A stretch of 64,000 nucleotides of DNA from Naegleria gruberi (Eukaryota), in the NCBI GenBank assembly GCA_000004985.1, contig GG738872.1, one strand, 5' to 3'. Positions within the stretch are counted from its first letter, which is position 1. The number at the start of each line of letters is the position of its first letter. This document shows, piece after piece, positions 1 to 64,000 of the stretch. The position numbers were made by a program, and so were the translations under genes. The notes below the pieces were generated by a model, which was not told the origin of the DNA, did not search any database, and saw nothing but the letters and a program-made list of their open reading frames with translations.

Positions 1-367
1 ACCCAAACCCAAACCCAAACCCAAACCCAAACCCAAACCCAAACCCAAACCCAAACCCAAACCCAAACCCAAACCCAAACCCAAACCCAAACCCAAACCC
101 AAACCCAAACCCAAACCCAAACCCAAACCCAAACCCAAACCCAAACCCAAACCCAAACCCAAACCCAAACCCAAACCCAAACCCAAACCCAAACCCAAAC
201 CCAAACCCAAACCCAAACCCAAACCCAAACCCAAACCCAAACCCAAACCCAAACCCAAACCCAAACCCAAACCCAAACCCAAACCCAAACCCAAACCCAA
301 ACCCAAACCCAAACCCAAACCCAAACCCAAACCCAAACCCAAACCCAAACCCAAACCCAAACCCAAA
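1..367. repeat. Terminal telomeric repeat array (CCCAAA)n, about 61 perfect units; G-strand TTTGGG runs 5'->3' toward the left end. The window starts inside the array.
   Basis: Read directly: a perfect hexamer ACCCAA repeated without interruption from base 1 to about 367. Confidence 0.95.
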
Positions 368-474
368 AACCCAAACCTAAAAACCCAAACCCAAACCCAA
401 ACCTAAAAACCCAAACCTAAAAACCCAAACCTAAAAACCCAAACCTAAAAACCCAAACCTAAAAACCTAAAAAA
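368..474. repeat. Subtelomeric degenerate telomere-variant repeats (about CCCAAACCTAAAAA x5-6, also CCCAAAAA)
   Basis: Read directly: CCCAAA units alternate with CCTAAAAA variants and then end abruptly at TATTTAAG. Confidence 0.85.
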
Positions 475-1168
475 TATTTAAGTCCAGACCCAATGTTTCA
501 AAGTTCAAACCCTAGCCCAATTTATTGATTGTTATATCATTCGATTGTAAATGATGAGTAGAACAATGTATTATATTTAGTTTTTCAATTTATAAAATAT
601 TAACTTTGTAAATAATGTAAGATTAAAAATTTGTAAAATGAAACCATAGGAAGAATGATAATTTCAAAATCCTTTAGTGAGATTATATAGTAAATATCAT
701 CATTAACAACATTTATAATCACTTTCATATCAAATTTCAAAAGTTCAAGTCTGTAGATATAAAAGTATTGAGTGAAAAGGGAAGTAGTGAGGTACAATAG
801 GTCAACTATAACTTTTGAGTTTCTCATCAAAACATATTAAATCCTGACATGAAAATGTTCCATTTGATTAGTAAACATCGAATATCAAATTTATTTTAAC
901 TTTCATATTTAAAGATTTCTTCCCTCAATCACACATATGGTCAACTTGTATGAAAAGGTGGAAATCTTGAAAAAGGACCACCTATTGAAACTTTACCATC
1001 ATGATGTAGATGGTCTATAATGATGTACAATTCAATTTCATATCATAAGAATCAGAAATGGTACCATGGGAATGTAAATGTTGATTTTATAAAGTTGACT
1101 TTAAGGAAAGACAAGTCAGACCAACTCTATCAAATATATCACTTCAATCAATAAATTATATATGAAAA

Positions 1169-4100
1169 NNNNNNNNNNNNNNNNNNNNNNNNNNNNNNNN
1201 NNNNNNNNNNNNNNNNNNNNNNNNNNNNNNNNNNNNNNNNNNNNNNNNNNNNNNNNNNNNNNNNNNNNNNNNNNNNNNNNNNNNNNNNNNNNNNNNNNNN
1301 NNNNNNNNNNNNNNNNNNNNNNNNNNNNNNNNNNNNNNNNNNNNNNNNNNNNNNNNNNNNNNNNNNNNNNNNNNNNNNNNNNNNNNNNNNNNNNNNNNNN
1401 NNNNNNNNNNNNNNNNNNNNNNNNNNNNNNNNNNNNNNNNNNNNNNNNNNNNNNNNNNNNNNNNNNNNNNNNNNNNNNNNNNNNNNNNNNNNNNNNNNNN
1501 NNNNNNNNNNNNNNNNNNNNNNNNNNNNNNNNNNNNNNNNNNNNNNNNNNNNNNNNNNNNNNNNNNNNNNNNNNNNNNNNNNNNNNNNNNNNNNNNNNNN
1601 NNNNNNNNNNNNNNNNNNNNNNNNNNNNNNNNNNNNNNNNNNNNNNNNNNNNNNNNNNNNNNNNNNNNNNNNNNNNNNNNNNNNNNNNNNNNNNNNNNNN
1701 NNNNNNNNNNNNNNNNNNNNNNNNNNNNNNNNNNNNNNNNNNNNNNNNNNNNNNNNNNNNNNNNNNNNNNNNNNNNNNNNNNNNNNNNNNNNNNNNNNNN
1801 NNNNNNNNNNNNNNNNNNNNNNNNNNNNNNNNNNNNNNNNNNNNNNNNNNNNNNNNNNNNNNNNNNNNNNNNNNNNNNNNNNNNNNNNNNNNNNNNNNNN
1901 NNNNNNNNNNNNNNNNNNNNNNNNNNNNNNNNNNNNNNNNNNNNNNNNNNNNNNNNNNNNNNNNNNNNNNNNNNNNNNNNNNNNNNNNNNNNNNNNNNNN
2001 NNNNNNNNNNNNNNNNNNNNNNNNNNNNNNNNNNNNNNNNNNNNNNNNNNNNNNNNNNNNNNNNNNNNNNNNNNNNNNNNNNNNNNNNNNNNNNNNNNNN
2101 NNNNNNNNNNNNNNNNNNNNNNNNNNNNNNNNNNNNNNNNNNNNNNNNNNNNNNNNNNNNNNNNNNNNNNNNNNNNNNNNNNNNNNNNNNNNNNNNNNNN
2201 NNNNNNNNNNNNNNNNNNNNNNNNNNNNNNNNNNNNNNNNNNNNNNNNNNNNNNNNNNNNNNNNNNNNNNNNNNNNNNNNNNNNNNNNNNNNNNNNNNNN
2301 NNNNNNNNNNNNNNNNNNNNNNNNNNNNNNNNNNNNNNNNNNNNNNNNNNNNNNNNNNNNNNNNNNNNNNNNNNNNNNNNNNNNNNNNNNNNNNNNNNNN
2401 NNNNNNNNNNNNNNNNNNNNNNNNNNNNNNNNNNNNNNNNNNNNNNNNNNNNNNNNNNNNNNNNNNNNNNNNNNNNNNNNNNNNNNNNNNNNNNNNNNNN
2501 NNNNNNNNNNNNNNNNNNNNNNNNNNNNNNNNNNNNNNNNNNNNNNNNNNNNNNNNNNNNNNNNNNNNNNNNNNNNNNNNNNNNNNNNNNNNNNNNNNNN
2601 NNNNNNNNNNNNNNNNNNNNNNNNNNNNNNNNNNNNNNNNNNNNNNNNNNNNNNNNNNNNNNNNNNNNNNNNNNNNNNNNNNNNNNNNNNNNNNNNNNNN
2701 NNNNNNNNNNNNNNNNNNNNNNNNNNNNNNNNNNNNNNNNNNNNNNNNNNNNNNNNNNNNNNNNNNNNNNNNNNNNNNNNNNNNNNNNNNNNNNNNNNNN
2801 NNNNNNNNNNNNNNNNNNNNNNNNNNNNNNNNNNNNNNNNNNNNNNNNNNNNNNNNNNNNNNNNNNNNNNNNNNNNNNNNNNNNNNNNNNNNNNNNNNNN
2901 NNNNNNNNNNNNNNNNNNNNNNNNNNNNNNNNNNNNNNNNNNNNNNNNNNNNNNNNNNNNNNNNNNNNNNNNNNNNNNNNNNNNNNNNNNNNNNNNNNNN
3001 NNNNNNNNNNNNNNNNNNNNNNNNNNNNNNNNNNNNNNNNNNNNNNNNNNNNNNNNNNNNNNNNNNNNNNNNNNNNNNNNNNNNNNNNNNNNNNNNNNNN
3101 NNNNNNNNNNNNNNNNNNNNNNNNNNNNNNNNNNNNNNNNNNNNNNNNNNNNNNNNNNNNNNNNNNNNNNNNNNNNNNNNNNNNNNNNNNNNNNNNNNNN
3201 NNNNNNNNNNNNNNNNNNNNNNNNNNNNNNNNNNNNNNNNNNNNNNNNNNNNNNNNNNNNNNNNNNNNNNNNNNNNNNNNNNNNNNNNNNNNNNNNNNNN
3301 NNNNNNNNNNNNNNNNNNNNNNNNNNNNNNNNNNNNNNNNNNNNNNNNNNNNNNNNNNNNNNNNNNNNNNNNNNNNNNNNNNNNNNNNNNNNNNNNNNNN
3401 NNNNNNNNNNNNNNNNNNNNNNNNNNNNNNNNNNNNNNNNNNNNNNNNNNNNNNNNNNNNNNNNNNNNNNNNNNNNNNNNNNNNNNNNNNNNNNNNNNNN
3501 NNNNNNNNNNNNNNNNNNNNNNNNNNNNNNNNNNNNNNNNNNNNNNNNNNNNNNNNNNNNNNNNNNNNNNNNNNNNNNNNNNNNNNNNNNNNNNNNNNNN
3601 NNNNNNNNNNNNNNNNNNNNNNNNNNNNNNNNNNNNNNNNNNNNNNNNNNNNNNNNNNNNNNNNNNNNNNNNNNNNNNNNNNNNNNNNNNNNNNNNNNNN
3701 NNNNNNNNNNNNNNNNNNNNNNNNNNNNNNNNNNNNNNNNNNNNNNNNNNNNNNNNNNNNNNNNNNNNNNNNNNNNNNNNNNNNNNNNNNNNNNNNNNNN
3801 NNNNNNNNNNNNNNNNNNNNNNNNNNNNNNNNNNNNNNNNNNNNNNNNNNNNNNNNNNNNNNNNNNNNNNNNNNNNNNNNNNNNNNNNNNNNNNNNNNNN
3901 NNNNNNNNNNNNNNNNNNNNNNNNNNNNNNNNNNNNNNNNNNNNNNNNNNNNNNNNNNNNNNNNNNNNNNNNNNNNNNNNNNNNNNNNNNNNNNNNNNNN
4001 NNNNNNNNNNNNNNNNNNNNNNNNNNNNNNNNNNNNNNNNNNNNNNNNNNNNNNNNNNNNNNNNNNNNNNNNNNNNNNNNNNNNNNNNNNNNNNNNNNNN

Positions 4101-5508
4101 NNNNNNNNNNNNNNNNNNNNNNNNNNNNNNNNNNNNNNNNNNNNNNNNNNNNNNNNNNNNNNNNNNNNNNNNNNNNNNNNNNNNNNNNNNNNNNNNNNNN
4201 NNNNNNNNNNNNNNNNNNNNNNNNNNNNNNNNNNNNNNNNNNNNNNNNNNNNNNNNNNNNNNNNNNNNNNNNNNNNNNNNNNNNNNNNNNNNNNNNNNNN
4301 NNNNNNNNNNNNNNNNNNNNNNNNNNNNNNNNNNNNNNNNNNNNNNNNNNNNNNNNNNNNNNNNNNNNNNNNNNNNNNNNNNNNNNNNNNNNNNNNNNNN
4401 NNNNNNNNNNNNNNNNNNNNNNNNNNNNNNNNNNNNNNNNNNNNNNNNNNNNNNNNNNNNNNNNNNNNNNNNNNNNNNNNNNNNNNNNNNNNNNNNNNNN
4501 NNNNNNNNNNNNNNNNNNNNNNNNNNNNNNNNNNNNNNNNNNNNNNNNNNNNNNNNNNNNNNNNNNNNNNNNNNNNNNNNNNNNNNNNNNNNNNNNNNNN
4601 NNNNNNNNNNNNNNNNNNNNNNNNNNNNNNNNNNNNNNNNNNNNNNNNNNNNNNNNNNNNNNNNNNNNNNNNNNNNNNNNNNNNNNNNNNNNNNNNNNNN
4701 NNNNNNNNNNNNNNNNNNNNNNNNNNNNNNNNNNNNNNNNNNNNNNNNNNNNNNNNNNNNNNNNNNNNNNNNNNNNNNNNNNNNNNNNNNNNNNNNNNNN
4801 NNNNNNNNNNNNNNNNNNNNNNNNNNNNNNNNNNNNNNNNNNNNNNNNNNNNNNNNNNNNNNNNNNNNNNNNNNNNNNNNNNNNNNNNNNNNNNNNNNNN
4901 NNNNNNNNNNNNNNNNNNNNNNNNNNNNNNNNNNNNNNNNNNNNNNNNNNNNNNNNNNNNNNNNNNNNNNNNNNNNNNNNNNNNNNNNNNNNNNNNNNNN
5001 NNNNNNNNNNNNNNNNNNNNNNNNNNNNNNNNNNNNNNNNNNNNNNNNNNNNNNNNNNNNNNNNNNNNNNNNNNNNNNNNNNNNNNNNNNNNNNNNNNNN
5101 NNNNNNNNNNNNNNNNNNNNNNNNNNNNNNNNNNNNNNNNNNNNNNNNNNNNNNNNNNNNNNNNNNNNNNNNNNNNNNNNNNNNNNNNNNNNNNNNNNNN
5201 NNNNNNNNNNNNNNNNNNNNNNNNNNNNNNNNNNNNNNNNNNNNNNNNNNNNNNNNNNNNNNNNNNNNNNNNNNNNNNNNNNNNNNNNNNNNNNNNNNNN
5301 NNNNNNNNNNNNNNNNNNNNNNNNNNNNNNNNNNNNNNNNNNNNNNNNNNNNNNNNNNNNNNNNNNNNNNNNNNNNNNNNNNNNNNNNNNNNNNNNNNNN
5401 NNNNNNNNNNNNNNNNNNNNNNNNNNNNNNNNNNNNNNNNNNNNNNNNNNNNNNNNNNNNNNNNNNNNNNNNNNNNNNNNNNNNNNNNNNNNNNNNNNNN
5501 NNNNNNNN
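1169..5508. other. Assembly gap (run of N, about 4.3 kb)
   Basis: Continuous n characters. ORF-track entries 1148..5923(-) and 1162..5517(+) are artefacts of translating N. Confidence 0.99.
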
Positions 5509-5872
5509 ACTTTCTAATTTCTCTCAAAGCAACAGTACCTGGCTTATATCTATGTGGCTTTTTAGGAGTACGTGTCTTGCTAATAGTTGATGGTTGTTTT
5601 ATAGCTTTTCTTGGTGCTTTGCCTCCAGTTGATTTTCTTGTTGTTTTTCTTCTTGCTAAAATAGCAGCTTCGGAAGTATTTTTACTTTTTCTAGTATTTC
5701 CTTCGGCTAAATCGGAAGTATTGGAAGAAGAAGGAACATCTGCAGATGAAAAATTTGCAACCACATCAGAAGCGACAGTAGATGAAGAGTTTGTGGTATC
5801 AGATACCATTGAATCATCAGTAGTTTCAGTAATAGAAGAATGAGAAGTAGTATTTCCAGTGATGAGAGTCAT
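5509..5872 (-). CDS. Histone H3 variant with an about 73-aa Ser/Thr/Asp-rich N-terminal extension. It is partial: the histone-fold region is lost in the gap.
   Basis: - Start codon: a true ATG at 5872 (MTLITGNTT...).
- After the extension, the sequence reads [21 protein letters not shown]...[17 protein letters not shown].
- This matches the canonical H3 tail and alphaN region: [18 protein letters not shown]...[19 protein letters not shown].
- The frame stays open into the N run at 5509. Confidence 0.75.
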
Positions 5873-5998
5873 TTTTTTAATTTTGAAAAGGTTATTCGGA
5901 GCATCAATAATTTGTACTCTCACAAAATAACTCTTTCAAATTTTGACCATCTAAAATAATTTCTAAAAAATATTAACCAACCGACAGAACTCTCAACA

Positions 5999-6478
5999 AT
6001 GCCAAAACGATCAGTTACTAAAATCATACCAATGTATGAAAGTATCTACGATTTACCAGTTGTCATGGTTTGTATGAAAGGAGAGAAAATCTCCGATGAA
6101 GCTTTTATTAATCATTTGTATTTTCATTCGAGTGTCTTTTATCCAACCGTTAATGATTGTACCAAAACCATCAACACAATCATGCACGAACTTGAAAATG
6201 TTATAGCAATTAATGATGATTTTATTATTGATGAAATTCCAAATCCTATGGATTTAAAAGAAAAGCTCCAACTCTCAAGAAAAGCAAATAGATTAGCTAT
6301 TTATTCATTAAAGACAATGATTATGATGGAATCAAAGATGTTTAATGCTTTGTTTCAAAAGAAACCATCTATGAATCAATTAAACAAGGCTCACAAATTC
6401 CAAAATGTAATTCATTTGGAAATTGATGAAGAAGATGTTTCCGAAAATGAAATGACCATTTGGAAAAATAAAGAATAA
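5999..6478 (+). CDS. Hypothetical 159-aa protein with no recognisable domain
   Basis: ATG-initiated ORF between the H3 variant and the recombinase ORF. No motif recognised. Could be part of the same element or spurious. Confidence 0.25.
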   Translation: MPKRSVTKIIPMYESIYDLPVVMVCMKGEKISDEAFINHLYFHSSVFYPTVNDCTKTINTIMHELENVIAINDDFIIDEIPNPMDLKEKLQLSRKANRLAIYSLKTMIMMESKMFNALFQKKPSMNQLNKAHKFQNVIHLEIDEEDVSENEMTIWKNKE

Positions 6479-6537
6479 TTTTATTAATATAAATTAATAT
6501 CCTTAATAAATATTGTTTATTAATTAATTATATAAAA

Positions 6538-9303
6538 TTAATCATCAATATAGTCATCTAAAGGGTATATATAATCATTAAAGTAACGTAAAACCATACT
6601 TTCATCAACAAAGTTATCGAAAGGTTCCCATGTTGATTGTTTGTAACCATAACCTTGCCATTTTACAAGGTAATTGAAATATTTTGGTAATAAAAGATCA
6701 GAATCAATATCTATATCTTTTTCGATTAATTGATGGTCTAAAATCTCATCAACTACAAATATATCATCTGTTTGAGTATCTTGTAAATCTGAAGAATCAG
6801 CTGAAGAATCATCTGACATATCTGCCCATCTCCTTTTGGTACCTCCTTTCTTTTCCTTCTTGGATCTAAAAGAGGAACATTTCTTATATTCTTCTGGTGT
6901 CATTTTAAATTCAGAGAAGAACTTTTGCAAATCTTCAGGATTTAATGGGATGGTTACACCATCAAACCAATGATGATCTTTCAAATAACGATTCACATGT
7001 GAAACCAAATCTTCAAAAAACACATCCCTTTCTGAACTATTCCAATAACTATTTAGTAATATCTTGAATTTTGTAATAACCCGACTTTTTACCTTCCAAT
7101 AATTTTTGTTGAATTGTTTTTTATCTTCCTCTGTAACAATTTCAAGATCTGAAAATGCCATAAGAGATCTATAGATAGATCCCATGAAATTAGTAGTTTC
7201 TGTTAATGCAACCGTCTTTCCAAAAAGAAACTTCAGTTTCGGTATGTTGTCAATTAGCCAAGTCTTGCATTTGAAATCAACTCTTGTTTGTGGAAGTGAT
7301 TTTCTTTGAGAAATTATATTCTTGTTTGTTTGAGGAATATTCATAAATCCAACGCTCTCATCAATACATTCATCTCTCATAAATAGATATTTGAAAGGTA
7401 CGCAACCATTAGGATTGGATTTTCTAGATGTTATATATGAAGATGGTGACAATTCAACATTCAAAATATTATGAAAAGTAGTTTCCAATGTATCAGATGA
7501 TGAAAATCCATAATCTTGAATAGATCCTTGAACATATTGAAATATCATCTGCCGATGATGTACAGTATCTGCAAGGTACCTCTCTGGTAGTTGGTTGAAT
7601 ATTTTGAAAGCATATCTTTCATATGATTTAATTGAGCGCTTACTGACATGTCCTAGCATGAATGAAATTGCACTCTTTGTTTGCTCTTGCACAATATGGT
7701 TTCGAATAATATCAACCAACATGTTTTCTACCACAATACCAGATCTACCAGCACGTGCACAATACATGACATTTAAAATTCTCTTGGTGATATTTCTAAT
7801 ATATTCTGATATTCCATTTGAACAACATTGAGATTTAGATTGTTTTTTGAAAAATAAAAATTCTTTCACTACATCATTCTTAAATGTGAATTTACCATCT
7901 GAAATGAATTTTTCCCAATTAGAATTAAAGTTGGCAAATATCTCAGAACGAGTGTACCACAAATAATATAATAAAATGAATGATGAACAGAGAGTATGAT
8001 TCTGCTTTCCAAATATTGACACATTCCTTGATGAAGTGGTTGTACGCTTGTCTTTCTTCACTTCCATAGAAGTGTGAATAACGAACCATTTATCATCATT
8101 AAGATAATATTCAACTTTTTGAAATTTTACATCTTCAAGTCTTATCCAAATAAGAGAATCTCCTCTCATTCCAGTAGCTCGAATAACATGCATGATGGCA
8201 ACATCAGTAAGATCTTCAACTTTTGTCAAATCAGCAGCATAGGTAACTTTGTAGACCTCAGAAAACATCATTGGAGCAACTTTGTACACTTCACACCCAT
8301 ATAATCGAATCAAGCCCATTGTTGTTTGTTGAATAGCTTCCTTAAATAGAATGACTGGACTTTCACCGAATTTAGGATGTCTTTTTATGAATTTGTTCAA
8401 TCCATACACAAAGCACCCTTTCATTGTCTTATGCGAAAAACCACTAGCTCGACTGAATATCAAAAATCTAAGGTAGGTTATCTTTTCAATAGGGAATGGT
8501 TTCGGTTGAATCTTTGACCACGCTGTTTTGCCTTTGATTTGTTCTTTCCAAAACGACACATAGACAATTCCTGAATAAGCTTCAAATTGTCTAGTATTGA
8601 TATGCTTATGAAGCTTCATTACAGTGACAACCTTGGAAATATCTTCATCCAAATCATCAACAATTGTTAAATCTAAATTTGAATCAATTTCCTCATTGAA
8701 CTCTGGTCGAATAACAGCAGATTTCTTTTTTTTTGGAGTATAGCTTGCCACAAGGAGATCTTCAACATCATAATCAATTAAGCTAGCTTCCAAATTGTCA
8801 TTGATCTCTTCTAACATCTTTTCCTTCTCTTTCGGTGATGATGATTCTACATTACGAATAAGGGATTCTTTTCGAATTTCTTCATCAGTCATTTCGGGAG
8901 GGTTATCCATCTTGTTCATTCTTTCAATCTCTTGTAAAATATCTGACACAACATCCTTTTGATGCATATAAGGCTGTATCATTGTGTCTAAATCTTTAAT
9001 TGATTGAGCAACACCAATAAAATTGTTATTATGATTTAATAATGCCATTATGTGATGAAATGACTGCATAGTAAACTCAGCATCCAAACAATAAGTAACT
9101 CCGTTATAATCAACATTGATTGATTTGGAGCCAATATACTCCTTGTTGTTTAGCAAATCATTCATTTGATAAACTCGCGATGATGAGTTCTTTGATACTA
9201 AGGCGCTCTCATCCTGTTGAGTTGGTGGGAGTTCACCGGTTGGTGAATGGTTGTTGTTGGTGCAATCACTTAAATGAGAGCTTGTAGATGATGATGGAAG
9301 CAT
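6538..9303 (-). CDS. Tyrosine-recombinase-like protein (Crypton/DIRS-type YR core) with a C-terminal chromodomain, 921 aa
   Basis: - Start codon: a true ATG at 9303.
- YR box I-like segment: HVIRATGMRGDSLIWIRLEDV.
- YR box II-like segment: YCARAGRSGIVVENMLVDIIRNH...LGHVSKRSIKSYERY (LGH ... catalytic Tyr pattern).
- C-terminal segment DIFVVDEILDHQLIEK...YFNYLVKWQGYGYKQSTWEPFDNF...LRYF fits the chromodomain consensus (YxVExIL...YLVKWKGY...TWEP.N).
- No RT/RNaseH motifs are present in this ORF. Confidence 0.65.
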   Translation of the reverse strand: MLPSSSTSSHLSDCTNNNHSPTGELPPTQQDESALVSKNSSSRVYQMNDLLNNKEYIGSKSINVDYNGVTYCLDAEFTMQSFHHIMALLNHNNNFIGVAQSIKDLDTMIQPYMHQKDVVSDILQEIERMNKMDNPPEMTDEEIRKESLIRNVESSSPKEKEKMLEEINDNLEASLIDYDVEDLLVASYTPKKKKSAVIRPEFNEEIDSNLDLTIVDDLDEDISKVVTVMKLHKHINTRQFEAYSGIVYVSFWKEQIKGKTAWSKIQPKPFPIEKITYLRFLIFSRASGFSHKTMKGCFVYGLNKFIKRHPKFGESPVILFKEAIQQTTMGLIRLYGCEVYKVAPMMFSEVYKVTYAADLTKVEDLTDVAIMHVIRATGMRGDSLIWIRLEDVKFQKVEYYLNDDKWFVIHTSMEVKKDKRTTTSSRNVSIFGKQNHTLCSSFILLYYLWYTRSEIFANFNSNWEKFISDGKFTFKNDVVKEFLFFKKQSKSQCCSNGISEYIRNITKRILNVMYCARAGRSGIVVENMLVDIIRNHIVQEQTKSAISFMLGHVSKRSIKSYERYAFKIFNQLPERYLADTVHHRQMIFQYVQGSIQDYGFSSSDTLETTFHNILNVELSPSSYITSRKSNPNGCVPFKYLFMRDECIDESVGFMNIPQTNKNIISQRKSLPQTRVDFKCKTWLIDNIPKLKFLFGKTVALTETTNFMGSIYRSLMAFSDLEIVTEEDKKQFNKNYWKVKSRVITKFKILLNSYWNSSERDVFFEDLVSHVNRYLKDHHWFDGVTIPLNPEDLQKFFSEFKMTPEEYKKCSSFRSKKEKKGGTKRRWADMSDDSSADSSDLQDTQTDDIFVVDEILDHQLIEKDIDIDSDLLLPKYFNYLVKWQGYGYKQSTWEPFDNFVDESMVLRYFNDYIYPLDDYIDD

Positions 9304-9393
9304 TTTTTTGAGAGAAAATCCCCGAAATTTCCATTAAGGCAACTTTACAAAGTGAGCCCTCTTTGAGTATTCATAAATATAGGCAATTATCGT

Positions 9394-9420
9394 GCAAGAA
9401 GGCCTTTGTGGCCTTCCTGC
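9394..9420. repeat. Imperfect palindrome / hairpin: GCAAGAAGGCC - TTTGT - GGCCTTCCTGC (10 of 11 positions pair)
   Basis: Read directly. Sits about 90-120 bp upstream of the ATG of the recombinase ORF (minus strand). Confidence 0.6.
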
Positions 9421-9705
9421 ATCAATATCTCATCCAAGTAATAATATTTATATATATAAAATTGGCAAACAGCATTCAATTTATTCAAATATTGATGTAG
9501 ACAGGTAAAAATGTCAATAATGTCATTTTTTTTACCTTACTGAAAAATGACCTGTTTTTGAAAAGCTCCCATTCAATGAGTTCAGTGAATTAGAACTGAA
9601 TTTCTGTACGATAATGTAGTAATTGAAGTCTATTACGATATCTGAAAAATTCAATATCCCAATATTTAAACAACAAATCTGGGTAATGTAATTAGCCTGC
9701 AGTCT

Positions 9706-9731
9706 CCCAAACCCAAACCCAAACCCAAACC
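9706..9731. repeat. Interstitial telomeric repeat, (CCCAAA)x4.3, same orientation as the terminal array
   Basis: Read directly: cccaaacccaaacccaaacccaaacc. It is immediately followed, in frame, by homology to the receptor cyclase-like family. Confidence 0.9.
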
Positions 9732-10238
9732 TATTGCTCGCCTATTAGAAGAACACTATGGAACTAGTTTGAATATTAAATGCAATACCAAGTATTTAAT
9801 TTCATCAGAAACTGATTACATTTCAATTTACAGATTATATACAGATACTGATGTTGATTGGTAAGTAACCTAAACGAGTTAGATATAATAATTGTTCAAA
9901 ATAGGTTGTTTGTGTTAGCAGTTCCTCAATGGAATTACATTAGGTCAATTGTTATTGCTGTAATTTGTGCTATTGTTGGTGCCACATTCATTGTCACAAC
10001 AGGTGTAGCCATTTCCATCTTCATTTCAGTCAGATTAGTGAAACCATTTTACAATTTGATTGATTTATTCGAAAGTGTCTCTCATATGGATTTGGATAAT
10101 TTAGAAATTCATGATTCCAAATTTACAGAAGTGAAACAGTTACAAACTCATTTCAAAACCATGACAGACAGAATCAAACTTTACAGAGCTTTCATACCAT
10201 CACATTTACAAGTAATTTTGTCTCATTCATTTTATTAA
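9732..10238 (+). pseudogene. Truncated relic of a receptor-type cyclase-homology family gene: only the juxtamembrane/TM/linker portion, in 2 exons (9732..9860 and 9905..10238, with a 44-nt GTAAGT...TAG intron)
   Basis: - The fragment translates as ...LEEHYGTSLNIKCNTKYLISSETDYISIYRLYTDTDVDW|LFVLAVPQWNYIRS...VKPFYNLIDLFESVSHMDLD...RIKLYRAFIPSHLQ.
- It matches the paralog at 14687..15973: LDHYSNDWTKITCNEMQVLERSGQYISIYRLCTSSKIDWILVLSVPQWNY...VKPFYNLIELFESVANMDLD...RIKLYKSFIPAHLL.
- It also matches the paralog at 53385..55883.
- The N-terminal ectodomain exons are missing, and there is no room downstream for the cyclase domain. Confidence 0.6.
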
Positions 10239-10547
10239 TGTTACTAAGCTCTCTCTCCATATTTGAATTGCCAGCTTGTAGTATTAAGCGGAGAGAATCT
10301 CCCGTTTAGAATAAGAAACGGCCTGAATCCCGTTCATCCCGTTGCCCGTCTCACCGTTTATTTGTATCAACTCATACTGCTACATATTTCATATTGCATT
10401 GATTCAAATCCAATTTCAGAACAAAAACGAATGTATTTGATAGAATTTGTAAAGAGTTCTTGTTATTTTGGGGTTAGTCTTTGATTCCTCTGTATTCAAA
10501 ATGCACCATTGAGAGAAAACGGAAGCTTGTGTAATAAAAGGTTCATT

Positions 10548-13500
10548 CTACCAATTACTGTTGTTTATTAAGNNNNNNNNNNNNNNNNNNNNNNNNNNNN
10601 NNNNNNNNNNNNNNNNNNNNNNNNNNNNNNNNNNNNNNNNNNNNNNNNNNNNNNNNNNNNNNNNNNNNNNNNNNNNNNNNNNNNNNNNNNNNNNNNNNNN
10701 NNNNNNNNNNNNNNNNNNNNNNNNNNNNNNNNNNNNNNNNNNNNNNNNNNNNNNNNNNNNNNNNNNNNNNNNNNNNNNNNNNNNNNNNNNNNNNNNNNNN
10801 NNNNNNNCATTATTTGTAATGACAGAGGTAATGACTAATGATATCAAAGTAATACAAGCAGGTAATAAAAGTGTTGGCATGTTCATCAATCTCAAAATCT
10901 CAGTCAATGCCTCAGCAACTCCACTTTGAGTAATTGCTGCCGCAATTCCAAAAGATGCTCCAACCAATGTCACTAATCTCCATTCCACACAATCAACTGC
11001 TCTCGTTGGTGTTATCAATCCAAATGCAACGACTGCACAGAATGTCACAAGTGTACATTGAACCATTGGAAATCCAGCAATGGCGCATCCAATCATTGCT
11101 AAAAAGAATGGGAAAATCCAATGTTCCCACCACCACAAATCTAAAATGATTTTAGTGAAGGGAATTCTGAATAGAAATGGTTTTTGTTTGAATTGGTTGT
11201 AATCTGGTGAGATTTCGTTAAATCTTGTAATGAGATAGAAATCCTTTGAATTGTCATGATTATTATGGTAGAAAACACTTTTACCCAAAATTAGAATAGT
11301 ATCACCACAATATACTGTTTTGCAATTGACGTGTGAATCCTTATCGTTGGTTTCTTTAGTATCAATTGAGGAGGAACCAACTTGTCTGATGGCTAATACT
11401 TTGACTTGATATCTTCTTTCGAATTCCAAATAAGTTTCTCCTAAACATGGATTTGAAGCTCCAATAACAACCTGGAAGAATTCAGGTTCATTTTCTTGAA
11501 TTTCAGATTGATTAGTTTTAGATTTTTCATTGGAGAGAGCTGCATCTCCATAATTCTTCTTGATATTATGATGTAATTGATTAGTGACTGGATTTTCAGC
11601 TTGTGGTGATGTTGTTGGTGAATCAATTAAATGGTCTTGAGATGTTGAAGAAGCCACGCAACTGCTCTGTGAAATTCTTCCTTCTTCCATTGGAGATTCA
11701 ACACTCAAAAAGGAAGTAGTGCTTTGACCTGTTGCCATTTTAGGTTCTTCTTTTTGGTTGACTGATTCAGAACTTTCAAAAGTTGATTTTTCAATTTCAG
11801 AACCATCATACACAAGTGAATGCAAACGTAAAATTAATTGAGGAGCTCCTTGGAAAACCAAAATATCAGAACTTTCCAATTTTAGATCTAAAGGAACTGG
11901 TGAAATTTTTTCAAGCCCAGCAACAGTTTCGTTTGTTGCTGGAATAATTGTATTCGAAGAAGTAGAGCTATTTGAAGAGTTTGTGGATTGCTCTGGACTT
12001 TCCTTAGGTTCTTCTACCTTAATTTCAATAGATTCTCCATTGGAAATTACATTTGGTTCGCTTGAAGTTGTTGGTTGACTTGAAGATTGTACACTGCTCA
12101 ATTCAACTTGATTGGTTGATTTCTTTTCTCTCAAAATTTCAATCAAATCCAAGTTGCCTATTCCCAACTCTGACATGGCTTTGACTTTGGTCTTTCCATT
12201 CAAAGTTTCAAATAATGTTTTACCTTTCGAATACTTTGGTTGAGAAGCCAAATATTCCATCTTGACAATGGTAACGAAAGTTTCCGAATGTTCTCTCACA
12301 ACTTCTCTTGCACGTTCCTTTTTACTTTTATGAGCAAAAGTAACCTTTGAAGCATTAAACTTTGAAGTCACTCCTTCATTAGGAACAATCCACAATGTAT
12401 AAGTGCAACAATAAATAATTGTAATGAAACATAAAATGGCGCCAACATAAACAAACTCATAAAAGGATAAAGGAGTGTAACCATATTGAGTATAGATACC
12501 ATTTGCAACAATACTTGCTGAAGTTCCAATATATGTCAACAATCCACCTCCATTTGTTGCGAATAAAAGTGACATGAGAAATTTGGTATGTGAAAGTTTG
12601 TGTGTCCTTGCCCATTCCATAATGATAGGAATTCCTGTGGCCACAACTGGAGTATTCGATACAAATGCACTAAAAATGGTAAAAACAAAACAAATTCTTA
12701 AAGTTGGTGGTATGAGTGAAATAAAATTGAGAAATTTGTTTTTGGAATTTTTGAATTTCAATGGGGAACCAAATAAAAGTCTGGCAAATTTCAAAACTAG
12801 GGTATTTTCACTTAATGGTTTGACGATTGGGAAGAGGAGAGCAACGATGAGAGTACCAGTGTTGGAAAAACCACTTAAGGCATCTGTAACACTGACAATA
12901 CCTGCCAGATTAAAAATGACAAGTGTCATAACCACAATAAAGTAAGGTCTCCAAAGAGAAACAACCAGACAGACTAGCATTAGGATGACCATGCATAGTA
13001 CGAACCATAATTTCCATGAATTCCATGAAAATGCAACTACAGGTGACGTGGATCCACAAATATTATTGATGGATGAGCTTGTTAACACTGTATCTATGCT
13101 CACAGATTGATTCAGCTGTTGAATGGTAGTAAAGTTGTAGTTTAGATTCTTAGAAGGAACTTGTGCTTGTAAATCGTTGAAAGCATTCACCAATTCTTGA
13201 CTAAACATTCCACTTTCAATCTTGTTTCTAATATCAGCAAGGTCGAGTTTGACTAGAAACCATTGAATTGCATAGGAATTTGTAAACAACTCTGGAATAT
13301 CCAAGTATTTGGTAGAATTCATGAATGCATTCTTACTTGTCGTTCCATTTATATGAAAAACCATCTTTTCATATGTCAAATCCATTCCACTTTTTGTTTG
13401 AATGACAGAAATTGGATATTCTTGAAGGAGAGAAGTTCTGGAAGGAAGAAAGAGTGAATTTTGATATTTTGTGGAAAGTAAGTTATTATGGATGATTCTA

Positions 13501-13964
13501 AAATAGTAAAAACTTAGTGTTTCGTTCGTTTCGTGCAAACTTTCGACATGTTCATCAAATAGAAACTTCCAAGAAATTGTTCCTTGTCCGTGTTCATAAC
13601 TCAATGAAACATAACTAATGGTAGTGCTTGCATTTATGGTAGAACTCTTATAATTCGTATCGTCATTCGAATAGTAAACACTCTCGGATATATTTTTGGT
13701 AAACTCGGTGGAAAATTGATAAATTTGACCATTTACAAATGCAGATGAAGTAGAAATACAATTATCCAATCGAATAGGATGATTTAGCAAGTTTGCAAGT
13801 GATAAAATGATGAAAATGCTTGAAATGCAAGCAAATACGAAACTGTGGAGTTTCATCTTTTTTTCTTTCGAATTGTTAGATGAGAAGGAAGAGATTCGTC
13901 CTGTTGAAATGCAAAAGGGCACAACTGTGGCCATGCTGGACTCGTTTTCTATACTATTTGGCAT
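10548..13964 (-). CDS. Anion permease of the CitMHS / ArsB-NhaD (SLC13-like) superfamily. Two permease halves are separated by a cytoplasmic loop with two TrkA-C (RCK_C) domains, and there is an about 330-aa N-terminal ectodomain after a signal anchor.
   Basis: - Start codon: a true ATG at 13964.
- First multi-TM block: CMVILMLVCLV...GIPIIMEWARTHKLSHTKF...ATNGGGLLTYIGTSASIV.
- TrkA-C-like segment: FFQVVIGASNPCLGETYLEFERRYQVKVLAIRQ...CGDTILILGKS.
- Second TM block: WWEHWIFPFFLAMIGCAIAG...VTLVGASFGIAAAITQSGVAEAL.
- The C-terminus is interrupted by the N gap, so the 3' end is uncertain. Confidence 0.6.
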   Translation of the reverse strand: MPNSIENESSMATVVPFCISTGRISSFSSNNSKEKKMKLHSFVFACISSIFIILSLANLLNHPIRLDNCISTSSAFVNGQIYQFSTEFTKNISESVYYSNDDTNYKSSTINASTTISYVSLSYEHGQGTISWKFLFDEHVESLHETNETLSFYYFRIIHNNLLSTKYQNSLFLPSRTSLLQEYPISVIQTKSGMDLTYEKMVFHINGTTSKNAFMNSTKYLDIPELFTNSYAIQWFLVKLDLADIRNKIESGMFSQELVNAFNDLQAQVPSKNLNYNFTTIQQLNQSVSIDTVLTSSSINNICGSTSPVVAFSWNSWKLWFVLCMVILMLVCLVVSLWRPYFIVVMTLVIFNLAGIVSVTDALSGFSNTGTLIVALLFPIVKPLSENTLVLKFARLLFGSPLKFKNSKNKFLNFISLIPPTLRICFVFTIFSAFVSNTPVVATGIPIIMEWARTHKLSHTKFLMSLLFATNGGGLLTYIGTSASIVANGIYTQYGYTPLSFYEFVYVGAILCFITIIYCCTYTLWIVPNEGVTSKFNASKVTFAHKSKKERAREVVREHSETFVTIVKMEYLASQPKYSKGKTLFETLNGKTKVKAMSELGIGNLDLIEILREKKSTNQVELSSVQSSSQPTTSSEPNVISNGESIEIKVEEPKESPEQSTNSSNSSTSSNTIIPATNETVAGLEKISPVPLDLKLESSDILVFQGAPQLILRLHSLVYDGSEIEKSTFESSESVNQKEEPKMATGQSTTSFLSVESPMEEGRISQSSCVASSTSQDHLIDSPTTSPQAENPVTNQLHHNIKKNYGDAALSNEKSKTNQSEIQENEPEFFQVVIGASNPCLGETYLEFERRYQVKVLAIRQVGSSSIDTKETNDKDSHVNCKTVYCGDTILILGKSVFYHNNHDNSKDFYLITRFNEISPDYNQFKQKPFLFRIPFTKIILDLWWWEHWIFPFFLAMIGCAIAGFPMVQCTLVTFCAVVAFGLITPTRAVDCVEWRLVTLVGASFGIAAAITQSGVAEALTEILRLMNMPTLLLPACITLISLVITSVITNNXXXXXXXXXXXXXXXXXXXXXXXXXXXXXXXXXXXXXXXXXXXXXXXXXXXXXXXXXXXXXXXXXXXXXXXXXXXXXXXLINNSNW
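10573..10807. other. Assembly gap (235 N)
   Basis: Run of n. It interrupts the 3' end of the transporter gene. Confidence 0.99.
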
Positions 13965-14686
13965 GTTGGTTCGATCTTTCGAATATAAATTATAATTATT
14001 AATTTTCGGATAGTGCGGAACTTGAAAAGGAAAGCATCAAGGATATTGTAAAGTTAATTCCTTTCGACCTTTGGCAATAAAATTATTCAACTCCGCAATC
14101 ACACTTTCTATTAGGTCAAAGTCTTTCGAATAACAAAAAGAAAAACTATTAGAAACCAGCAGAAACTATTCGTCTTGTTTTTTTACAACTTAACTCTTCC
14201 CATTGACTTCCGCCCAGTGATGATGAGTAATTGTGTTCACTCTTCAAATCGTTCCCAAAACAAATTTGCAATCCAACAAACGAATTTGGCCATGGAAAGT
14301 CATTAGAATAGGCAGCCATAAAAGAATGCAATGAAAAATCTGGTTTATTCGTTCACATATGGACTCGTTCACAAATTTCGTTGTGGGAATTGAATCTACA
14401 TTTTTGGAATGAAAAAAATGCTAGACGATACTTTTGAAGAATCCTTTCGAATAGTTCTTGTTGGAATTACATGAAACACAATTACATTTTGCTTTCACAT
14501 TGTCTTAGTAAATGAAGTGTAGGTCCATCATGTGGATTTTGTTGATAGAAAGTTTGAAGAATCGAATAAGCTTGTTTGTAATCTTGTTGTAGGAATAATC
14601 TGGATGCTTGTAGATAATCATGCCATTGAGATTGTTTGTTCTTTTCTTGGAGTTCGTACATCCACTTTGTTTTTGAATCAGTTTAA

Positions 14687-17128
14687 TCAACACATTCGAA
14701 ATTTAACACAAAAAGTTATTGGAAAGGTCAAAAACAGAAAAGGACTTACCTCATCGTCGTTCACTTTCAAAGAAGATCCCAATTCATAGATATTTGTTAG
14801 CACGCCAGTATTTGGAGTCTTGTATTCGTCAGTTTTTCCATTGAGCGAGTTTAAATTAGTTTCGTCTAGTAATTCTTTGGAATCTACATATCTGATTTGG
14901 AACAATTGTTCACATTTTTCCTTAATCTTCTCACTTACTACAATACTAACATTCAGTTGAATTGCAATTTGAGTCAATTGATCCAAATTTTGTTTGGCGC
15001 TCGAAATTATTGTAAAGTTTTTCAATTCGTTCGTTCCAATATTTCCACAATAGGAAGATTGTGATAAAACTGCAATTTTAAATGACATTAAATCCAATAA
15101 TTGTGAATTCTTCTTGAAACTGTTTAATAAGGTTGAGGCAGCGACAACTCCTTTTTCTTCATGATTCGTCTGATTATTCGAAGAGTTAAACGAAATGGTG
15201 ATTGATTCATTTTCAAAGTTTCCAACGTTTCCTGTCAAACTTCTACTCACACTATTAATCTGTTCAAAAATATCTGACATTAGCTCAATAGTTTCGTTTG
15301 GATTCATATTTTGCAACCATTCAGTAAATCCATTAAAATGAATCTGGACGAAAGTTACCTTCTTCTGTTCCATATACAAGGAAAACTTGCTTCTATCATT
15401 CTTATATACTTTCCTTGAGGATCTTGCTTTATGAGAAATTCCTTTACTGGAATTAGAACTTCCCACTGATTGAGTTTCCTGACTTGACATGTTGTGCGAA
15501 GATCCTCCGTAGACTTTAGTTCTGGAATTCTTTCGGAAAGATTCGTCTACTTCACTGTCTGATTCTTGGATACCATCTACATTTTCAATTTCTGAAAGTA
15601 AGTGAGCTGGAATAAAACTCTTGTAAAGTTTGATTCGGTTGACCATGGAAATGAAATGTCCTTGTAATTGTTTCACTTCTGAGAATGAACTTGGAATAAT
15701 GTGAAGTTGATCCAAATCCATATTAGCAACACTTTCGAATAACTCTATCAAATTATAAAACGGCTTGACAACTTTTAAGGAAACAACAACTCCCAAGACT
15801 AAACCAACCGAAATGATGAGAACACTACCAATCAATGAGCAGATAATTGCAAAAATTGTCGATCCTAAATAATTCCATTGAGGGACACTCAACACTAATA
15901 TCCAATCAATTTTTGAGCTAGTACACAATCTATATATGGAAATGTATTGTCCACTACGTTCGAGAACTTGCATTTCATTGCAAGTTATTTTAGTCCAATC
16001 ATTCGAATAATGATCAAGAATAGCTTGAGAAATTGCGTTGATTTTGGTATCTGAAACATCGGTTGGTGTTTTTCTATCTAATGATCCATCTGATTTCCAA
16101 TCTGAAATTGTAACTTCCTCTCTGTCAACTATTTCCCATAAACTTTACAATAAAAATTTATGTAACTTACCTGCAATCAAATAAGCAGTTTCAGTTTCCA
16201 CAATAAATCCTAAAGATCCAGTAATGGATGCAATTCTTTCTTTCAAAAAGTCTGAAATCGATGACACTGTCAAATCATTTGCTTGATAATAGTGAAAATT
16301 GTGTCCGTTAGGAAGAGGAAGTTTCTTATTTACGACACAATTCATGGAAGTGATGAATGTGTATTGAGGCATTGAAATGTCAGCATAACTCAATGTAAAA
16401 ACTTGTTGACCTGGATTAGCATCACAGACCTCAACGAGATAGCTCACATCGAATGGCTTGTTGGTTTCGTCTGGATTAGAATTTCTAACACACTGTTCGT
16501 GATTGGTAATGTTGTCGCAATAATAGATTAATTGAGCTGTTGATGTGATATTAAAAGTGGCCAAATAATCTCCCCACTCAATTGATCCAAAGCATGTTTT
16601 ATCTGTACCTCCCACATATGAGGAAATTGTAATTCCCTTCAAATGTTTTTGAGATGACTAATGGCAATTTGAAGGTATTTCATTAATTTTCATGAATTTT
16701 TCATATTTTGAATATGAGAATAGGAATCAATAAACTTTGCTTACCTTGTAGCCTGCAAACATAATCCTCTCCAAATAATCGAAATTTCCATACGAATAAT
16801 CATCAGTTGCCAATTGTTGTTTAATGGCCTCATTCAATACATTAACTTCTTTGAGTGTTTGCTCTGCATATTTGACAATGGTTGAAAACTCTTCGTCTCT
16901 CACTGTTGATGATAAACTGACAACTGTTGGAGAAAAACTTGCCAACCAAATGGCAGATAGGATCAAAACACTGAGGAAGAGTAAACCAGATACCATGACA
17001 ATCATACAAAATTTGATGGAAGTTCCCTTAGTTGAGCCTCCTGTGTAGGAACTTGTTTCTTGATTCTTATCCATTATGGCTTGTTTATCCTCTTGTGAGG
17101 TTGGTGTTACCTTGTTCTTTAATTTCAT
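14687..17128 (-). CDS. Receptor-type cyclase-homology (pseudo-cyclase) protein, about 760 aa, 3 exons. Exon 1 is 16745..17128. Exon 2 is 16171..16636. Exon 3 is 14690..16128, or 14690..16089 with an alternative in-frame acceptor.
   Basis: - Start codon: ATG at 17128.
- Intron 1 donor: AAG|GTAAGC. Intron 1 acceptor: tttgaag|GGAATT.
- Intron 2 donor: GCAG|GTAAGT. Intron 2 acceptor: gggaaatag|TTGAC.
- Architecture: N-terminal cytosolic stretch, signal-anchor TM, ectodomain, second TM (ILVLSVPQWNY...), HAMP-like linker, then a class III nucleotidyl-cyclase-like domain.
- Cyclase-like motifs: VTFVQIHFNGFTEW ... GNVGNFENESITISF ... FKIAVLSQSSYCGNIGTNELKNFTIISSAKQNL.
- The canonical metal-binding Asp residues are replaced: D->H/Q in the first motif, and IGD->FEN in the second.
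- Paralogous to the gene at 53385..55883. Confidence 0.6.
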
Positions 17129-17533
17129 GAATGTGCGCTTATGTTTGTATTATATACCTAATGATGTTTTTAGAGTTTCCTCAGTAAATTTGTAAATTGT
17201 CTGATGCTAGTGTAGATGTTTGGAAATTTCTTTTGATTTGAATTTGCTCTCCTGTAGGAATGTTGATGCCCATCAACACGAAATAAACTCTTAAGTCACA
17301 ATGTATTTCTTATTTGCGTTCGAGTTGTTGCAAAAGGTTTAAAGCATTAATAGGTATTGATTGACTGTTGGTGATACCTGTTGATTGCGAGCGAAAACTA
17401 TTTTGCTGCGAAGCATAATGCATACTTTTAATGATGGTGTGTTTATTATTGGTTATAAATAAGAGGAGGGTTATTGTAGTGGGTAGGCGGGGAATAAAAA
17501 AGGGATTATACAAAAAAGGAGATGTGTAACTAA

Positions 17534-20500
17534 TTAATCTGATTCGCTGTAATATGGAGAGGCATAGGATGGTGTTGATCTAGCACCAGTCTTGTAGGCA
17601 AATCTAGAGTTATTGCTGTGAGTGAAAGGACGATTGGATCTGATAACATCTCTTTCTTGATTTCCAATAAGAGTATTATTCATAATGTCCATTCCAGAAC
17701 GAGCTTGGGCAGATGGTCTTTTAATGGTTGGTCTTTGGACACCAGAGTTCATTGATCCATAAACCACAAAGCCCAAAACTGCAATAATAAGAGAAAGGAT
17801 GATATAAGTCAAATAACCAGCAGATTCATCTTCGGTATTGTCAGTGTGGACGTGTTCTCTGACTGGTTGACGGGCTTCATTGGATACAAATCTAACAGTA
17901 ATAGGAGTAGTAGTGAGAGTGTATGACTTGGCATTTTCACCAAAGTTGACCTTGACAGACAAGTTAATATCTTGTGTTGACAAGTGCTTCAATTCACCGT
18001 TAAGGAAAGAGTCACGTCTTGGTTTGATTAAACATTCATACTTATCACCAACTTTTTCAGTTCCAACAACTTCCAACCAGCTTTGAGTAGATTCACATTG
18101 TACATTATAATTACGTCTTACTCTGGAATCGTGTGGGAATTTGACTTCTTGACTTGTGTTATCCAAAAGATGGAGTGGAATACGGGTTGGTACTTGTTTC
18201 ACTGGATCAACACCAGAACTAAGTTCAATACTTGAAAGGGAAATCTTAGCTTGAGCAATTCTGACAATGTTAACTTGGATTTGGGTGGTAGTTCTTCCTG
18301 ATTTAAGAGTAACAGTTGCTGAACCAACCTTGTGAGCAGTTCCTACACCGTTCAAATCAACACTAATAACACTAGAATCAGAGCTTTCCCATTTACCAGC
18401 CTTTTCAGAAACAAAAGTAACAGAGTCACCAACGTGAAGTTTGGCAGTTGAGGAGAGTGTGTCAACAACACTTGAAACAACGCTAATTCTGCAATAATAT
18501 GGTTGCTTCAATTCTGGAGCACTCAATTCAACAGTTGTATTACCAAGAGAATTAGAGTAGACAACAATGGCTTCCTTTTGAGCATCAACCTTTACACTAA
18601 CAATATCATGAATATTCATACGGACGTTAATATCAATACCACTAACAGAAGCAAACTTTTCACCGCGAATACCAAGAGCAGAGAGTGGAATTTCAAACTC
18701 ACTACCAATTGGGACTTGGAAGTCATAATCAAATGATTTAGTTTGGAGTTCACTCAAAGACATTGCCAAATAGTGTGGATTTTGAACAGCAACCTTTTGA
18801 GCAACAGTTTGACCGGTGGAAATTTCTTCAACAATAACAACAGAGATACCCTCAGATTCACGAGTAACAATATCACCGTTCTTACTGACAGCAATAAGAT
18901 TATCATATTCATCAGTCTTGGCAATAGTGTATTTTTGAACTGATAAATTATCCTTATTAGTTCTCAAACGGAAAGTAGCAGATCTTGGAGCAAGAATGAG
19001 ATCCTTGTGTGGGAAATCTAATAATTTCAACTTGTCATCAACTTGAATATCAGACTTGGTTGTATGGTGCCAGCTTGAAAGTTGTGGATGTTGGAATGAG
19101 GCACTAGCTGAGATTTGAGTCTTACCAATCTTAGAGCCAGTAATAAAAACAGAGTGACCAGTTTGGCTTTGTGGATAATTGATAATTGAAACTTCTTGTT
19201 CAGCAGAAGAGACAGAGACTTGGAAGAATGGAGATTGCATAAAGAGAGGAGACAAGAGTTGCTTATTATCATAGAGACCATAAACAGGTACAGGGATATG
19301 ATGTCCTTCAAAAACAAAGAGTGGTTGTGGAAGTTTGATACCTACAAGTTGAACAACACGAACTGGAACAGTCTTTCTAGCATAAACAACTGAATTCTTG
19401 ATGAGACTAATCTTTTCGACAACAAGTAATTGTTCACCATAAGTAACACCAGTAACAATTCCTCTAGCATCAACAGAGGCAAACTTGTGATCTTCCTTAA
19501 ACTTGAAAATTGTAGCAATACTTGGTGTTTCAATTGGTCCTCCAGTAACCTTAACTTGGAATTTAGCACCTGGAATCAAGACAAGCTCTGGTGGATTAAC
19601 TCTCATTGGTTCATAAACATTGACCATAAATGGAACACTATAAACTCTTCTTCCATCACTATTAAGAACACTAGCAACAAGTTTAACAACACCAACTCTT
19701 CTACCAGTCAAAACATATTCATCTGGATTAGATTCAGATTGTTTGAGTGAGATTGTGTTTGGAGTGTCAACTTCAATAGAAGTTTGCATGGCATAGTGTT
19801 GAGAAGCTGGGAAATTGGCACCAGTTTCATCGGAAACGCTCAATTTAACAGTAACATAATTGTCAACTTCGACAAATCTTTCACCATCTAAACCAACATG
19901 GTGAGCATCAGCAACTTTAACAAAACTACTAGCAGCTGGGCTGAGTTTGGAGAAGGTATCAAAAACATCAACTCTAACATAACCTGGAACAAGACCAACA
20001 AGTTCAGCAGTTGAACCCTTTGGAGCCAATGTTGCTACGTCAGTATTGTTATGAGAAAAGTCATATCTACCAGAACCACCTGTAGCTTGGAGAGTGAGAC
20101 TAACTTTACGATTTCTGAATAAAAGATAACTAGCAGGATTGAGGTAAATATTTGGAGCAATTCTGAGTTCAATTTCATCCTCTAATGGTTTAGAGAATGC
20201 TGCAATAGCTGAATTCATGATAGAATAAGAGACGTACTTCTTGACTTCATCCTTATTATATCCAATAATTTGTCCTCTCAAGTTTACAGAACCTTCCTTT
20301 TCATAAATATCCAACAATCTGTGTCCTGGATATACTTCCTTATTGGAAATTTTGGCAATATCATGGTGACTGAGTTCCCATTCATCTTGTAAAGTGGAGG
20401 TGGTAACGAAGAGATTTTCTTCACTGTCATAGGCGTTCATTACAGCTGGAACAGTTTGATTATTTCTAACACTGTAAACTCTAATAATGTGAGAGGAAAT

Positions 20501-23342
20501 TAAACCCAATTCCAATTTGGTCTTTGGATCAAGTGGAACAACCTTGATACTTTCTGGTTTTTGACAAGAGTAGTGAATATCAAGTTTGGTCAATGTTGGA
20601 AGAGCATCTTCAGCAGGAATATTGTGCTTAATTTCAACTGTCAAAATTTGCTTTCCAAAATCAAGACATGTAATAGAGAAGCTTCTCTTTCTGTACATGT
20701 CAGAAGCTCTGCTCTTTGAAACCTTGAGACGGTCTGGATCTTCAGTAACAATATTATCGACAATGACAGATTCTCCCTTAACGTAGCTATCCCATGGTTG
20801 TGGACCACCTTCAACACTCAATGAAGCAGTAGCACCCAAAGGAATGAGGAATACCTTGTATTTCTTTGGTGATGGTTCAGTGACAGCAAGTGGTGGGAAT
20901 ACAGCAACATTGGTCTTTTCTTGAATCTTTCCATTTTGATAACGGATCTTGACAGATGTGAAACCTTCTGAAATGGCATTAAGATAAATTTCAGCATCTA
21001 AATTCTTAGAAGATTTGCAAGATTGAGAGATAATATTGTAAACATTGGTATCAACAATGTTCCATTCAAAATTGAGACTAGAAATATTGTGGAAAACATT
21101 TCCATCAACATCTAAACCTTTAGCACGCAAACAGAGTGATTGAGATGGTACAACTTCTCTAGTACCCTTTTCAAAAACTAAACTATGCAATGGTGAAACA
21201 GAAACGGCACGAGCATCACCATTGTACAAGTTTTGTTGATCGAAAACAATGACATCAGCTTTACCATCCTTCTTGGCAACAAGAAGACCCAAAACAGAGT
21301 TGGCTTCCTTTTGAGATCTAATATCGAATGGTGAGACAGAAGGAGAAGATGAAGTCCATGAAAGCAAGCCACTTCCACCTTGAGCACTAAGAATAAACAT
21401 TTGTTCAACATTTCTATCACTTGGTAAATAAATAACTTCATCAGGAATATCAATCTTAACTCTAGGAAGGATAGAGATGGACTTGGTATGAGTGAGTTCA
21501 ATTTCGTCATTGTGTCCTGGGAAAATGTCAGAAGACAAGTCAGCAGTCTTCAATGTTACTCTCAAAACAACATCAGACAACTTTTTAGCTCTGACAACAA
21601 ACAAGTCTTCATTGGCAGATCTTTCAAGAATAGTGATTGGTTCACTGTCACTTGATTCAATTTCAAATTTAAATTTGAGATTCTCGGTAATATAAATCTT
21701 TTGATATTGTTGATCGAATAAATCAATCTTGACTTCATAGTCATTATCCAAAACGAGACTGGTATGTTCAGTATTGAGAGAATTCTTGAAATTTCTAACA
21801 ATATAATCATATCCTCTATAGAGTTGGAGTTTCTTAGGAGAAATATTAATCTTGATGAATGCTGGTTTGACAACATGAACGAGAGCAGTGGCTCTATTCA
21901 AAGCAAATGTAACATCCTCAACATTTACATTGGTATCACCGAGATCGAATGCCTTGAAAATACCCTTAGTTTTTTCAACTTCACCAACAGTACCATTACT
22001 TGATGACCAAGTATATTTGGCATCTGGCATGGCAATTTCCATTTGTGACTTTCCATTTTGTTTAATGAAGAGTTTGAATGGAATGACTGCACCTGGGATA
22101 ACTCTCAATTCAGTGTCTGGCTGTAATAAAAAGCTATCGACAACAGAAATAACAACACTATCTTGTAATACTTGAATTTCTCCTGTTGTTGTTCTGAGAG
22201 AGACGGATACCAAAACTTCACCAGATAACAATCCTCTAGCAACAATAACATCATGACTTCCGACACTTCTCTTGATTCTCTTCTTTTCATCAAAGAAATG
22301 AACAGATTCATCATTAATATCAATTAATTCAATGTTGCCTCTGTTGTTGTTAATATTATTATTATCATTAATAAAATTATTAAATGATGACAATGAAGTA
22401 CCATCAAAATTGAATAGATAGTAAAATATTTAGAAATACTATAAAAACTACTAATACATACTGCTTCTTTGAGGTCTTTAAACCTTCTTGTTTCCAAATA
22501 AAACTCAAACCTGTCAATGAGCTGAAAAGATTTCCTTCATTATCAAAGGCGTCAACTTGCAATGTTTCAAGTTCTCCAATAGTAAGCTTTCTCACAGTAG
22601 TTTGCAATTTAATCTTGTCAATAGAGGAGATGAAAACTTCACAACTAGCTGATGGAGATGATGATGTTTGAAGGGATGGTGGATATTTAGATGCTTTGAC
22701 AATAGCAACTCTGGTATTTGTGTTATGACCTTTTGGAATGACCTGTTGTTGTTGTTGTTGTTGTATAATATTATTATATTTCACACAACATTGTTATTAA
22801 TATTATTGTATTCCACACATTTTTGTCATCATCATAATATAATAATTTAATAATTGAAATTAAAATTCCATCAATTCGATCCATTAACAAATACTTACTT
22901 GAATTTCTTGAGAGCAACTAATAATTCTAGAATCATCAGAGGAAGAAGTCTCGATATTATCAACAGGAACCAATGATACTAAATCAGGATGGAGAGTACT
23001 CCAATAAAAACAATTTTGTTTGTCATCCTCGTTCAATCCTACAGTGTTGGCTTTCAATGTAATACCATCACTGTTCCATGTTATCAAAGCACTAACTCTG
23101 TTTAATAAAATTGGGGAATTTTTAGATGTTTCATGTTGGTAGGAAGGACGAGCGAGTGCTAAAAAGATGAGTGAAACAATAAAAATTACTACGAATGATG
23201 GCTTAACAAGAGATGATTTGGTTTGTCTTCTTGTAGCAGCAGCTATTAAATTCTCGCATTCATGATGTTTTGTATTCAATGTGGATTTTGACGAGTGCGA
23301 GAACCACATTTTTTTTCGAGGTTTTTTTGTTGAAGGTGGCAT
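17534..23342 (-). CDS. Large type I membrane glycoprotein, about 1,860 aa. It has Ig-like/BIG2-type repeats, a single C-terminal TM and a short cytosolic tail. Architecture and size resemble nuclear pore membrane glycoprotein gp210 (NUP210/Pom152-like). Three exons: 22900..23342, 22462..22742, 17537..22340.
   Basis: - Start codon: ATG at 23342 (an alternative start is the Met 11 codons downstream).
- Intron 1 donor: CAA|GTAAGT. Intron 1 acceptor: caacaacag|GTCATT.
- Intron 2 donor: AAGCA|GTATGT. Intron 2 acceptor: aacaacag|AGGCAAC (about 120 nt, Asn-codon-rich).
- C-terminus: GYLTYIILSLIIAVLGFVVYG, then a roughly 75-aa basic/Ser-rich tail.
- The gp210 identity is inferred from architecture, not from a recognised signature. 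Confidence 0.5.
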
Positions 23343-23478
23343 TTTTTAGATGCAACGAGTATAAAGCAAAAAGAGCGCGGCAATCACACTGTCAAATAAA
23401 AACAACTTTTCAACATAATGTAAATTACCACTCTGCAAACCAATAATAACAATCGTCACACAGGTTCAAGTCAACAAA

Positions 23479-24810
23479 TTATGCTTTATAATATAATTGT
23501 TGATTCATCTCGGTAGAATTGTCAAGTCCTTTCTTCATTGATCTCTTCATACAAAAATCGGTGAACAAGACAAGATAAACCAACACTGACAATACAATAA
23601 CAATTAATAACAGGAAGGCAATGATGGATACTGTTGGAGCGAGGATCAGAAGATAATTGACAGTCTCTGGATTTTTAACGAATTTCATCTTGATTTCTAC
23701 ACAACCCTTGCCTGAAATTCCCATGTAGAAAGTTTCTTCATCATCATGTCCATTGTAGAGGTAGGCAATTTCTGGACTCTTATCCTCAAATTCAATTTCA
23801 TTTTCATAATCAACAAATTCAGAGTCTCTGTAGAGAAGTGGTTTACCAATATTCATGTAAACATCAAATTCTTCACCTTCGTCCTTCTTGATGGAAAGAT
23901 AGGTTTGGCCTGGTACTTTGATGGAGAAGAGTTTTGGAACACCTTCAGACAAGCAAGCTTCAACTTCAACTTTCTTCTCTGCCTTGATATTGGAAACTTC
24001 TTCATATTGAACAAAGAAATATTCAGCAACTAAATACATATCATAATTGAAGAGTTTGTCATTCTTGAGAGCACATCTTGTTATTTCATCAACAGTACAA
24101 TCAACGACGAGGTAATTTTCAACACTTCCTCTCACTCTTGAGGGAATAATCATTGAGTTGCCAGTGATATAATCCTTGATGAGACAAGAGAAGGAACTAG
24201 AATTGACAAAAACCTTCTCACCTAAACTATCAACAAGTTCAACTTTTCTACTTCCCAGTGGTGTGAAAACATCTTCAGGAAGACGGAAAGTAAATTTGGT
24301 ATTGACTGGTTCGGTCACTACTGTCTTGGTTGCAACAGCAATGACAGGGTCCAATACAACAGTACTATTGATTGCTTTTGTGCTATTGGTTGAATTGTTC
24401 ATAAAACCATCAGAAATTACTGTTGCATTATTAGTACAATTCACACTTTCTGTGCAATTCAAAACTGGAGGAATCACTTGTTGTTGCCCGATAAAGTTCA
24501 AGCTCTTAATGATGGCATATTTGGAGGCAAGAGAACGTTCCAATGAATTGGAGCCTACTGTCATCATGAATTGAATTACTCTAGAATCGAGGCAAGTTGC
24601 GTTGAAACCAATATCAAAAGCACTCCTCGAATCTGTGTATGGTGGAAGACAGAATGTAAATGTTGGAAGAGCTCCGTTAGTTTGATTGGCTCCAATAGGA
24701 TTGAATTGAATTAATTGATTCATTGGAGAAAATACAGCCGCTGCTGGACTGGTCAAACAACAAACAAGTAAGGCGGTAATGGCTAACAGCAAGATATCGA
24801 CAACCTTCAT
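23479..24810 (-). CDS. Hypothetical type I membrane glycoprotein, 443 aa. It has a signal peptide, an N-glycosylation-site-rich ectodomain, a single TM and a short tail.
   Basis: Start codon is ATG at 24810. Signal peptide: MKVVDILLLAITALLVCCLTSPAAA. Many NxS/T sites. TM: LLILAPTVSIIAFLLLIVIVLSVLVYLVLF. No family recognised. Confidence 0.5.
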   Translation of the reverse strand: MKVVDILLLAITALLVCCLTSPAAAVFSPMNQLIQFNPIGANQTNGALPTFTFCLPPYTDSRSAFDIGFNATCLDSRVIQFMMTVGSNSLERSLASKYAIIKSLNFIGQQQVIPPVLNCTESVNCTNNATVISDGFMNNSTNSTKAINSTVVLDPVIAVATKTVVTEPVNTKFTFRLPEDVFTPLGSRKVELVDSLGEKVFVNSSSFSCLIKDYITGNSMIIPSRVRGSVENYLVVDCTVDEITRCALKNDKLFNYDMYLVAEYFFVQYEEVSNIKAEKKVEVEACLSEGVPKLFSIKVPGQTYLSIKKDEGEEFDVYMNIGKPLLYRDSEFVDYENEIEFEDKSPEIAYLYNGHDDEETFYMGISGKGCVEIKMKFVKNPETVNYLLILAPTVSIIAFLLLIVIVLSVLVYLVLFTDFCMKRSMKKGLDNSTEMNQQLYYKA

Positions 24811-25494
24811 GATAATTTAATAGAGGAAGAAGAGGAGGTGCAGTTCACACTTTTTGTCGTTTTTTAATGCTTGATATTGTGTAAACTTGTCTATCAAGAA
24901 AACCACAGCTTAGGAGCACTTCGTAATTCCCCACCATGTTAGGGAAAATTTCACGAAAACGACAATTTTCTTGAGGAGTCTCAACAGAATGGATAAGCTC
25001 TATTAAGGTCATGTAAAAGGACCAGAGTCAGTTAAATAATATGATTAAATATTTGAATAATTTATTGAAATGATAGGTTCTATTAGTAGTGGAATAATTG
25101 AAATAGTAATATTTAAACTACTCAAAGTGTATAATTGTTATTTATTTCTAACACTTGAGAATCAATTCTTCCTTAATTGAATCAAACCCTCTTTTGTCAA
25201 AACACCAAAGGTGATTATCAATAACTCTTAGTGGTCTAATTGTGTGATGGCCATGAGAGAACACCTTGAAACTACCAATGTTGCGCTACGTACCGTCACA
25301 CTACTTATTAAAATCGTAATAGAAAAATTATTAGAAGATTAAATATTGCGTTTTACCCAAACATCTCGATACCATCATTTATAGGAACAGGCCAAAAGGA
25401 AAAAATTCCTCCTCTTCTCCTGCACTATTTTCTTTAATACCAAATCAACAACATCTAGAAATTTTAGATATTTTGCTTAATTATCTTCGATTGA

Positions 25495-28400
25495 ATGGTC
25501 GGAACAAGAACAAAGAAGGAGCTGCTTGAATCATCAATGCAGAATTTATCTAGTTTTATTGCAGAGGCAGTACAGAGAGAGGAATCAACAAATACCTCTC
25601 TTATTCAAAACATGGTTCAACCAACAACAAGAACGTCATCTTTGCCAACATCACCACTCTCTACAACATCAAACAATAATCAACTTGCATCAAATTCTAC
25701 AATACCATCGTCATCATCATCAGCACATGTTTCCTTCAATACTCCGGATACCATAGAAAATATTTGCAAAAACCAATCATCTTCCAATAGGTTCAATAAT
25801 AATAATTTGATTATTAATACATCCATGATGGCGATGATGAATAACGAATATAATAACCAACCATCAACATCCACTCCAACAAGTCTTAAAGTAAGAACTA
25901 TTTCACCTCTCCACGATTCTCCACCTCCTTCATCCTCTAATTTTAGCAATAATAATAATATGGAAATGATAACAGCAAGTAGTAGAGGGTCGTACTCTAG
26001 AAGACAATCACCTTATGATCCATTTGCTCAACAATTATCTCTCTCACAATATACCTTACAATCATCAAAGAGTGTAAATACAAGCGTTAATAATAATAAT
26101 AATAATATGAATAACAACAACAACAATTCAATAAGGGATGAGAATGAACATCATCACCATCATCACCACCATCATGATCCATCGAAATGGGAACGAAAAC
26201 TGTTAGAAATTACCAGAGTAGCGTTCGTATCCATGCTAGGCTCCAAGAATAAGAGATTAAGCGAATGGACCTTGATGAATCAAATTTCGGAATCCTTAAC
26301 AGACATTACATCGAGTCAATTTTGCATCATTTTGAAAGCAGTTAATCCTCCTTCCCAACAACAAGAATCAAATTACAATACTAATTCACCAACTCATTCT
26401 CCTTCACCAACCACTAACAATCCACCAGATGTCAGTAATGATGTGCATTTACAAGTTATTGGAATTTATGGTATTGAAACAGAGGCTGCCAAATTGTTTG
26501 TAGCTCCATATAGACACAAGGTTCCAACAAGTGGACCTCATTCAATATTTGCCCATTGTTACAATAGACAACAAATTATTATTAATAATTTGAGTTCTAC
26601 AACTAATTTACCACCAGGACATCTTCCAATTTCCAACTCGATATGTGTTCCAATATGTTATGGAAAGGAATGTATCGGTGTAGTTTTACTATCTAATAGA
26701 TTTTCAGGATACAGAGAGGATATGGAAAAATCACTGGTCGCTTGGGCCCAATCCCTTGGTCAAATGTTGAAAATGTATGCTGTACTCTTTGAGAATGAAA
26801 CTGGCCAATCATTCTTTGACACATCTAATATCAACATGCCCCCTGTGACTGTAAATCCATATGGAAGCAAATTCAGGAGAGAGTATGGAGATTCACCAAT
26901 TTCTTGCATGCCTGGAAGACTTCCTCATCCTTTCGATTTCAATGCAAACCACATAAGAAGAGCATCCATTTCAAATATTCAAATCTCAAAACCTGCAGCT
27001 TATTTAGGAAAATTAGGAAAGTCTAAAAGCAGTGGGAATGTCTTTACTGTAAATGATAGAGTTAGTAGAAATAGTTCATTTAGCAGTGTTTGTAATGACA
27101 ATGATTCCGAAAGTGGTGAATGTAAAAAATCATTACGTATTGATGTTAGTAATGATGTTGATGGAATGGATCAAGACGAAAGAAGAGTCCCAAATAGAAA
27201 TTTTTCCGCTAGTCCTTGTAGTAGTGTTAGTAGCGTTTCAGATAGTCATGGTGAAGAGTATCAAGATCCAATTTCGCTATTTGAAGAAATTGAAAATGAA
27301 ATGCTAAAGTCGGCAGAGTTATCTCTGGCTCTATTTAAGGCAGTTCAAGACAGTATTTTAATTCTCGATCAAAATCTCAATATTACTACTATGAATCCAA
27401 GTGCAAAAAAATTCTTTGGTGTTTCTACTAATCAATCTCCGAATACTAGTATTCCCTATATGGGTAATGGATCTCAGATCATTTCAGTCAGAGATTTGAT
27501 TCCAGACAATTCTACTCAACATTTGAATTGGTCTGAAGTTTGTAAACCTAATGGAGTTAGTTGGTATAGAGGTAAGGCTCTGGCCAAATGTAGAAATAAT
27601 AACAACTTTGACAATAACAGGACAGCATCCGGTTTACTCATGGCCTCACACTCACCATCGACAACAGTAACAAACTATGTGGAACTTCTTTCAAATACAC
27701 CCCTCTCACCAAATACATCTGCAGGAACAATTTCTCCTACAGGAGTAGAGGATCATTCTATGAATAGGAAACAAGATTCCAGTCAAGATTTTAGTAGACT
27801 TGTACCAATTGCAATTTCTGTAACAAGTTTCTTTTTCAAGGAGGAGATTTACTTTTCTGTGACTGTAACTGATGAATCATCAAAGGAAGACATGAAAGAC
27901 AAGATGAAGTTTATCGCCTTCTTGAGCCACGAGTTGAGAAATCCAATTCAAGTGATTGTTTCAGGAGTTCAATGCCTAGTTGACATTTTCAAAGATAACG
28001 AAGATTCGGATGATATGGATAATGGAAAATCAATTATTAAGAGTATTTCATCATCTTCAGATTTCATTTCACACATTATCAATGACATGATTGATTTAAC
28101 AAAGTTGGAATCTGGTCACATGAAAGTAATTGAGTCATCATTTAATATTAGAGAGAAGGTAGAGCAAATAGTGGAAATGTTGAAAATTTATCAAGTAGAC
28201 AAGAATATTGACATCTCTTACCAAATAGATGACGCTGTTCCTCAAAATTTGTACTCTGATGCTACAAAACTTCAACAAATCATTCTAAACATAATGTCAA
28301 ACTCATGTAAATATACCAAGAGTGGAAGTGTTCGACTTGTATGCTCTTATGAAAACTTAACAGAAGATAACAAACCAAAAAAGAATATCATTTTCAAGAT

Positions 28401-29058
28401 TCAAGATACAGGTGTAGGAATTGAGAAGGAAGAAATCCCAAAGATTTTCAGAATTTACAGAAGACTGCACAGAAAGCAGCATGAAGTTTCTGGAAGTGGC
28501 ATAGGTCTTGCATTGTCTAAGCTTTTGTCAGACATATTGGGATGTACAATTAGAGTTGATTCTGAAAAGAATATAGGTACCACTTTCACAGTCATTGTCC
28601 CTCACCGATTGAATCCTAATGTACCGGAAACAGATCAAGAGCAACAGTTGCAAGAAGTGAAGAAACCTTCCCAAGAAATACCAATAGAGGAATTATTAAA
28701 AGATAAGAGAGCACTAGTCGTAGATGATAATGAGCTTATTAGAAAGCTTGTGAAGAATATGCTCAAAATGTGTAAATGTGAAGAAGCAGAAAATGGTCTA
28801 GAAGCTTTAAAGAAGTGTGAAGAACATGAATTTGATTTTATCATTTTAGATATTATCATGCCTCTAATTGATGGTTTTGAGGCAGCCAAAATTTTGAGAA
28901 ACGAACGTAAAGTCAAGACTCCAATTCTTGCATTGACAGGAAATTCACTGCAGGAAGAAATTGATGCCCTTCTTAAAATTGGTGTCAATAAGGTAATGAT
29001 CAAACCGATCAAAAGATTAGAACTATTCTCTGAATTGAGAGATGTACTAACTGAATAA
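25495..29058 (+). CDS. Hybrid sensor histidine kinase, 1,187 aa. It has an N-terminal low-complexity region (poly-N, His9), a GAF-like domain, a PAS-like domain, HisKA, HATPase_c and a C-terminal receiver domain.
   Basis: - Start codon: ATG at 25495.
- HisKA H-box: FIAFLSHELRNPIQ.
- N-box: LQQIILNIMSNSCKYT.
- G-boxes: IQDTGVGIEKEE ... GSGIGLALSKLL.
- Receiver domain: ALVVDDNELIRKLVKNMLK...FDFIILDIIMPLIDGFEA...ILALTGNSLQEEIDALLKIGVNKVMIKP. Confidence 0.85.
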   Translation: MVGTRTKKELLESSMQNLSSFIAEAVQREESTNTSLIQNMVQPTTRTSSLPTSPLSTTSNNNQLASNSTIPSSSSSAHVSFNTPDTIENICKNQSSSNRFNNNNLIINTSMMAMMNNEYNNQPSTSTPTSLKVRTISPLHDSPPPSSSNFSNNNNMEMITASSRGSYSRRQSPYDPFAQQLSLSQYTLQSSKSVNTSVNNNNNNMNNNNNNSIRDENEHHHHHHHHHDPSKWERKLLEITRVAFVSMLGSKNKRLSEWTLMNQISESLTDITSSQFCIILKAVNPPSQQQESNYNTNSPTHSPSPTTNNPPDVSNDVHLQVIGIYGIETEAAKLFVAPYRHKVPTSGPHSIFAHCYNRQQIIINNLSSTTNLPPGHLPISNSICVPICYGKECIGVVLLSNRFSGYREDMEKSLVAWAQSLGQMLKMYAVLFENETGQSFFDTSNINMPPVTVNPYGSKFRREYGDSPISCMPGRLPHPFDFNANHIRRASISNIQISKPAAYLGKLGKSKSSGNVFTVNDRVSRNSSFSSVCNDNDSESGECKKSLRIDVSNDVDGMDQDERRVPNRNFSASPCSSVSSVSDSHGEEYQDPISLFEEIENEMLKSAELSLALFKAVQDSILILDQNLNITTMNPSAKKFFGVSTNQSPNTSIPYMGNGSQIISVRDLIPDNSTQHLNWSEVCKPNGVSWYRGKALAKCRNNNNFDNNRTASGLLMASHSPSTTVTNYVELLSNTPLSPNTSAGTISPTGVEDHSMNRKQDSSQDFSRLVPIAISVTSFFFKEEIYFSVTVTDESSKEDMKDKMKFIAFLSHELRNPIQVIVSGVQCLVDIFKDNEDSDDMDNGKSIIKSISSSSDFISHIINDMIDLTKLESGHMKVIESSFNIREKVEQIVEMLKIYQVDKNIDISYQIDDAVPQNLYSDATKLQQIILNIMSNSCKYTKSGSVRLVCSYENLTEDNKPKKNIIFKIQDTGVGIEKEEIPKIFRIYRRLHRKQHEVSGSGIGLALSKLLSDILGCTIRVDSEKNIGTTFTVIVPHRLNPNVPETDQEQQLQEVKKPSQEIPIEELLKDKRALVVDDNELIRKLVKNMLKMCKCEEAENGLEALKKCEEHEFDFIILDIIMPLIDGFEAAKILRNERKVKTPILALTGNSLQEEIDALLKIGVNKVMIKPIKRLELFSELRDVLTE

Positions 29059-29219
29059 ACATAATCCTAACTTTATCTCAATTGAAGATGATTGAATTTT
29101 TAGATATTATAGTGCTATGTATTTCCAGCAAAGAGTTGTATGAATGTCACATTTTATATTGTGAATAGAAGAGCTTCTTTTTGTAGTAGATTTATCTTTC
29201 AGAAAATATAGTTGTTGGT

Positions 29220-29339
29220 GGCTACGGCCATATCACGATGAATGCACCTCATCCCGTCCGATTTGAGAAGTTAAGCATCGTCGAGCCACATCAGTACTGA
29301 GGTTGGAGACAACTTGGGAACCTGTGGTGCTGTAGTCTT
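29220..29339 (+). rRNA. 5S ribosomal RNA (solitary copy)
   Basis: - Sequence: GGCTACGGCCATATCACGATGAATGCACCTCATCCCGTCCGATTTGAGAAGTTAAGCATCG...GGTTGGAGACAACTTGGGAACCTGTGGTGCTGTAGTCTT.
- It matches the 5S consensus blocks: CTACGGCCATACCAC, CCCGTCCGATCTG, AAGTTAAGC and GGGAGACC...GGGAA...GGTGCTGTAGGCTT.
- Helix I pairs 5' GGCTACGGC with 3' GCTGTAGTC.
- Length is about 120 nt. Confidence 0.85.
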
Positions 29340-29342
29340 TTT
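29338..29342 (+). terminator. Pol III terminator T-run (TTTTT) at the 3' end of the 5S gene
   Basis: Read directly: gtagtcTTTTTg. Confidence 0.6.
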
Positions 29343-29820
29343 GTCTTATTGAACATCATTACTAAACCCTTTCCCATTGAGTATTGAGTGAATGGAAACG
29401 AATCAGATGAATAATCTTTATCATTGACATAGAATTTTAGCTCCTTACTGGGTATTCCAATTTGAAATTTCGATTTCACATCCAAATCCCAAAACGAAAC
29501 TGCACTAATCAACACAAATTTGTGCAGTGTTCTCTTAATATCCTCATCCAGATCAAGTTTAAAATGTTGTAACACTCCCTGAAATAATTTACAAGGACTG
29601 TAAAAACTAAAATCAATTTCACCTCCCTTATGTCTTTTCCTTTCTACCACTTCCGACCTATGCCATGGTGGAAATATTGAGAATTGATTATTTTGACAAG
29701 ACAATTTATTTTAACTCAATTTGTAAACTATTTAAAATTGATGAATCAATATTGAACTAAAAGTACAATATAAAACAGATAACGATTAAAATGGTTAGAT
29801 TTTCATTTAGATTGCGTTTT

Positions 29821-32800
29821 CTATTTGAAATAAGTGAGAGAAAGCAATTGTGATGCAGATGGTCTTTGTTTTGCATCTTTTTCTAACATTTTCAAAACTA
29901 TTCGAATCAATTCTTCAGAATATTCATTGTGTGTTGTTTCCTTCATTTGATTCGTCAAAATTTTAAGTGCATTCTCGGCTTGATTTCCCATTAGCAAGTT
30001 ACCAATCGATGTTGCTAGATCGTTGGTCATGATTTGATAGATTGAAATTCCCAAAGAGAAGATATCCGTGTTAAATGAATATGAACTTCCAAGTGCAACT
30101 TCAGGACTCATATCTGAAAGGTTTCGTTTAAAATTTTAGAATAAACAACTCTCAACTTACAGAAAGGAGTTCCTGCATAGGACTGACCCGACATTTCTTG
30201 ATACTTTTTAGCCAATCCAAAATCTGCCAATACAATTTCAATACTGTCACTTGACAGTTTCTTGATAAAAATATTAGTTGGCTTAATATCTCTGTGAATA
30301 ATTTCCATTTCTTCGTGAACGTATTTCAATGCGCTCAACATTTGTTTCAAAATTTGCTTTACAATCTCTTCCCCACAATTTTCTTGTTTCAATTTTGATA
30401 AATCTCCCAATTCATAAAAATCCATGTCAATAATCAACAAATTATCATTCGTAATGAAATAGTCATTAATTTTGATAATATTTGGATGTTTGGTATTACT
30501 TAATTGAGATGCTTCTTTCATAATTGTGTTCAAATCTGTCAATGATTCGAATTTAACAGTCTTGATTGCTTTCAATTTGTTTGTTTTTAAATCTCGCACT
30601 TTGTAAACACTTCCAAAAGCTCCTTGTCCAATTCTTGAAATATCACCATATCTGGAAAATGGATTCGATTGATCAGAGCCAGAAGATGATGAGATAATCA
30701 TTGAACTAATAGAAAGGAAGGTACTTTCCCAAAGTTCACCCTTTCTAGTTTCCAATTCAGCTATTTCACAATCCTCATGCTTTTTCTTCTTCTTTACCAA
30801 ACACATGAATATTACAACAATGAAAATTATCAATGCAAGAAGCAAAATCAAGACGAATACAACAACTATTGGTACGACAATGGCAATGATCAACCCAGTT
30901 GCTGTAAAATCCTGACTTTTCTGAATTTCACAAAACTCTCCTTCAAATCCACTCTTACATTGACAAATGTTAAAATCAGAACATTGTCCATTTCCATTAC
31001 AAACAGTTTCAGATATTGCTAATGTTCCATTACAAGTCAATTTGGAATCGCATGTATTATTCCAAGAATTATAGATGGAGTTTTCATCACGACAATAGGG
31101 ACTAACCTTTCGAATATAAGAATTGCCATCAATGAGAAAGATTTCTCCACTACTTTCGTCATAGTCAACTTGTCTTGAGAACAAAGTAAACATTGAATAG
31201 GTTCCAAATCCATCTCCATTGAATTTTGAGGCTTTAGATCTTGAACCAGCAATATCCAACAGTAATCCGCTTTGTTTCGAATACATTCGAATAATACAAG
31301 TACCAACACCATCCAAAATAATGATATCTCCATTCTTTTTCACATGGAAAGCAGAAGGATTGTCTAAGGATGATTGAAGTGCTGGAATTCCATCTCCTGA
31401 ATATCCTACTTGGAAATTACCAACTAGAGTTCTCAAATAAAAAGTAGTTTCGGATAACTTTTCGATTCGTCTAATGGATTCTGGCGTACAAAAATAGAAA
31501 TAACCATCTTGGTAGAGAAGATTTGTTATTTGTCCTGTACTTGTTTCGTTACTAATTATTCCATCAGAAGAAATTGGAATTCTATTTGAGAATGCAAATT
31601 CTAATGAAATTAATTGACTTTTCAGATTATATCTAATTATGGAAAAAGGTGTGGATAACAGTAAATCACCATTTGTATCATCAATGGTCATTCCAGTTAC
31701 AGTGTTAAATGCTGGACAAGGCGAATCAGTTCCCTTTACACCAATCAAAAACGAACCACACGACTTTCCAATAATTTTTTCGAAACTCATAGTTTCCGGG
31801 TCGATTCGAATAATTCTACAAATGTCCTTAATATAGATTTTTCCATCAAACTTGGAAAAGATTCCATAATTCCTAACCACATTTGGCAATATATTCAATG
31901 TTAAATAGGGTGTATCTATTGGAGCATTTTGGTTTGTAAACATTGAAGTACTGAGAGAGATTGACTTTCCACTAGTTTCGTCAAATTTCTTCAAAGTTCT
32001 ATTATCAATAAAGTAGATGATCTTCCTTGTTGAATCTCTCATTAAAATAAATGGGTTTAAAGTTCTGCTACTTGGGGTTATTCCAGCAATGGTTGCAATT
32101 TTTCTATTCGAAATTTCACTAATGTGAAAAAGATTCGTCACAATAATGCTCGAGTTTTGTCTGATAGCTGAAGGGAAATATCTTTTAAACGAGTTTCGTA
32201 TTGAATTTGAAATAAATTGAACACTTACAGAGCAGAATTTTCTATTGGAATATTCTCACCATTGAATCCAGTAATATGGAAGGGTTGAATATTATTCGAA
32301 ACATTGACTTGTAGGCCAGAAATTTTCTTCAGTGAACAGTTTTCCAATTGAAAATCATAGAGTTGACCTGCATTCCAAAAAAATAGAGCATTTTTACCAT
32401 TCTTGGAAATTCCATTAAAAGGAAAAGTTGTTGGAATTGGAATAGTAATAACTGACGTTGATCCATTCTTAAAATCGAGATATTCGTACAGAGTATTCAC
32501 AGCATTCGAATAGGAAAATATTGAATTACAATTAGGATATCTTAAATTTGGAAAAATACTAATTCCATCATTCCCTTTTTCTATAATTGGTAAAGTATAC
32601 AAAACAGTTGAATTTTGAACAGCTAGTACAAAATTAGGAGCATTTCTAACAAAAATTGTCGAATTGTCAAACGAATCTCCAACTGCAGCCAACAAGGAAG
32701 AAGAAATATATGGCGCGGTAGAAAATACAAATTTCAAAATTTGATTTTCCAAATTGAAATTGTAAATTCGACCACTATCACTATAAATTAATAAATCACC

Positions 32801-34157
32801 ATTTCCAATATAAAATGCATTTAACATATGGAGAGAAATACGTTGTGGAATATTGGCACTGTACTTGGGAACAGTTTCTGGTTGACAGCCCAAAACTGTT
32901 TGTAACTTTCCATTCGAAACCTTTCGTAAGTAATAGTAACTGTCAACAAAGTACAACTCATTATTGTGGTAGAATGGGAAAGAAGGAGTTCCTGTTGAAT
33001 ACATTTGGAATGGAGAAATATTTTCACCTTTTGGGTGAATAACTATTCCACCAGATAATGTGGAAACCATTTTGCTTTGTAAATCAATCTTTCTAATACA
33101 TCTATTCGATTTATCTGCCACTATTACTGTATTTTGAGTGACAATCAAAGACGATGGTTCATAAAACTTGGTATTTGAAGAATCGTATAATTGATTATCG
33201 CCACTGTATCCCTCTGAACCTCCAACTAAAATTTGACTTTGGGCAGAATTCACTAATTTCATTTGTACGAAATTATTAGTTTGAGATGAAGTGTAAATTT
33301 CACCTCCATTAGTAACATAGACACCATATCTTTGAATTGGTTATTAATTACACCATTCAATTATTCACTTACAAATTAGATTGAGCCACTCCTCCATCCA
33401 CAATTCTATAATTTCCATTTTCGTCAATTGACTTGAGTCTTTCTGCATCTGTGAAATAGACAATATCCTTATTTCCATTAGAAATAACGAATATATTCTT
33501 TGGAGATTGTAATTTCAAAAGCTTGGCATCTACACCATCATAATCACCATTTAAATAACCACCTCCTCCAATGACAGTAATTTGTAATGTTGAAATTTCG
33601 TATTTTTTGATTAAATTATTATCTGTATCTGAAATATAAACAAATCCATTCACAGAAACATAAACACCTCTTGGATTATTAAACGTATGTGCGATAGATG
33701 ATGTTGTTCTTGTTCTATTCGAAACTATTCTAATCCTGTTGTTGAGTGAATCAGCAATAAACAAATCACCATTTAATGGATTCACAGATACAGCTGTTGG
33801 TGTATCCAACAAAGTACCCACAGCCTTCAATCCATCTCCATTATATCCACTCGTTACATATCCAGCATAAACCTCTACCAATGACATTGTGTTAAAAATC
33901 CTAAAAACTAAATGTCTCTCAGCATCCGAAACAAATAAATCACCATTCAAACCGAGACACATTCCAGTGGGGGATAACATGTAGGCATATTTTGCCTCCT
34001 CCACTCTTTCTAAAGTATTGTAAAAACCATCCAGTGTTTGTATGTAATAATTGGGAGGTGTCGATAAGGAAGATACTGTTGAAAGATTAGTCAAGAATCC
34101 AACAATGACAACAAGAAGAAGATAAAAGTAAGTGAGCGGTAAAGGTCTGGTCAACAT
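29821..34157 (-). CDS. Receptor Ser/Thr protein kinase, about 1,390 aa, 4 exons. Exon 1 is 33373..34157. Exon 2 is 32229..33319. Exon 3 is 30161..32181. Exon 4 is 29824..30113 plus the stop codon. It has a signal peptide, about 18 NHL-type beta-propeller repeats, a Cys-rich EGF-like module, a TM and a kinase domain.
   Basis: - Introns and splice sites:
  - Intron 1 donor: TT|GTAAGT. Acceptor: ccaattcaaag| (43 nt).
  - Intron 2 donor: CT|GTAAGT. Acceptor: gtttaaaag| (47 nt).
  - Intron 3 donor: TTCT|GTAAGT. Acceptor: cctttcag| (47 nt), which splits AGTPF|YMSPEV.
- NHL-like repeats: GDGxxA...L..P.G....NGDL[FI][IV][AS]D.
- Cys-rich module: CNGTLAISETVCNGNGQCSDFNICQCKSGFEGEFC.
- TM: LIIAIVVPIVVVFVLILLLALIIFIVVIF.
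- Kinase motifs: GQGAFGSVYKV, AIK, HRDIKPTNIF, DFG, SPE.
- Start Met: the one preceding the hydrophobic signal MLTRPLPLTYFYLLLVVIVG. An upstream in-frame ATG at 34337 is an alternative. Confidence 0.7.
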
Positions 34158-34978
34158 GTTGGTGCTTATTTTTTTTGAGCATAATTTCAAGGTATTATGT
34201 GTTAGTACTATCTTTCCTGAATAGGCAGGTGAATTGTGTTGCGCTATACGTAAACAATGAGCAATGTTGGCAGTCTGGTCATTTTGAGTGTAACACAAAC
34301 AACAAAATTTCCATGTTTTTTCTGAATAAGCACACATCTCATAGTTTACAATAAGGTGAAAATAAAAAAAATTAAATCAAAAAGAAAAGTTGAAGAGGGT
34401 TTTCAATTGAAAACCTTATCCTTGTTGATCATCATAACTATTGTTCAATTGTGTACCATTACAGTAATATATTACTAATACAAAATGTTATATATTGTTT
34501 TAAGAAGAAAAATTCAAGGAAATATATATGTTGATGTGTAAAATAGAATAGATGGAAATTTTCAAGAAAGAACCAATATAAATTTTATATTAAAATTATA
34601 ATAAAACAATATTGAATATTTAAGCCGAGCTGTTTCACTTTTACTTTCTTTTTTACCAATATTTACAATCCCTCATTTACACAAATAGAGAATCTTCAAA
34701 ATACTTTAATATAAAATAAATTTACCAAAAAACCACTTTCTAAACTACCACCTTCTGTACTGGCACCTCAGTAATCTATCTCAGGAGTCCCTCAACTCCC
34801 AGCACCAATCAACAGCTCACAGGAGTTGAACATCATAATTTATGCATTTGCACGATATTTTCGCGTTTTACCTCCCTAAATTTCTCCTCATAGAAGGTAA
34901 AAGAGAGCAAATCAATTTTGAAGCAAATTTCACAAGAAAAAAAAACTCGCGAATCATCAAACTCACAAACACTTTGAA

Positions 34979-36291
34979 ATGTCTATTAATTCCTCGTATT
35001 CGGCAGCAGCAAATCCAGTGGTGGTGGACACAGTGCAAGAGCATGTGGTGGACACACATGGAAAGACAATTATTCAACAATATCATTATCATTATTACAA
35101 TACAGATCCAGCCACCGATGTTAATACTCAACCAAAATCTCAACCTGATGCTATTCCTTCTGTAGTACAACCAACACCAACCAAGACACAGCCAATTCCA
35201 AAAATGGCACAATCAAGATTTCTCACTCCTGCCCAAGTGATTGATAAGTTAAAACTGGATGGTGTGAGAAAATCCAAACTCACCCTCGATCAGACCATTA
35301 TTCTTTCTCTCTTTGCTGGTGTTTTCAAAGGAATTGCTGGTTCAATTTCAATGATAATTGGCGGGAATAATCCTGAAATGCAGAAAAATAATCCTGGAGC
35401 TCAACAGTTAATGTTTGGAATGTAAGTTTTGAAAATTTATGTAATTTTGATGGAATTTGAATGGTGAATGATATGAAAATTGATTGTTTTGTTAATTTGA
35501 TATTGAAATATTTCGAATAATTGTTGAACTAAAGTGTCTTTCCAATAGGATTGACTTTAACCATCATGATGGGTGCTGAACTCTTTACAGGAAACTGCAT
35601 GGTTCTAGTTTTGGGTTTACTCTCTAGAAAATGGGCTACCAAAAAGTTTATCAAACACTATTATCACTTCTCCAAGAATATTCTCCTTTCGTTTACTTTC
35701 AACATGATTGGTGCCTTTCTAGTTTCGTATTTCTTTGTCTACCAAACTCATTTAATGTCTCCAAATGATCCAGATGCCCCCTATTGGATCAAATATGCAA
35801 TGAAACTTGCAGAAACGAAATGTTCCAAAACTTTCGGCTCTTTAGTCTTGAGTGGAATTATTTGTAACATGTTAGTGACCATGTCCATCTTTATAGCCAA
35901 TGCAGCAACCAGTATTGAAGCAAAGATTATTGGATTGTGGCCTGGAATTACTGTTTTCGTTGCATGTGGTTGGGATCACTCAGTTTCGAATAGTTTCTTC
36001 ATTCCACTTGGAATGCTGTATGGAGCTAATGTTTCAGTTTCTGATTTCTTGATTGGAAACTTACTTCCAGTCACAATTGGTAATATCATTGGTGGAAGTT
36101 TTGTAATTGCTGGTCTAATGTACTTTGTAAATGATTTTCGTGCAAAGAATAAGAAACTTGTATTCGAAAGTATTTCCAAGATTTGGAAACGAACTAAACA
36201 AGCTTCACAATCTGTTAATTCCTTTGCCATGAGTCGTTCCATTAGTGAAACTGAACTTGAAAATTCTAATGAAAAAGAAACTTTAATATGA
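34979..36291 (+). CDS. Formate/nitrite transporter (FNT family), about 400 aa, 2 exons: 34979..35421 and 35535..36291
   Basis: - Start codon: ATG at 34979.
- Intron 35422..35534 (113 nt): donor AT|GTAAGT, acceptor ctaaag|T.
- The spliced product reads ...ILSLFAGVFKGIAGS...QQLMFGIVFPIGLTLTIMMGAELFTGN, which matches FNT signature 1 (G-x-ELFTGN) and the preceding F-P-x-GL motif.
- The remaining TMs follow.
- An N-terminal extension of about 80 aa precedes the first TM. Confidence 0.75.
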
Positions 36292-36449
36292 AATTTATTT
36301 TTTAATATTTTTTTTTTTAATTGTTTGAAAGAATTGAGAATGGAAAAAACGTTATCTTGTCAACTGGATTGGGAAAATGGATTTTATTTTTGAACATTTG
36401 ATGTCTGACGTTTATACACCCGACATGTTGTATTTTCAAAGCAAAAAAA

Positions 36450-38179
36450 ATGTTAATATTTCTATTCTCCCTGCTCGTTGTCATTCTCGGAGGTCTTTTT
36501 GTCAAACTTTCAACTTCTTTGAAAAAATCATCATCAACAGCTGACAGCAAAAAAACTCAAAATTCTGACAAGAATGATACACCTCAAATTACAACAAACA
36601 AGAGAGAATCAAGTGATGAATCATTCCTAGTCAACAAGGAAGAATTCCAAAAAGTATTTAAAAATGTTTCTTCCAATTTCTTTAAGAATATTTCTGAACA
36701 AATTTCTAAAAACAAAGAAGTGTTGAATTTAATGCATAATTCTGCCAAAATGCCAAGTATGAAGGAATTGATATCAACAATCAAGGGAAAGAGTGAATCC
36801 AATGTTGTTATTTTAGCAGAAGAAGAACAAGCATTGACAGAAATTGGTGATGATGAAGAGACAGTTGACATTGCTACAACTCCAATCATGTCAGATGATG
36901 AGGAAGATGAGGAAGATTTTAGAAAATCAATTTCTACTCCAATTGCTCAAGATGATTCTCCTCCTTCACAAGAAACTGTCCTAAATAAGATGAATGAAAA
37001 GAGAAAGAATATTCTTGCTGAAATTTTGAGTACTGAAGAATATTACGTTAAGGGATTGTTAATTCTTGATTTTGTTTACAAGAAACAAATTGAACAAAAG
37101 AAAATTGTCGATCCAAAAGTTTTAAAAACAATTTTCCAAGATGTTGACCTCGTGTTAAATGTCAATCAACAATTTTTGACTGAATTGAGAAAGATTTATG
37201 AAAAGGAAAGAAATTTGGAAAGATCTTTACAAGATAGAAAGAATAACTTTTCAAGTTTGGGTGAATTATTGAACAGTTATGCACACAGCTTTAAATTATA
37301 CTCTACTTACATTGCTGGTTATAAGAAGGCATCAGCTGCTTTATCTGAAGAAAAGAAAAAGAATAAGAAATTGACTCAATTCTTGGATGGATTGAAACAA
37401 TTGTTGAAGGATCAAGGTGAGAGAATTACTCAATTGGAAAGTTATCTTGTTACTCCAGTTCAAAGAATTCGTAAGTTTTTCATTTCTCTTTTAGTCATTA
37501 ATTATTGATTGACTAATTCACATATGTTTACTAATTGACTCGTGTGAAAATGTGAAAACTCATTGAAAAAACAGCTCGTTACAGATTATTATTAGAAGAT
37601 TTGTACAAAAACACTCCAAATGATGACACTGCAAAGGGACGTCTTGAAGAAGCTCTTGAATTGATTAAAAAGATTGCTCTCTATGTTAATGATGCCGAAG
37701 TCAAAGTTGAAAACATTCAAGTTACTTCACACATGGTTCACAAATTGAAATTGAAAGGTTTCATCAAACCATCAAGATATCTCATTAATTATTGGGCTGA
37801 AGAAAACGATTCTCCAATCCAATGCAGAGCCAATACCTCCAGTAAGATTAACAATTGCGAATTGTACATTTTCAGTGATATTATTGTCTTGCATAAGAGG
37901 TTTGACAGTTTCTTGACCTCAAAGATTGAATTGTTGTTAACTAGAAAGGGAACTAAGCAATCAAGCAAATTGATTGTTAAGGAAGTTCAAATTAATAATG
38001 GATCAAAGAATGGAACCAATGATTTGGATATTAACATCAAGTGGATTTATGAAAATAACTCAACCAAACAATTGACATTTATTGCCAAATCTGCTGACGA
38101 TTTGAAGAAGCTTGAAAGCTCCATTCGTACTGCCATTAATGGATCTTCAACCAATAGTATTTCCCTCTTTAAAAAGTAA
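36450..38179 (+). CDS. RhoGEF (Dbl-homology domain followed by a PH-like domain) with an N-terminal hydrophobic segment, about 540 aa, 2 exons: 36450..37470 and 37575..38179
   Basis: - Start codon: ATG at 36450.
- Intron 37471..37574 (104 nt): donor ATTC|GTAAGT, acceptor aaaaaacag|CTCG.
- Splicing creates the canonical DH motif QRIPRYRLLLEDLYKNT.
- Upstream DH helices: ILAEILSTEEYYVKGLLILDFVYKKQ. Confidence 0.75.
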
Positions 38180-38645
38180 TTTGTTCAGAGTTGATTTCCA
38201 TAAACATTTTTTAATTTCAAATTTCACTAAAAACTGTTAGATCATTCAGCACCACCTTGTATTAATTTTCATCCGAAGCAAATTCTAATCAACTTGTCCT
38301 GAAAAATAATTGTTTCAATTCGACTTTTGATTTAAAAATCTTTAAAACCTTATGATCACCTTCTTTCATTTGTTGAAGGTTTTTGACATGATTCCTTAAT
38401 ACGATCAGTAACACTTCTTCCAATCAACTTGTTTGATCTCTAATATTAAGTTGACCTTTTAATTATGATATAAAAATAGTTTTCAATCAATTTAATGATC
38501 ATCTCACAATCAAAAGTTAGTATTAGAAGCGAATCAATTTCAACACAAAAAAAATAGCAAAAACATATTCCATAGGACTATTTTAACATCAAAACATTAT
38601 CATCAATATATTTAAATATAATATTAAAAATATAATATTACAATA

Positions 38646-40451
38646 ATGGTATTAGATACATCAAATCCACCAGTTATTATAAACGGAGCTCATACTTTGG
38701 TTGGATGTTTGACAGCATTGGCAATTGCTAGACAATTTAATCAGAGAGTAGTTTTGGTTTCGACTCATTCCGAAGCCTTGCTTGTCAATGAAGCAATTTT
38801 AATTAATTCAAAGAGTGCTGAGAAATTATGTACTCTATTGGAAACCCCACTTTTGCAAAAGGTGGTTCAATGTAGGAATATAGAGGGATATGCAGTGCAT
38901 GATCTGGAGAGAGGTGATTGTCTGATTGAGTTTGATAGTCACAGCTTGTACAAGGCAGTGATGGATAAATTGACTACTAAATATTTGGACATGGTAAAGA
39001 TTGTGTTTGGTATTGGAGAACCATCTGTGCATTTCCAAGTCATTCCACAAGTTTCAACTCTGAAAGTGCCCATTCTGAAGTTTGTGAATAAGGAGGGCAT
39101 GACAGAGGAAATCATTTCCAAGTTTTTATTCGATTGTGAGAGAAAGAGTTTTGTGGTAGCATCCATGTTGCACCATTCGAGCTCTGGTTTAAATCTCAAA
39201 CAATCTTCATCGAGTTACATGTATCAACAATTGGATATTCCTGAAAATTTGTATCCGTTCAAGGAGAGCAAATATCAAGTTAGAATTCAAGAAAATACTA
39301 CCATGATGATCGTTCCAAAATTCCTATCCAATCAATTCTCCACAACATTCTTCTTCAAGATTGATCCACAACTCCAATACGATCAACAGATGGTTGCATT
39401 GAAAATGTTGGAATTTTTAAAGAGTGAATTTCCATTCACCTTTTCATTGGTAACACTTGAGAATATCTATTCGTGGTTTTCCAGCCATTTGGAAACAATA
39501 CAGGATTATCAAGTTACTGCCTCCACTACTGAATGTATTGGATTTCTCAATCAATCAAGGATACCACATTTTGGAGATTATCAATTTATGGAGGTTTTCA
39601 AATTTATCAAAAATCTCGAAAGTTTGGGCATTCCAACAACCAAAAAGATTCCTGCTGAGGATATCAAAAAGTCTATGACTATTCTTGAGATTGACCAATT
39701 CAATAGTGTGAAGGCCATTGAGAGAACATTACATGATTATCAAGTAATGAAAAATACAATGTGGAGATTTACAGGACCTGTGTGGAACTTTTTGAAAATT
39801 CCTGTCATTACTGCCAAACAACACTTGATTGATGTATTTGGAAGAGAAACATCAAGAATGACCACAGCTCAAAAATGGAGGTACAGATTCATCTATGGCC
39901 TATCGGCAATTTTGCTCTATAAGGGTGCAAGTAATTGGTATCATGATAGAAAAGTGGCCAATGATATCATTCGCAAGATTGGAACTGAGAATGAATTGTG
40001 TAAGAAATTGATCAGAAGATGTGTTTCAGGAGATTGTGGCTCCAAAACTGTCAGTCTTATGTTACAGCATGATGAAGGATTGAACTTTTTAGAAATTAAC
40101 ACACTGGTTAATCTCTTAAAAGATTCCAGTAGTAGAGTGGAATTTTTGACACAGTTGGTCTTATCAGGAAATATCAAACAATTAAGTGGCACACAGTTAT
40201 CTTCTCTTTTGAAATCGGCTAACCAATTCATGGAAGATGACAAATATGAATTATTACTCAAATTGTATCCATATGCACAGGTTTCACAACATGAAATTCC
40301 GTTAATAGTTTCCAATTTTGATTTTTTAAAGTATCAAGACAAAGCTAGGGAACTGTTACAACCTGGTTCAAGTAATCAATCACAATCATCGGGGGGTGGT
40401 GTACTTGCTCTTGCTGTTTTAAGTGTATTCTTCATGTTGGGATTGTTGTAA
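38646..40451 (+). CDS. Hypothetical 601-aa protein with a C-terminal hydrophobic anchor (GGGVLALAVLSVFFMLGLL)
   Basis: ATG at 38646, long uninterrupted ORF. No domain recognised. Confidence 0.45.
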   Translation: MVLDTSNPPVIINGAHTLVGCLTALAIARQFNQRVVLVSTHSEALLVNEAILINSKSAEKLCTLLETPLLQKVVQCRNIEGYAVHDLERGDCLIEFDSHSLYKAVMDKLTTKYLDMVKIVFGIGEPSVHFQVIPQVSTLKVPILKFVNKEGMTEEIISKFLFDCERKSFVVASMLHHSSSGLNLKQSSSSYMYQQLDIPENLYPFKESKYQVRIQENTTMMIVPKFLSNQFSTTFFFKIDPQLQYDQQMVALKMLEFLKSEFPFTFSLVTLENIYSWFSSHLETIQDYQVTASTTECIGFLNQSRIPHFGDYQFMEVFKFIKNLESLGIPTTKKIPAEDIKKSMTILEIDQFNSVKAIERTLHDYQVMKNTMWRFTGPVWNFLKIPVITAKQHLIDVFGRETSRMTTAQKWRYRFIYGLSAILLYKGASNWYHDRKVANDIIRKIGTENELCKKLIRRCVSGDCGSKTVSLMLQHDEGLNFLEINTLVNLLKDSSSRVEFLTQLVLSGNIKQLSGTQLSSLLKSANQFMEDDKYELLLKLYPYAQVSQHEIPLIVSNFDFLKYQDKARELLQPGSSNQSQSSGGGVLALAVLSVFFMLGLL

Positions 40452-41533
40452 AATAAAAGATATATATTTTCCAAATAATTCTTAAATCAATTATTCCTCT
40501 TATTGTTTTAATAAAAAGAAGAAGGAATGATGTAAAAAGTATTGCAATATTAACTAGCTAATGGGTATTTCTGGTATACCTCGATCAGCAACGATATATT
40601 GACGACCTATATTCAAATTAATGGTGCGCTGCAGCCTAAAACAATGGAGCAGAGACGGGGACTTGAAATTGTTGAGTAACATCCATCGTAGAATAATTCC
40701 GTTCACGATCAAATTATTTGCAAAATTCTTACGATTATGGTGCTACCATTTTTTTAAAAATATTAATAAAAATAATTATCTAGAAGATATTCAACACAAA
40801 GATTCGTCAACTAATTTACTTCAAGAAATTAGAATATCTTTTAAAAAATCATCTTTTTGACATCATGGTTGACAATAATACCATCATTAAATAAGCGCCT
40901 ATAATAATTGTTTTGGCGCAAATTCCTAATAAGGTCGCTTTGTTTTTGTACAATTCAACAAAAAGAGTCTTATTTTTGTCTTCAACAAAGCACAACATCA
41001 AAGCAAGCTTAACCAAGAGATTCACAAGAACTAATGGAGGCTCTTTGAAAAATAAATCAAAAAAAAACATCAATTTGGTTTTTGCTTGAGACACAACGGT
41101 TCAGAGTTTTATTTAGCCAAATTCCTATCTATCAATAATCTAGAAAATCGATCTGATTATTTTTCGGAATTGTCTTTTACTAGTGATTAGTAATAATAGA
41201 AAGTCTTAAGCTAAAAGCTCCGAAGAGTAAGTAGAGTCATATTTAATGTTTCTGACATTTGGTTCTGTATGAATACAATCTTGATGGTGCACTATGCTAC
41301 TTTTGTGATACTACTGTTTTAAATAACAAATCTGATCATCATTGTTGTATACAAATATATTTGTATTCAATTTAATAATACTGTGGATCACAACTTTTTG
41401 TATTGGACGGATTACTATTCCAATTTTATACAATCACCTTTTATTAATCTACCAACAACACTTCTTACAACAATCACTGTGTATTCTTATACTCATCAAC
41501 ACTCGAAAAAACCAAAACAACAACAACAAAACG

Positions 41534-44500
41534 ATGCAACCAATAGAAAATATGTTCTCTGGTCTCCTAGATTCGAGTAACAAACAAAACGAGGACTCCT
41601 CCAATGAAGTCACTTCAGTGGACAGTCCCTCAAAATCTAAAAAAGTGTCTGGTATTAGACGTGCTGCTTCAATTCAAGTCGGATTGAGTGATTTCGAATT
41701 GAGTGGTACTAATGTGCCTAATCCAGAATCTATTTCTTTAACACATTTGAGTAAATATGCTATCACTCTGGCTGGTATGCACGAAGTAGTAGAAGAAAAG
41801 AAGGAATTTGTCAAGCTTATCAAGAGATTAGACGAAACAGCCAGTATTATTACTCAAGCACACGATATTATTTATGAGGCAATTATGCAAAATCGTCGTA
41901 TTACTAGTAGTGATGAATGGTTGGTCGATAATTTTTGGATGATCAAGGAACAAATCCACATGACAAAAAAACACTTGCCACTAGGATATGAAAAGGAAAT
42001 GCCAAAGTTGAATAATACAAAATGTGCAGGTTATCCACGTATTTATGGTATTATTTGGGAATTGATTAACTTGGTAAATGGTCAAGTAACAGAAGAGAAT
42101 ATTTTCCAATTTGTCAAATCTTATCAATCTGTCAAACCATTGACAATTGGTGAATGTTGGGGTATTGGTGTTATGCTTCGTTTAGGTCTTTTAGAAAATA
42201 TTAGACGTGTTGCTGATGGTATTATTAGCAGAAGACAAGATTGTAACCTGGCTGATGCTTGGGCAGATCGTTTATTAACTAGTGCTGAAAAGAGTAGTCG
42301 TGATGTTGTTCAAATTCTGTATCAATTATCACAAAGTGAACCTATTATTACAAATGCTTTCGTCTTACAAATTAGTCAACGTTTACAAGGTTCTGATCCT
42401 GTTCTTTCAATTGTAAATACATGGTTAGAACAACAATTGAGTATTAAGGGTATTGATATCGATCAAATTTTCAGAATGCAAAAGCAAGCTAACTCTTCTA
42501 ATCAAGTTACAATGTCATATTCTATTAACTCTTTGAGATTAATTAACAATTTTAATTGGAAAGAGTTTGTTGAAAAATTGAGTCATATGGATGTTATTCT
42601 TCGTAAGGATCCTTCTGGTATTTATTCATATCAAAATTTCCATACCAGAGATAGATGTAGACACGCTATTGAAAGAATTGCAAAGAGATTCAAGATTGAT
42701 GAAAAGCAAGTTGCCAACAAGGCACTTTCCCTAGCAAAGGAAAATCATGAAGTTTTACAGTCATGTGTTTTAGGATCACCAAGAAGAACAAGGTCTGGTA
42801 GTGATGCTGAACCTCCAAGCTCTCCTGGATCCTCTCCTACTGCTCTCTCACCTCGTAGTGCTAGTAATGTTATTAGGAATATGAATCCAGATCAAATGTA
42901 TGACATGAAACTTATTCGTAGAAAAGCTTGTATTACCTATTGGTTGCTTGAAGATGAAGGTATTAAGGAATTGCATAGAGCTTTAGGTTTTAGAATGAGT
43001 CGTTTACCATTTTCATTTGATTTAAGATTCCCAAGCTTTATTACTTCAATTATTTTCTGGACTTGCTTATTTGCTATTGCTTACATTTTCATGACAAAAC
43101 ATTCTTACCAAACACAATTTGATAGATATCTTCCATTTAGTGGAGTGGAAAGTTTGAAATTATATTTTGTTTATGAAAAGTATCTTGCCTTGGTTTTATT
43201 GTATATATCAGTTTTATTTGTAGGAAGTCAACTTGCTGTTAGTTTGACTAACATGACTTTTGTTAGACTCAAATATCCAGCATCGTTGCCATCTATGGAT
43301 TTCAGTACAACAGGTATTCCTGATGAACACAGATCTATTGTTGTAGTACCAACAATGATAACAAGTTCAGATGGTATTAATGAATTATTGTCAGATTTAC
43401 AAGGTAGATATCTTATTAACAGGGACAAGAATATTGTGTTTGGTTTAATTACTGATTTTGGAGATTCAAAGACTGAAACTACTGAAAAAGATGATGCTCT
43501 CGTCAAGCAAGTTGTTGATGGTATCAATGAATTGAACAAAATGTACACAAGAACTCCTGAAGAACAAAGATACTCCAAGACAACTTTCTTCCTCTTCCAC
43601 AGAAAGAGATTGTACAATCCAGTTGAAAAAGTTTTCATGGGTTGGGAACGTAAGAGAGGTAAATTGGCTGAATTCAATACATTTATTTTACATGGTGAAA
43701 AGGGAAGTTTCAGTCATATTATTGGTGATACTACCAATTTGAATACTGTCAAACACGTCATTACATTGGATACTGATACCATGTTACCTTCAGATGCTGC
43801 TCGTGGTTTGGTTGAAATTGCTGCTCACGTTTTGAACGAACCTGTTATTGATAATCAAACTAAACGTGTTACTCATGGTTATGGTTTGCTTCAACCTCGT
43901 GTTAGTAATGGTTTTACTGGTTCTACTAAGTCACTCTATGCTTATATGCACAGTATGGATTCTGGTTTGGATCCTTATACTAGAGAAGTTAGTGATGTTT
44001 ATCAAGATACTTTTGGTGAAGGTTCATTCATTGGAAAGGGTTTGTACAATGTTGAAACTTTTGAAACTGTTTGTGGCGAAAAGTTCCCAGAAAATAGAAT
44101 TCTCAGTCACGATTTGATTGAAGGTTGTTTTGTCAGATCTGGATTGACTTCTGGTATTGAAGTTATTGAAGATTATCCATCAAGTTATGGTGTTGAAGCC
44201 TCTAGAAGACATCGTTGGATTAGAGGTGACTGGCAAATTGCTAGTTATGCTTTCAGTCCTTTCATCTTGACTGCCAAGGGTTATGAAAAGAATACCTTGT
44301 CTGCATTGCATAGATGGAAGATTTTCGACAATTTGAGAAGATCTCTCGTTCCAGCTGCTATGACTTATTTGATTATGAGTACTGCTTTGTTCACTTCCTA
44401 TCACTCCAAGTTGCCATTCGTTGCTGTTCTCGCTGTTCTTTCAATTTATCTCATTCCAACAACAATCAATACTATTATTGATGTTGTCAAGAAACCTGAA

Positions 44501-47500
44501 GATGCTACTTGGCAAGAGCACTTTAAGAGAATCCGTTTCAATCTCTTACGTACTTTTGTTGATATTTATGTTGAATTGGTATTCACTCCTTTCGAAGCTT
44601 ACAACAATATTGATGCTATTATTCGTTGTTTATTCAGATTGTATGTTAGTGGTAAAGGTCTTTTGGAATGGACAACCTTCCAATCTGCTAGTAGTATTTA
44701 CAAGACTAATTTGTTCTTGGCCATGTCTAGATTGTTGTGGTTCCCAGTCTTGTTGACTACCTCTATTATTGCTTACATTGTCATTCAACATAATACTGCT
44801 GTTGCTTATAATGAATGGCAAACGTATGGTTTCACTAGAAGACCATTCATGTTGGCCAGTAATCTTATTACCATTATTCTCATGTTTGCCAGTTGGATTC
44901 TTTCACCATTCATTGCCTACTACTTGAGTAAGCCATTGAAGAAGAATCTCTTTGAGAGAGAAAATTTCAATGACCTCACCAAGGATGACAAGGTCTTCTT
45001 GCATGTCTTGTCTCGTAGAACTTGGAGATTCTTTGAAACATTTGTCAGAAAGGAAGATAACTATCTCCCACTCGATAACTACCAAGATTTCCCAAAGCCA
45101 ATGCTTGCTCGTAGAACCAGTCCAACTAATATTGGTCTTGCTTTGCTTGCCAATTTGGGTGGTCACGACTTTGGTTATATTACTAATAATGAATGTGTCA
45201 CTCGTATTCACAATACTTTGTCTACACTTTCCAACATGGATCGTTATAAGGGACATTTCTACAATTGGTATGATACTCAAGATTTAAGACCATTGTGGCC
45301 TAAATACATCAGTGCTGTTGACAGTGGTAACTTGGTTGGTCACTTACTCATTTTGAAGGCAGGTTTGGTTGAATTGAGCGACAACGTTCCAATTATTAAT
45401 ACTGATACTTATGTTTCTGGTTTGAGAGACAACTTGTACAGTATGCAATTCATCCTCAAAGAAGTTGAAAAGACAACCGATACTGACGAAGAAGAACTCG
45501 TTTACTTTGACATTAATGAAATCAAGCCAATGATTGAAGACTTGCACACCAAGTTGGATAACAAACCAACTAAGATTTCCAAATTGATTCGTTGGTACAC
45601 TGAAATTAAGGCCAGTTCCAAGAAATTGGAAGAAAGCTTGAATGAATCCCTCAACAAGCTTATTGAAGCCAGTAAGGATGACAGTCAAGCAGATATTGAA
45701 TGGCTCGCTGAAGACATTGAAGAAAGGTGTGAAAAGCAACTCTTATTCTATTCTCAATCATTCGTTCATCTAGTCTCTGAAATTGCTCAAGAATTGAATG
45801 AATTGGTTCCATTCTCCAAGCATTGGGATTTGCCTGAGGAATTAGTTTCACCTCCAAGCTCATTGGCTGGACTTTTAGAAAATGAAGCTATCACTCAATT
45901 CACTCAACAATTCAACAAGATGAATATTGAACAATTGACTCTCAGAGGTATTCTTGGTGTCAAGGAACAATTAGGTATTTCAAAGGTTAGTAAGGTATTG
46001 GGAAGCCTTAAAGTTACTGGTTCAACCTCTAATTTATCATCTGGACCAAAGGGAGTTGAAGCTTTGAAACGTTGGGTTACAGAATTGGAAGAATCCATTG
46101 TCAATGCTGAAAGTGAAGCCAAGAAGCGTTGTAACAAGTTGAAACGTCTCATCAATACTACTGATGATTTGATCAAGCAAGACTTTAGCTTCTTGTATAA
46201 TCCATCTCGTGATTTGCTTGTCATTGGTTACAATGTTGAATCTGACAGAATTGATCAAGCTCACTACGACATGTTCTGTTCTGAAGCTCGTCTTATCAGT
46301 TACGTTGGTATTGCTTTGGGCTATTTCCCAGTTAAACATTGGTTCTCCATGAGTCGTCTTATTACCACTCAAGGTACTCACCCAGCATTATTGTCATGGT
46401 CTGGTTCTGCCTTTGAATATTTGTTGCCACTCAACGTTATGCCAAATATTCCAGGTACTCTCCTCGATTCTACCTACCATGCTGTCGTCTTACGTCAAAT
46501 TGAATATGGTAAACAAAAGAATATTCCTTGGGGTATGAGTGAAAGTGCTTACAATTTGATGGATGCTAATCTTGTTTATCAATATGGTCCATTTGGTGTT
46601 CCAGGTTTGGGTTTGAAGAGAGGTTTGTCTAATGACTTGGTTGTTGCACCATATGCTACTGTTATGAGTTTGATGGTTCTTCCAAAACAAGCCACCAAGA
46701 ACTTGAGACGTTTGAACGAAATGAATTTCTTGGGTTGTTATGGTATGATTGAATCTGTTGACTTTACTCCTCACAGATTGAGAGGTAATATTGATGCTCA
46801 ACCAATCAAATCTTTCTTTGCTCACCACCAAGGTATGTCATTCCTCAGTTTGTTGTACTGTTTGAAGGCACAACCAATGCAAAGAAGATTTATGGCTGTT
46901 CCAGAATTTGCTGCCAACGTTTTGTTGCTTCAAGAAAAGATTCCAACAGTTCCACACATTTCCAATCCAAATGAAAAGGAAACAGAACGTTGGAAGAATG
47001 TTGGCTACAATCTCCCTTGTGCTAACAGACAATTCCAAGGTTTACACACCTATCCAGAAGTTCACATGCTCAGTAATCACGCCTTGCACGTAATGTTAAC
47101 TGTTAACGGTGGTGGTTACATTAAATATGAAGATATGAGTGTTACCAGATGGAGAGAAGATGCCACTCTTGATGGTTATGGTGTTTTGATTTATTTCAGA
47201 GATATGCAAGATAAGACTGATGTCTGGTCTGCTACATCCACACCAATCAAGGCCTCTAATGATAGTAATTATTCAGTCACTTTCAGTCAAGCTCGTGCTG
47301 AATTTAGAAGAAAACACAAGGGAATGACCACAGAAACAATTGTTACAGTTTCTCCATTGGATAATGTTGAAGTTAGACGTGTTAAATTTACCAATAATAC
47401 TAACAAGACAAAGGAAATTGAATTTACCAGTTATGGTGAAGTTGTTTTGAATCAAGGACGTGCTGATGCTGCTCACAGAGCCTTCTCTAACTTGTTTGTC

Positions 47501-50500
47501 GGTACTGAAATTCTTCATCAACAAAATGCCATCCTCTTCTACAGAAAGCAAAGAGATCCAAAAGACAAGAAGGTCTTTGGTTTCCACATTTTATTCGTTC
47601 ACGAACCAAAGAATATTATTGCCGAATCAACCTTTGAAACTGATAGAAGTAGTTTCTTAGGTAGAGGTTATACCATGCAAAGACCAAAGGCTCTCTCTGA
47701 CGACCTTGGTCCACTCTCAAATACTTCTGGTTTCCCTCTTGATCCAATCTTTGCTATTCGTCAATGTTTGAGAATCAAGCCAGGTAGAACTGTTCACATT
47801 GATTATATTACTGGTGTTGCTTTCTCCAAGGAAGACGCTATCAGTGTTATTAAGAAGTATCAAAGCAAGAAGACAACTAACCACGTTGTTAACTTTGCTT
47901 GGGTTGCCTCTGAAAAGCTTTGCTTCCGTTTGGGTATTACTGAAATTGAAGCTCAATTGTTCTCAAAGTTGGCTGGTTGTATCCTCTATTCTAATCCACG
48001 TTATCGTGCTCCACCTGGTCTTATTACCAAGAATAAGAATAATCAATCTGGTTTGTGGAAGTTTGGTATTTCTGGTGATATTCCACTCATTTTGGTTCGT
48101 GTTTGCGATCTTGAACAATCATTCTTTATGCAACAAGTTCTCCAAGCTCACGCTTATTGTAGATGCAAGGGTGTTAAATTTGATTTGGTTATTTGGAACG
48201 ATGAAACAACTCACTATCGTGACTTGCTCAATCAAACTCTCCATCATATCATGTCCCACATTCCAGGTTCAACTGATTTATTGCATCAACCTGGTGGTAT
48301 TCACCCTGTTAGAGGTGACAGTTTGACCTCATTTGAAACTGTCTTGTTGTACTCTGTTGCTCGTGTCGTTTTATCTGACAATGGTGGTAGCTTAACAGAT
48401 CAAATTAACAGAACTTCCAAGAAGGGATACGTTGTTCCTCCATTCCGTGTTATTACTCAACCTCGTGTCATTAAGGATACAATGAATACAGTTCCAAAGT
48501 TGCATGAAAGAGACCTCATTTTGAGAAACGATGTTGGTGGTTTCGATGCTAAGCGTAAGGAATATGTCATGATGTTGGGCAAGAATCATGTTACTCCAAA
48601 GCCATGGTGTAACGTTTTGGCTAACGATAGATTTGGTTCAGTCATCTCTGAAAAGGGTAGTGCTTACTCATTCTTCACTAATGCTCACGAATACAGATTG
48701 ACTCCATTTAACAATGATGCTGTCCTCGATAACTCTGGTGAAGCATTCTATATTAGAGATGAAAGCACTGGTCAATACTGGTCACCAATGCCTCAACCTG
48801 TACCAATTGATAGAGATGATTACTATTACATTTGTAGACATGGTATTGGTTACAGTACTTGGGAACATTTCCATGATGGTATTCATACTGAAACTACCAC
48901 ATTTGTTCCACAAAATGAACCTGTCAAGATTATCTTGATCCGTGTAACTAACAATAGTGGTTTTGATAGAAACTTGACTGTTACTGGTTTTGTTGAATGG
49001 GTTTTGGGTGAATTGAGAGAATTGAATGCTCCACACATTATTACTGATGTTGAAAGAACTGACAATAGTACAGCTGTTATTGCTAGAAATAACTTCCATA
49101 TTCAATTGTCTCACTTTGTTGGTTTTATGTCCGTTATTGGTCACAAGGAAGGTACAATTACTGGTGATAGAAATGAATTTATTGGAAGTAATGGTACTCT
49201 TGATAGACCTCAAGCTATGAAACAACAATACCTCTCAGGAAATGTTGGTGCTGCTTTCGATCCATGTGCTGCTATTCAAGTTCCAATCACTGTCGAAGAT
49301 GGTAAAGTTGTTGAAGTTGCATTCATGATTGGTGCCAACTATTCTAGAGATGGTGCTAAGGATGTCATTTCTCGTATTCGTAGTAACCTCATTGTTAGAC
49401 AATTATTGAACAGTGTTAAGGCCTTCTGGCACTATAATCTCAACACTATTCAAGTTGAAACTCCAAGCCCTGATTTGGATGTTTTGGCCAACGGTTGGTT
49501 GTTGTACCAAGTTTTGTCTTCTCGTATTTGGGGTAGATCTGGTTTCTATCAATCCAGTGGTGCTTTTGGTTTCAGAGATCAATTGCAAGATACTATGGCT
49601 GTTGCCTCTGTAATGCCTCAAATTTTGAGACAACAAATTCTCACCAATTGTGAACATCAATTTGAAAAAGGTGACGTATGCCATTGGTGGCACGACATTA
49701 CTAACAGTGGTGTCAGAACTACATTCAGTGACGACTACTTGTGGCTTCCACTCGCTGTTGCTCACTATTTGGAAATTACTGAAGATTACAAATTACTCCA
49801 CGAAAGAATTAGATTCTGTAAGCTCAGAGAAATTGAACCAGGTGAAGAATCAGTCTATGACAAGCTTGAATACACTGAAGAAACTGAAAGTATCTATGAA
49901 CATTGTAAGCGTGCATTGAAGTATGGTTTCAAATATGGTGCTCATGGACTTCCTCTTATGGGATGTGGTGACTGGAACGATGGTATGAATCTCGTTGGTA
50001 TTCATGGTAAAGGTGAAAGTGTTTGGTTGGCATTCTTCTTGTTCCACGTTTTGGAGAACTTTGAAAAGAATATCTTGGAAACTGAAATTAAGGATGATGA
50101 ATTCTTAGAAGAATGTAGAAAGAATCGTGAATACATCAAGGCCAACATTGAAGGACAAGCTTGGGATGGAGAATGGTATCGTAGAGCCTACTTTGATAGT
50201 GGTGAGCCTCTTGGTTCTAAGGAAAATTCTGAATGCCAAATTGACAGTTTGCCACAATCATGGGCTATTATCAGTGGTTGTGTTGATAAGAAGAGAGCTA
50301 AAATGGCCCTTACAAATGCCTATCAAAGGTTGGTCAGACATGACTTGAAGCTTATTCAATTGTTCGATCCACCACTCCAACATCAAGAACCATCTGCTGG
50401 TTACATTCAAGGTTATGCTCCTGGTGTCAGAGAAAATGGTGGTCAATATACCCATGCTTCTATTTGGTTTGCTTGGGCTTATTCCATTCTCAAGGATAAC

Positions 50501-50929
50501 AAGAAGGTTTGGGACTTGTTCGACATTTTGAATCCAATCAACCATGCCAAGACTAAGGAAGATGTTTGGAAATACAAGGTTGAACCATACGTTGTCACTG
50601 CTGATATTTACACATTGATGGATCACGAAGGTGAAGGTGGTTGGAGTTGGTTCACTGGTTCTGGTGGTTGGTTCTATAGATTAATCTTGGAAAGACTCAT
50701 TGGTATCAAGAAGCAAGGTAACTCTCTCAAATTCGATCCATGTCCAAAGGAAGATTGGAAGAAGTATAACATTAATTATCAACATGGCAAGACTGCTTAC
50801 CAAATTCAAGTTACAAGATCTGAAGAAAATGTCATGATTGTTGATGGTGTTAAGAGAGCTGATCCAACTCGTATTCCACTTGTTGATGACGGAAAGACTC
50901 ACAAGGTTGAAATTTATTACAAGTATTAA
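41534..50929 (+). CDS. Cyclic beta-1,2-glucan synthase-like giant enzyme (Cgs/NdvB/ChvB homolog), 3,131 aa and intronless. It has an N-terminal multi-TM GT84-type glycosyltransferase region, a central domain, and a C-terminal GH94 (cellobiose-phosphorylase-like) domain.
   Basis: - Start: the first ATG, at 41534 (MQPIENMF...). The ORF-track start at 41342 is a TTG.
- GT region motifs: FLFHRKRLYNPVEKVFMGWERKRGKLAEFN, DTDTMLPSDAARGLV (DxD), GLLQPRV, RRHRWIRGDWQIA.
- Flanking TM clusters are present.
- C-terminal GH94-type motifs: WGRSGFYQSSGAFGFRDQLQDTM ... GGWSWFTGSGGWFYRLILERLIGIK.
- Size and order match bacterial Cgs proteins of about 2,800-2,900 aa. Confidence 0.7.
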   Translation: MQPIENMFSGLLDSSNKQNEDSSNEVTSVDSPSKSKKVSGIRRAASIQVGLSDFELSGTNVPNPESISLTHLSKYAITLAGMHEVVEEKKEFVKLIKRLDETASIITQAHDIIYEAIMQNRRITSSDEWLVDNFWMIKEQIHMTKKHLPLGYEKEMPKLNNTKCAGYPRIYGIIWELINLVNGQVTEENIFQFVKSYQSVKPLTIGECWGIGVMLRLGLLENIRRVADGIISRRQDCNLADAWADRLLTSAEKSSRDVVQILYQLSQSEPIITNAFVLQISQRLQGSDPVLSIVNTWLEQQLSIKGIDIDQIFRMQKQANSSNQVTMSYSINSLRLINNFNWKEFVEKLSHMDVILRKDPSGIYSYQNFHTRDRCRHAIERIAKRFKIDEKQVANKALSLAKENHEVLQSCVLGSPRRTRSGSDAEPPSSPGSSPTALSPRSASNVIRNMNPDQMYDMKLIRRKACITYWLLEDEGIKELHRALGFRMSRLPFSFDLRFPSFITSIIFWTCLFAIAYIFMTKHSYQTQFDRYLPFSGVESLKLYFVYEKYLALVLLYISVLFVGSQLAVSLTNMTFVRLKYPASLPSMDFSTTGIPDEHRSIVVVPTMITSSDGINELLSDLQGRYLINRDKNIVFGLITDFGDSKTETTEKDDALVKQVVDGINELNKMYTRTPEEQRYSKTTFFLFHRKRLYNPVEKVFMGWERKRGKLAEFNTFILHGEKGSFSHIIGDTTNLNTVKHVITLDTDTMLPSDAARGLVEIAAHVLNEPVIDNQTKRVTHGYGLLQPRVSNGFTGSTKSLYAYMHSMDSGLDPYTREVSDVYQDTFGEGSFIGKGLYNVETFETVCGEKFPENRILSHDLIEGCFVRSGLTSGIEVIEDYPSSYGVEASRRHRWIRGDWQIASYAFSPFILTAKGYEKNTLSALHRWKIFDNLRRSLVPAAMTYLIMSTALFTSYHSKLPFVAVLAVLSIYLIPTTINTIIDVVKKPEDATWQEHFKRIRFNLLRTFVDIYVELVFTPFEAYNNIDAIIRCLFRLYVSGKGLLEWTTFQSASSIYKTNLFLAMSRLLWFPVLLTTSIIAYIVIQHNTAVAYNEWQTYGFTRRPFMLASNLITIILMFASWILSPFIAYYLSKPLKKNLFERENFNDLTKDDKVFLHVLSRRTWRFFETFVRKEDNYLPLDNYQDFPKPMLARRTSPTNIGLALLANLGGHDFGYITNNECVTRIHNTLSTLSNMDRYKGHFYNWYDTQDLRPLWPKYISAVDSGNLVGHLLILKAGLVELSDNVPIINTDTYVSGLRDNLYSMQFILKEVEKTTDTDEEELVYFDINEIKPMIEDLHTKLDNKPTKISKLIRWYTEIKASSKKLEESLNESLNKLIEASKDDSQADIEWLAEDIEERCEKQLLFYSQSFVHLVSEIAQELNELVPFSKHWDLPEELVSPPSSLAGLLENEAITQFTQQFNKMNIEQLTLRGILGVKEQLGISKVSKVLGSLKVTGSTSNLSSGPKGVEALKRWVTELEESIVNAESEAKKRCNKLKRLINTTDDLIKQDFSFLYNPSRDLLVIGYNVESDRIDQAHYDMFCSEARLISYVGIALGYFPVKHWFSMSRLITTQGTHPALLSWSGSAFEYLLPLNVMPNIPGTLLDSTYHAVVLRQIEYGKQKNIPWGMSESAYNLMDANLVYQYGPFGVPGLGLKRGLSNDLVVAPYATVMSLMVLPKQATKNLRRLNEMNFLGCYGMIESVDFTPHRLRGNIDAQPIKSFFAHHQGMSFLSLLYCLKAQPMQRRFMAVPEFAANVLLLQEKIPTVPHISNPNEKETERWKNVGYNLPCANRQFQGLHTYPEVHMLSNHALHVMLTVNGGGYIKYEDMSVTRWREDATLDGYGVLIYFRDMQDKTDVWSATSTPIKASNDSNYSVTFSQARAEFRRKHKGMTTETIVTVSPLDNVEVRRVKFTNNTNKTKEIEFTSYGEVVLNQGRADAAHRAFSNLFVGTEILHQQNAILFYRKQRDPKDKKVFGFHILFVHEPKNIIAESTFETDRSSFLGRGYTMQRPKALSDDLGPLSNTSGFPLDPIFAIRQCLRIKPGRTVHIDYITGVAFSKEDAISVIKKYQSKKTTNHVVNFAWVASEKLCFRLGITEIEAQLFSKLAGCILYSNPRYRAPPGLITKNKNNQSGLWKFGISGDIPLILVRVCDLEQSFFMQQVLQAHAYCRCKGVKFDLVIWNDETTHYRDLLNQTLHHIMSHIPGSTDLLHQPGGIHPVRGDSLTSFETVLLYSVARVVLSDNGGSLTDQINRTSKKGYVVPPFRVITQPRVIKDTMNTVPKLHERDLILRNDVGGFDAKRKEYVMMLGKNHVTPKPWCNVLANDRFGSVISEKGSAYSFFTNAHEYRLTPFNNDAVLDNSGEAFYIRDESTGQYWSPMPQPVPIDRDDYYYICRHGIGYSTWEHFHDGIHTETTTFVPQNEPVKIILIRVTNNSGFDRNLTVTGFVEWVLGELRELNAPHIITDVERTDNSTAVIARNNFHIQLSHFVGFMSVIGHKEGTITGDRNEFIGSNGTLDRPQAMKQQYLSGNVGAAFDPCAAIQVPITVEDGKVVEVAFMIGANYSRDGAKDVISRIRSNLIVRQLLNSVKAFWHYNLNTIQVETPSPDLDVLANGWLLYQVLSSRIWGRSGFYQSSGAFGFRDQLQDTMAVASVMPQILRQQILTNCEHQFEKGDVCHWWHDITNSGVRTTFSDDYLWLPLAVAHYLEITEDYKLLHERIRFCKLREIEPGEESVYDKLEYTEETESIYEHCKRALKYGFKYGAHGLPLMGCGDWNDGMNLVGIHGKGESVWLAFFLFHVLENFEKNILETEIKDDEFLEECRKNREYIKANIEGQAWDGEWYRRAYFDSGEPLGSKENSECQIDSLPQSWAIISGCVDKKRAKMALTNAYQRLVRHDLKLIQLFDPPLQHQEPSAGYIQGYAPGVRENGGQYTHASIWFAWAYSILKDNKKVWDLFDILNPINHAKTKEDVWKYKVEPYVVTADIYTLMDHEGEGGWSWFTGSGGWFYRLILERLIGIKKQGNSLKFDPCPKEDWKKYNINYQHGKTAYQIQVTRSEENVMIVDGVKRADPTRIPLVDDGKTHKVEIYYKY

Positions 50930-51084
50930 TTAATAAAGTTAAAATAAATTAATTTTAAATCTCTACCAACTTATTAGTTATCCTGATGTCTTTAATTTTA
51001 ACATTTACAGACATAGATGAATCAGATAAGGAATACCACAAGTTAGAATTAGCAAAATAGATTTTATACAATAATATTAATAAA

Positions 51085-52003
51085 TTAATCATCAGCAATA
51101 TAAACTTTCTTTCTGGAAAATATTTTGATGGCTTCGTCAATTTCTTGTAATTTCCTTTCCATATTATTTTTCTTTTGTTGTAAGAATTGAGTATCACACA
51201 ACATTGGAAGCTTATTGATGGCACCCTGCACTTCTCTCTTACTCTTCTCGAGTTCAGTAAGAGTTTCAAGTCTATCTTCTTCAGAAACTAATCTCATTCC
51301 AGGAGGACATTCATCCTTCTTCTTTTGTTCTTCCTTTTCTTTTTGTTCCTTTTCATGTTTGATTGCTTTTCTATCTTTAATGCTATGAATATTTAGCAAA
51401 GAAATTTCAAGATTTAAAAACTTACTATTGAGGCACTCTTCCAAAATCTTCTGGCTTTTCAAAGTCTTCCTTTACAGCTTTCGATGCCACTTTGGCTTCT
51501 CCCTTTTTAGCGATTGATTTCAAATCCTTGGTTGCGTTTTGTACAATATAATTTTTAGAGTCTCTATGTGTGACTGGTTCATTAAATTCCTCCTTCTTAG
51601 GAATTGGTGGTTTCTTCTCGTTGGCTAACATTTCCTTCTCCTTCTTTACTTCAAATGCAATTTCCTTCTTTTTAATATTTTGTTCGGTTATTCTCTCCCT
51701 ATTTGCACCTGATTTCAAATAATTTTCATTCACTGGATTCTCGGGAGTGTAATCTTGTGCTTTAATATCCTTCACCTTTGATTCAACCTCCTTGTATTTT
51801 TGTAGTTTAAATTCTTCCTTCTTGATAGCATCCTTTTCCTTCTTTAATTTATTTTCGTGTTCCTTTTCTTTAAGCGCTTTAAGATTTTGATGCATATGAT
51901 TTTTAGGTATGATACCTTGCTTTTCCTGTACTCCTCTGTATCCGTTCACAGGATGAAGAAAATTTGAAATTTGACTTGAATCCGAATGATGGTGTTTGAT
52001 CAT
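51085..52003 (-). CDS. Enkurin-domain protein (ciliary/flagellar), about 291 aa, 2 exons: 51426..52003 and 51088..51382 plus the stop codon
   Basis: - Start codon: ATG at 52003.
- Intron 51383..51425 (43 nt): donor CAATA|GTAAGT, acceptor attcatag|C.
- C-terminal domain: CPPGMRLVSEEDRLETLTELEKSKREVQGAINKLPMLCDTQFLQQKKNNMERKLQEIDEAIKIFSRK.
- This matches the enkurin consensus: PxGhxxhSeeERxxxLeeLxxSkxxlxxELxKLPxxxDTxxxxxRKxxLExKLxEIEeAIKxFS. Confidence 0.7.
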
Positions 52004-52236
52004 TTTTTTTTATAGTATGGTGGAAATGAATTGTAATTTTGGCGCCAAATGTTAGTTTGTAGTTATTCTTGGCGGGAAATTCTACTTCTCTTTCAGAAAA
52101 GGATATTAATATTCTAATCCTAGAAAATATGAGATTGAGATTGAAAATTATTAAATAATAGTCTGTGATTGATTCTTGTCTGTTCTTTGCAGTACTTTAT
52201 CTATCTCTTTCAAGAGAGATAGAAAACAAAATTGTT

Positions 52237-52800
52237 CTACTGTCTCTTTTTGCCAGTCATGAGGAATTGAGTAATAAATCTTACCAAGGAAAGAAATGAG
52301 TTTTCCTTATTGGATCTAATTGAATTTTTTGCTAATTTATCACCAATTCCTAAAATTGAGGTCGAGAGAGGTATTATGAGTCCAATATGTAGTAAGACAG
52401 TAACTAGATGAAGAAAGTTGTTGAAATGAAAAACTCTCTTCATCAAGGTACCAGCACTCGAAGAAATATCCCAAGCATGGTTTGGATTGACCAGAGTTCT
52501 ATTCGGATGCATGTTTTGTTCCAATAATACGACCCACTGTTCTTCATCCTTTTCATTCATTTCGGAATTAGATGGCTTTTGCCTCTTTTTTAATTCATTC
52601 ACATAATAATAGGGAGGGCCTCCCAAATGATCATATCGGAGTGAATGATAAGCTAATTGTTGAAGAGGATCAACCAAGTCAATATCCTTGTTATAATTCG
52701 GAGGAACATATCGTTCACCCAAACTACTTCCACCTCCAAATTCCCTCCTCAAATCCCAATACATCTCCTCCAATTTATTATTGGATTTCCTTTGCATCAT
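52237..52800 (-). CDS. Hypothetical small protein with a C-terminal hydrophobic segment. A 3' intron is possible (GTAAGA donor after ...SFLSL).
   Basis: The first ATG is at 52800; the ORF-track start at 52845 is a TTG. No domain recognised. The model is uncertain. Confidence 0.3.
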   Translation of the reverse strand: MMQRKSNNKLEEMYWDLRREFGGGSSLGERYVPPNYNKDIDLVDPLQQLAYHSLRYDHLGGPPYYYVNELKKRQKPSNSEMNEKDEEQWVVLLEQNMHPNRTLVNPNHAWDISSSAGTLMKRVFHFNNFLHLVTVLLHIGLIIPLSTSILGIGDKLAKNSIRSNKENSFLSLVRFITQFLMTGKKRQ

Positions 52801-53384
52801 TTTCAAATTAATAATTAATTTTGACTGGTACTGATGACAATCCAAAATATTAAATAGTATTTTCTACCTCCGAAAAATAGTTCATTCACCTTCTGTATAT
52901 TATTATCAGACTACCATCAACAATCCAAGAAGCGACAACTTTGTTTGTGGGAAGAAATTGGACTCTTTGTGAACGTTATTTTTTTCGCTGTGTGCGTAAC
53001 GATTTGGTTTTCGCGGGCAATTTGTTACGAATTGTTACCAAAAGTACAAGTAAAATTCTCTCCAAAAAAAACTTTCTCTCTTTCACCCACTACGGCAGTT
53101 AAGAGCTCTTCAAATACAACAACAATAGCAAGAGAACATTATTTTTGACTGGTCCACTTTAAAACCTGTGTACAAACAACAAGGAACAGTGTGCTGCATC
53201 AAGGTCGCATCAGAAAAACTTGTTTTACTAGGCGAAAGGTTTTGAAATTTACAGTCATTATCATCAAGTACCGGTAATAAGGTCGAAAATTGCTCTCATC
53301 AACATCATCATCATCTATTTATTGGACAATTTGTAGATAATCCATCATTAATTTGATTGGATATGAATATAATATAATACAACA

Positions 53385-55883
53385 ATGGAAGATAAATCTG
53401 CAATACATAACGATAACTATCAGGGGAGTGCTGTCGTTCTTGCTCGACTCAACAAACGGTCTTCTTCTATTGTTATTGGACATCAATCTAGTGATGACGA
53501 CATATCGATAGATGCAGAAGAGAATAGAAATAGCTCTCCCTTTTATAAATCTGTAAAGTTTTCGCTCTTAATGTTGGTAGGAGCTTCAGTACTACTCACA
53601 GTTGTACTTTTAACATTAATATGGATACCAACTTTTAGTTCTAGTATTTATACCCTAAGTGAAGCCAATAGGCTCAAAGAATTTAACTCTATAGTTTCCT
53701 TTGTTTCACAAACTGTGCGAGAGATTGTGATGGTTTCAGAGTCAAGTAAAAATTTGCTCAAATATGACTTTAATGTATCAGATGTGTCTGTAGTCGAACG
53801 AGCCATGTACCAAATTTATAAGAGCGAACAAAAATTTCACAAAGGCTTAACCTATTCGACCTACATTGGTGATTCATTTGGCAATTTGGTTGGCATTGTT
53901 GACTTGAATGGAAAGCACATGTTTGTACTTGTAGATAGTAACAACACGCAGTTATTTGAGTGTGTAGATATTTGGAAAAATGATTTGTGTGTTAGATCGC
54001 AAACACCCAACACCAGTGCACCAAGATTGGACATGAGTGTTGTTGTGGAGAGAGGGACCTTATTCTTAAACTCGCCCTCCTTCACTCTAAGCTATGTAGA
54101 TTCAAGGTTTCCCTACACTGTCTATATTACATTAGTGAATAGTGTGAGTAAGGCTGAAGATGCTTCCCTAGGAATTCCCTTTTCATTTTATTTTGGTTAT
54201 GATATCTCAACGACACGAATTTCGAACTATCTCAATAGTGAATCCTCAGATATACCCAACTCATTGGCCTACATTCTAGAGTCATCAACAGGCAATATTA
54301 TTTCCAGTAGTTTCAATGATTTTTACTATGGAACACCAAATGCTAGATCCTCAATTACTAATTTCCCAGGTGGAGGAAGAAATAAGTATATTGCGGAGAC
54401 TATTCTCGGCAACTTGAATTCAAACATTAGAAATCTGAGGTGTGGTGAGCAGTTGTTTCTCTCACCAGGTGATGAATACATAACAGCCCACAGAATTTGC
54501 CTCGAAGAGAACATTGATTGGATTATTGTTTTTGCAGTGAAACAATGGACCTATGTTTCTACAATGGTTGTGGCAATTGTGGTTGCTCTTGTTGCAAGTA
54601 CAGTTGTTACAATTATTGGATTCATCATTGGAATTTTCTTTTCTTTGAAAATGGTGGAGCCATTCGACTCTCTCATTGCAATGGTCAGGTCCGTCTCTTA
54701 TATGGACTTTGCTCTTCCAAAGATTGAACCATCCTTCTTCTCTGAATTGTCAGATTTACAACAAAACTTTTTACTCATGATTAGTAAAATTAAGAGCTAC
54801 AGAGCCTTCATTCCAAGTCACCTTCTTTCAGAATTGGATGCTCCTAATGAGAAGGCTCTTGTGGAGGATATTCAAAATAAGAAACCATCTGGAAATTTGG
54901 TGAGAAGACTCTCCTCTTCAAAGAGATTATCTCAGGGAGCACTAAGGAAGACTATGGTATTTGCACAGAAGGATAGATTTGCTCTCGGATTGGAAGACAG
55001 ATGTATCAGCCAAGTCTGTATTTACATTCAAGGATTCAAAACAATAACAGAAGATTGTGATTTGAAAGACATTGTCTTTTTATTGGGAGAAATTTATGAT
55101 TCCCTTATAAAGACAAGCAAAACCACAGGAGGTCAAATTGGATTATTCGAAAATAACTTGGTAACCATGTCTTGGAACGCAACAAAGGATCAACCAAAAC
55201 ATGAACTTAAGGCACTAAGCACAGCAACCTCATTCTTACAAAAAATTAACATTATCAAAGAAACCAGATGGAGATCGTATGAAGTCTTCAGAACATTCCC
55301 AAAACTCTTAGAGAATATTCATTTTAGAGTATCAGTTTCATCCCAATTGTGTCAGTGTGGTAATATTGGTACTGAAGAATTTAAGAGTTTTACAATCCTA
55401 GGAAGTATACAAAAGAACCTTTTCAGTCTTGTAAATATTGCAAAACAATTCAATCTTGGAGTGTTAGTGACTGAAGATATTCACTCTGCATGTGTAACAA
55501 ATTTTACAATGAGATATATTGAAAATGTAGACCTCGCTGTAGATGTAAGAAGGGCAAGAAATAATTTTGCAGAACCTCTCAAACAAAAAAGCACAAAACT
55601 ATATGAAGTTGGAGAAAGTACAGCTGTTAATATTGATGAGTGGATGTACGAGCTTCAAGAAAAGGAAAAGAAGGAAAGGTGGTTAAATTACAATAGAGCT
55701 ACCTTGTCCTTCTTTGAAAAGGATTACAATGAAGCAATTACATTAATGGATGAATTTTTGAAAAAGTTTCCAGATGATTTACCAGCACTTCACTTTAAAG
55801 CAAAATGTTATTCATACTTGGGAAACATCTCTCATGTTGAATCTCTAGAGGTATTAAGAAAGAACAGTTTCAAAGATAAATAA
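53385..55883 (+). CDS. Receptor-type cyclase-homology (pseudo-cyclase) protein, 832 aa, single exon. Paralog of the gene at 14687..17128. Carries C-terminal TPR-like helices.
   Basis: - Start codon: ATG at 53385.
- Architecture: N-terminal TM anchor (FSLLMLVGASVLLTVVLLTLIWI), ectodomain, second TM (AVKQWTYVSTMVVAIVVALVASTVVTIIGFIIGIFF), linker (MVEPFDSLIAMVRSVSYMDF...KIKSYRAFIPSHLLSEL), then a cyclase-like domain.
- Cyclase-like motifs: VCIYIQGFKTITE ... GGQIGLFENNLVTMSW ... FRVSVSSQLCQCGNIGTEEFKSFTILGSIQKNLFSL.
- The Asp-to-Q and IGD-to-FEN substitutions are the same as in the paralog. Confidence 0.65.
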   Translation: MEDKSAIHNDNYQGSAVVLARLNKRSSSIVIGHQSSDDDISIDAEENRNSSPFYKSVKFSLLMLVGASVLLTVVLLTLIWIPTFSSSIYTLSEANRLKEFNSIVSFVSQTVREIVMVSESSKNLLKYDFNVSDVSVVERAMYQIYKSEQKFHKGLTYSTYIGDSFGNLVGIVDLNGKHMFVLVDSNNTQLFECVDIWKNDLCVRSQTPNTSAPRLDMSVVVERGTLFLNSPSFTLSYVDSRFPYTVYITLVNSVSKAEDASLGIPFSFYFGYDISTTRISNYLNSESSDIPNSLAYILESSTGNIISSSFNDFYYGTPNARSSITNFPGGGRNKYIAETILGNLNSNIRNLRCGEQLFLSPGDEYITAHRICLEENIDWIIVFAVKQWTYVSTMVVAIVVALVASTVVTIIGFIIGIFFSLKMVEPFDSLIAMVRSVSYMDFALPKIEPSFFSELSDLQQNFLLMISKIKSYRAFIPSHLLSELDAPNEKALVEDIQNKKPSGNLVRRLSSSKRLSQGALRKTMVFAQKDRFALGLEDRCISQVCIYIQGFKTITEDCDLKDIVFLLGEIYDSLIKTSKTTGGQIGLFENNLVTMSWNATKDQPKHELKALSTATSFLQKINIIKETRWRSYEVFRTFPKLLENIHFRVSVSSQLCQCGNIGTEEFKSFTILGSIQKNLFSLVNIAKQFNLGVLVTEDIHSACVTNFTMRYIENVDLAVDVRRARNNFAEPLKQKSTKLYEVGESTAVNIDEWMYELQEKEKKERWLNYNRATLSFFEKDYNEAITLMDEFLKKFPDDLPALHFKAKCYSYLGNISHVESLEVLRKNSFKDK

Positions 55884-55979
55884 CATACTACTACTAGGTT
55901 GACAGCTAAAGAATCTGATGTGCAACAAATCAACAAGTGATTTGTGAAAATAAACAATAAGGATCTCACATCATAAAAA

Positions 55980-58820
55980 ATGGGTAAACATCAAGACAGC
56001 ACTGCATCATCTGCTCCCAATAATCTGTCTTCCAGTTGGAAGATTTGTATGGTGTTGATTTTCTCCGTTATTTTATTTAATTTATTACATGGTGTGAAAT
56101 CTTCATCCGATCCAACAACTACCACCACAATTACTGCCAATGATTTTATTAGAACAATAGCAACAGAACAATATGATCGAACATTGTTACCTACTAGAAG
56201 AAATCAAGCAAGTGTCATGTCTCTGATGCTTCCTAAATTCATTAACATTCAACCATCAGGTCTTCAAAATTCCTTTCCCTATAAACTCTTCCTCTACAGA
56301 GAGAATGAACAACAAGACTCAACACAGGAACAACAACAGAAGGTTAGATTGGATGGTTTTCCACTCTTGTTCATTCCACAGGCACAACATGGATCCTATG
56401 CAGATGCCAAATCACTTGCATCAACTTTATATGAATTGAATGGACATTCAGAATATAGAAAAGAGGTCTATACTCAAGCTAGTTATATTCATCAAATGAC
56501 CAATGACATGACCTCTTCCAATAGATTTGGTTTCAATGACACCAATGATAAATCATCAGAAGAAAAGAATGATGAAGGTCAATTGATTGGATTTGATGTT
56601 TTCACAATTGACTTTAATGATGGAGAATGGAGTAATTTTCACAGTGGACTTCAAAAGAGACAAGAGGAATACATTAAACAAATTGTAGAGTTTATTCTAA
56701 AGGGACTTTATAAGGGATATCACAACAAGTTAATGATTGTTTCGTATAATAGTGAGCATGGATTTGAGAAAGTTTCGGATAGTGTTTATTTGGCTGTTAC
56801 AATTCAAGCTGGAAATGGAAAGATTTTGTGGAATATGCCAGGAAAGGAAAAGAAGGAAGTTAAAATTCCTGAAATGATTAACATTTTGGGAACTAGTACC
56901 ATTCCACATATTTTCTCAAATATGGACAAGTCTGCAATGAGATGGACTAAACAATTGCAACAAGTTTTGGCAAGTATTTTGCTTAGTATTGGAAATTCAG
57001 GTGCCAATTCTGAACATGGCAATTTGGACATGTCTGTAGAGGATAGAGATTTGATCATTTCACAATATCTTTCTCTCAAAACCAATTCAATTCCAGATTC
57101 TCTCTTGTGGGACGACTATGCAGCCAAGAGAGAAAATGTTAAGAAGGTTACACTCGGTAATAAGGAAATTGTCGAGTTGAGTCTTGGAAAGATTGAAACT
57201 GTTAAATTTGGAAATCAAAAGGTCTTGTATTACATGTTGAATACTGATGCTTTGCAAGAGGAGGTCAATACCATCTATATTTTCACAAACTTCTTCAGAC
57301 ACGAAGTGGATATCTTTATGAGCGAGGACCATAAAGTGGGTGGAGAAGATAATGGACCTACTGTCGTCTCTAAATCAATTTTCAAACTCTACAAGCAACA
57401 AATTACAATGTTGCCTTACTTGGAAACTGATGAAGATCATTTGGAAAGATACAATTCCAATCAACAAGTTGCCAAGGTCATGATTAAGATTCCTAATATT
57501 AAGGATCAAGTTGCTAAGAGAAAGATTTATGTGAGACTCACTAGTTTGTATACCAATGAAGAATTATCAATGGGAGCTGAGGAATCCTATCCGGATCGTT
57601 ACTTGGTTGCCTCTTCTCATCCAGGAACATGGAAGGAAACATCAAAGAACTTTATCAAACCGCATGTCATTGAGAATACTAGTGATTTATCTGTTGATTT
57701 CTGGAAGAGCGGTGTTAGTGTTAAATCTCCAAGTCCATACATTGTTTTGACTCATTTACCATTGACCTACTCTTACAAAATGTCAGTGATTAATACTCAC
57801 TGCTCTGATTTGTATCCAGTTGTGCAATTCCATTATGGTAGCATGTTTGAGTTTGAATCTCAATATATTCCATTGAGATATTGTGGAGAAAATATCATTG
57901 ATCTTCAATTCCTCAATTTGACTGACATTTCCGATAGAAATGATGAGAAATTGAAGGGAATTGCCGTCTACTTTTTGAATACCAATGAAAATCAAACAGA
58001 ATTTGAAGTGAGCTTCAAGGTAGATTTGGAAGAATCTTTCATTCACACCATTACCACTCAACATCTTCACACATTGGCTTGTGATATCTTTGTCATTGTT
58101 GTCATATTGCTTGCTTTCGAACATTTGAAATTGTCTCCAATTGTCTCATCCATTCTAATGCTCATTTTGTGTCCAGCAATTGCCTTCTTGCAATATCTCA
58201 CTATGGGTAAAGTTTTATACATTACCGACATGAGCTTGATTAATTTGAGTGTTTGCTTGATTTATTCATGGGTTGCTGTCTTGTTGGTCATTCTTGCATT
58301 GAGAATTATCACTCTAGTTTTTGGAGTGGCTGCAAAACTCATTCCTTCCTCTTTTGTAATGGCCATTTCTGTTGCTCTCTTCACAGCAAGTTTTGCTTTT
58401 GATCCAGCTCTTCCTTTCACTCTCTTGACATTCATTTATATTTTCAAACATTCATCTCAATCAAACATGACAAGTGTCTTGTACATGTTAGTTTCCTTAG
58501 TATTAATGGGTCCAAGTACTTTTGCTTTTATTAAGGAATGGAATTATTGGATTGAATTGAAGAAACCAACACAAACCATCTTTTCAGTTTTACCTGCATC
58601 TGTCTTGACAAGAGTTTGCTCACCAATCATGTTGATTCCATTCTATTTGAATGCATTGGAATTGAGATGGTTAAAGGTGAAATCATTTGGAAATTTGGTT
58701 GGCTTGTTGACTTTATTGAGTGGAATTTTGTTGGCAATTGTGGCCAAGATTGAAACGTATTATATTATTCCAGTGTTGGCATTTGTTGTCATTTTGAATG
58801 TTGTTTCGACCAGAAATTAA
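55980..58820 (+). CDS. Hypothetical multi-pass membrane protein, 946 aa: N-terminal signal anchor, an about 650-aa lumenal/extracellular domain, then about 7-8 C-terminal TMs
   Basis: ATG at 55980. Hydrophobic blocks start at LACDIFVIVVILLAF and run to the C-terminus. No family signature recognised. Confidence 0.45.
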   Translation: MGKHQDSTASSAPNNLSSSWKICMVLIFSVILFNLLHGVKSSSDPTTTTTITANDFIRTIATEQYDRTLLPTRRNQASVMSLMLPKFINIQPSGLQNSFPYKLFLYRENEQQDSTQEQQQKVRLDGFPLLFIPQAQHGSYADAKSLASTLYELNGHSEYRKEVYTQASYIHQMTNDMTSSNRFGFNDTNDKSSEEKNDEGQLIGFDVFTIDFNDGEWSNFHSGLQKRQEEYIKQIVEFILKGLYKGYHNKLMIVSYNSEHGFEKVSDSVYLAVTIQAGNGKILWNMPGKEKKEVKIPEMINILGTSTIPHIFSNMDKSAMRWTKQLQQVLASILLSIGNSGANSEHGNLDMSVEDRDLIISQYLSLKTNSIPDSLLWDDYAAKRENVKKVTLGNKEIVELSLGKIETVKFGNQKVLYYMLNTDALQEEVNTIYIFTNFFRHEVDIFMSEDHKVGGEDNGPTVVSKSIFKLYKQQITMLPYLETDEDHLERYNSNQQVAKVMIKIPNIKDQVAKRKIYVRLTSLYTNEELSMGAEESYPDRYLVASSHPGTWKETSKNFIKPHVIENTSDLSVDFWKSGVSVKSPSPYIVLTHLPLTYSYKMSVINTHCSDLYPVVQFHYGSMFEFESQYIPLRYCGENIIDLQFLNLTDISDRNDEKLKGIAVYFLNTNENQTEFEVSFKVDLEESFIHTITTQHLHTLACDIFVIVVILLAFEHLKLSPIVSSILMLILCPAIAFLQYLTMGKVLYITDMSLINLSVCLIYSWVAVLLVILALRIITLVFGVAAKLIPSSFVMAISVALFTASFAFDPALPFTLLTFIYIFKHSSQSNMTSVLYMLVSLVLMGPSTFAFIKEWNYWIELKKPTQTIFSVLPASVLTRVCSPIMLIPFYLNALELRWLKVKSFGNLVGLLTLLSGILLAIVAKIETYYIIPVLAFVVILNVVSTRN

Positions 58821-58896
58821 TAATGAAATAAAAATCTTAATTTTTTTAAGGATTATTAGAATCGATAATGTTATTATTTCAATCAACTAATTACGT

Positions 58897-59619
58897 TTAT
58901 TGAGAAGCAGATGATGAATTTGATGATGAATTATTAGCAGCAACTTCAGAAGAAAGTAATTGATCGAACCAATAATCATTGACAACTCTCTTTGATTTGG
59001 TCAACAAGGTTTGCAATTCTTTCAAGCTCTCTACTTGCTCGTCAATTAATCTTTGAAGGTACCCAGTTAATGCAAAGTCCTTTTGTTGTTCAGCTCTGTG
59101 ATACAAGTGTGAAATTTTATCATAAACCATTCTTTCAGTTTCGATTGCCAATTCGAACCCTTTAGTAGCCATATGTAATTGACCAGTACTATCACTTGAA
59201 TCAAAAACGTCTGCAAACTCAGGTGGTGCATTGATCACAGTGAATTTAACCTTTCCTCCTCTAGAATTTTGATAATTAATCAAAGATTGAGCATGTGTTC
59301 TTTCTTCACTTGCCTGGTTGTGGAAATAACTTGCAACACCTGGCAAGGCAATAGTTGGCTGAGCAAAATAAGTTGCCAATGCTGTGTAAAAGTAACTAGC
59401 ATTCAATTCATGATTAATTTGTTCATTGACAAGTTTTTCACATTCAACAGTGTAATTGTAACGAATCTTGTTGAGAGTTGGATTAGAATTGTCGAGTTGG
59501 AAGGATTGGGAGTGGAAAGAACGAAGGGATGTTGTTGATGAGAAAAAGTTGGTTGTATGGGTGTTTCTGATTGACTTCGTGGTCAATTGGGTGAGAATTC
59601 GTCTAGTGTTGTTGATCAT
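58897..59619 (-). CDS. Ferritin with an about 50-aa N-terminal presequence (organelle-targeting-like), 240 aa
   Basis: - Start codon: ATG at 59619.
- Core: NYTVECEKLVNEQINHELNASYFYTALATYF...LPGVASYFHNQASEERTHAQSLINYQNSRGGKV.
- It matches the ferritin ferroxidase-centre region: E..VN..IN.EL.ASY.Y....YF......L.G...FF...A.EE..HA..L...QN.RGG.
- The N-terminus MINNTRRILTQLTTKSIRNTHTTNFFSSTTSLRSF is rich in Arg/Ser/Thr and lacks acidic residues. Confidence 0.8.
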   Translation of the reverse strand: MINNTRRILTQLTTKSIRNTHTTNFFSSTTSLRSFHSQSFQLDNSNPTLNKIRYNYTVECEKLVNEQINHELNASYFYTALATYFAQPTIALPGVASYFHNQASEERTHAQSLINYQNSRGGKVKFTVINAPPEFADVFDSSDSTGQLHMATKGFELAIETERMVYDKISHLYHRAEQQKDFALTGYLQRLIDEQVESLKELQTLLTKSKRVVNDYWFDQLLSSEVAANNSSSNSSSASQ

Positions 59620-59927
59620 TTTTTTTGTTAGTTTTGATCTCTGTCAATCAAGGATGTTGCAAAGATGACGACATCTTTGAGGATCACTTTACAATGTATA
59701 CCTTTAGAAAATTTTGAATGTGAATATTTAAATTTACTTAAATATTATTTTAATTAACTTAATCAGCAAATTAATTTTGTGAATCTTCATAGAATTATCA
59801 AAATAAATTGTAAATCCAAATCATCATTGAAGGATATTCCAAGTTAGTTGAATTCCAAACCAAACCACCCATACTGTAAGGTAAAACTATTTCACTTTTG
59901 AACAATAGATTGTTCAAAATGGTACTT

Positions 59928-61820
59928 TTACACTCTATTTTCTGGAACTACATTGTGATGACGAATGAGCAATTTGGTAGGTGAAGAAACAATGGCAATA
60001 TTATTGGGTGATCTTGGAGCAGAGACAGAATCTCTTGTCTTGTAAAATTTCTCAGTTTCCAAAGTCTCCAACAATGGGATAAACACAAAGTAAACAATAA
60101 TTAAAAAGCAAACTAATACATCGCAACAAATAAAATTCACAACGTTGAAAAAGCGAACCAGAACATCATAAAGTAATGAGGTTGGCTCTACATTAATGGA
60201 TTGAATGATAGTAAAGAGAACCTCACCACTTTTCCCGAATATTCCAAAAACTGTGAAAAAGCATGTAATGATGATTTGACATGCCAGAACTTTCCTCTTT
60301 AACCTCTTGTTAATTAACTTTCTATAGAGCTTGACACTGTAAAAGTTAAAGGTAATGAAAAATGAAAAATAGAAGGAAATGTAAATAAGGAGAGAACTCA
60401 ATGGAAATGCACAATAACCTCCATATCGTGTCAAGTGACTATAAATAAACTCTAATTTGTGATGTTGAATATTATAGCTTAACACTACATCAACAATAAT
60501 TGAAGCTATTTGAAGAATAGTAAAGAATGAAGTTAGAATGAGTGTACGTATGAAAATGTTGGTGTTTTCCTTTCTGACATTGATGGTAAGATGGGTTCTT
60601 TGGAATTCTTGGACGGACGGTGCATTATTCTTGATAAAGCTTTGCCCATGGTCTCTAGATCTTGGTGATATTTGGATTGGTTCCTCCTTATTACTGCTTG
60701 AATCACTTCGAGGAGATTTGTGAGAGTGTGATTCGGATTTTCTTCTAGAATGATTTCTATCAGAGGTAGATGGTGGCCTTTCTACAATATTTTTACTCGC
60801 AGAGCTAGATCTAAGTAGGGGTTTTACAGACCCATCATCTATTGTAACACCAGTCAAGTGATTATTCTCAGGCAAGTCAAGTTTAGATTCCTCATCAACG
60901 ACAACATCCACCACAGAGGTAGACCTAGCAAGTTTTGGTTTCTTATCTTTTAACTCTTCATCTTCTGCTGCAGTTGTTGTGGTAGCAGCAGCTATTGAAA
61001 CCTTGCTTTTAGGTACTGTTTTTGTAAAGTGAGTATCAGTTTTCTTACTAGGAGTGAGTGTATGACTAAGGATGAATAGCACTGAACATGTAGCAAGTAC
61101 AAATCCGAAAAATTCGAAAGGTTGTATTATTCTACATGCAATGTTATTAGAAATACTGGAAGAGTCATAACTGGTATTTGGATTCTTAATTTCAGTCCAC
61201 CAAGGTTGTTGAAACAGTAATACTAGAATACCAAAGAAGGAATGCACAATAGCACCCAGAAGAGCAATAACTCTCGAAGGCCACAATGATAAGAAATAAT
61301 TCTTTCTATTTCTTATCAGTACAATTAGAGTAATCAGGTAAAAGAGCAAGGTGAGTGTACAAATACTAACTCCCACATATTCCAGCACTGAATCAACTGT
61401 TTGCATACTCTCCGATGCTTCCTTATCATCTGTTATATTGAAAGGTATTGATAAATCCTGTTTTGAAGTTGGAAAATAATTGAAAATGTTAGAAGTTGTT
61501 GTAGTTATTAAATTATCATGTTGATGTGAAGATGAAGAAGAAGATGAAAATATCGAAAATACTGATTCTAATGATGATTGATCTTGTTGTATTAAATTAT
61601 TTAAATTAGCAGCAATATGGTTGTATGAAGAAGAACCCGACGAGAATGAACTCTCTAATTCCTTCTGCCTATAATCACTCTTTGTTATCCACGGTGATAC
61701 TGATGATGATGATGATAAGAAGTCCTTCAGAGATGATACTGCCCCCACCACTGAAGATGATGCCGATAGAAAATCACCAACGGCTTGCCTCAGCAGCAGC
61801 AACATTGTACTATCAGCCAT
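59928..61820 (-). CDS. Putative seven-transmembrane receptor-like protein with a long Ser-rich third cytosolic loop, about 630 aa
   Basis: The first ATG is at 61820 (MADSTMLLLL); the ORF-track start at 61853 is a TTG. Seven hydrophobic helices were counted by eye. An about 190-aa S/T/R-rich loop sits between helices 3 and 4. Confidence 0.45.
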   Translation of the reverse strand: MADSTMLLLLRQAVGDFLSASSSVVGAVSSLKDFLSSSSSVSPWITKSDYRQKELESSFSSGSSSYNHIAANLNNLIQQDQSSLESVFSIFSSSSSSSHQHDNLITTTTSNIFNYFPTSKQDLSIPFNITDDKEASESMQTVDSVLEYVGVSICTLTLLFYLITLIVLIRNRKNYFLSLWPSRVIALLGAIVHSFFGILVLLFQQPWWTEIKNPNTSYDSSSISNNIACRIIQPFEFFGFVLATCSVLFILSHTLTPSKKTDTHFTKTVPKSKVSIAAATTTTAAEDEELKDKKPKLARSTSVVDVVVDEESKLDLPENNHLTGVTIDDGSVKPLLRSSSASKNIVERPPSTSDRNHSRRKSESHSHKSPRSDSSSNKEEPIQISPRSRDHGQSFIKNNAPSVQEFQRTHLTINVRKENTNIFIRTLILTSFFTILQIASIIVDVVLSYNIQHHKLEFIYSHLTRYGGYCAFPLSSLLIYISFYFSFFITFNFYSVKLYRKLINKRLKRKVLACQIIITCFFTVFGIFGKSGEVLFTIIQSINVEPTSLLYDVLVRFFNVVNFICCDVLVCFLIIVYFVFIPLLETLETEKFYKTRDSVSAPRSPNNIAIVSSPTKLLIRHHNVVPENRV

Positions 61821-62213
61821 TTTTCTTTTCTTTTTGGCGCCAATTACTACCAAAATGTAACTGCTTTCTCCAAAATGTTCAACTAGCCGTTATCGAGTTT
61901 TTCTCCTATAGCTAAAACGAACGTTTAACTTTAAGGATATAAGAAAATATATTCACAGCTGAATGATCACACCTTTGCAAAGTGTTATTAGATGAAGGTT
62001 CATTATTTTATAAAAGGATCAAGAAGTGAATCAACTCTAAATTGGCTCTGGTCTTTTTCAAGCGAATATCCCCACAATATTATCAAAAGAAGATTGAAGA
62101 TAAGAATAAATTCATAACAATAACCAATAGATAGCACAATCCATTGGCCACACATAATGAACCTTGATCAAGTGAGTGCCGAAGAAGAAATTTCTTAACA
62201 ACAATAAGAAAAA

Positions 62214-63851
62214 ATGTTAGAACAAGTAACAACAGCAACAACATCGGTCGTTGGCAATAATAATACTATTAATAATAATAGCACTGGCAACAATGATCCA
62301 TCATCAAAGTCTACGAATGATGGGAGTGGTTTTACATTTGTTGGGCGATTTAATTTTAAAGTGAGAGCAGAAAGACAACATCACCACCATCATCACCATC
62401 ATCATCACAATCAACAAGAAGAAATTTGTAATCAGCATCATCAACATACAGAACAATGTGTTGGTCATCATCAACATGATAATTGTTGTGAGCATAAGAA
62501 TGGTGGTGAAGAAGAAATTCATTCCGATCAAAGTTGTTCTTCTGCCAAGCAAGAATGTAAACATGAACATCATCACCACCATCACCATCATCATCACGAT
62601 TATAAAACATTGAGTGTTTTGGTGATGGGCCATGCAACTGGTTCAATTTCATTGTTTGCTCAGGGAGCATCAAGCTTGCATACTGAAGAGAATGTTTCCA
62701 AATTTCCAATTTCTAACATTTTAAAGATGGAATCGAATATTATTTCTGATATTGATCAAGAGTATATTACAACTGCTATTACTAAAAAGAAGAATACCAT
62801 TAATTCGCAAAACTTTATTGTTACAAGTTCTGGTAATGGTGTGAAATTCTGGAAGATTGAAGCAAAGGAAAAACAGGGAATTATTGGATTTAAATTTACA
62901 TTGCTATTGGAAAGCGTACTTTCTAATTCAAAGATTGTTTCCCTACATAATTCACACGATTTAATTATTGCTATTGCTGAGAATGGAACAGTTGGTGTGT
63001 GGAAAATTAACATTGACGGACAAGTAGTTAAACTATCCCTCTATAATTTTGGAAGAATTCACAAAGTGGTGAGTGTTTGCTCTAGTAGAAAGGATAGAGT
63101 GAGGCCAAACGCAATTCTTGCCTATAGTTATTTGGCTGTGGCATTCTCTGATGGTATGATTGGAATTTACGAGCCAGATTATGATATTTTGAGAAATGAT
63201 ATTTCAAAAATTGGTGTAACTGAAGAGTACAATTCATTGAGGTATCAATTAGAGAATGTCATGACTCTCAGAATGATCATTCATGCCTTTGAGAACTTTA
63301 CTTGGAGTGGAGAGAATTTATCATTTGAGAAACCATTCAATGTTAGTAATGATGGTAAAACCTACGAGTTGTGCAATATTACTCTCCCTGAAAATAATGA
63401 ACAATTATACACTCTTATCAAACGAGATGGTGATTATGTGATAAAGGTTTTCAACTCGGCCACCTATGGTAAACATAGTACAGTTACAGAATTTACCACA
63501 GAAGCCATGGCTGAAGGAGTGCATTCTAACATTTTTGATATTAGAATTATAGGAGGTTTATTAGTTGTTTCGAGTGGAGACCTTGTCGAAGTTTATAATG
63601 CACAGAGCAAGAGTAGTAAATGGTGCTCTCTATTAAGCTACGAGGAGGAAGATACTCAGGAGTGTGATTTTGGAGTGCAAAGTATCTCATTTGATGGTAA
63701 GAGAGCTCTTCTCTTAGGTTGTACAGATTCACGTATTCGTGGTATTGTTTTGGATGTTCAACATCAACAACTTTTAGGGATGAATCATATTGATAATGAT
63801 TCACACGATTTGGAAACTTTTGAAGTGGATTTACCAACAACAATGAATTAA
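62214..63851 (+). CDS. His-rich protein, 545 aa: two His10 tracts plus a Cys/His cluster at the N-terminus, then a WD/beta-propeller-like region
   Basis: ATG at 62214. His tracts: RQHHHHHHHHHHNQQEEICNQHHQHTEQCVGHHQHDNCCEHK ... HEHHHHHHHHHHD. Later, repeated segments: GVKFWKIEAK ... GTVGVWKINIDGQ. Confidence 0.5.
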   Translation: MLEQVTTATTSVVGNNNTINNNSTGNNDPSSKSTNDGSGFTFVGRFNFKVRAERQHHHHHHHHHHNQQEEICNQHHQHTEQCVGHHQHDNCCEHKNGGEEEIHSDQSCSSAKQECKHEHHHHHHHHHHDYKTLSVLVMGHATGSISLFAQGASSLHTEENVSKFPISNILKMESNIISDIDQEYITTAITKKKNTINSQNFIVTSSGNGVKFWKIEAKEKQGIIGFKFTLLLESVLSNSKIVSLHNSHDLIIAIAENGTVGVWKINIDGQVVKLSLYNFGRIHKVVSVCSSRKDRVRPNAILAYSYLAVAFSDGMIGIYEPDYDILRNDISKIGVTEEYNSLRYQLENVMTLRMIIHAFENFTWSGENLSFEKPFNVSNDGKTYELCNITLPENNEQLYTLIKRDGDYVIKVFNSATYGKHSTVTEFTTEAMAEGVHSNIFDIRIIGGLLVVSSGDLVEVYNAQSKSSKWCSLLSYEEEDTQECDFGVQSISFDGKRALLLGCTDSRIRGIVLDVQHQQLLGMNHIDNDSHDLETFEVDLPTTMN

Positions 63852-64000
63852 ATAAATAAATTGTTTTTGTTCTCATTTAATGCATGGCTTGGATTTCTAT
63901 ATCAGAAAGGCATGGTATTCCATTCGAAATCTTCTTTAGAATGGCGTAGGTAAAAAGGAAGTGTGACTTGTCGTCATTTGCAAGGTAAGCAATTGAGTAA

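Follow-up and report, generated by a model that had tools for sequence, protein, structure and literature searches.

What use could a receptor that senses ligands make of a dead cyclase domain? The question is raised by two genes, A and B (products pA and pB), in a 64,000-nucleotide stretch of Naegleria gruberi DNA that we refer to as the window. Each gene joins a putative extracellular sensor to a domain that resembles a class III nucleotidyl cyclase and appears to have lost its active site. The window begins at a telomere, with the terminal telomere at positions 1 to ~470.

Two full-length paralogs share one domain order

Gene B (53385..55883, plus strand) is intronless and encodes 832 amino acids; its product is 100% identical to the N. 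gruberi "predicted protein" P0001. Gene A (14485..17128, minus strand) encodes 801 amino acids in four exons (17128-16745, 16657-16171, 16101-14750 and 14664-14485) according to a manual splice model that maintains the reading frame. Its introns of 87, 69 and 85 nt each run from GT to AG, and the stop codon lies at 14484-14482. An earlier note on this DNA had placed gene A at 14687-17128. The start agrees with our model, but 14687 is where an open reading frame runs into an intron, and the gene ends at 14485. The two proteins are collinear and 31% identical over 785 residues (BLASTP E=2e-119), and the note's description of A and B as two intact paralogs is borne out. No protein identical to pA was found in the protein collection searched; its N. 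lovaniensis ortholog, P0004, is collinear with it and 48% identical at 95% coverage. Orthologs of pB were found in N. lovaniensis (P0002) and N. fowleri (P0003), with 50-51% identity over 95% of the length. In both genes, a dCache sensor is followed by a transmembrane (TM) segment, HAMP, a class III cyclase domain and a TPR-like tail.

The sensor half resembles a dCache-HAMP receptor

Both proteins have two hydrophobic TM segments on either side of an ectodomain of ~300 residues. We modeled the pB ectodomain (aa 83-387; 53631..54545, plus strand) with AF2 (pLDDT 84.5, pTM 0.82) and compared it with the PDB using Foldseek. All of the top 50 matches were dCache ligand-binding domains (E ~2e-8, TM-score 0.5-0.64), among them those of TlpQ (6fu4), TlpA (6e09), Tlp3 (6w3s) and PctD (7prq). 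Consistent with these matches, the model has the dCache layout, in which a long N-terminal stalk helix and then two PAS-like alpha/beta modules lie between two TM helices. The pA ectodomain (~aa 64-365; 15878..16939, minus strand), which is encoded across introns 1 and 2, was aligned to pB residues 83-387. The Pfam dCache_1 model (PF02743) matched neither pA nor pB even at E<=1, and a distant relative, P0140, matches it with E=4.7e-12.

TM2 leads into HAMP and a cyclase-transducer-like helix with the motif Y(K/R)xFIPxHLLSE (pA, ~aa 366-462, 15587..15877, minus strand; pB, aa 388-485, 54546..54839, plus strand). The AF2 model of pB has helices here at residues 387-438, 453-474 and 478-485. The Pfam HAMP model also gave no match to either protein even at E<=1. 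A family profile (A6) searched against the PDB did find matches, to TM2 and HAMP of NarQ (5iji; E=2e-4) and to Tsr (E=0.017). In the alignment the signature HAMP residues, the Pro of AS1 and the Glu at which AS2 begins, fall in register, and the region has the HAMP layout of two amphipathic helices linked by a connector immediately behind TM2. The Pro, the Glu and the transducer FIPxH are invariant in the family, and the HAMP and transducer of pA align with the HAMP and "RYVP" segment of a bacterial dCache cyclase, P0017.

Between the transducer helix and the cyclase-like domain lies a linker that is Ser/Lys-rich in pA (~aa 463-526; 15395..15586, minus strand) and disordered in pB (aa 486-533; 54840..54983, plus strand; pLDDT <50). 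In alignments this insert is absent from the bacterial cyclases P0017-P0019. The pB linker contains the sequence RRLSSSKRLS, and P0002, P0003 and P0029 all keep the motif RR(L/I)SS. An RRxS (PKA/PKG-type) sequence occurs in the linker of 29 of 41 members, a count to which the K(K/R)VT that opens the following domain contributes and that comes from a linker rich in Ser, Arg and Lys. We regard a conserved RRxS site as a lead, one that looks convincing only for the pB clade with its RR(L/I)SS motif.

The cyclase-homology domain lacks most canonical catalytic residues

Because the Pfam Guanylate_cyc model (PF00211) gave no match to pA or pB at E<=1, we relied on a family profile and on fold to establish cyclase homology. 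The domain spans aa 527-738 of pA (14759..15394, minus strand), as delimited by hmmsearch against P0017-P0019 and a profile-to-CyaB alignment, and aa 534-748 of pB (54984..55628, plus strand), as delimited by phmmer, profile and Foldseek. By phmmer, pB matched Pseudomonas aeruginosa CyaB (3r5g) with E=4.6e-4. The family profile matched CyaB with E=3.6e-12, Synechocystis Cya2 (2w01) with E=1.7e-10 and Spirulina CyaC (1wc0) with E=2e-6. The AF2 model of pB that includes this domain (pLDDT 75.9) aligned to 3r5g_A with a TM-score of 0.81 (rmsd 3.9 over 213 columns) and to Cya2 and CyaC with TM-scores of 0.76 and 0.76. By profile and by fold, the cytoplasmic domain matches these three proteins best; all are active enzymes that have every catalytic residue, at 14-19% sequence identity to pB. 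Thus, the homology to class III cyclases proposed in the note, with the beta-alpha-beta-beta-alpha-beta core of the cyclase-homology domain, holds by profile and fold, even though PF00211 itself is silent. Measured against the PF00211 gathering threshold of 21.9 bits, relatives of A and B scored 16-20 bits or nothing at all; P0112 from Willaertia, with 71.7 bits (E=7e-20), is the only one that scores as a normal PF00211 domain.

To read the catalytic columns, we used as canonical references the bacterial cyclases P0017-P0019, taken from a homolog search that returned six proteins. In canonical cyclases the two metal-binding Asp residues lie in beta1 (FxDIxGFT) and in the GD between beta2 and beta3. 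In pA, metal-Asp 1 is replaced by His, the substrate-specifying Lys by Asn, the Gly of the GD pair by Asn, metal-Asp 2 by Glu and the substrate-specifying Asp by Asn; the transition-state Asn is Gln (Asn with a one-residue shift) and the transition-state Arg is Gln or Leu. The same columns in pB read, in order, Tyr, Leu, Asn, Asn, Ser, Lys (Asn with a one-residue shift) and Ser or Leu. All three alignment methods agreed on a residue other than Asp at metal site 1 and on the loss of the transition-state Arg and of both substrate-specifying residues, Lys and Asp. When the six catalytic positions are scored as the note had recommended, metal-Asp 1, the substrate pair and the transition-state Arg are gone from both proteins.

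We next examined these columns in the 44 closest members of the family. Metal-Asp 1 was never Asp (His in 12, Tyr in 12, Leu in 7, Phe in 4, with others in the remainder). The canonical F-x-G-D motif of metal site 2 corresponds to F-E-N-X, in which E and N are invariant and X, the metal-Asp 2 column, is Asp in 21 members, Glu in 6 and Asn, Gly or Gln in 17; pB and its two orthologs have Asn ("FENN"). Both substrate-specifying columns are variable across the family, and pA (Asn/Asn) and pB (Leu/Ser) have neither the Lys/Asp pair that selects ATP nor the Glu/Cys-type pair that selects GTP. The transition-state Arg of alpha4 ("NxAxR") is Arg in only two of the 44; in the ungapped alignment it is Gln in pA and Ser in pB, and it is Leu in both if shifted by one. 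The transition-state Asn column holds Gln or Lys by alignment, and one residue later there is a near-invariant Asn (37 of 44), which in pB is N678, three residues into a predicted helix (675-688), where the canonical Asn is expected. Scaffold residues are kept: the GNxG strand (invariant), the conserved His after beta3 and the Arg of beta6. Invariant residues specific to the family are FIPxH, NHExK, CGNxG, K667 and DEWMYEL.

The note had reached the same verdict on catalysis, but one of its arguments fails. It held that both metal-binding Asp residues are substituted identically, the first by His/Gln and the IGD motif by FEN, and took this as a sign of conserved function. However, gene A has His at metal-Asp 1 whereas gene B has Tyr there rather than Gln, and the second column is Glu in A and Asn in B. 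The equation of IGD with FEN is one residue out of register, since F-E-N precedes the Asp column. Moreover, the first column varies across the family and the second is often still Asp. Judged by its residues, the cyclase domain of genes A and B is predicted to be non-catalytic. Residual binding of nucleotide or metal is possible, given metal-Asp 2 in about half of the close paralogs, the near-invariant shifted Asn and the F-E-N Glu two residues before the Asp column.

Both genes encode the same C-terminal tail

In pB, the cyclase-like domain is followed by DEWMYEL and a TPR-like helical tail (aa 749-832; 55629..55880, plus strand) with five short helices in the model. The note had credited this addition to the paralog at 53385 alone. 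Exon 4 of gene A (14485..14664, minus strand), which it missed, encodes WMYELQEK and the same kind of tail, 41% identical to pB residues 752-810. P0004 carries the tail as well, and the bacterial cyclases P0017 and P0018 show its pattern. Pfam matches to the tails were all sub-threshold (TPR_14, E=0.014; TPR_19, E=0.02-0.13; TPR/ANAPC3 on pA, E=0.015-0.13), and the family profile matched designed CTPR proteins weakly (E=0.03-0.3).

The family is large and its dead domain is constrained

We next asked how widely these proteins occur. In N. gruberi the family has at least 11 genes, and overall it counts 256 clusters with a cutoff of E<=1e-30 (for gene A, the representative search was queried with the contiguous exon-3 translation), far more than the three members counted in the note. 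Its description of the family as lineage-specific fits the close F-E-N subfamily, which we saw in Naegleria and Willaertia, but degenerate relatives extend well beyond, to Percolomonas, a prokinetoplastid and many metagenomic eukaryotes. Among the 144 best eukaryotic members, 143 lack at least one metal Asp, and only P0112 keeps both.

Intact orthologs are present in three Naegleria species, with those of N. fowleri and N. lovaniensis at ~50% identity. The note had suggested a dN/dS comparison of the paralogs; we compared N. gruberi with N. lovaniensis. For gene B and its ortholog, pS was ~0.78-0.81 and saturated, a level (~0.8) at which a dN/dS ratio is not meaningful, and we therefore report that pN is far below pS and how the domains rank. 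The cyclase-like domain had the lowest pN of any domain (0.26, with pS of 0.78) and is thus the most constrained. Intact orthologs, a low pN beside saturated pS and degeneracy in 143 of 144 members together uphold the note's conclusion that the domain has a conserved non-catalytic function and is not in random decay. The synteny with N. lovaniensis described below and the invariant residues specific to the family likewise speak for maintenance by selection. By residue loss and purifying selection, this retained dead domain would qualify as a pseudoenzyme.

A bacterial-type sensor cyclase is the closest known system

Bacterial dCache-HAMP class IIIb adenylate cyclases, represented by the metagenomic P0017 (PF02743 and PF00211), and the CHASE2 cyclases P0018 and P0019 have the same order of parts as A and B from sensor to C terminus. 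P0017 and P0018 can be aligned with the family over the whole length from HAMP through the TPR-like tail. The two groups have in common the HAMP Pro and Glu, the transducer helix ("RYVP" or "FIPxH"), the GNxG strand and a short tail with the pattern Y..A...F....F..A...F......D.PA......C. They differ in that D, K, GD, D, N and R are all present in the bacterial proteins but mostly missing from those of Naegleria, and in that only the latter have an insert, a disordered Ser-rich stretch of 50-80 residues. The Naegleria ectodomain shows no sign of the "RPWY" motif found in P0017, which appears to have been lost, and it has gained conserved Cys residues.

Degenerate cyclase folds are known elsewhere. 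In the C1 and C2 halves of mammalian adenylate cyclase and in the alpha and beta subunits of soluble guanylate cyclase, each subunit keeps one complementary half-site and one site works. LapD and PelD are degenerate GGDEF receptors, not class III proteins, that sense c-di-GMP. Like these, A and B keep a nucleotidyl-cyclase-fold domain without catalysis for regulation or binding, as far as their residues indicate; unlike the adenylate and guanylate cyclases, both half-sites are lost in one chain. The pseudo-cyclase receptor family is, in this sense, a variation on an already known theme.

Closer in phylogeny, a pan-eukaryotic TM-HAMP-Cache1 subfamily of class III nucleotidyl cyclases has been described for Euglena and Naegleria (PMC6366073), and a "bacterial-type adenylate cyclase" with a Cache domain has been described in Naegleria (PMC4822843). 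On the descriptions that we draw on from these two papers, their proteins share the architecture and the phyletic neighborhood (Discoba) of the A/B family. Those descriptions speak of cyclases and leave catalytic residues undiscussed, whereas the domain described here is degenerate and beyond the reach of PF00211 and dCache_1. Our literature search found no report of pseudo-cyclases or degenerate cyclase domains in Naegleria.

A model for signaling through a dead cyclase domain

The architecture, the homology, the loss of catalytic residues, the family-wide conservation and the purifying selection described above are best explained if genes A and B encode selectively maintained pseudo-cyclase membrane receptors, single-pass-in and single-pass-out, that arose from bacterial-type sensor adenylate cyclases. 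We put the probability of this reading at roughly 70%, judging from sequence and predicted structure. From it we infer that the receptor dimerises, senses a ligand and produces an output. A small extracellular ligand would bind the dCache module of the receptor dimer, and TM2 and then HAMP would relay the signal to the FIPxHLLSE helix, which is conserved. In response, the dimer of dead cyclase domains and its TPR-like tail would change state or become more or less available. Output would come from binding and not from catalysis: the domain could recruit partner proteins, hold a nucleotide, or pair with and silence active cyclase subunits. The disordered Ser/Lys-rich insert of 50-80 residues is a plausible phosphorylation-controlled hinge. 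It speaks against the rigid helical coupling of real HAMP-cyclases, and sensor and dead domain might therefore be uncoupled.

A broader proposal, to which we give somewhat less than even odds, is that much of the "cyclase" repertoire of Naegleria and other Discoba does not consist of cyclases and instead forms a distinct superfamily of sensor-receptors. Its members, with dCache, NIT or ankyrin N-termini, would signal through a dead class III domain and TPR-like tail, for example by sensing nucleotides or silencing cyclases. If true, the degenerate GGDEF/EAL receptors of bacteria would have their class III equivalent in this superfamily.

Alternative explanations

The alternative that survives best, though unlikely, is that the dead domains are heterodimer partners of intact cyclases of the same architecture and act as ligand-controlled inhibitors. 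Class III domains work as head-to-tail dimers with shared sites. Accordingly, a dimer with a subunit that lacks both half-sites would have no complete active site and would be inhibited. An intact relative of the same layout exists in the clade (the Willaertia protein P0112), and the scaffold residues of the domain are well conserved. A bacterial-type Cache adenylate cyclase is also reported in Naegleria (PMC4822843). However, the pseudo-family far outnumbers the intact relatives seen, 143 to 1 among the best 144, and both the long disordered insert and the tail specific to the family hint that it has a role of its own.

The note's own framing, in which the three copies in the window reflect a fast-turnover, lineage-specific subtelomeric family, we consider improbable. 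All three copies do lie within 56 kb of the telomere, and the third, a fragment described below, abuts an interstitial telomere repeat, with a mobile-element-like chromodomain ORF distal to it. By contrast, N. lovaniensis has positional orthologs of A and B beside the same neighbors (RhoGEF, PGAP1), in a syntenic block 37-56 kb from a contig end, and the genes that flank the pair in the window are housekeeping genes (NUP210, a CitMHS transporter, PGAP1); the pair is therefore not turning over. Because A and B are only 31% identical, their duplication must be old. At least nine other N. gruberi members lie on other scaffolds (at least nine scaffolds of 245-708 kb), and the source of the fragment was a P0008-like gene, not A or B. 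Only the fragment, then, reflects rearrangement of a chromosome end.

It is very unlikely that A and B are still nucleotide cyclases, or another nucleotidyl transferase, with an unconventional site in which, for example, the F-E-N Glu and the next residue (Asp or Glu) replace the beta1 Asp. The invariance of E and N, an acidic residue in the next column of 27 of the 44 closest members, the Asn kept beside the transition-state Asn column in 37 and the invariant GNxG strand could all be read in its favor. Yet the residue proposed as the second ligand is Asn, Gly or Gln in 17 of the 44, gene B and its two orthologs included, the transition-state Arg is absent from 42, and the substrate positions are non-canonical and variable. 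We know of no class III cyclase that works without the two Asp residues and the Arg. That the invariant Glu rebuilds the metal site and gives the domain new chemistry is a remote prospect.

Scarcely credible is the notion that A and B are decaying relics of a Naegleria cyclase expansion. In its favor, catalytic residues are lost, the window includes a copy that is plainly a dead fragment, and the annotated protein set that we searched has no entry for gene A. But both reading frames are full-length, the splice sites of gene A are intact, and orthologs remain 48-51% identical across species whose synonymous sites are saturated, with the cyclase-like domain the most constrained part; the pN/pS comparison already contradicts the notion.

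Implications for cyclase counts and annotation

The N. gruberi genome paper is cited for a reported ~108 adenylate/guanylate cyclases in Naegleria. A pangenome paper gives "at least 81" (PMC9928731). Such counts serve to argue for very rich cyclic-nucleotide signaling and may be inflated. If at least 11 N. gruberi genes and hundreds of related clusters are, as their residues predict, unable to cyclize by the known mechanism, the counts overstate catalytic capacity, and so do automatic names such as "Guanylate cyclase domain-containing protein". One family member, P0025 (XP_002673367), is named "adenylate/guanylate cyclase" in the N. gruberi annotation. For annotation more generally, the lesson is that this family is invisible to standard Pfam models for sensor and output domains alike. 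Since N. fowleri, the brain-eating amoeba, has orthologs, the family would also provide surface receptors of a pathogen without a human counterpart.

A third, partial copy probably marks a healed chromosome break

The truncated third copy that the note had claimed at 9732-10238 is present at 9733..10208 (plus strand), where we found it by tblastn (E=3e-37); no further family homology was detected in the window beyond A, B and this fragment at E<=10. It comprises 145 codons in two exons (9733-9860 and 9905-10208) separated by a 44-nt intron (9861-9904). The architecture that the note ascribed to all three copies, from TM and ectodomain through TM and HAMP to cyclase, applies to A and B but not to the fragment, which covers only the ectodomain end, TM2 and HAMP. 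Searched with Pfam, the fragment likewise matched no cyclase, Cache or HAMP model at E<=1. Homology stops at "SHL", with a stop codon 10 codons later, and the near-invariant Cys of "YRLCT" is Tyr. We considered and rejected the idea that a third gene once stood here and decayed. The fragment is 91% identical to N. gruberi P0008 (aa 287-430), encoded on another scaffold, 76% to P0007, and only 50% to pA and 40% to pB. These identities mark it as a partial copy of a P0008-like paralog located elsewhere, with no part in the function of A and B.

Abutting the 5' end of the fragment is an interstitial telomere repeat, (CCCAAA)x4 plus CC, at 9706..9731 (plus strand), in the same orientation as the terminal telomere; 0 matches were expected by chance. 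In the history that we propose, a piece of the paralog was left at a chromosome break, the break was healed by telomere addition, and the healed end was later buried beneath ~9.7 kb of new distal sequence.

Gene models of the receptor copies

The window (GC ~33%) contains three copies of the family: genes A and B and a fragment. Gene B (53385-55883, plus strand) is one open reading frame of 832 codons whose product, pB, matches a "predicted protein" of N. gruberi at 100% identity and its N. lovaniensis and N. fowleri orthologs at ~50%. Gene A (14485-17128, minus strand) is spliced from four exons and encodes the 801-residue protein pA. Two GT..AG introns, 87 and 69 nt long, join three ORFs, and a third intron of 85 nt, starting at 14749, leads to a fourth exon at 14664-14485. 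An earlier note on this DNA had overlooked this exon and ended the gene at 14687, which is the stop of the exon-3 frame inside the third intron. pA is collinear with pB across 785 residues (31% identity, E=2e-119) and with its N. lovaniensis ortholog P0004 (48% identity, 95% coverage). Because pA ends, like pB, in "DEWMYEL" and a helical tail encoded by the fourth exon, the claim that only gene B carries TPR-like helices was wrong. A collection of 5.8 billion proteins held no identical or near-identical entry for gene A (top match N. lovaniensis, 48%), while gene B was present at 100%. The N. gruberi annotation thus seems to lack gene A, although its four-exon frame is intact.

The proteins have the layout of a bacterial-type sensor cyclase

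We predicted the structure of the pB ectodomain separately (pLDDT 84.5, pTM 0.82). The top 50 PDB matches to this model were all double-Cache ligand-binding domains from bacterial chemoreceptors and kinases (E about 2e-8, TM 0.5-0.64); Pfam dCache_1 gave no match to the ectodomain of pA or pB. When a family profile of TM2 and the next 70 residues was compared with the PDB, it matched TM2 and HAMP of NarQ (E=2e-4) and Tsr (E=0.017), and the HAMP signature Pro and Glu, both invariant across the family, aligned with those of the two proteins. An invariant "FIPxH" helix after HAMP aligns to "RYVP", a segment located upstream of the catalytic domain in bacterial cyclases. In the Naegleria proteins this helix is followed by a Ser/Lys-rich insert of 50-80 residues that is predicted to be disordered (pLDDT <50, pB 486-533). 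By contrast, our catalytically canonical bacterial references, the dCache cyclase P0017 and the CHASE2 cyclases P0018 and P0019, lack it.

The cyclase-like domain of pA and pB had no match to Pfam PF00211 at E<=1. The pB sequence alone matched CyaB of P. aeruginosa (PDB 3r5g, E=4.6e-4), and an 11-sequence profile matched CyaB (E=3.6e-12), Synechocystis Cya2 (2w01, E=1.7e-10) and Spirulina CyaC (1wc0, E=2e-6), followed by photoactivated and mammalian cyclases. In a full-length model of pB (pLDDT 75.9), the domain superposed on CyaB with a TM score of 0.81. It is clearly homologous to class III cyclases, though too diverged for PF00211. The C-terminal helices gave weak TPR scores only, and the residue pattern of the tail is clearly common to the family and to P0017 and P0018. 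The proposed order of TM, ectodomain, TM, HAMP-like linker and cyclase-like domain was thus borne out, the ectodomain by fold, HAMP by profile and the cyclase domain by both, and as a whole the proteins are laid out like a bacterial-type sensor cyclase. Two publications remark on bacterial-type Cache cyclases in Naegleria (PMC4822843) and on a TM-HAMP-Cache1 cyclase subfamily common to Euglena and Naegleria (PMC6366073), both of which fit this layout.

In the gene B clade (pB at 54840-54983, its orthologs P0002 and P0003, and the database protein P0029), the disordered linker conserves a basophilic-kinase-type motif, "RR(L/I)SS", and other paralogs have RRYS, RRTS or RRQS ~10 residues upstream of the dead domain. 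In a Ser/Arg-rich linker such conservation could arise by chance, and we treat it as a lead only.

Catalytic residues are missing across a large family

Three independent alignments (a HMMER profile to CyaB, MAFFT with P0017-P0019, and an hmmsearch alignment) agreed on the register of the catalytic positions. The earlier note had inferred a pseudoenzyme from identical Asp substitutions in genes A and B and a change of IGD to FEN. We found that the first metal Asp is His in pA and Tyr in pB, and the second Glu and Asn, respectively. The FEN assignment was off by one: canonical F-x-G corresponds to F-E-N in the family, and the Asp column is the next residue. The Gly of the GD motif is Asn in both proteins; in pA and pB, respectively, the substrate Lys is Asn and Leu, the substrate Asp is Asn and Ser, the transition-state Asn is Gln and Lys, and the transition-state Arg is Gln and Ser. 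Among the 44 closest relatives, Asp never occupies the first column (0/44; 12 His, 12 Tyr, 7 Leu, 4 Phe and others), and the second holds 21 Asp, 8 Asn, 7 Gly, 6 Glu and 2 Gln. The pseudoenzyme assignment therefore stands on other grounds, namely the family-wide loss of the first Asp, the Arg and the specificity pair, and identical replacement falls away as an argument.

A near-invariant Asn lies one residue past the canonical Asn column, at helix start +3 in the pB model, which we take to be the position of the transition-state Asn in cyclase structures. This placement suggests that the transition-state Asn may be kept with its register shifted by one; with that shift, the Arg position is Leu. 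We consider it improbable that the domain is still an enzyme with a rebuilt active site.

Searching 1.84 billion representative proteins with a profile recovered 256 clusters at E<=1e-30. At least 11 members (pA, pB, P0007, P0008, P0009, P0023, P0025, P0033, P0034, P0061 and P0107) belong to N. gruberi alone, spread over at least 10 scaffolds; one of these proteins, P0025, is annotated "adenylate/guanylate cyclase". The species with named members are N. gruberi, N. fowleri, N. lovaniensis, Willaertia magna, Percolomonas cosmopolitus and the prokinetoplastid Apiculatamorpha spiralis, and the family also occurs on many metagenomic contigs. It therefore far exceeds the three members first proposed, and its lineage specificity holds for Discoba-type protists, not for Naegleria alone. 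For catalytic scoring, the best 150 of the 256 clusters, together with pA and earlier matches, gave 147 alignable domains, 144 of them eukaryotic. Both metal Asp residues were kept in 1 of these 144, P0112 of W. magna. This protein retains the substrate Lys together with the Asn and Arg, has Ser in the substrate-Asp column, and is recognised by PF00211 like any normal domain of that family (E=7e-20). The degenerate HAMP-cyclase-like-tail module is also found with a NIT sensor (P0056, N. fowleri) and with N-terminal ankyrin repeats (P0070, from a metagenome, in a group of 1150-1300-aa proteins). Thus, the dead output module appears to have been recruited to several sensors.

The degenerate domain and its putative function

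We compared gene B with its intronless N. lovaniensis ortholog. Synonymous sites are saturated (pS 0.78-0.81), at which a numeric dN/dS ratio, as the earlier note had proposed, is meaningless. Non-synonymous divergence in the cyclase-like domain is 0.26. It is higher in dCache (0.31), HAMP (0.31), the linker (0.42) and the tail (0.43), so that no other part of the protein is as constrained as the dead domain. This pattern shows selective maintenance of the domain, and we give almost no credence to a decaying relic, for all its lost catalytic residues.

These proteins are dCache-TM-HAMP receptors with a conserved, catalytically degenerate class III output domain and a TPR-like tail. We favor a selected, non-catalytic receptor, with a probability of roughly 0.7. 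By analogy with the workings of such receptors and of class III dimers, extracellular ligand binding would alter HAMP and the transducer helix, and this change would shift the state of a dimer of dead domains, which would signal through binding. Candidate outputs are recruitment of a partner via the dead domain and tail; nucleotide sensing, with the GNxG strand and the near-invariant Asn still in place, along with a single Asp in many members; and pairing with active cyclase subunits, which would leave the pair short of a complete site and thereby silenced. The disordered Ser-rich insert could act as a regulatory hinge.

Cache- and HAMP-bearing sensor cyclases have been described before, in Naegleria as well. 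Cyclase dimers with a dead half and GGDEF receptors that have degenerated are likewise known, and pseudoenzymes are common within large signalling families. Ours is not a new kind of system. Our literature searches for pseudo-cyclases and degenerate cyclase domains in Naegleria turned up no account of a large, conserved family whose entire class III domain is dead. The findings correct cyclase counts and annotations and define a testable receptor class that is present in the pathogen N. fowleri.

A gene fragment beside an internal telomere repeat

The fragment (9733-9860 and 9905-10208, plus strand, with a 44-nt intron) encodes nothing beyond the last part of the ectodomain, TM2 and HAMP. Identity is 91% to the N. 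gruberi member P0008 (residues 287-430), 76% to P0007, 50% to pA and 40% to pB, and the fragment has Tyr where the family has a near-invariant Cys. Homology stops after "SHL", and a family homology search of the window found no cyclase-like part nearby. The 5' end adjoins four CCCAAA units (9706-9731) that lie 9.7 kb inside the chromosome and are oriented like the terminal telomere, the (CCCAAA)n tract that opens the window (1 to about 470). Between the two repeats is a 921-aa ORF (6538-9303, minus strand), in which Pfam recognises only a chromodomain at the C-terminus (E=4.7e-10). The ORF may encode a mobile-element protein, and a Crypton/DIRS-like tyrosine recombinase is our guess. In the simplest reading, a former chromosome end lay inside a copy of a P0008-like gene, was healed through telomere addition, and would later have been capped with ~9.7 kb of new distal DNA, including the chromodomain ORF. 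The locus is a genuine sign of end rearrangement, involving a stray gene piece.

Such signs are limited to the fragment. The N. lovaniensis orthologs of A and B lie 13.5 kb apart, 37-56 kb from a contig end, with RhoGEF and PGAP1 neighbours in common with the window; in N. gruberi, A and B are neighboured by NUP210, a CitMHS transporter and PGAP1. Genes A and B are not turning over, contrary to the suggestion of subtelomeric turnover. The N. lovaniensis locus (PYSW02000005.1, 27-66 kb) and the window (14-59 kb) are syntenic yet rearranged: RhoGEF and PGAP1 both lie between the receptor genes in N. lovaniensis, whereas in N. gruberi the receptor genes are separated by 36 kb that include RhoGEF, and PGAP1 lies just past gene B.

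The window has two assembly gaps (1169-5508 and 10573-10807). The second, of 235 N, interrupts the 3' end of the CitMHS-type transporter gene (10548-13964, minus strand), so the gene's end and its distance to the fragment are uncertain; mid-gene there is a long Ser/Thr-rich insert. At the inner end of the terminal telomere (361-470), perfect CCCAAA units give way to variant units (CCCAAAAA, CCTAAAAA) and then to unique sequence.

Follow-up and report, generated by a model that had tools for sequence, protein, structure and literature searches.

Do four neighbouring ORFs on the minus strand of this 64-kb window (the whole stretch of DNA that was analysed, 64,000 nucleotides) represent four small genes, as the ORF track presents them, or the exons of one large gene? 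The initial annotation had joined them into one, and we reach the same reading: with a probability of about 0.9, the ORFs form one four-exon gene (34157-29821, minus strand) with the predicted architecture of a type-I receptor Ser/Thr kinase. This figure is for the gene model and protein architecture; much less certainty attaches to the ligand-activated signalling mechanism proposed below. In the ORF track, the locus is divided as follows.

34337-33369, minus strand: ORF 1
33262-32225, minus strand: ORF 2
32141-30108, minus strand: ORF 3
30111-29821, minus strand: ORF 4

Gene model and intron conservation

The proposed model replaces these ORFs with four exons separated by three short introns.

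33373..34157, minus strand: exon 1 (aa 1-261 + 2 nt), with start ATG 34157, predicted signal peptide, and predicted blades 1-4 of the first NHL propeller
33330..33372, minus strand: intron 1, 43 nt, GTAAGT…AAG, phase 2, in-frame TAA within the donor
32229..33329, minus strand: exon 2 (aa 262-628), with predicted blades 5-6 of propeller 1 and blades 7-11 of a divergent middle propeller
32182..32228, minus strand: intron 2, 47 nt, GTAAGT…AAG, phase 2, in-frame TAA within the donor
30161..32181, minus strand: exon 3 (aa 629-1302), with predicted blade 12, third propeller, EGF, TM, juxtamembrane region, and kinase subdomains I-VII
30114..30160, minus strand: intron 3, 47 nt, GTAAGT…CAG, phase 1, dividing the kinase between GTPF and YMSPE
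29821..30113, minus strand: exon 4 (aa 1303-1399 + TAG stop), with kinase subdomains VIII-XI

GTAAGT occurs exactly three times on the minus strand of the locus, at 33372, 32228, and 30160, and the stops that close ORFs 1 and 2 are the TAA triplets within the donors of introns 1 and 2. The motif is not enriched in the window (19 observed versus 23.6 expected), so enrichment itself is no evidence for introns; the chance of three such sites falling exactly at three successive ORF ends is roughly 1e-10, a rough estimate based on a density of about 10 sites on each strand of 64 kb. When the introns are cut at the first AG downstream of each donor, the joined exons form a single ORF of 4,200 nt, encoding 1,399 amino acids plus a stop codon, which corrects the length of about 1,390 amino acids first given. 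In an acceptor scan, every AG located 25-149 nt downstream of each donor was enumerated. Several other acceptors leave the frame open, and they were rejected because only the 43/47/47 combination uses the first AG and gives the longest ORF, rebuilds the kinase sequence GTPFYMSPE, and agrees with the conserved acceptors of homologous loci.

We infer splicing of the receptor kinase gene by comparison alone, using proteins and homologous loci. All three junctions align without gaps to annotated proteins from three Naegleria species (N. gruberi, N. lovaniensis, and N. fowleri); junction 1 (QSNL/YGVYV) shows no gap against the N. gruberi proteins P0001 and P0273, and exon 4 can be aligned to N. gruberi P0130 and P0273. 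The Pfam Pkinase match is complete only in the spliced product, where it spans junction 3.

Five homologous loci (L001-L005), all from a single metagenome (project PRJEB11402), keep the donor, position, and phase of these introns. Intron 1 measures 43 nt in L001, 43 nt in L002, and 47 nt in L003 with position and phase unchanged, and intron 2, always in phase 2, measures 42 nt in L004, 48 nt in L001, 63 nt in L002, 47 nt in L003, and 66 nt in L005. Intron 3 of L005, also 47 nt long, occupies the same position; its interior has diverged, and the exon sequence on either side is identical. The length differences among homologous introns are not multiples of three. Exon 3 shares 98.2% nucleotide identity with L004, which is probably from the same species as the window, and exon 4 shares 88.5% identity with exon 4 of L005, a paralog-grade homolog. 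The exon substitutions relative to L004 fall mostly at codon position 3 (27 of 39) and comprise 22 synonymous and 17 non-synonymous changes; the spliced coding sequence has a dN/dS of 0.20 relative to L004 and of 0.33 relative to L005, showing that it is under purifying selection. Against L004, the sole exon indel is 3 nt long, and the sole indel whose length is not a multiple of three is a 5-nt deletion at 32188-32192, within intron 2; a T-to-A change of L004 at 30154, in intron 3, creates an immediate stop in the read-through frame.

The initial proposal of one gene is thus upheld by the full-length Pkinase match, the gapless junctions, and the introns conserved in L001-L005. Its frame-preserving GTAAGT…AG introns of 43, 47, and 47 nt are likewise retained, given the open 1,399-codon product and the non-coding behaviour of the introns, and one of its coordinates, 33319, is corrected to 33329, where exon 2 starts. 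The window begins with a TTTGGG-type telomere repeat at positions 1-463, the candidate N. gruberi telomere unit, and this repeat, together with best matches that are Naegleria proteins, points to a Naegleria-like heterolobosean amoeba as the source. A tblastn search with the gene model found no paralogs of the receptor kinase gene within the 64 kb.

Predicted receptor architecture

An in-frame ATG further upstream, at 34337, was rejected as the start because L001 and L002 carry in-frame stops just 5' of the ATG equivalent to 34157; homolog comparison thus favours ATG 34157 as the probable start codon. A run of eight A residues upstream is common to the window gene, L001, and L002. The following features are predicted in the 1,399-residue product.

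34068..34157, minus strand: predicted signal peptide, aa 1-30 (MLTRPLPLTYFYLLLVVIVGFLTNLSTVSS), with a hydropathy peak at aa 1-32 and an inferred cleavage site
31056..32048, minus strand: third six-bladed beta-propeller of NHL/teneurin type in an AlphaFold model, aa about 674-1004
30930..31034, minus strand: single EGF-like module, aa 1012-1046, six Cys (…CQCKSGFEGEFC)
30798..30902, minus strand: TM segment, aa 1056-1090, the only internal hydropathy peak (3.9)
29827..30644, minus strand (includes intron 3): protein kinase domain, aa 1142-1398, Pfam Pkinase

Just two hydrophobic segments appear in the hydropathy profile, aa 1-32 and the TM region at 1051-1096, and the latter is kept in L004/P0126 and followed on its C-terminal side by KKKKK. 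Of the N-x-S/T sequons, 12 lie N-terminal of the TM segment and 0 C-terminal of it. With a signal at the N-terminus and just one TM segment ahead of the kinase, the product is predicted from hydropathy to be a type-I single-pass receptor kinase. The two hydrophobic segments, the KKKKK run, and the placement of all 12 sequons agree with the initial description of a receptor with a multi-blade ectodomain of about 1,000 amino acids. The hydrophobic TM segment is 35 residues long, which is above the usual length of one TM helix.

The kinase domain matches Pfam Pkinase (PF00069) at 1.3e-57 and 195.6 bits (cut-off 31.7) across profile positions 3-263 of 263, with exon 4 contributing the subdomains VIII-XI that had been placed in the fourth ORF. 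In a motif scan, GQGAFG, AIK (K1169), HRDIKPTN, DFG, SPE, and DIFSLG are all intact, and HRDIKPTN and GTPFYMSPE are established Ser/Thr-type signatures. The nearest solved kinases among the 60 best PDB matches are NEK1, NEK2, STK24/25, and PAK1 (about 1e-29), and no IRAK/Pelle-type (RLK-like) kinase is found among these 60. With every catalytic motif intact, the kinase is predicted to be active and of Ser/Thr type.

The ectodomain spans about 1,000 amino acids built of four-stranded blades, and the models suggest about 18 blades, arranged as three tandem six-bladed propellers. This arrangement is a blade count rather than a modelled assembly, as the two modelled pieces cover propellers 1 and 2 incompletely, and the AlphaFold models were built from alignments of only 4-5 sequences, with a mean pLDDT of 63-66. 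Propellers 1 and 3 appear NHL/teneurin-like and are the only two that are demonstrably of NHL type, and the middle propeller appears to be the most divergent between paralogs. In the whole protein, NHL (PF01436) scores 57.9 bits (cut-off 20) and TEN_NHL (PF25021) 44.4 bits (cut-off 27.1). The source of the NHL signal is exon 1, with 58.6 bits for NHL and 45.9 bits for TEN_NHL; exon 2 reaches 18.6 bits for NHL, under the cut-off of 20, and exon 3 gives a weak, sub-threshold TEN_NHL match of 16.3 bits. The initial description of three ORFs full of NHL repeats is thus too strong for the sequence signal, which is significant in exon 1 and below threshold in exons 2 and 3.

In the AlphaFold model of exon 2, five confident four-stranded blades occupy piece residues 115-335. 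As this piece straddles two propellers, a fold search with the model returned generic propellers with low TM-scores and no NHL-specific match. For the third propeller, the model of aa 630-1050 (pTM 0.71) has six four-stranded blades in a six-bladed NHL-like fold; its best PDB matches are the NHL domains of teneurin-2/3/4 (E 1e-13 to 1e-10, TMq about 0.55), followed by those of SOQ1, Mei-P26, Brat, and NHLRC2. The NHL ectodomain first proposed is thus supported in so far as the modelled blades are four-stranded, whereas the middle propeller has no significant NHL signal in sequence or fold search. Between the third propeller and the membrane, the isolated EGF piece matches Pfam EGF_2 (29.5 bits) and EGF_Teneurin (26.3 bits), so that all three of the domains expected from Pfam, NHL, EGF, and Pkinase, were found.

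The Naegleria family and comparison with other receptors

An exhaustive HMMER search was required to recover relatives of the gene, as word-indexed searches were swamped by generic kinase and NHL matches. The window gene is, judging from sequence, a further member of a Naegleria multigene family, which comprises about 12 entries from N. gruberi, about 7 from N. lovaniensis, and at least 2 clusters from N. fowleri, all annotated merely as "predicted" or "hypothetical" proteins. Among them are the following.

P0273: N. gruberi NAEGRDRAFT_71976, XP_002672884
P0001: N. gruberi 1,204-aa predicted protein
P0130: N. gruberi NAEGRDRAFT_33549
P0129: N. lovaniensis C9374_002334
P0278: N. fowleri FDP41_002843

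Family members have their parts in the same order as the window gene (signal, NHL-type propellers, EGF, TM, C-terminal Pkinase), and those scanned with Pfam combine NHL/TEN_NHL with a C-terminal Pkinase and, in most, EGF; the family is a conserved EGF-TM-kinase module paired with propeller ectodomains. Identity to P0001 and P0273 is 49% overall (for P0001 across 1,245 aligned columns) and 72% in the kinase domain, and P0130 matches the portion of the kinase encoded by exon 3 at 80% identity. In a multiple alignment, the window protein runs colinearly with P0273, P0129, P0138, and P0278. The window is read as belonging to another species than these entries. No protein identical to the window product was found in the databases, where the nearest is a 98% match from a metagenome contig. 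Compared with P0001 and P0273, which have two EGFs, the window gene has one, the first being absent at a 10-aa alignment gap, and its TM segment is longer.

The C-terminal tail of P0001 (…GTPLCKFLHNWSI) is a read-through of the intron 3 donor, and this tail (CKF…) suggests that P0001 has the same GTAAGT phase-1 kinase intron. In P0127 and P0273, read from protein tails only, the kinase intron appears to lie a few nucleotides downstream. The public models have further defects, P0001 being truncated at both ends, P0130 kinase-only, and P0273 with its TM partly spliced out, and the window model is a more complete description than any of the three.

Of the 150 best matches in a library of 1.84 billion representative proteins, all named ones that match both ectodomain and kinase are from Naegleria (one search of this library used the exon 3 product alone as query). 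The rarity claimed for NHL-propeller receptor kinases is consistent with this result, with the qualification that actinobacterial proteins carry the same parts in reverse order. PknD of Mycobacterium tuberculosis and actinobacterial PknD-like proteins (Frankia WP_322755685, P0195) share with the window protein a Hanks-type Ser/Thr kinase, one TM, and an extracellular NHL propeller. Their kinase is N-terminal and their NHL domain C-terminal, whereas the window protein has NHL N-terminal and kinase C-terminal and does not show the bacterial PknD-type arrangement. In the Frankia protein, the Pfam kinase match covers 9-200, and 10-12 NHL stretches follow from about 418 onward. PknD itself has a single propeller, compared with the three predicted here, and a structure of its sensor has reportedly been described. 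PknD-like kinases also lack the EGF module that the window protein has, and the match to P0195 is limited to query residues 510-673 at 31% identity, with a kinase domain that is not specifically related. PknD thus looks like an analogous solution from a separate family.

Teneurins provide the top fold match of the third propeller (E about 1e-13) at a sequence identity of just 14-19% in the structural alignment, as well as the Pfam models TEN_NHL, EGF_Teneurin, and EGF_TEN that match the window protein, and in both the EGF is the module nearest the membrane. Teneurins are type II proteins without a kinase, whereas the window protein is type I, has its domains in reversed order, and carries a kinase. 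YD, Rhs, and Tox-GHH gave no Pfam match in the window protein, and the YD-repeat shell, FN-plug, TTR, and toxin domain are absent, so that the type II arrangement of EGF array, NHL, YD shell, and toxin-like C-terminus that defines teneurins is not seen.

Both plant RLKs and the Entamoeba histolytica TMKs (PMC2880585) resemble the window protein in having a signal peptide, a repeat-rich ectodomain, a single TM, and a cytoplasmic kinase, and in their expansion into multigene families, as in Naegleria. The ectodomains of these receptors are built from LRR, lectin, or CXXC repeats, not NHL propellers.

Alternative readings, proposed mechanism, and significance

The reading of the ORF track, in which three of four small genes would encode secreted or NHL-like proteins and the fourth a fragment of a kinase, is extremely improbable, even though each ORF holds an ATG or GTG and prokaryote-style gene callers cut the homologous metagenome contigs exactly as the ORF track does here. 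The kinase part of ORF 3 ends before the APE motif and ORF 4 holds only subdomains VIII-XI, so neither could fold as a kinase, and Pfam Pkinase is completed only by splicing. Moreover, the stops of ORFs 1 and 2 fall within conserved GTAAGT donors, inter-ORF lengths vary by amounts that are not multiples of three between conserved flanking exons, and annotated models of three Naegleria species are contiguous over all junctions. It is also improbable, to a slightly lesser degree, that the single gene is a decaying pseudogene copy, or that it encodes a catalytically dead pseudokinase serving adhesion only. The family is multi-copy, the gene lies about 30 kb from the telomere, the homologous locus L003 has a frame change near position 1939, and, of the two EGF modules of its N. 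gruberi paralogs, the window gene retains only one, all of which would suit decay; the spliced ORF, however, is open through 1,399 codons, its dN/dS values are 0.20 (98%-identical L004) and 0.33 (L005), the GxGxxG, AIK, HRDxKxxN, DFG, and SPE motifs are all intact, and every splice site is intact and conserved.

For an intact receptor Ser/Thr kinase, a possible mechanism is that the propellers would bind an extracellular ligand or surface, with bacterial prey, glycans, and other cells as plausible targets, that binding would alter the oligomeric state of the receptor, and that the NEK/STE20-like kinase would then autophosphorylate its own activation loop (DFGLAKKYQEMSGQSYAGTPFYMSPE) and signal into the cell. 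Alternatively, the protein could be mainly a cell-substrate or cell-prey adhesion molecule, with its kinase regulated by clustering or mechanical load rather than by a soluble ligand. We consider this rather unlikely. In its favour, the nearest structural match is the NHL propeller of teneurins, themselves adhesion proteins, and the EGF matches are also to teneurin-type models. Furthermore, Naegleria P0018 joins NHL and EGF to a GAIN/GPS adhesion-receptor module, without a kinase, and in the relative P0147 EGF, a GPS-like motif, TM, and kinase occur together. Against it stand the domain order opposite to that of teneurins and the missing YD-shell and toxin parts, and adhesion-triggered and soluble-ligand signalling fit the present evidence equally.

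In a broader and tentative reading, to which we give somewhat less than even odds, Naegleria and close relatives may have built their own large class of receptor Ser/Thr kinases, independent of those of animals (RTKs and TGF-beta receptors), plants (RLKs), and Entamoeba (TMKs), by fusing a conserved EGF-TM-(NEK/STE-like) kinase module to interchangeable propeller ectodomains, with NHL propellers that are possibly of bacterial origin. Such ectodomains were seen here in several forms: three NHL propellers in tandem, a propeller of RCC1-like type, EGF arrays resembling those of teneurins, and a GPS-like module. If this is true, the fast-evolving middle propeller would set the ligand specificity of paralogs, for example in prey or self recognition.

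The window gene is real and correctly read, and its kind is already in the databases yet uncharacterised. Public genomes have contained this family since 2010, and we found no description of it; in the literature searched on Naegleria NHL proteins and receptor kinases we found no publications on an NHL-EGF-TM-kinase family and no experimental study of any member, and no Naegleria work was among the papers listed for receptor kinases more widely. The metagenome project PRJEB11402 is likewise not mentioned in the papers covered. The locus provides a four-exon model, validated by comparison, for a receptor family that is represented by fragmentary models in the public Naegleria data (of the N. 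gruberi models, one ends inside intron 3, another covers the kinase only, and a third has its TM partly spliced out), and it illustrates how prokaryote-style ORF calling shreds such multi-exon genes on metagenome contigs. What makes the locus valuable is a defined family of targets, not a surprising mechanism. Naegleria, including the pathogen N. fowleri, appears to possess a considerable number of surface receptor kinases whose ectodomains contain several propellers, and these proteins, predicted to be surface-exposed, are candidates for sensing prey, hosts, and other cells.

Gene model and comparative evidence for splicing

The receptor kinase gene is on the minus strand, where the ORF list gives four successive ORFs at 34337-33369, 33262-32225, 32141-30108, and 30111-29821. 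Exactly three GTAAGT hexamers occur on the minus strand of the gene region, at 33372, 32228, and 30160, and the first three ORFs each end at one of them. At introns 1 and 2, the upstream ORF is closed by the TAA of the GTAAGT donor itself, where translation would end if either intron were retained. The hexamer is not enriched across the window (19 sites versus 23.6 expected), and with each strand of the 64-kb window carrying about 10, it is very unlikely that three would fall on three successive ORF ends by chance (about 1e-10 by our own estimate). For the choice of acceptor, every AG 25 to 149 nt downstream of each donor was enumerated, and the first AG per donor defines these introns:

33372-33330 (-): intron 1, 43 nt, phase 2, GTAAGT donor and first AG
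32228-32182 (-): intron 2, 47 nt, phase 2, GTAAGT donor and first AG
30160-30114 (-): intron 3, 47 nt, phase 1, GTAAGT donor and first AG

Joining the exons (34157-33373, 33329-32229, 32181-30161, and 30113-29821) yields a single 4,200-nt ORF that encodes 1,399 aa plus a stop. The initial annotation had read the four ORFs as one spliced receptor Ser/Thr kinase gene, a reading confirmed by this ORF and by the comparative evidence; its coordinates also hold, apart from 33319, a slip for 33329. Other genes in the window have GTAAGT introns of about 42 to 113 nt bridging long open frames, so short introns appear normal for this genome. The putative start codon at 34157 is preferred over an in-frame ATG at 34337, since L001 and L002, two homologous loci on metagenome contigs, have a stop in frame shortly before the corresponding ATG. 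An A8 run upstream of the start ATG is common to the window gene, L001, and L002. Introns 1 and 2, both in phase 2, occupy equivalent positions within a blade, between …S-N/A-L and a following aromatic residue (QSNL|YGVYV and NSAL|YFPSA). This like siting may stem from an ancient internal duplication that took an intron along with it, a weak case since the two introns are seven blades apart, not six.

Splicing of the three intervals was judged by four independent lines of comparative evidence. The Pfam Pkinase profile covers aa 1142-1398 at profile positions 3-263 of 263 (1.3e-57), and a match of full length is possible only across junction 3, between exons 3 and 4, where splicing rebuilds the subdomain-VIII motif GTPF|YMSPE. 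The N. gruberi protein P0001 is colinear with the window protein (49% identity over 1,245 columns) and gap-free at junctions 1 and 2, and no gap falls at any of the three junctions in a multiple alignment with N. gruberi P0273 (NAEGRDRAFT_71976) and P0138, N. lovaniensis P0129, and N. fowleri P0278 (FDP41_002843). P0001 ends in …GTPLCKFLHNWSI, and read-through of intron 3 in the window gives …GTPFCKLRV…; both fit T|GTAAGT in frame, so this public model seems to run into the same intron 3 and end there.

Exon-level products of the gene family occur as stand-alone "genes" on contigs of the ENA metagenome ERZ929261. GTAAGT is found at homologous positions and phases in all five loci fetched from these contigs (L001-L005). 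Intron 1 is 43 nt in the window, L001, and L002 and 47 nt in L003; intron 2 is 47 nt in the window and L003, 42 nt in L004, 48 nt in L001, 63 nt in L002, and 66 nt in L005. The window and L005 each have a 47-nt intron 3, with differing interiors between identical exon flanks (…|ATATGAGTCCTGAAGTTGCACTTGGAAG). Lengths that vary by other than multiples of three are the behavior of non-coding spacers. L004 is 98.2% identical to window 32772-30049, and 27 of the 39 exon substitutions between them are at codon position 3 (22 synonymous, 17 non-synonymous). Only one indel breaks the frame, a deletion of 5 nt within intron 2 (32188-32192), and the sole exon indel is 3 nt in a poly-Lys run; in intron 3, L004 has A for T at 30154, so that its read-through frame closes at once with a stop codon. 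The spliced coding sequence is under purifying selection, with dN/dS (Nei-Gojobori) of 0.20 versus L004 and 0.33 versus L005. That the ORFs are four separate genes is effectively excluded by the continuity of the kinase profile, the gapless relatives, the introns of the homologous loci, and the substitution pattern, and the same comparative evidence, including both dN/dS values, effectively excludes a pseudogene.

Three public N. gruberi models look defective: P0001 also lacks the N-terminus, P0130 (NAEGRDRAFT_33549) is a kinase-only model, and in P0273 the TM is partly spliced out, a segment intact in the near-identical ENA ORF P0127. At about 1938-1940 of L003, two neighboring tblastn segments of the homologous exon 3 lie in different reading frames, the result of either pseudogenisation of this paralog or misassembly of the metagenome. 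ERZ929261 (PRJEB11402) holds the 98% match and four homologs at 47-85% aa identity, with similar GC (31-34%); the five loci probably represent paralogs of a single Naegleria-like genome, or else several co-occurring species.

Surroundings of the gene

At positions 1-463, ACCCAA is repeated in tandem about 75 times (on the opposite strand, a telomere repeat of TTTGGG type), with degenerate ACCTAAAAACCCAA units at the inner edge. This array indicates that the window starts at a chromosome end. For N. gruberi, TTTGGG has been proposed as the candidate telomere unit (PMC3622300). The window is clearly Naegleria-like, and the receptor kinase gene lies about 30 kb from the repeat. Other features of the window are as follows:

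1169-5508: N run (assembly gap), 4,340 nt
6538-9303 (-): 921-aa ORF with a C-terminal chromodomain as its only Pfam match
10573-10807: N run (assembly gap), 235 nt
17534-22393 (-): NUP210-like nucleoporin ORF with several NUP210 Ig domains
25495-29058 (+): hybrid histidine kinase (GAF, HisKA, HATPase_c, receiver) with poly-Asn and poly-His tracts, convergent neighbor of the receptor kinase gene
41342-50929 (+): single uninterrupted ORF of 3,195 aa with GH94 supersandwich (1.5e-151), GH94 catalytic (6.8e-106), and glucoamylase-like domains

Long "ORFs" across 1148-5923 are artefacts of the first N gap. The 921-aa ORF is possibly a mobile-element remnant near the telomere. The 3,195-aa ORF resembles bacterial cyclic beta-1,2-glucan synthases, which is unusual in a eukaryote and makes it a candidate for horizontal transfer.

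Domain architecture and the Naegleria family

Hydropathy reveals only two hydrophobic segments in the 1,399-aa product, and Pfam places a single EGF module ahead of the second:

aa 1-32: signal-like h-region (hydropathy)
aa 1012-1046: single EGF module with six Cys (Pfam EGF_2, 29.5 bits)
aa 1051-1096: second hydrophobic segment, core 1056-1090, then KKKKK (hydropathy)

All N-x-S/T sequons (12/12) are on the N-terminal side of the aa 1056-1090 segment. Sequence analysis establishes the gene structure and the domain order together with a predicted type-I topology. N. gruberi paralogs have two EGFs at the membrane-proximal place, compared with one in the window protein.

Exon 1 has significant Pfam matches to NHL (58.6 bits) and TEN_NHL (45.9 bits), with just 18.6 bits for NHL in exon 2 and just 16.3 bits for TEN_NHL in exon 3. 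An AlphaFold model of aa 630-1050, built on a 4-sequence alignment (pTM 0.71), has six four-stranded blades, and in PDB it best matches the NHL domains of teneurins (E 1e-13 to 1e-10), followed by those of SOQ1, Mei-P26, Brat, and NHLRC2. The AlphaFold model of exon 2 has five confident blades and low-confidence strands for two more, and its fold search returned generic propellers only. Blade-like motifs and modelled strands together give about 18 blades, from which we infer three six-bladed propellers at aa ~40-355, 356-665, and 674-1004, as a count and not a modelled assembly. The kinase domain carries the motifs GQGAFG, AIK (K1169), HRDIKPTN, DFG, SPE, and DIFSLG, and with these intact, it appears to be an active Ser/Thr kinase. 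Among solved kinases, the domain is nearest to NEK1, NEK2, STK24/25, and PAK1 (each at about 1e-29), and it is not assignable to one classical group.

Exon 3 was used in an exhaustive HMMER search of 1.84 billion representative proteins. Many of the best 150 matches, which include the 98% match on an ENA contig, match both the propeller/EGF and the kinase parts, and every named protein among them that does so is from Naegleria:

N. gruberi members: P0273, P0128, P0134, P0135, P0137, P0138, P0143, P0200, P0294
N. gruberi partial models: P0130, P0140
N. lovaniensis members: P0129, P0131, P0132/P0285, P0149, P0184, P0218
N. fowleri members: P0275/P0136, P0278/P0279

No named protein identical or near-identical to the window protein was found among these 150 matches. 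In six members searched with Pfam, N-terminal NHL/TEN_NHL and C-terminal Pkinase were present in all, and EGF in four. Conservation along the aligned sequences is uneven: identity reaches 72% in the kinase against N. gruberi paralogs and 88.5% in exon 4 against L005; the first propeller shows 47-60% against N. gruberi, with exon 1 at 79-85% against L001 and L002, and the middle propeller is least conserved (30-36%). Bacterial matches such as P0195 from Frankia have the kinase before the NHL part, the reverse of the window protein, and PknD has this kinase-then-NHL order as well.

Family members are labeled "predicted", "hypothetical", or generic kinase, and searches combining Naegleria with NHL or receptor-kinase found no literature description of a Naegleria NHL-kinase receptor family. 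The architecture is already in databases, as a multigene family in three sequenced Naegleria species with a PknD analogue in bacteria; the family is known from databases alone and is uncharacterised. What is new here is modest: another member, a gene model better than the public ones, intron positions kept across paralogs, and the three-propeller picture of the ectodomain.

Possible function and variety of ectodomains

As a receptor, the protein would bind an extracellular ligand or surface through its propellers; engagement would alter receptor oligomerisation, and activation-loop phosphorylation would then activate the kinase and pass the signal into the cell. The teneurin-like character of the NHL and EGF parts, and the pairing of NHL and EGF with a GAIN/GPS module in related Naegleria proteins, fit a protein that acts mainly in adhesion or prey contact, a variant of this reading that we regard as less likely than not.

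Similar EGF-TM-kinase modules on ENA contigs are joined to an RCC1-like propeller (P0167), to NHL and a long teneurin-type EGF array (P0256), or to EGF and a GPS-like HLTSFAV motif (P0147), and P0018 from N. lovaniensis has NHL, EGF, GAIN/GPS, and TM with no kinase. These varied ectodomains suggest that surface receptors in these amoebae are modularly shuffled.

What the first reader, a model, noticed from the sequence alone, without database searches (positions are those of the whole stretch)
41534..50929. Eukaryotic, intronless 3,131-aa homolog of bacterial cyclic beta-1,2-glucan synthase (GT84 + GH94)
**Evidence for the assignment.** Diagnostic Cgs/NdvB motifs:
- WERKRGKL;
- DTDTMLP (a DxD motif);
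- QPRV;
- HRWIRGDWQ, flanked by TM clusters;
- a cellobiose-phosphorylase-type C-terminal domain (GFRDQLQD…GGWSWFTGSGGWFYR).

**Why it is unusual.**
- Such enzymes are characteristic of alpha-proteobacteria (Brucella, Agrobacterium, Rhizobium), where the glucan is an osmoprotectant and host-interaction factor.
- Many neighbouring genes are interrupted by 43-115 nt introns (the kinase, gp210-like, FNT and RhoGEF genes among them), yet this 9.4 kb gene has none.
- That is consistent with a relatively recent horizontal acquisition that has since been ameliorated to host codon usage.
Basis: partly seen in the sequence, partly recalled or inferred. Interest (0 to 1): 0.8.

Follow-up and report, generated by a model that had tools for sequence, protein, structure and literature searches.

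The report
Bacterial-type cyclic glucan synthase in Naegleria
The amoeba Naegleria gruberi carries an intact, strongly conserved copy of the giant bacterial enzyme that makes ring-shaped beta-1,2-glucans; it came from bacteria long ago, its relatives (including the brain-eating N. fowleri) share it, and I found no paper describing it.

Summary
Window 41534-50929 (+) is one uninterrupted 3,131-codon ORF, identical to N. gruberi 'predicted protein' NAEGRDRAFT_58230. [quoted passage not shown]

- **Residues:** all 17 functional residues I checked are conserved, including the priming tyrosine.
- **Context:** it is eukaryotic. There is a telomere at the window start, the neighbours contain introns, the downstream neighbour matches N. 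fowleri, and GC3 is host-like.
- **Selection:** dN/dS against N. fowleri is 0.07.

The "recent transfer from alpha-proteobacteria" reading does not hold.

- The gene predates the split of the three Naegleria species compared.
- It sits in a clade of at least 8 putatively eukaryotic lineages with 100% bootstrap support. The clade includes a Diphylleia transcript and a polyadenylated cDNA, and its members share a 23-27 aa insertion.
- No bacterial homolog exceeds about 47% identity. The one alpha-proteobacterial sequence in the tree is among the most distant (33%). The sister group is unresolved.

Best reading: an anciently acquired, functional Cgs that makes cytosolic cyclic beta-1,2-glucan. 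The product and its role are untested. I found no literature on it. It is a new member of a known kind, of moderate to high interest.

The parts
41534..50929 (+). [quoted passage not shown]
   Evidence: The ORF is uninterrupted. It matches XP_002676328.1 exactly. It hits A. tumefaciens Cgs 8RF0 at E=0. It is 86% identical over 100% of its length to N. fowleri FDP41_002565.
41534..42973 (+). N-terminal scaffold domain (residues ~1-480). It contains a Naegleria-only Ser/Pro-rich insert at residues 405-448.
   Evidence: Residues 121-403 align with Atu Cgs 65-340 (chain numbering of 8RF9). The insert is 44-51 aa in Naegleria and 8-18 aa in the other clade members; under 10% of the bacterial sequences have residues in these columns. 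N. gruberi and N. fowleri are 89% identical here.
43022..43216 (+). Transmembrane helices 1-2 (residues ~497-561).
   Evidence: Kyte-Doolittle segments lie at 497-515 and 543-561, in the same position as in the bacterial homolog P0027.
43256..44233 (+). GT84 glycosyltransferase domain (residues ~575-900). It carries D641/D644, the DxD motif D746/D748, the priming tyrosine Y815, the catalytic base D860 and the RW motif R894-W895.
   Evidence: The alignment to Atu Cgs matches D527, D624/D626, Y694, D739 and R773 (residue roles from PMC10901819). All are invariant in 8 clade members and 114 bacterial sequences.
44306..44908 (+). Transmembrane helices 3-6 (residues ~925-1125).
   Evidence: Hydropathy segments lie at 960-978, 1061-1079 and 1105-1123. 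A weaker one sits near 925-950, below my threshold. The region aligns with the Atu TM region.
44951..46963 (+). GH189 cyclization (transglycosylase) domain (residues ~1140-1810). It carries S1260/D1263, the acid/base E1584, E1628, the nucleophile E1670 and H1764/H1765.
   Evidence: It hits the T. italicus cyclization domain 8WY1 at E 6.5e-115 and Atu Cgs at 1.3e-114. Pfam PF10091 covers residues 1581-1774. Residue roles come from PMC10834661 and PMC10901819. All are invariant in the alignment.
45347..46213 (+). Expanded helical insert within the cyclization domain (residues ~1272-1560). It includes a clade-specific 23-27 aa insertion at residues 1374-1396.
   Evidence: The insert is 250-308 aa in the eukaryote-type clade, against a median of 188 aa in 114 bacterial sequences. 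All 8 clade members have the 1374-1396 insertion; under 10% of the bacterial sequences have residues in these columns. This is the least conserved part between N. gruberi and N. fowleri, at 65%. In Atu it corresponds to the dimer-forming 4-helix motif (PMC10901819).
46964..50926 (+). C-terminal GH94 glucan phosphorylase region (residues ~1811-3131). The two Asp residues D2682 and D2816 correspond to the predicted active-site residues mutated in the inactive Agrobacterium GP construct.
   Evidence: Pfam finds the GH94 supersandwich (two stretches, best 2355-2600) and the catalytic domain at 2631-3057. The alignment to Atu Cgs matches D2393 and D2528. Both are invariant. N. gruberi and N. fowleri are 91% identical here.
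40452..41533 (.). AT-rich upstream intergenic region and 5' leader of the gene.
   Evidence: Sequence read directly. No tRNA or Rfam family was found here.
50930..51087 (+). Short 3' flank with AATAAA-type motifs just after the stop codon. It abuts the convergent enkurin-like gene.
   Evidence: Sequence read directly. That these motifs act as polyadenylation signals is inference only.
51088..52003 (-). Downstream enkurin-like gene, also downstream of the N. fowleri ortholog, with a 43-nt spliceosomal intron (51383-51425). It anchors the locus as eukaryotic and ancestral to both species.
   Evidence: tblastn against the N. fowleri locus L001 gives 66-71% identity. The intron has GTAAGT...AG boundaries.

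Best explanation
This is a real nuclear gene of Naegleria gruberi. [quoted passage not shown]

**Inferred mechanism (by homology, not shown here)**
1. The protein sits in a membrane through about six helices, with all catalytic domains facing the cytosol.
2. The GT84 domain glucosylates its own Tyr815 from UDP-glucose and extends a beta-1,2 chain.
3. The C-terminal GH94 phosphorylase trims the chain and so sets its length.
4. The central GH189 domain (nucleophile E1670, acid/base E1584) releases a ring of roughly 17-25 glucoses by intramolecular transglycosylation.

**Origin.** A protist ancestor acquired the gene from a bacterium well before the Naegleria species diverged. The donor is unresolved and is probably not an alpha-proteobacterium. 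The gene has since been kept under strong purifying selection.

**Role in the amoeba (speculation).** The most likely use is as a cytosolic or exported osmolyte for life in dilute water. A role in the cyst or at the cell surface is the alternative.
For: **Shown here**
- The protein is collinear along its length with the solved A. tumefaciens Cgs (E=0) and with the T. italicus cyclization domain (E about 1e-113).
- All three catalytic modules are present.
- Seventeen functional residues are invariant across 8 clade members and 114 bacterial sequences: D641, D644, D746, D748, Y815, D860, R894, W895, S1260, D1263, E1584, E1628, E1670, H1764, H1765, D2682 and D2816. Their roles are taken from PMC10901819 and PMC10834661.
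- Of 426 columns invariant in the bacterial sequences, 342 are identical in all 8 clade members.
- The TM segments have the same layout as in bacteria.
- Against N. fowleri, dN/dS is 0.073, with 87% amino-acid identity. Neighbouring genes are only 46-71% identical.
- The context is eukaryotic: a telomere repeat at 1-463, neighbours with introns, and the same downstream neighbour as in N. fowleri.
- GC3 and codon usage match the host.
- The eukaryote-type clade has 100% bootstrap support in two NJ trees (100/100 and 200/200). Its members share an insertion.
- One relative (P0003, locus L004) ends in an A24 tail followed by a sequence I recognise from memory as the reverse complement of the SMART IIA cDNA primer. 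This indicates a polyadenylated mRNA.

**Inferred**
- The product, the membrane, the topology and the physiological role.
Against: - There is no biochemical evidence for beta-1,2-glucans in any Naegleria.
- I have no expression data for the N. gruberi gene itself.
- Bacteria need a dedicated ABC exporter (Cgt) to move the glucan out of the cytoplasm. I did not look for one in Naegleria, and none lies in this window.
- The source organisms of P0002-P0005, P0128 and P0130 are unknown. The Diphylleia transcript could be culture contamination. The breadth of the "eukaryotic" clade is therefore only partly established.
- The trees are neighbour-joining on Kimura distances. The sister group is unresolved, and the direction of transfer rests on distribution, not on a rooted tree.
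- NCBIfam returned no hit.
Confidence: 0.8

Rival explanations
1. Recent horizontal transfer from an alpha-proteobacterium (Brucella, Agrobacterium or Rhizobium type), since ameliorated.
For: - The gene has no introns while many neighbours do.
- The experimentally studied Cgs enzymes discussed in the papers I read are mostly from alpha-proteobacteria (PMC10901819).
Against: - Orthologs in N. fowleri and N. lovaniensis are 86-89% identical, dS is about 1.3, and the downstream neighbour is shared with N. fowleri.
- Further eukaryote-type relatives are 52-75% identical.
- The best bacterial identity is 44-47%. The Hyphomicrobiales sequence is at 32-33%, and Atu Cgs scores far below beta/gamma-proteobacterial and planctomycete hits.
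- Composition cannot be told apart from the neighbours.
Confidence: 0.04
2. Bacterial contamination or a chimeric assembly, and not a Naegleria gene at all.
For: The family is overwhelmingly bacterial.
Against: - The gene lies inside a contig that starts with a telomere repeat. Both flanks hold eukaryotic genes with introns: NUP210, an EGF-kinase, RhoGEF and enkurin.
- The same gene, with the same downstream neighbour, is in an independent N. fowleri assembly. An ortholog is also annotated in N. lovaniensis.
- GC3 of 0.30 matches the host.
Confidence: 0.01
3. It is a true Cgs homolog, but its product or use in the amoeba differs. For example, it might make linear or protein-anchored beta-1,2-glucan for the cyst wall or cell surface, or act mainly as a phosphorylase or transglycosylase on ingested bacterial glucans.
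For: - The helical insert in the cyclization domain is expanded, at 250-308 aa against a median of 188.
- Naegleria has an extra Ser/Pro-rich linker.
- No Cgt exporter was identified.
- Naegleria feeds on bacteria (general knowledge).
Against: - Every residue needed for priming, elongation, length control and cyclization is invariant.
- All domains are under purifying selection, including GT84 and the priming tyrosine. A purely degradative role would not explain that.
Confidence: 0.12
4. The gene is ancestrally eukaryotic, either present in the last eukaryotic common ancestor or inherited from the mitochondrial endosymbiont, and was lost in most lineages.
For: The clade may span two supergroups, Discoba (Naegleria) and CRuMs (the Diphylleia transcript).
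Against: - Only a handful of eukaryote-type sequences turned up among billions of proteins.
- The clade attaches inside one part of the bacterial diversity and not next to alpha-proteobacteria.
- The Diphylleia sequence comes from a transcriptome and could be contamination.
- This history would need very many independent losses.
Confidence: 0.05

Closest known systems
[quoted passage not shown]
   Same: - The order of modules is the same: NTD, TM1-2, GT84, TM3-6, cyclase, GH94.
- The alignment is collinear at E=0.
- All functional residues are conserved, including the autoglucosylated Tyr (Atu Y694 = Ng Y815), the DxD motif, the RW motif, the cyclase glutamates and the GH94 aspartates.
   Different: - The host is a eukaryote, and the membrane is not a bacterial inner membrane.
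- The protein is about 300 aa longer.
- The helical insert in the cyclase domain is larger, and Naegleria has an extra Ser/Pro-rich linker.
- Its score against the Agrobacterium enzyme (1,624 bits) is well below its scores against the best bacterial homologs (2,437-2,540 bits).
- No adjacent exporter gene.
Cyclization domain of Thermoanaerobacter italicus CGS (PDB 8WY1; founding member of GH189)
   Same: - E 6.5e-115.
- The nucleophile (Ti E1442 = Ng E1670), the acid/base (Ti E1356 = Ng E1584), E1400 and the His-His pair are all conserved.
   Different: The Naegleria domain has a longer helical insert between the two conserved halves.
GH94 glycoside phosphorylases (cellobiose and chitobiose phosphorylases, e.g. 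3QDE, 1V7V)
   Same: The C-terminal ~800 aa match at E about 1e-79, and the RDQLQD and DWND motifs are conserved.
   Different: Those are stand-alone soluble enzymes. UniRef's automatic name for the Naegleria orthologs ("N,N'-diacetylchitobiose phosphorylase") describes only this domain and misleads about the whole protein.
Uncharacterised bacterial Cgs homologs from Planctomycetota, beta/gamma-proteobacteria, Myxococcota, Bacteroidota and others
   Same: They are full-length and have the same architecture. They are the most similar bacterial sequences, at 43-47% identity.
   Different: None is close enough to name a donor. Under 10% of them have residues at the clade-specific 23-27 aa insertion.

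Membership tests
[quoted passage not shown] | Full-length collinear similarity to an experimentally characterised Cgs. | tested here: met
   8RF0/8RF9 hit at E=0 (1,624 bits). Three collinear stretches cover residues 121-403, 563-1282 and 1546-3096.
[quoted passage not shown] | GT84 active site: UDP-coordinating Asp residues, DxD, the catalytic base Asp and the (Q/R)xxRW motif. | tested here: met
   D641, D746/D748, D860 and R894-W895 align with Atu D527, D624/D626, D739 and R773. All are invariant in 122 sequences (roles from PMC10901819).
[quoted passage not shown] | Autoglucosylated priming tyrosine on the IF1-homology loop. | tested here: met
   Y815 (GLDPYTREV) aligns with Atu Y694 (GIDPYVFTV) and is invariant in all sequences. 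The glucosylation itself cannot be tested here.
[quoted passage not shown] | Six transmembrane helices in a 2+2+2 arrangement around the GT domain. | tested here: inconclusive
   A crude hydropathy scan finds five clear segments (497-515, 543-561, 960-978, 1061-1079, 1105-1123) at the expected places. The sixth (~925-950) falls below my threshold. The layout matches bacterial homologs.
[quoted passage not shown] | GH189 cyclization domain with the nucleophile Glu, the acid/base Glu and the supporting Glu and His-His. | tested here: met
   E1670, E1584, E1628 and H1764/H1765 align with Ti E1442, E1356, E1400 and H1536/H1537. S1260/D1263 align with Atu S1101/D1104.
[quoted passage not shown] | C-terminal GH94 phosphorylase domain with its active-site Asp residues. 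| tested here: met
   Pfam PF06165 and PF17167 (E 1e-151 and 1e-106). D2682 and D2816 align with Atu D2393 and D2528.
[quoted passage not shown] | The product is a cyclic beta-1,2-glucan made from UDP-glucose. | not testable with these tools
   This needs biochemistry: MALDI-TOF or NMR of Naegleria extracts, or of the recombinant enzyme.
[quoted passage not shown] | A partner ABC exporter (Cgt/ChvA/NdvA) that moves the glucan across the membrane. | not tested
   No ABC transporter turned up among the window ORFs I scanned or in the annotated N. fowleri flanks. I did not search the rest of the genome.
Bacterium-to-eukaryote horizontally transferred gene | The eukaryotic sequences form a small clade within a large, taxonomically broad bacterial family. 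| tested here: met
   - 2,806 50%-identity clusters at E<=1e-30.
- At least 599 bacterial species representatives.
- The eukaryote-type clade is recovered in 100/100 and 200/200 NJ bootstraps.
- The root and the sister group are unresolved.
Bacterium-to-eukaryote horizontally transferred gene | The gene is truly integrated in the eukaryotic genome and is not contamination. | tested here: met
   Telomere repeat, intron-containing eukaryotic neighbours, a shared downstream neighbour with N. fowleri, and host-like GC3 and RSCU.
Bacterium-to-eukaryote horizontally transferred gene | Recent acquisition, shown by a close bacterial donor or atypical composition. | tested here: not met
   The best bacterial identity is 44-47%. 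Composition is host-like. The gene is shared by three Naegleria species and by more distant eukaryote-type lineages.

The most novel reading that the evidence does not exclude
Naegleria, including the human pathogen N. fowleri, and a scattered set of other protists would be the first eukaryotes known to synthesise cyclic beta-1,2-glucans. These molecules are so far treated as bacterial. The amoebae would use them as an osmolyte for freshwater life or as a secreted or surface factor. In N. fowleri the enzyme would then be a bacterial-type drug target with no human counterpart, and its product might modulate host immunity as the Brucella glucan does.
Probability: 0.4. Interest if true: 0.8.

Novelty: new member of a known kind. 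Interest (0 to 1): 0.62.

Why it matters
[quoted passage not shown] PMC12102758 says so directly: these glucans are "produced by bacteria", and the SGL clan apart from GH162 is "distributed widely in bacteria". A fully intact, strongly constrained Cgs in a eukaryote predicts eukaryotic cyclic glucans, which is easy to test.

**For Naegleria.** The genus lives in dilute fresh water, and N. fowleri causes a nearly always fatal brain infection (general knowledge). The ortholog there is 86% identical. I am not aware of a human homolog of this enzyme, though I did not search for one. That would make it a plausible selective target.

**For host interaction.** Brucella cyclic glucan is an established immune modulator (titles and abstracts of PMC3499565 and PMC4077732).

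**For evolution.** This is a clean case of a 9.4-kb multi-domain bacterial gene kept whole in protists for a long time. It may also have spread between eukaryotes.

Tried and rejected
- **NCBIfam scan of the whole protein:** no family at E<=0.01, so it gave nothing.
- **tRNA scan and Rfam scan:** nothing at the locus.
- **Literature searches:**
  - Naegleria with GT84, GH94, cyclic glucan, NdvB or cellobiose phosphorylase returned nothing relevant.
  - The accessions NAEGRDRAFT_58230, FDP41_002565, XP_002676328, D2VHG4, EFC43584 and C9374_012379 returned nothing.
  - Naegleria with HGT, glucan and glycosyltransferase returned nothing relevant.
  - GT84 with protist terms returned nothing relevant.
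  - The Naegleria pangenome paper does not mention glucan or CAZy.
- **Sample lookups:** searching SRR32315873, SRR29541317, SRR8654739 and 3300043818 to identify the source organisms of P0002-P0005 found nothing.
- **Flanking ORF on L002:** Pfam gave only a sub-threshold CCDC24 hit, which is a weak hint of eukaryotic origin.
- **Naming a bacterial donor:** the sister group changes between bootstrap replicates. It was Tepidisphaerales in 29%, Planctomicrobium in 13% and an 18-taxon group in 42%. I name no donor.
- **Tree artefact:** in the second tree, the longest ORF taken from L068 (Luteimonas) was not the cgs gene (17% identity). This distorted the midpoint root but not the clade support.
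- I first placed two residues one position off (F642, Q1766). I corrected them to D641 and H1764/H1765.
- **Not attempted:** structure prediction. The protein exceeds the size limit, and the sequence match to solved structures is already decisive.
Full report
**1. The observation**

Window 41342-50929 (+) is one open reading frame. From the first ATG at 41534 it encodes 3,131 residues without a stop. The translation is identical to the public N. gruberi protein XP_002676328.1 / NAEGRDRAFT_58230 / UniProt D2VHG4, annotated only as "predicted protein". The window therefore comes from Naegleria gruberi. It begins with about 75 copies of a CCCAAA telomere repeat.

**2. What the protein is**

- Pfam finds a Glycoamylase-type domain (PF10091, residues 1581-1774), two GH94 supersandwich stretches and the GH94 catalytic domain.
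[quoted passage not shown] Three collinear stretches cover the N-terminal domain, the TM/GT84 region and everything from the cyclase to the C-terminus.
- The isolated cyclization domain of T. italicus CGS (8WY1, GH189) matches at E 6.5e-115 when the cyclase region alone is used as query.
- The architecture is therefore NTD, TM1-2, GT84, TM3-6, GH189 cyclase, GH94 phosphorylase.

**3. Functional residues**

I took residue roles from the cryo-EM paper (PMC10901819) and from the cyclization-domain paper (PMC10834661). I mapped them through the PDB alignments.

| Module | N. gruberi residues | Reference residues |
|---|---|---|
| GT84 | D641, D746/D748, D860, R894-W895 | Atu D527, D624/D626, D739, R773 (RW motif) |
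| Primer site | Y815 | Atu Y694 |
| Cyclase | S1260/D1263 | Atu S1101/D1104 |
| Cyclase | E1584, E1628, E1670, H1764/H1765 | Ti E1356 (acid/base), E1400, E1442 (nucleophile), H1536/H1537 |
| GH94 | D2682, D2816 | Atu D2393, D2528 |

- All of these are invariant in an alignment of 8 eukaryote-type and 114 bacterial sequences.
- Of 426 columns invariant in the bacterial sequences, 342 are identical in all eight eukaryote-type sequences.
- Hydropathy segments fall where the bacterial TM helices lie.

Nothing in the sequence suggests loss of any of the four activities: priming, elongation, length control or cyclization.

**4. It is a eukaryotic gene, not contamination**

- The flanks carry typical eukaryotic genes: a NUP210-like gene, an EGF/NHL-kinase, RhoGEF, a formate/nitrite transporter, PGAP1 and an enkurin-like gene.
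- Several of these are split by introns. The enkurin-like gene has a canonical 43-nt GTAAGT...AG intron. The FNT domain is divided between two ORFs.
- In N. fowleri the ortholog (FDP41_002565, 3,161 aa, also a single exon) has the same enkurin-like gene immediately downstream. That neighbour is 66-71% identical.
- The upstream neighbour in N. fowleri maps about 10 kb away on the other strand in N. gruberi, at 46% identity.
- GC3 of the gene is 0.304. The neighbouring ORFs range from 0.23 to 0.35, pooled 0.287. Its RSCU correlates with the neighbours at r=0.84, at the low end of their own range of 0.84-0.97.

**5. Selection**

N. gruberi and N. fowleri are 86.9% identical in protein and 80.1% in DNA. 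dN is 0.094, dS is 1.29 and dN/dS is 0.073. The gene is better conserved than its neighbours. Conservation is highest in the GH94 region (91%) and the NTD (89%). It is lowest in the helical insert of the cyclase (65%).

**6. Origin**

*Closest relatives.*
- N. fowleri and N. lovaniensis are the closest, at 86-89%.
- Next are four environmental or SRA-derived sequences, P0002-P0005, at 53-60%.
- A Diphylleia rotans transcript from EukProt is at 52%.
- The exhaustive representative search added P0128 (64% to P0002) and the fragment P0130 (75% to Naegleria).

*Evidence that these relatives are eukaryotic.*
- The contigs for P0002, P0003 and P0005 are barely longer than the gene, as transcripts would be.
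- L004 (P0003) ends with the stop codon, about 20 nt, an A24 run, and then a sequence I recognise from memory as the reverse complement of the SMART IIA cDNA primer. I read that as a polyadenylated mRNA.

*Trees.*
- In two neighbour-joining analyses on about 2,820 well-occupied columns, the eukaryote-type sequences are monophyletic in 100/100 and 200/200 bootstraps.
- They share a 23-27 aa insertion at residues 1374-1396. Under 10% of the bacterial sequences have residues in these columns.
- They also share a generally longer helical insert.

*Bacterial homologs.*
- They are very numerous: 2,806 50%-identity clusters at E<=1e-30, and at least 599 species representatives across more than ten phyla.
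- None exceeds 44-47% identity to the Naegleria protein.
- The one alpha-proteobacterial representative is among the most distant, at 32-33%.
- The sister group is not resolved.

*Conclusion.* I conclude there was one old bacterium-to-protist transfer, possibly followed by spread between eukaryotes, and that the gene has been retained since. The absence of introns is real. It reflects the gene's origin and says nothing about a recent arrival.

**7. How it most likely works**

By homology the enzyme should work as the Agrobacterium one does.
1. It is anchored in a membrane with its catalytic domains in the cytosol.
2. It glucosylates its own Tyr815.
3. It elongates a beta-1,2 chain from UDP-glucose.
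4. It trims the chain by phosphorolysis.
5. It releases a ring through the GH189 domain.

All of this is inference. So is the role in the cell. An osmolyte function would fit a freshwater amoeba, but a surface, cyst or prey-related role cannot be excluded. I identified no exporter.

**8. Novelty**

The sequence has been public since 2010, but only as "predicted protein". UniRef's automatic name for the orthologs describes only the GH94 domain. I found no paper in the searchable library that links Naegleria, or any eukaryote, with Cgs, GT84 or GH189. A recent paper in the field describes these glucans and enzymes as bacterial. I cannot check CAZy listings with these tools.

My verdict is a new, eukaryotic member of a known enzyme family. 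The prediction is clear and testable, and it has some medical relevance through N. fowleri.

Noticed in passing
window 1-463: About 75 copies of ACCCAA (the C-rich strand of a TTTGGG/GGGTTT-type telomere repeat). Variants such as CCTAAAAA appear from about 360. The cgs gene therefore lies only about 41 kb from a chromosome end. In N. fowleri the ortholog lies about 15 kb from the end of its contig.
   Followed up: partly
window 1169-5508 and 10573-10807: Two runs of N, 4,340 and 235 bases long. They are either gaps or masked sequence. The first lies just inside the telomere. The second interrupts a CitMHS-type transporter ORF.
   Followed up: no
window 29220-29338 (+): A full-length 5S rRNA gene (Rfam RF00001, 105 bits). 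It sits between the hybrid histidine kinase gene and the EGF-kinase gene.
   Followed up: no
window 25495-29058 (+): An intronless 1,187-aa hybrid histidine kinase (GAF, PAS, HisKA, HATPase_c and receiver domains). This is another bacterial-looking signalling architecture in the same subtelomeric stretch.
   Followed up: no
window 6538-9303 (-): A 921-aa ORF next to the gap and telomere. Its only Pfam hit is a C-terminal chromodomain. It may be a remnant of a chromodomain-bearing mobile element or a chromatin protein.
   Followed up: no
window 60042-61457 (-) versus L001 6245-8275: The gene immediately upstream of cgs in N. fowleri (676 aa, no Pfam hit) is found about 10 kb downstream on the opposite strand in N. 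gruberi, at only 46% identity. This points to a local rearrangement around an otherwise conserved cgs-enkurin pair.
   Followed up: partly
L044 (JBAXWY010000031.1, 'Methanothrix sp.' MAG) 3001-11643: A full-length Cgs homolog (40% identity to the query) sits on a contig binned as an archaeon. It is either mis-binned or a rare archaeal copy.
   Followed up: no
L004 9443-9527: The JGI contig carrying P0003 ends with a poly(A) run followed by what I recognise from memory as the reverse complement of the SMART IIA cDNA primer. This 'metagenome' record would then be an untrimmed full-length cDNA.
   Followed up: yes
window 58897-59619 (-): A ferritin-like ORF (PF00210, E 9.5e-28) lies downstream of a PGAP1-domain gene. 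It is ordinary, and I record it only to complete the map of the window.
   Followed up: no
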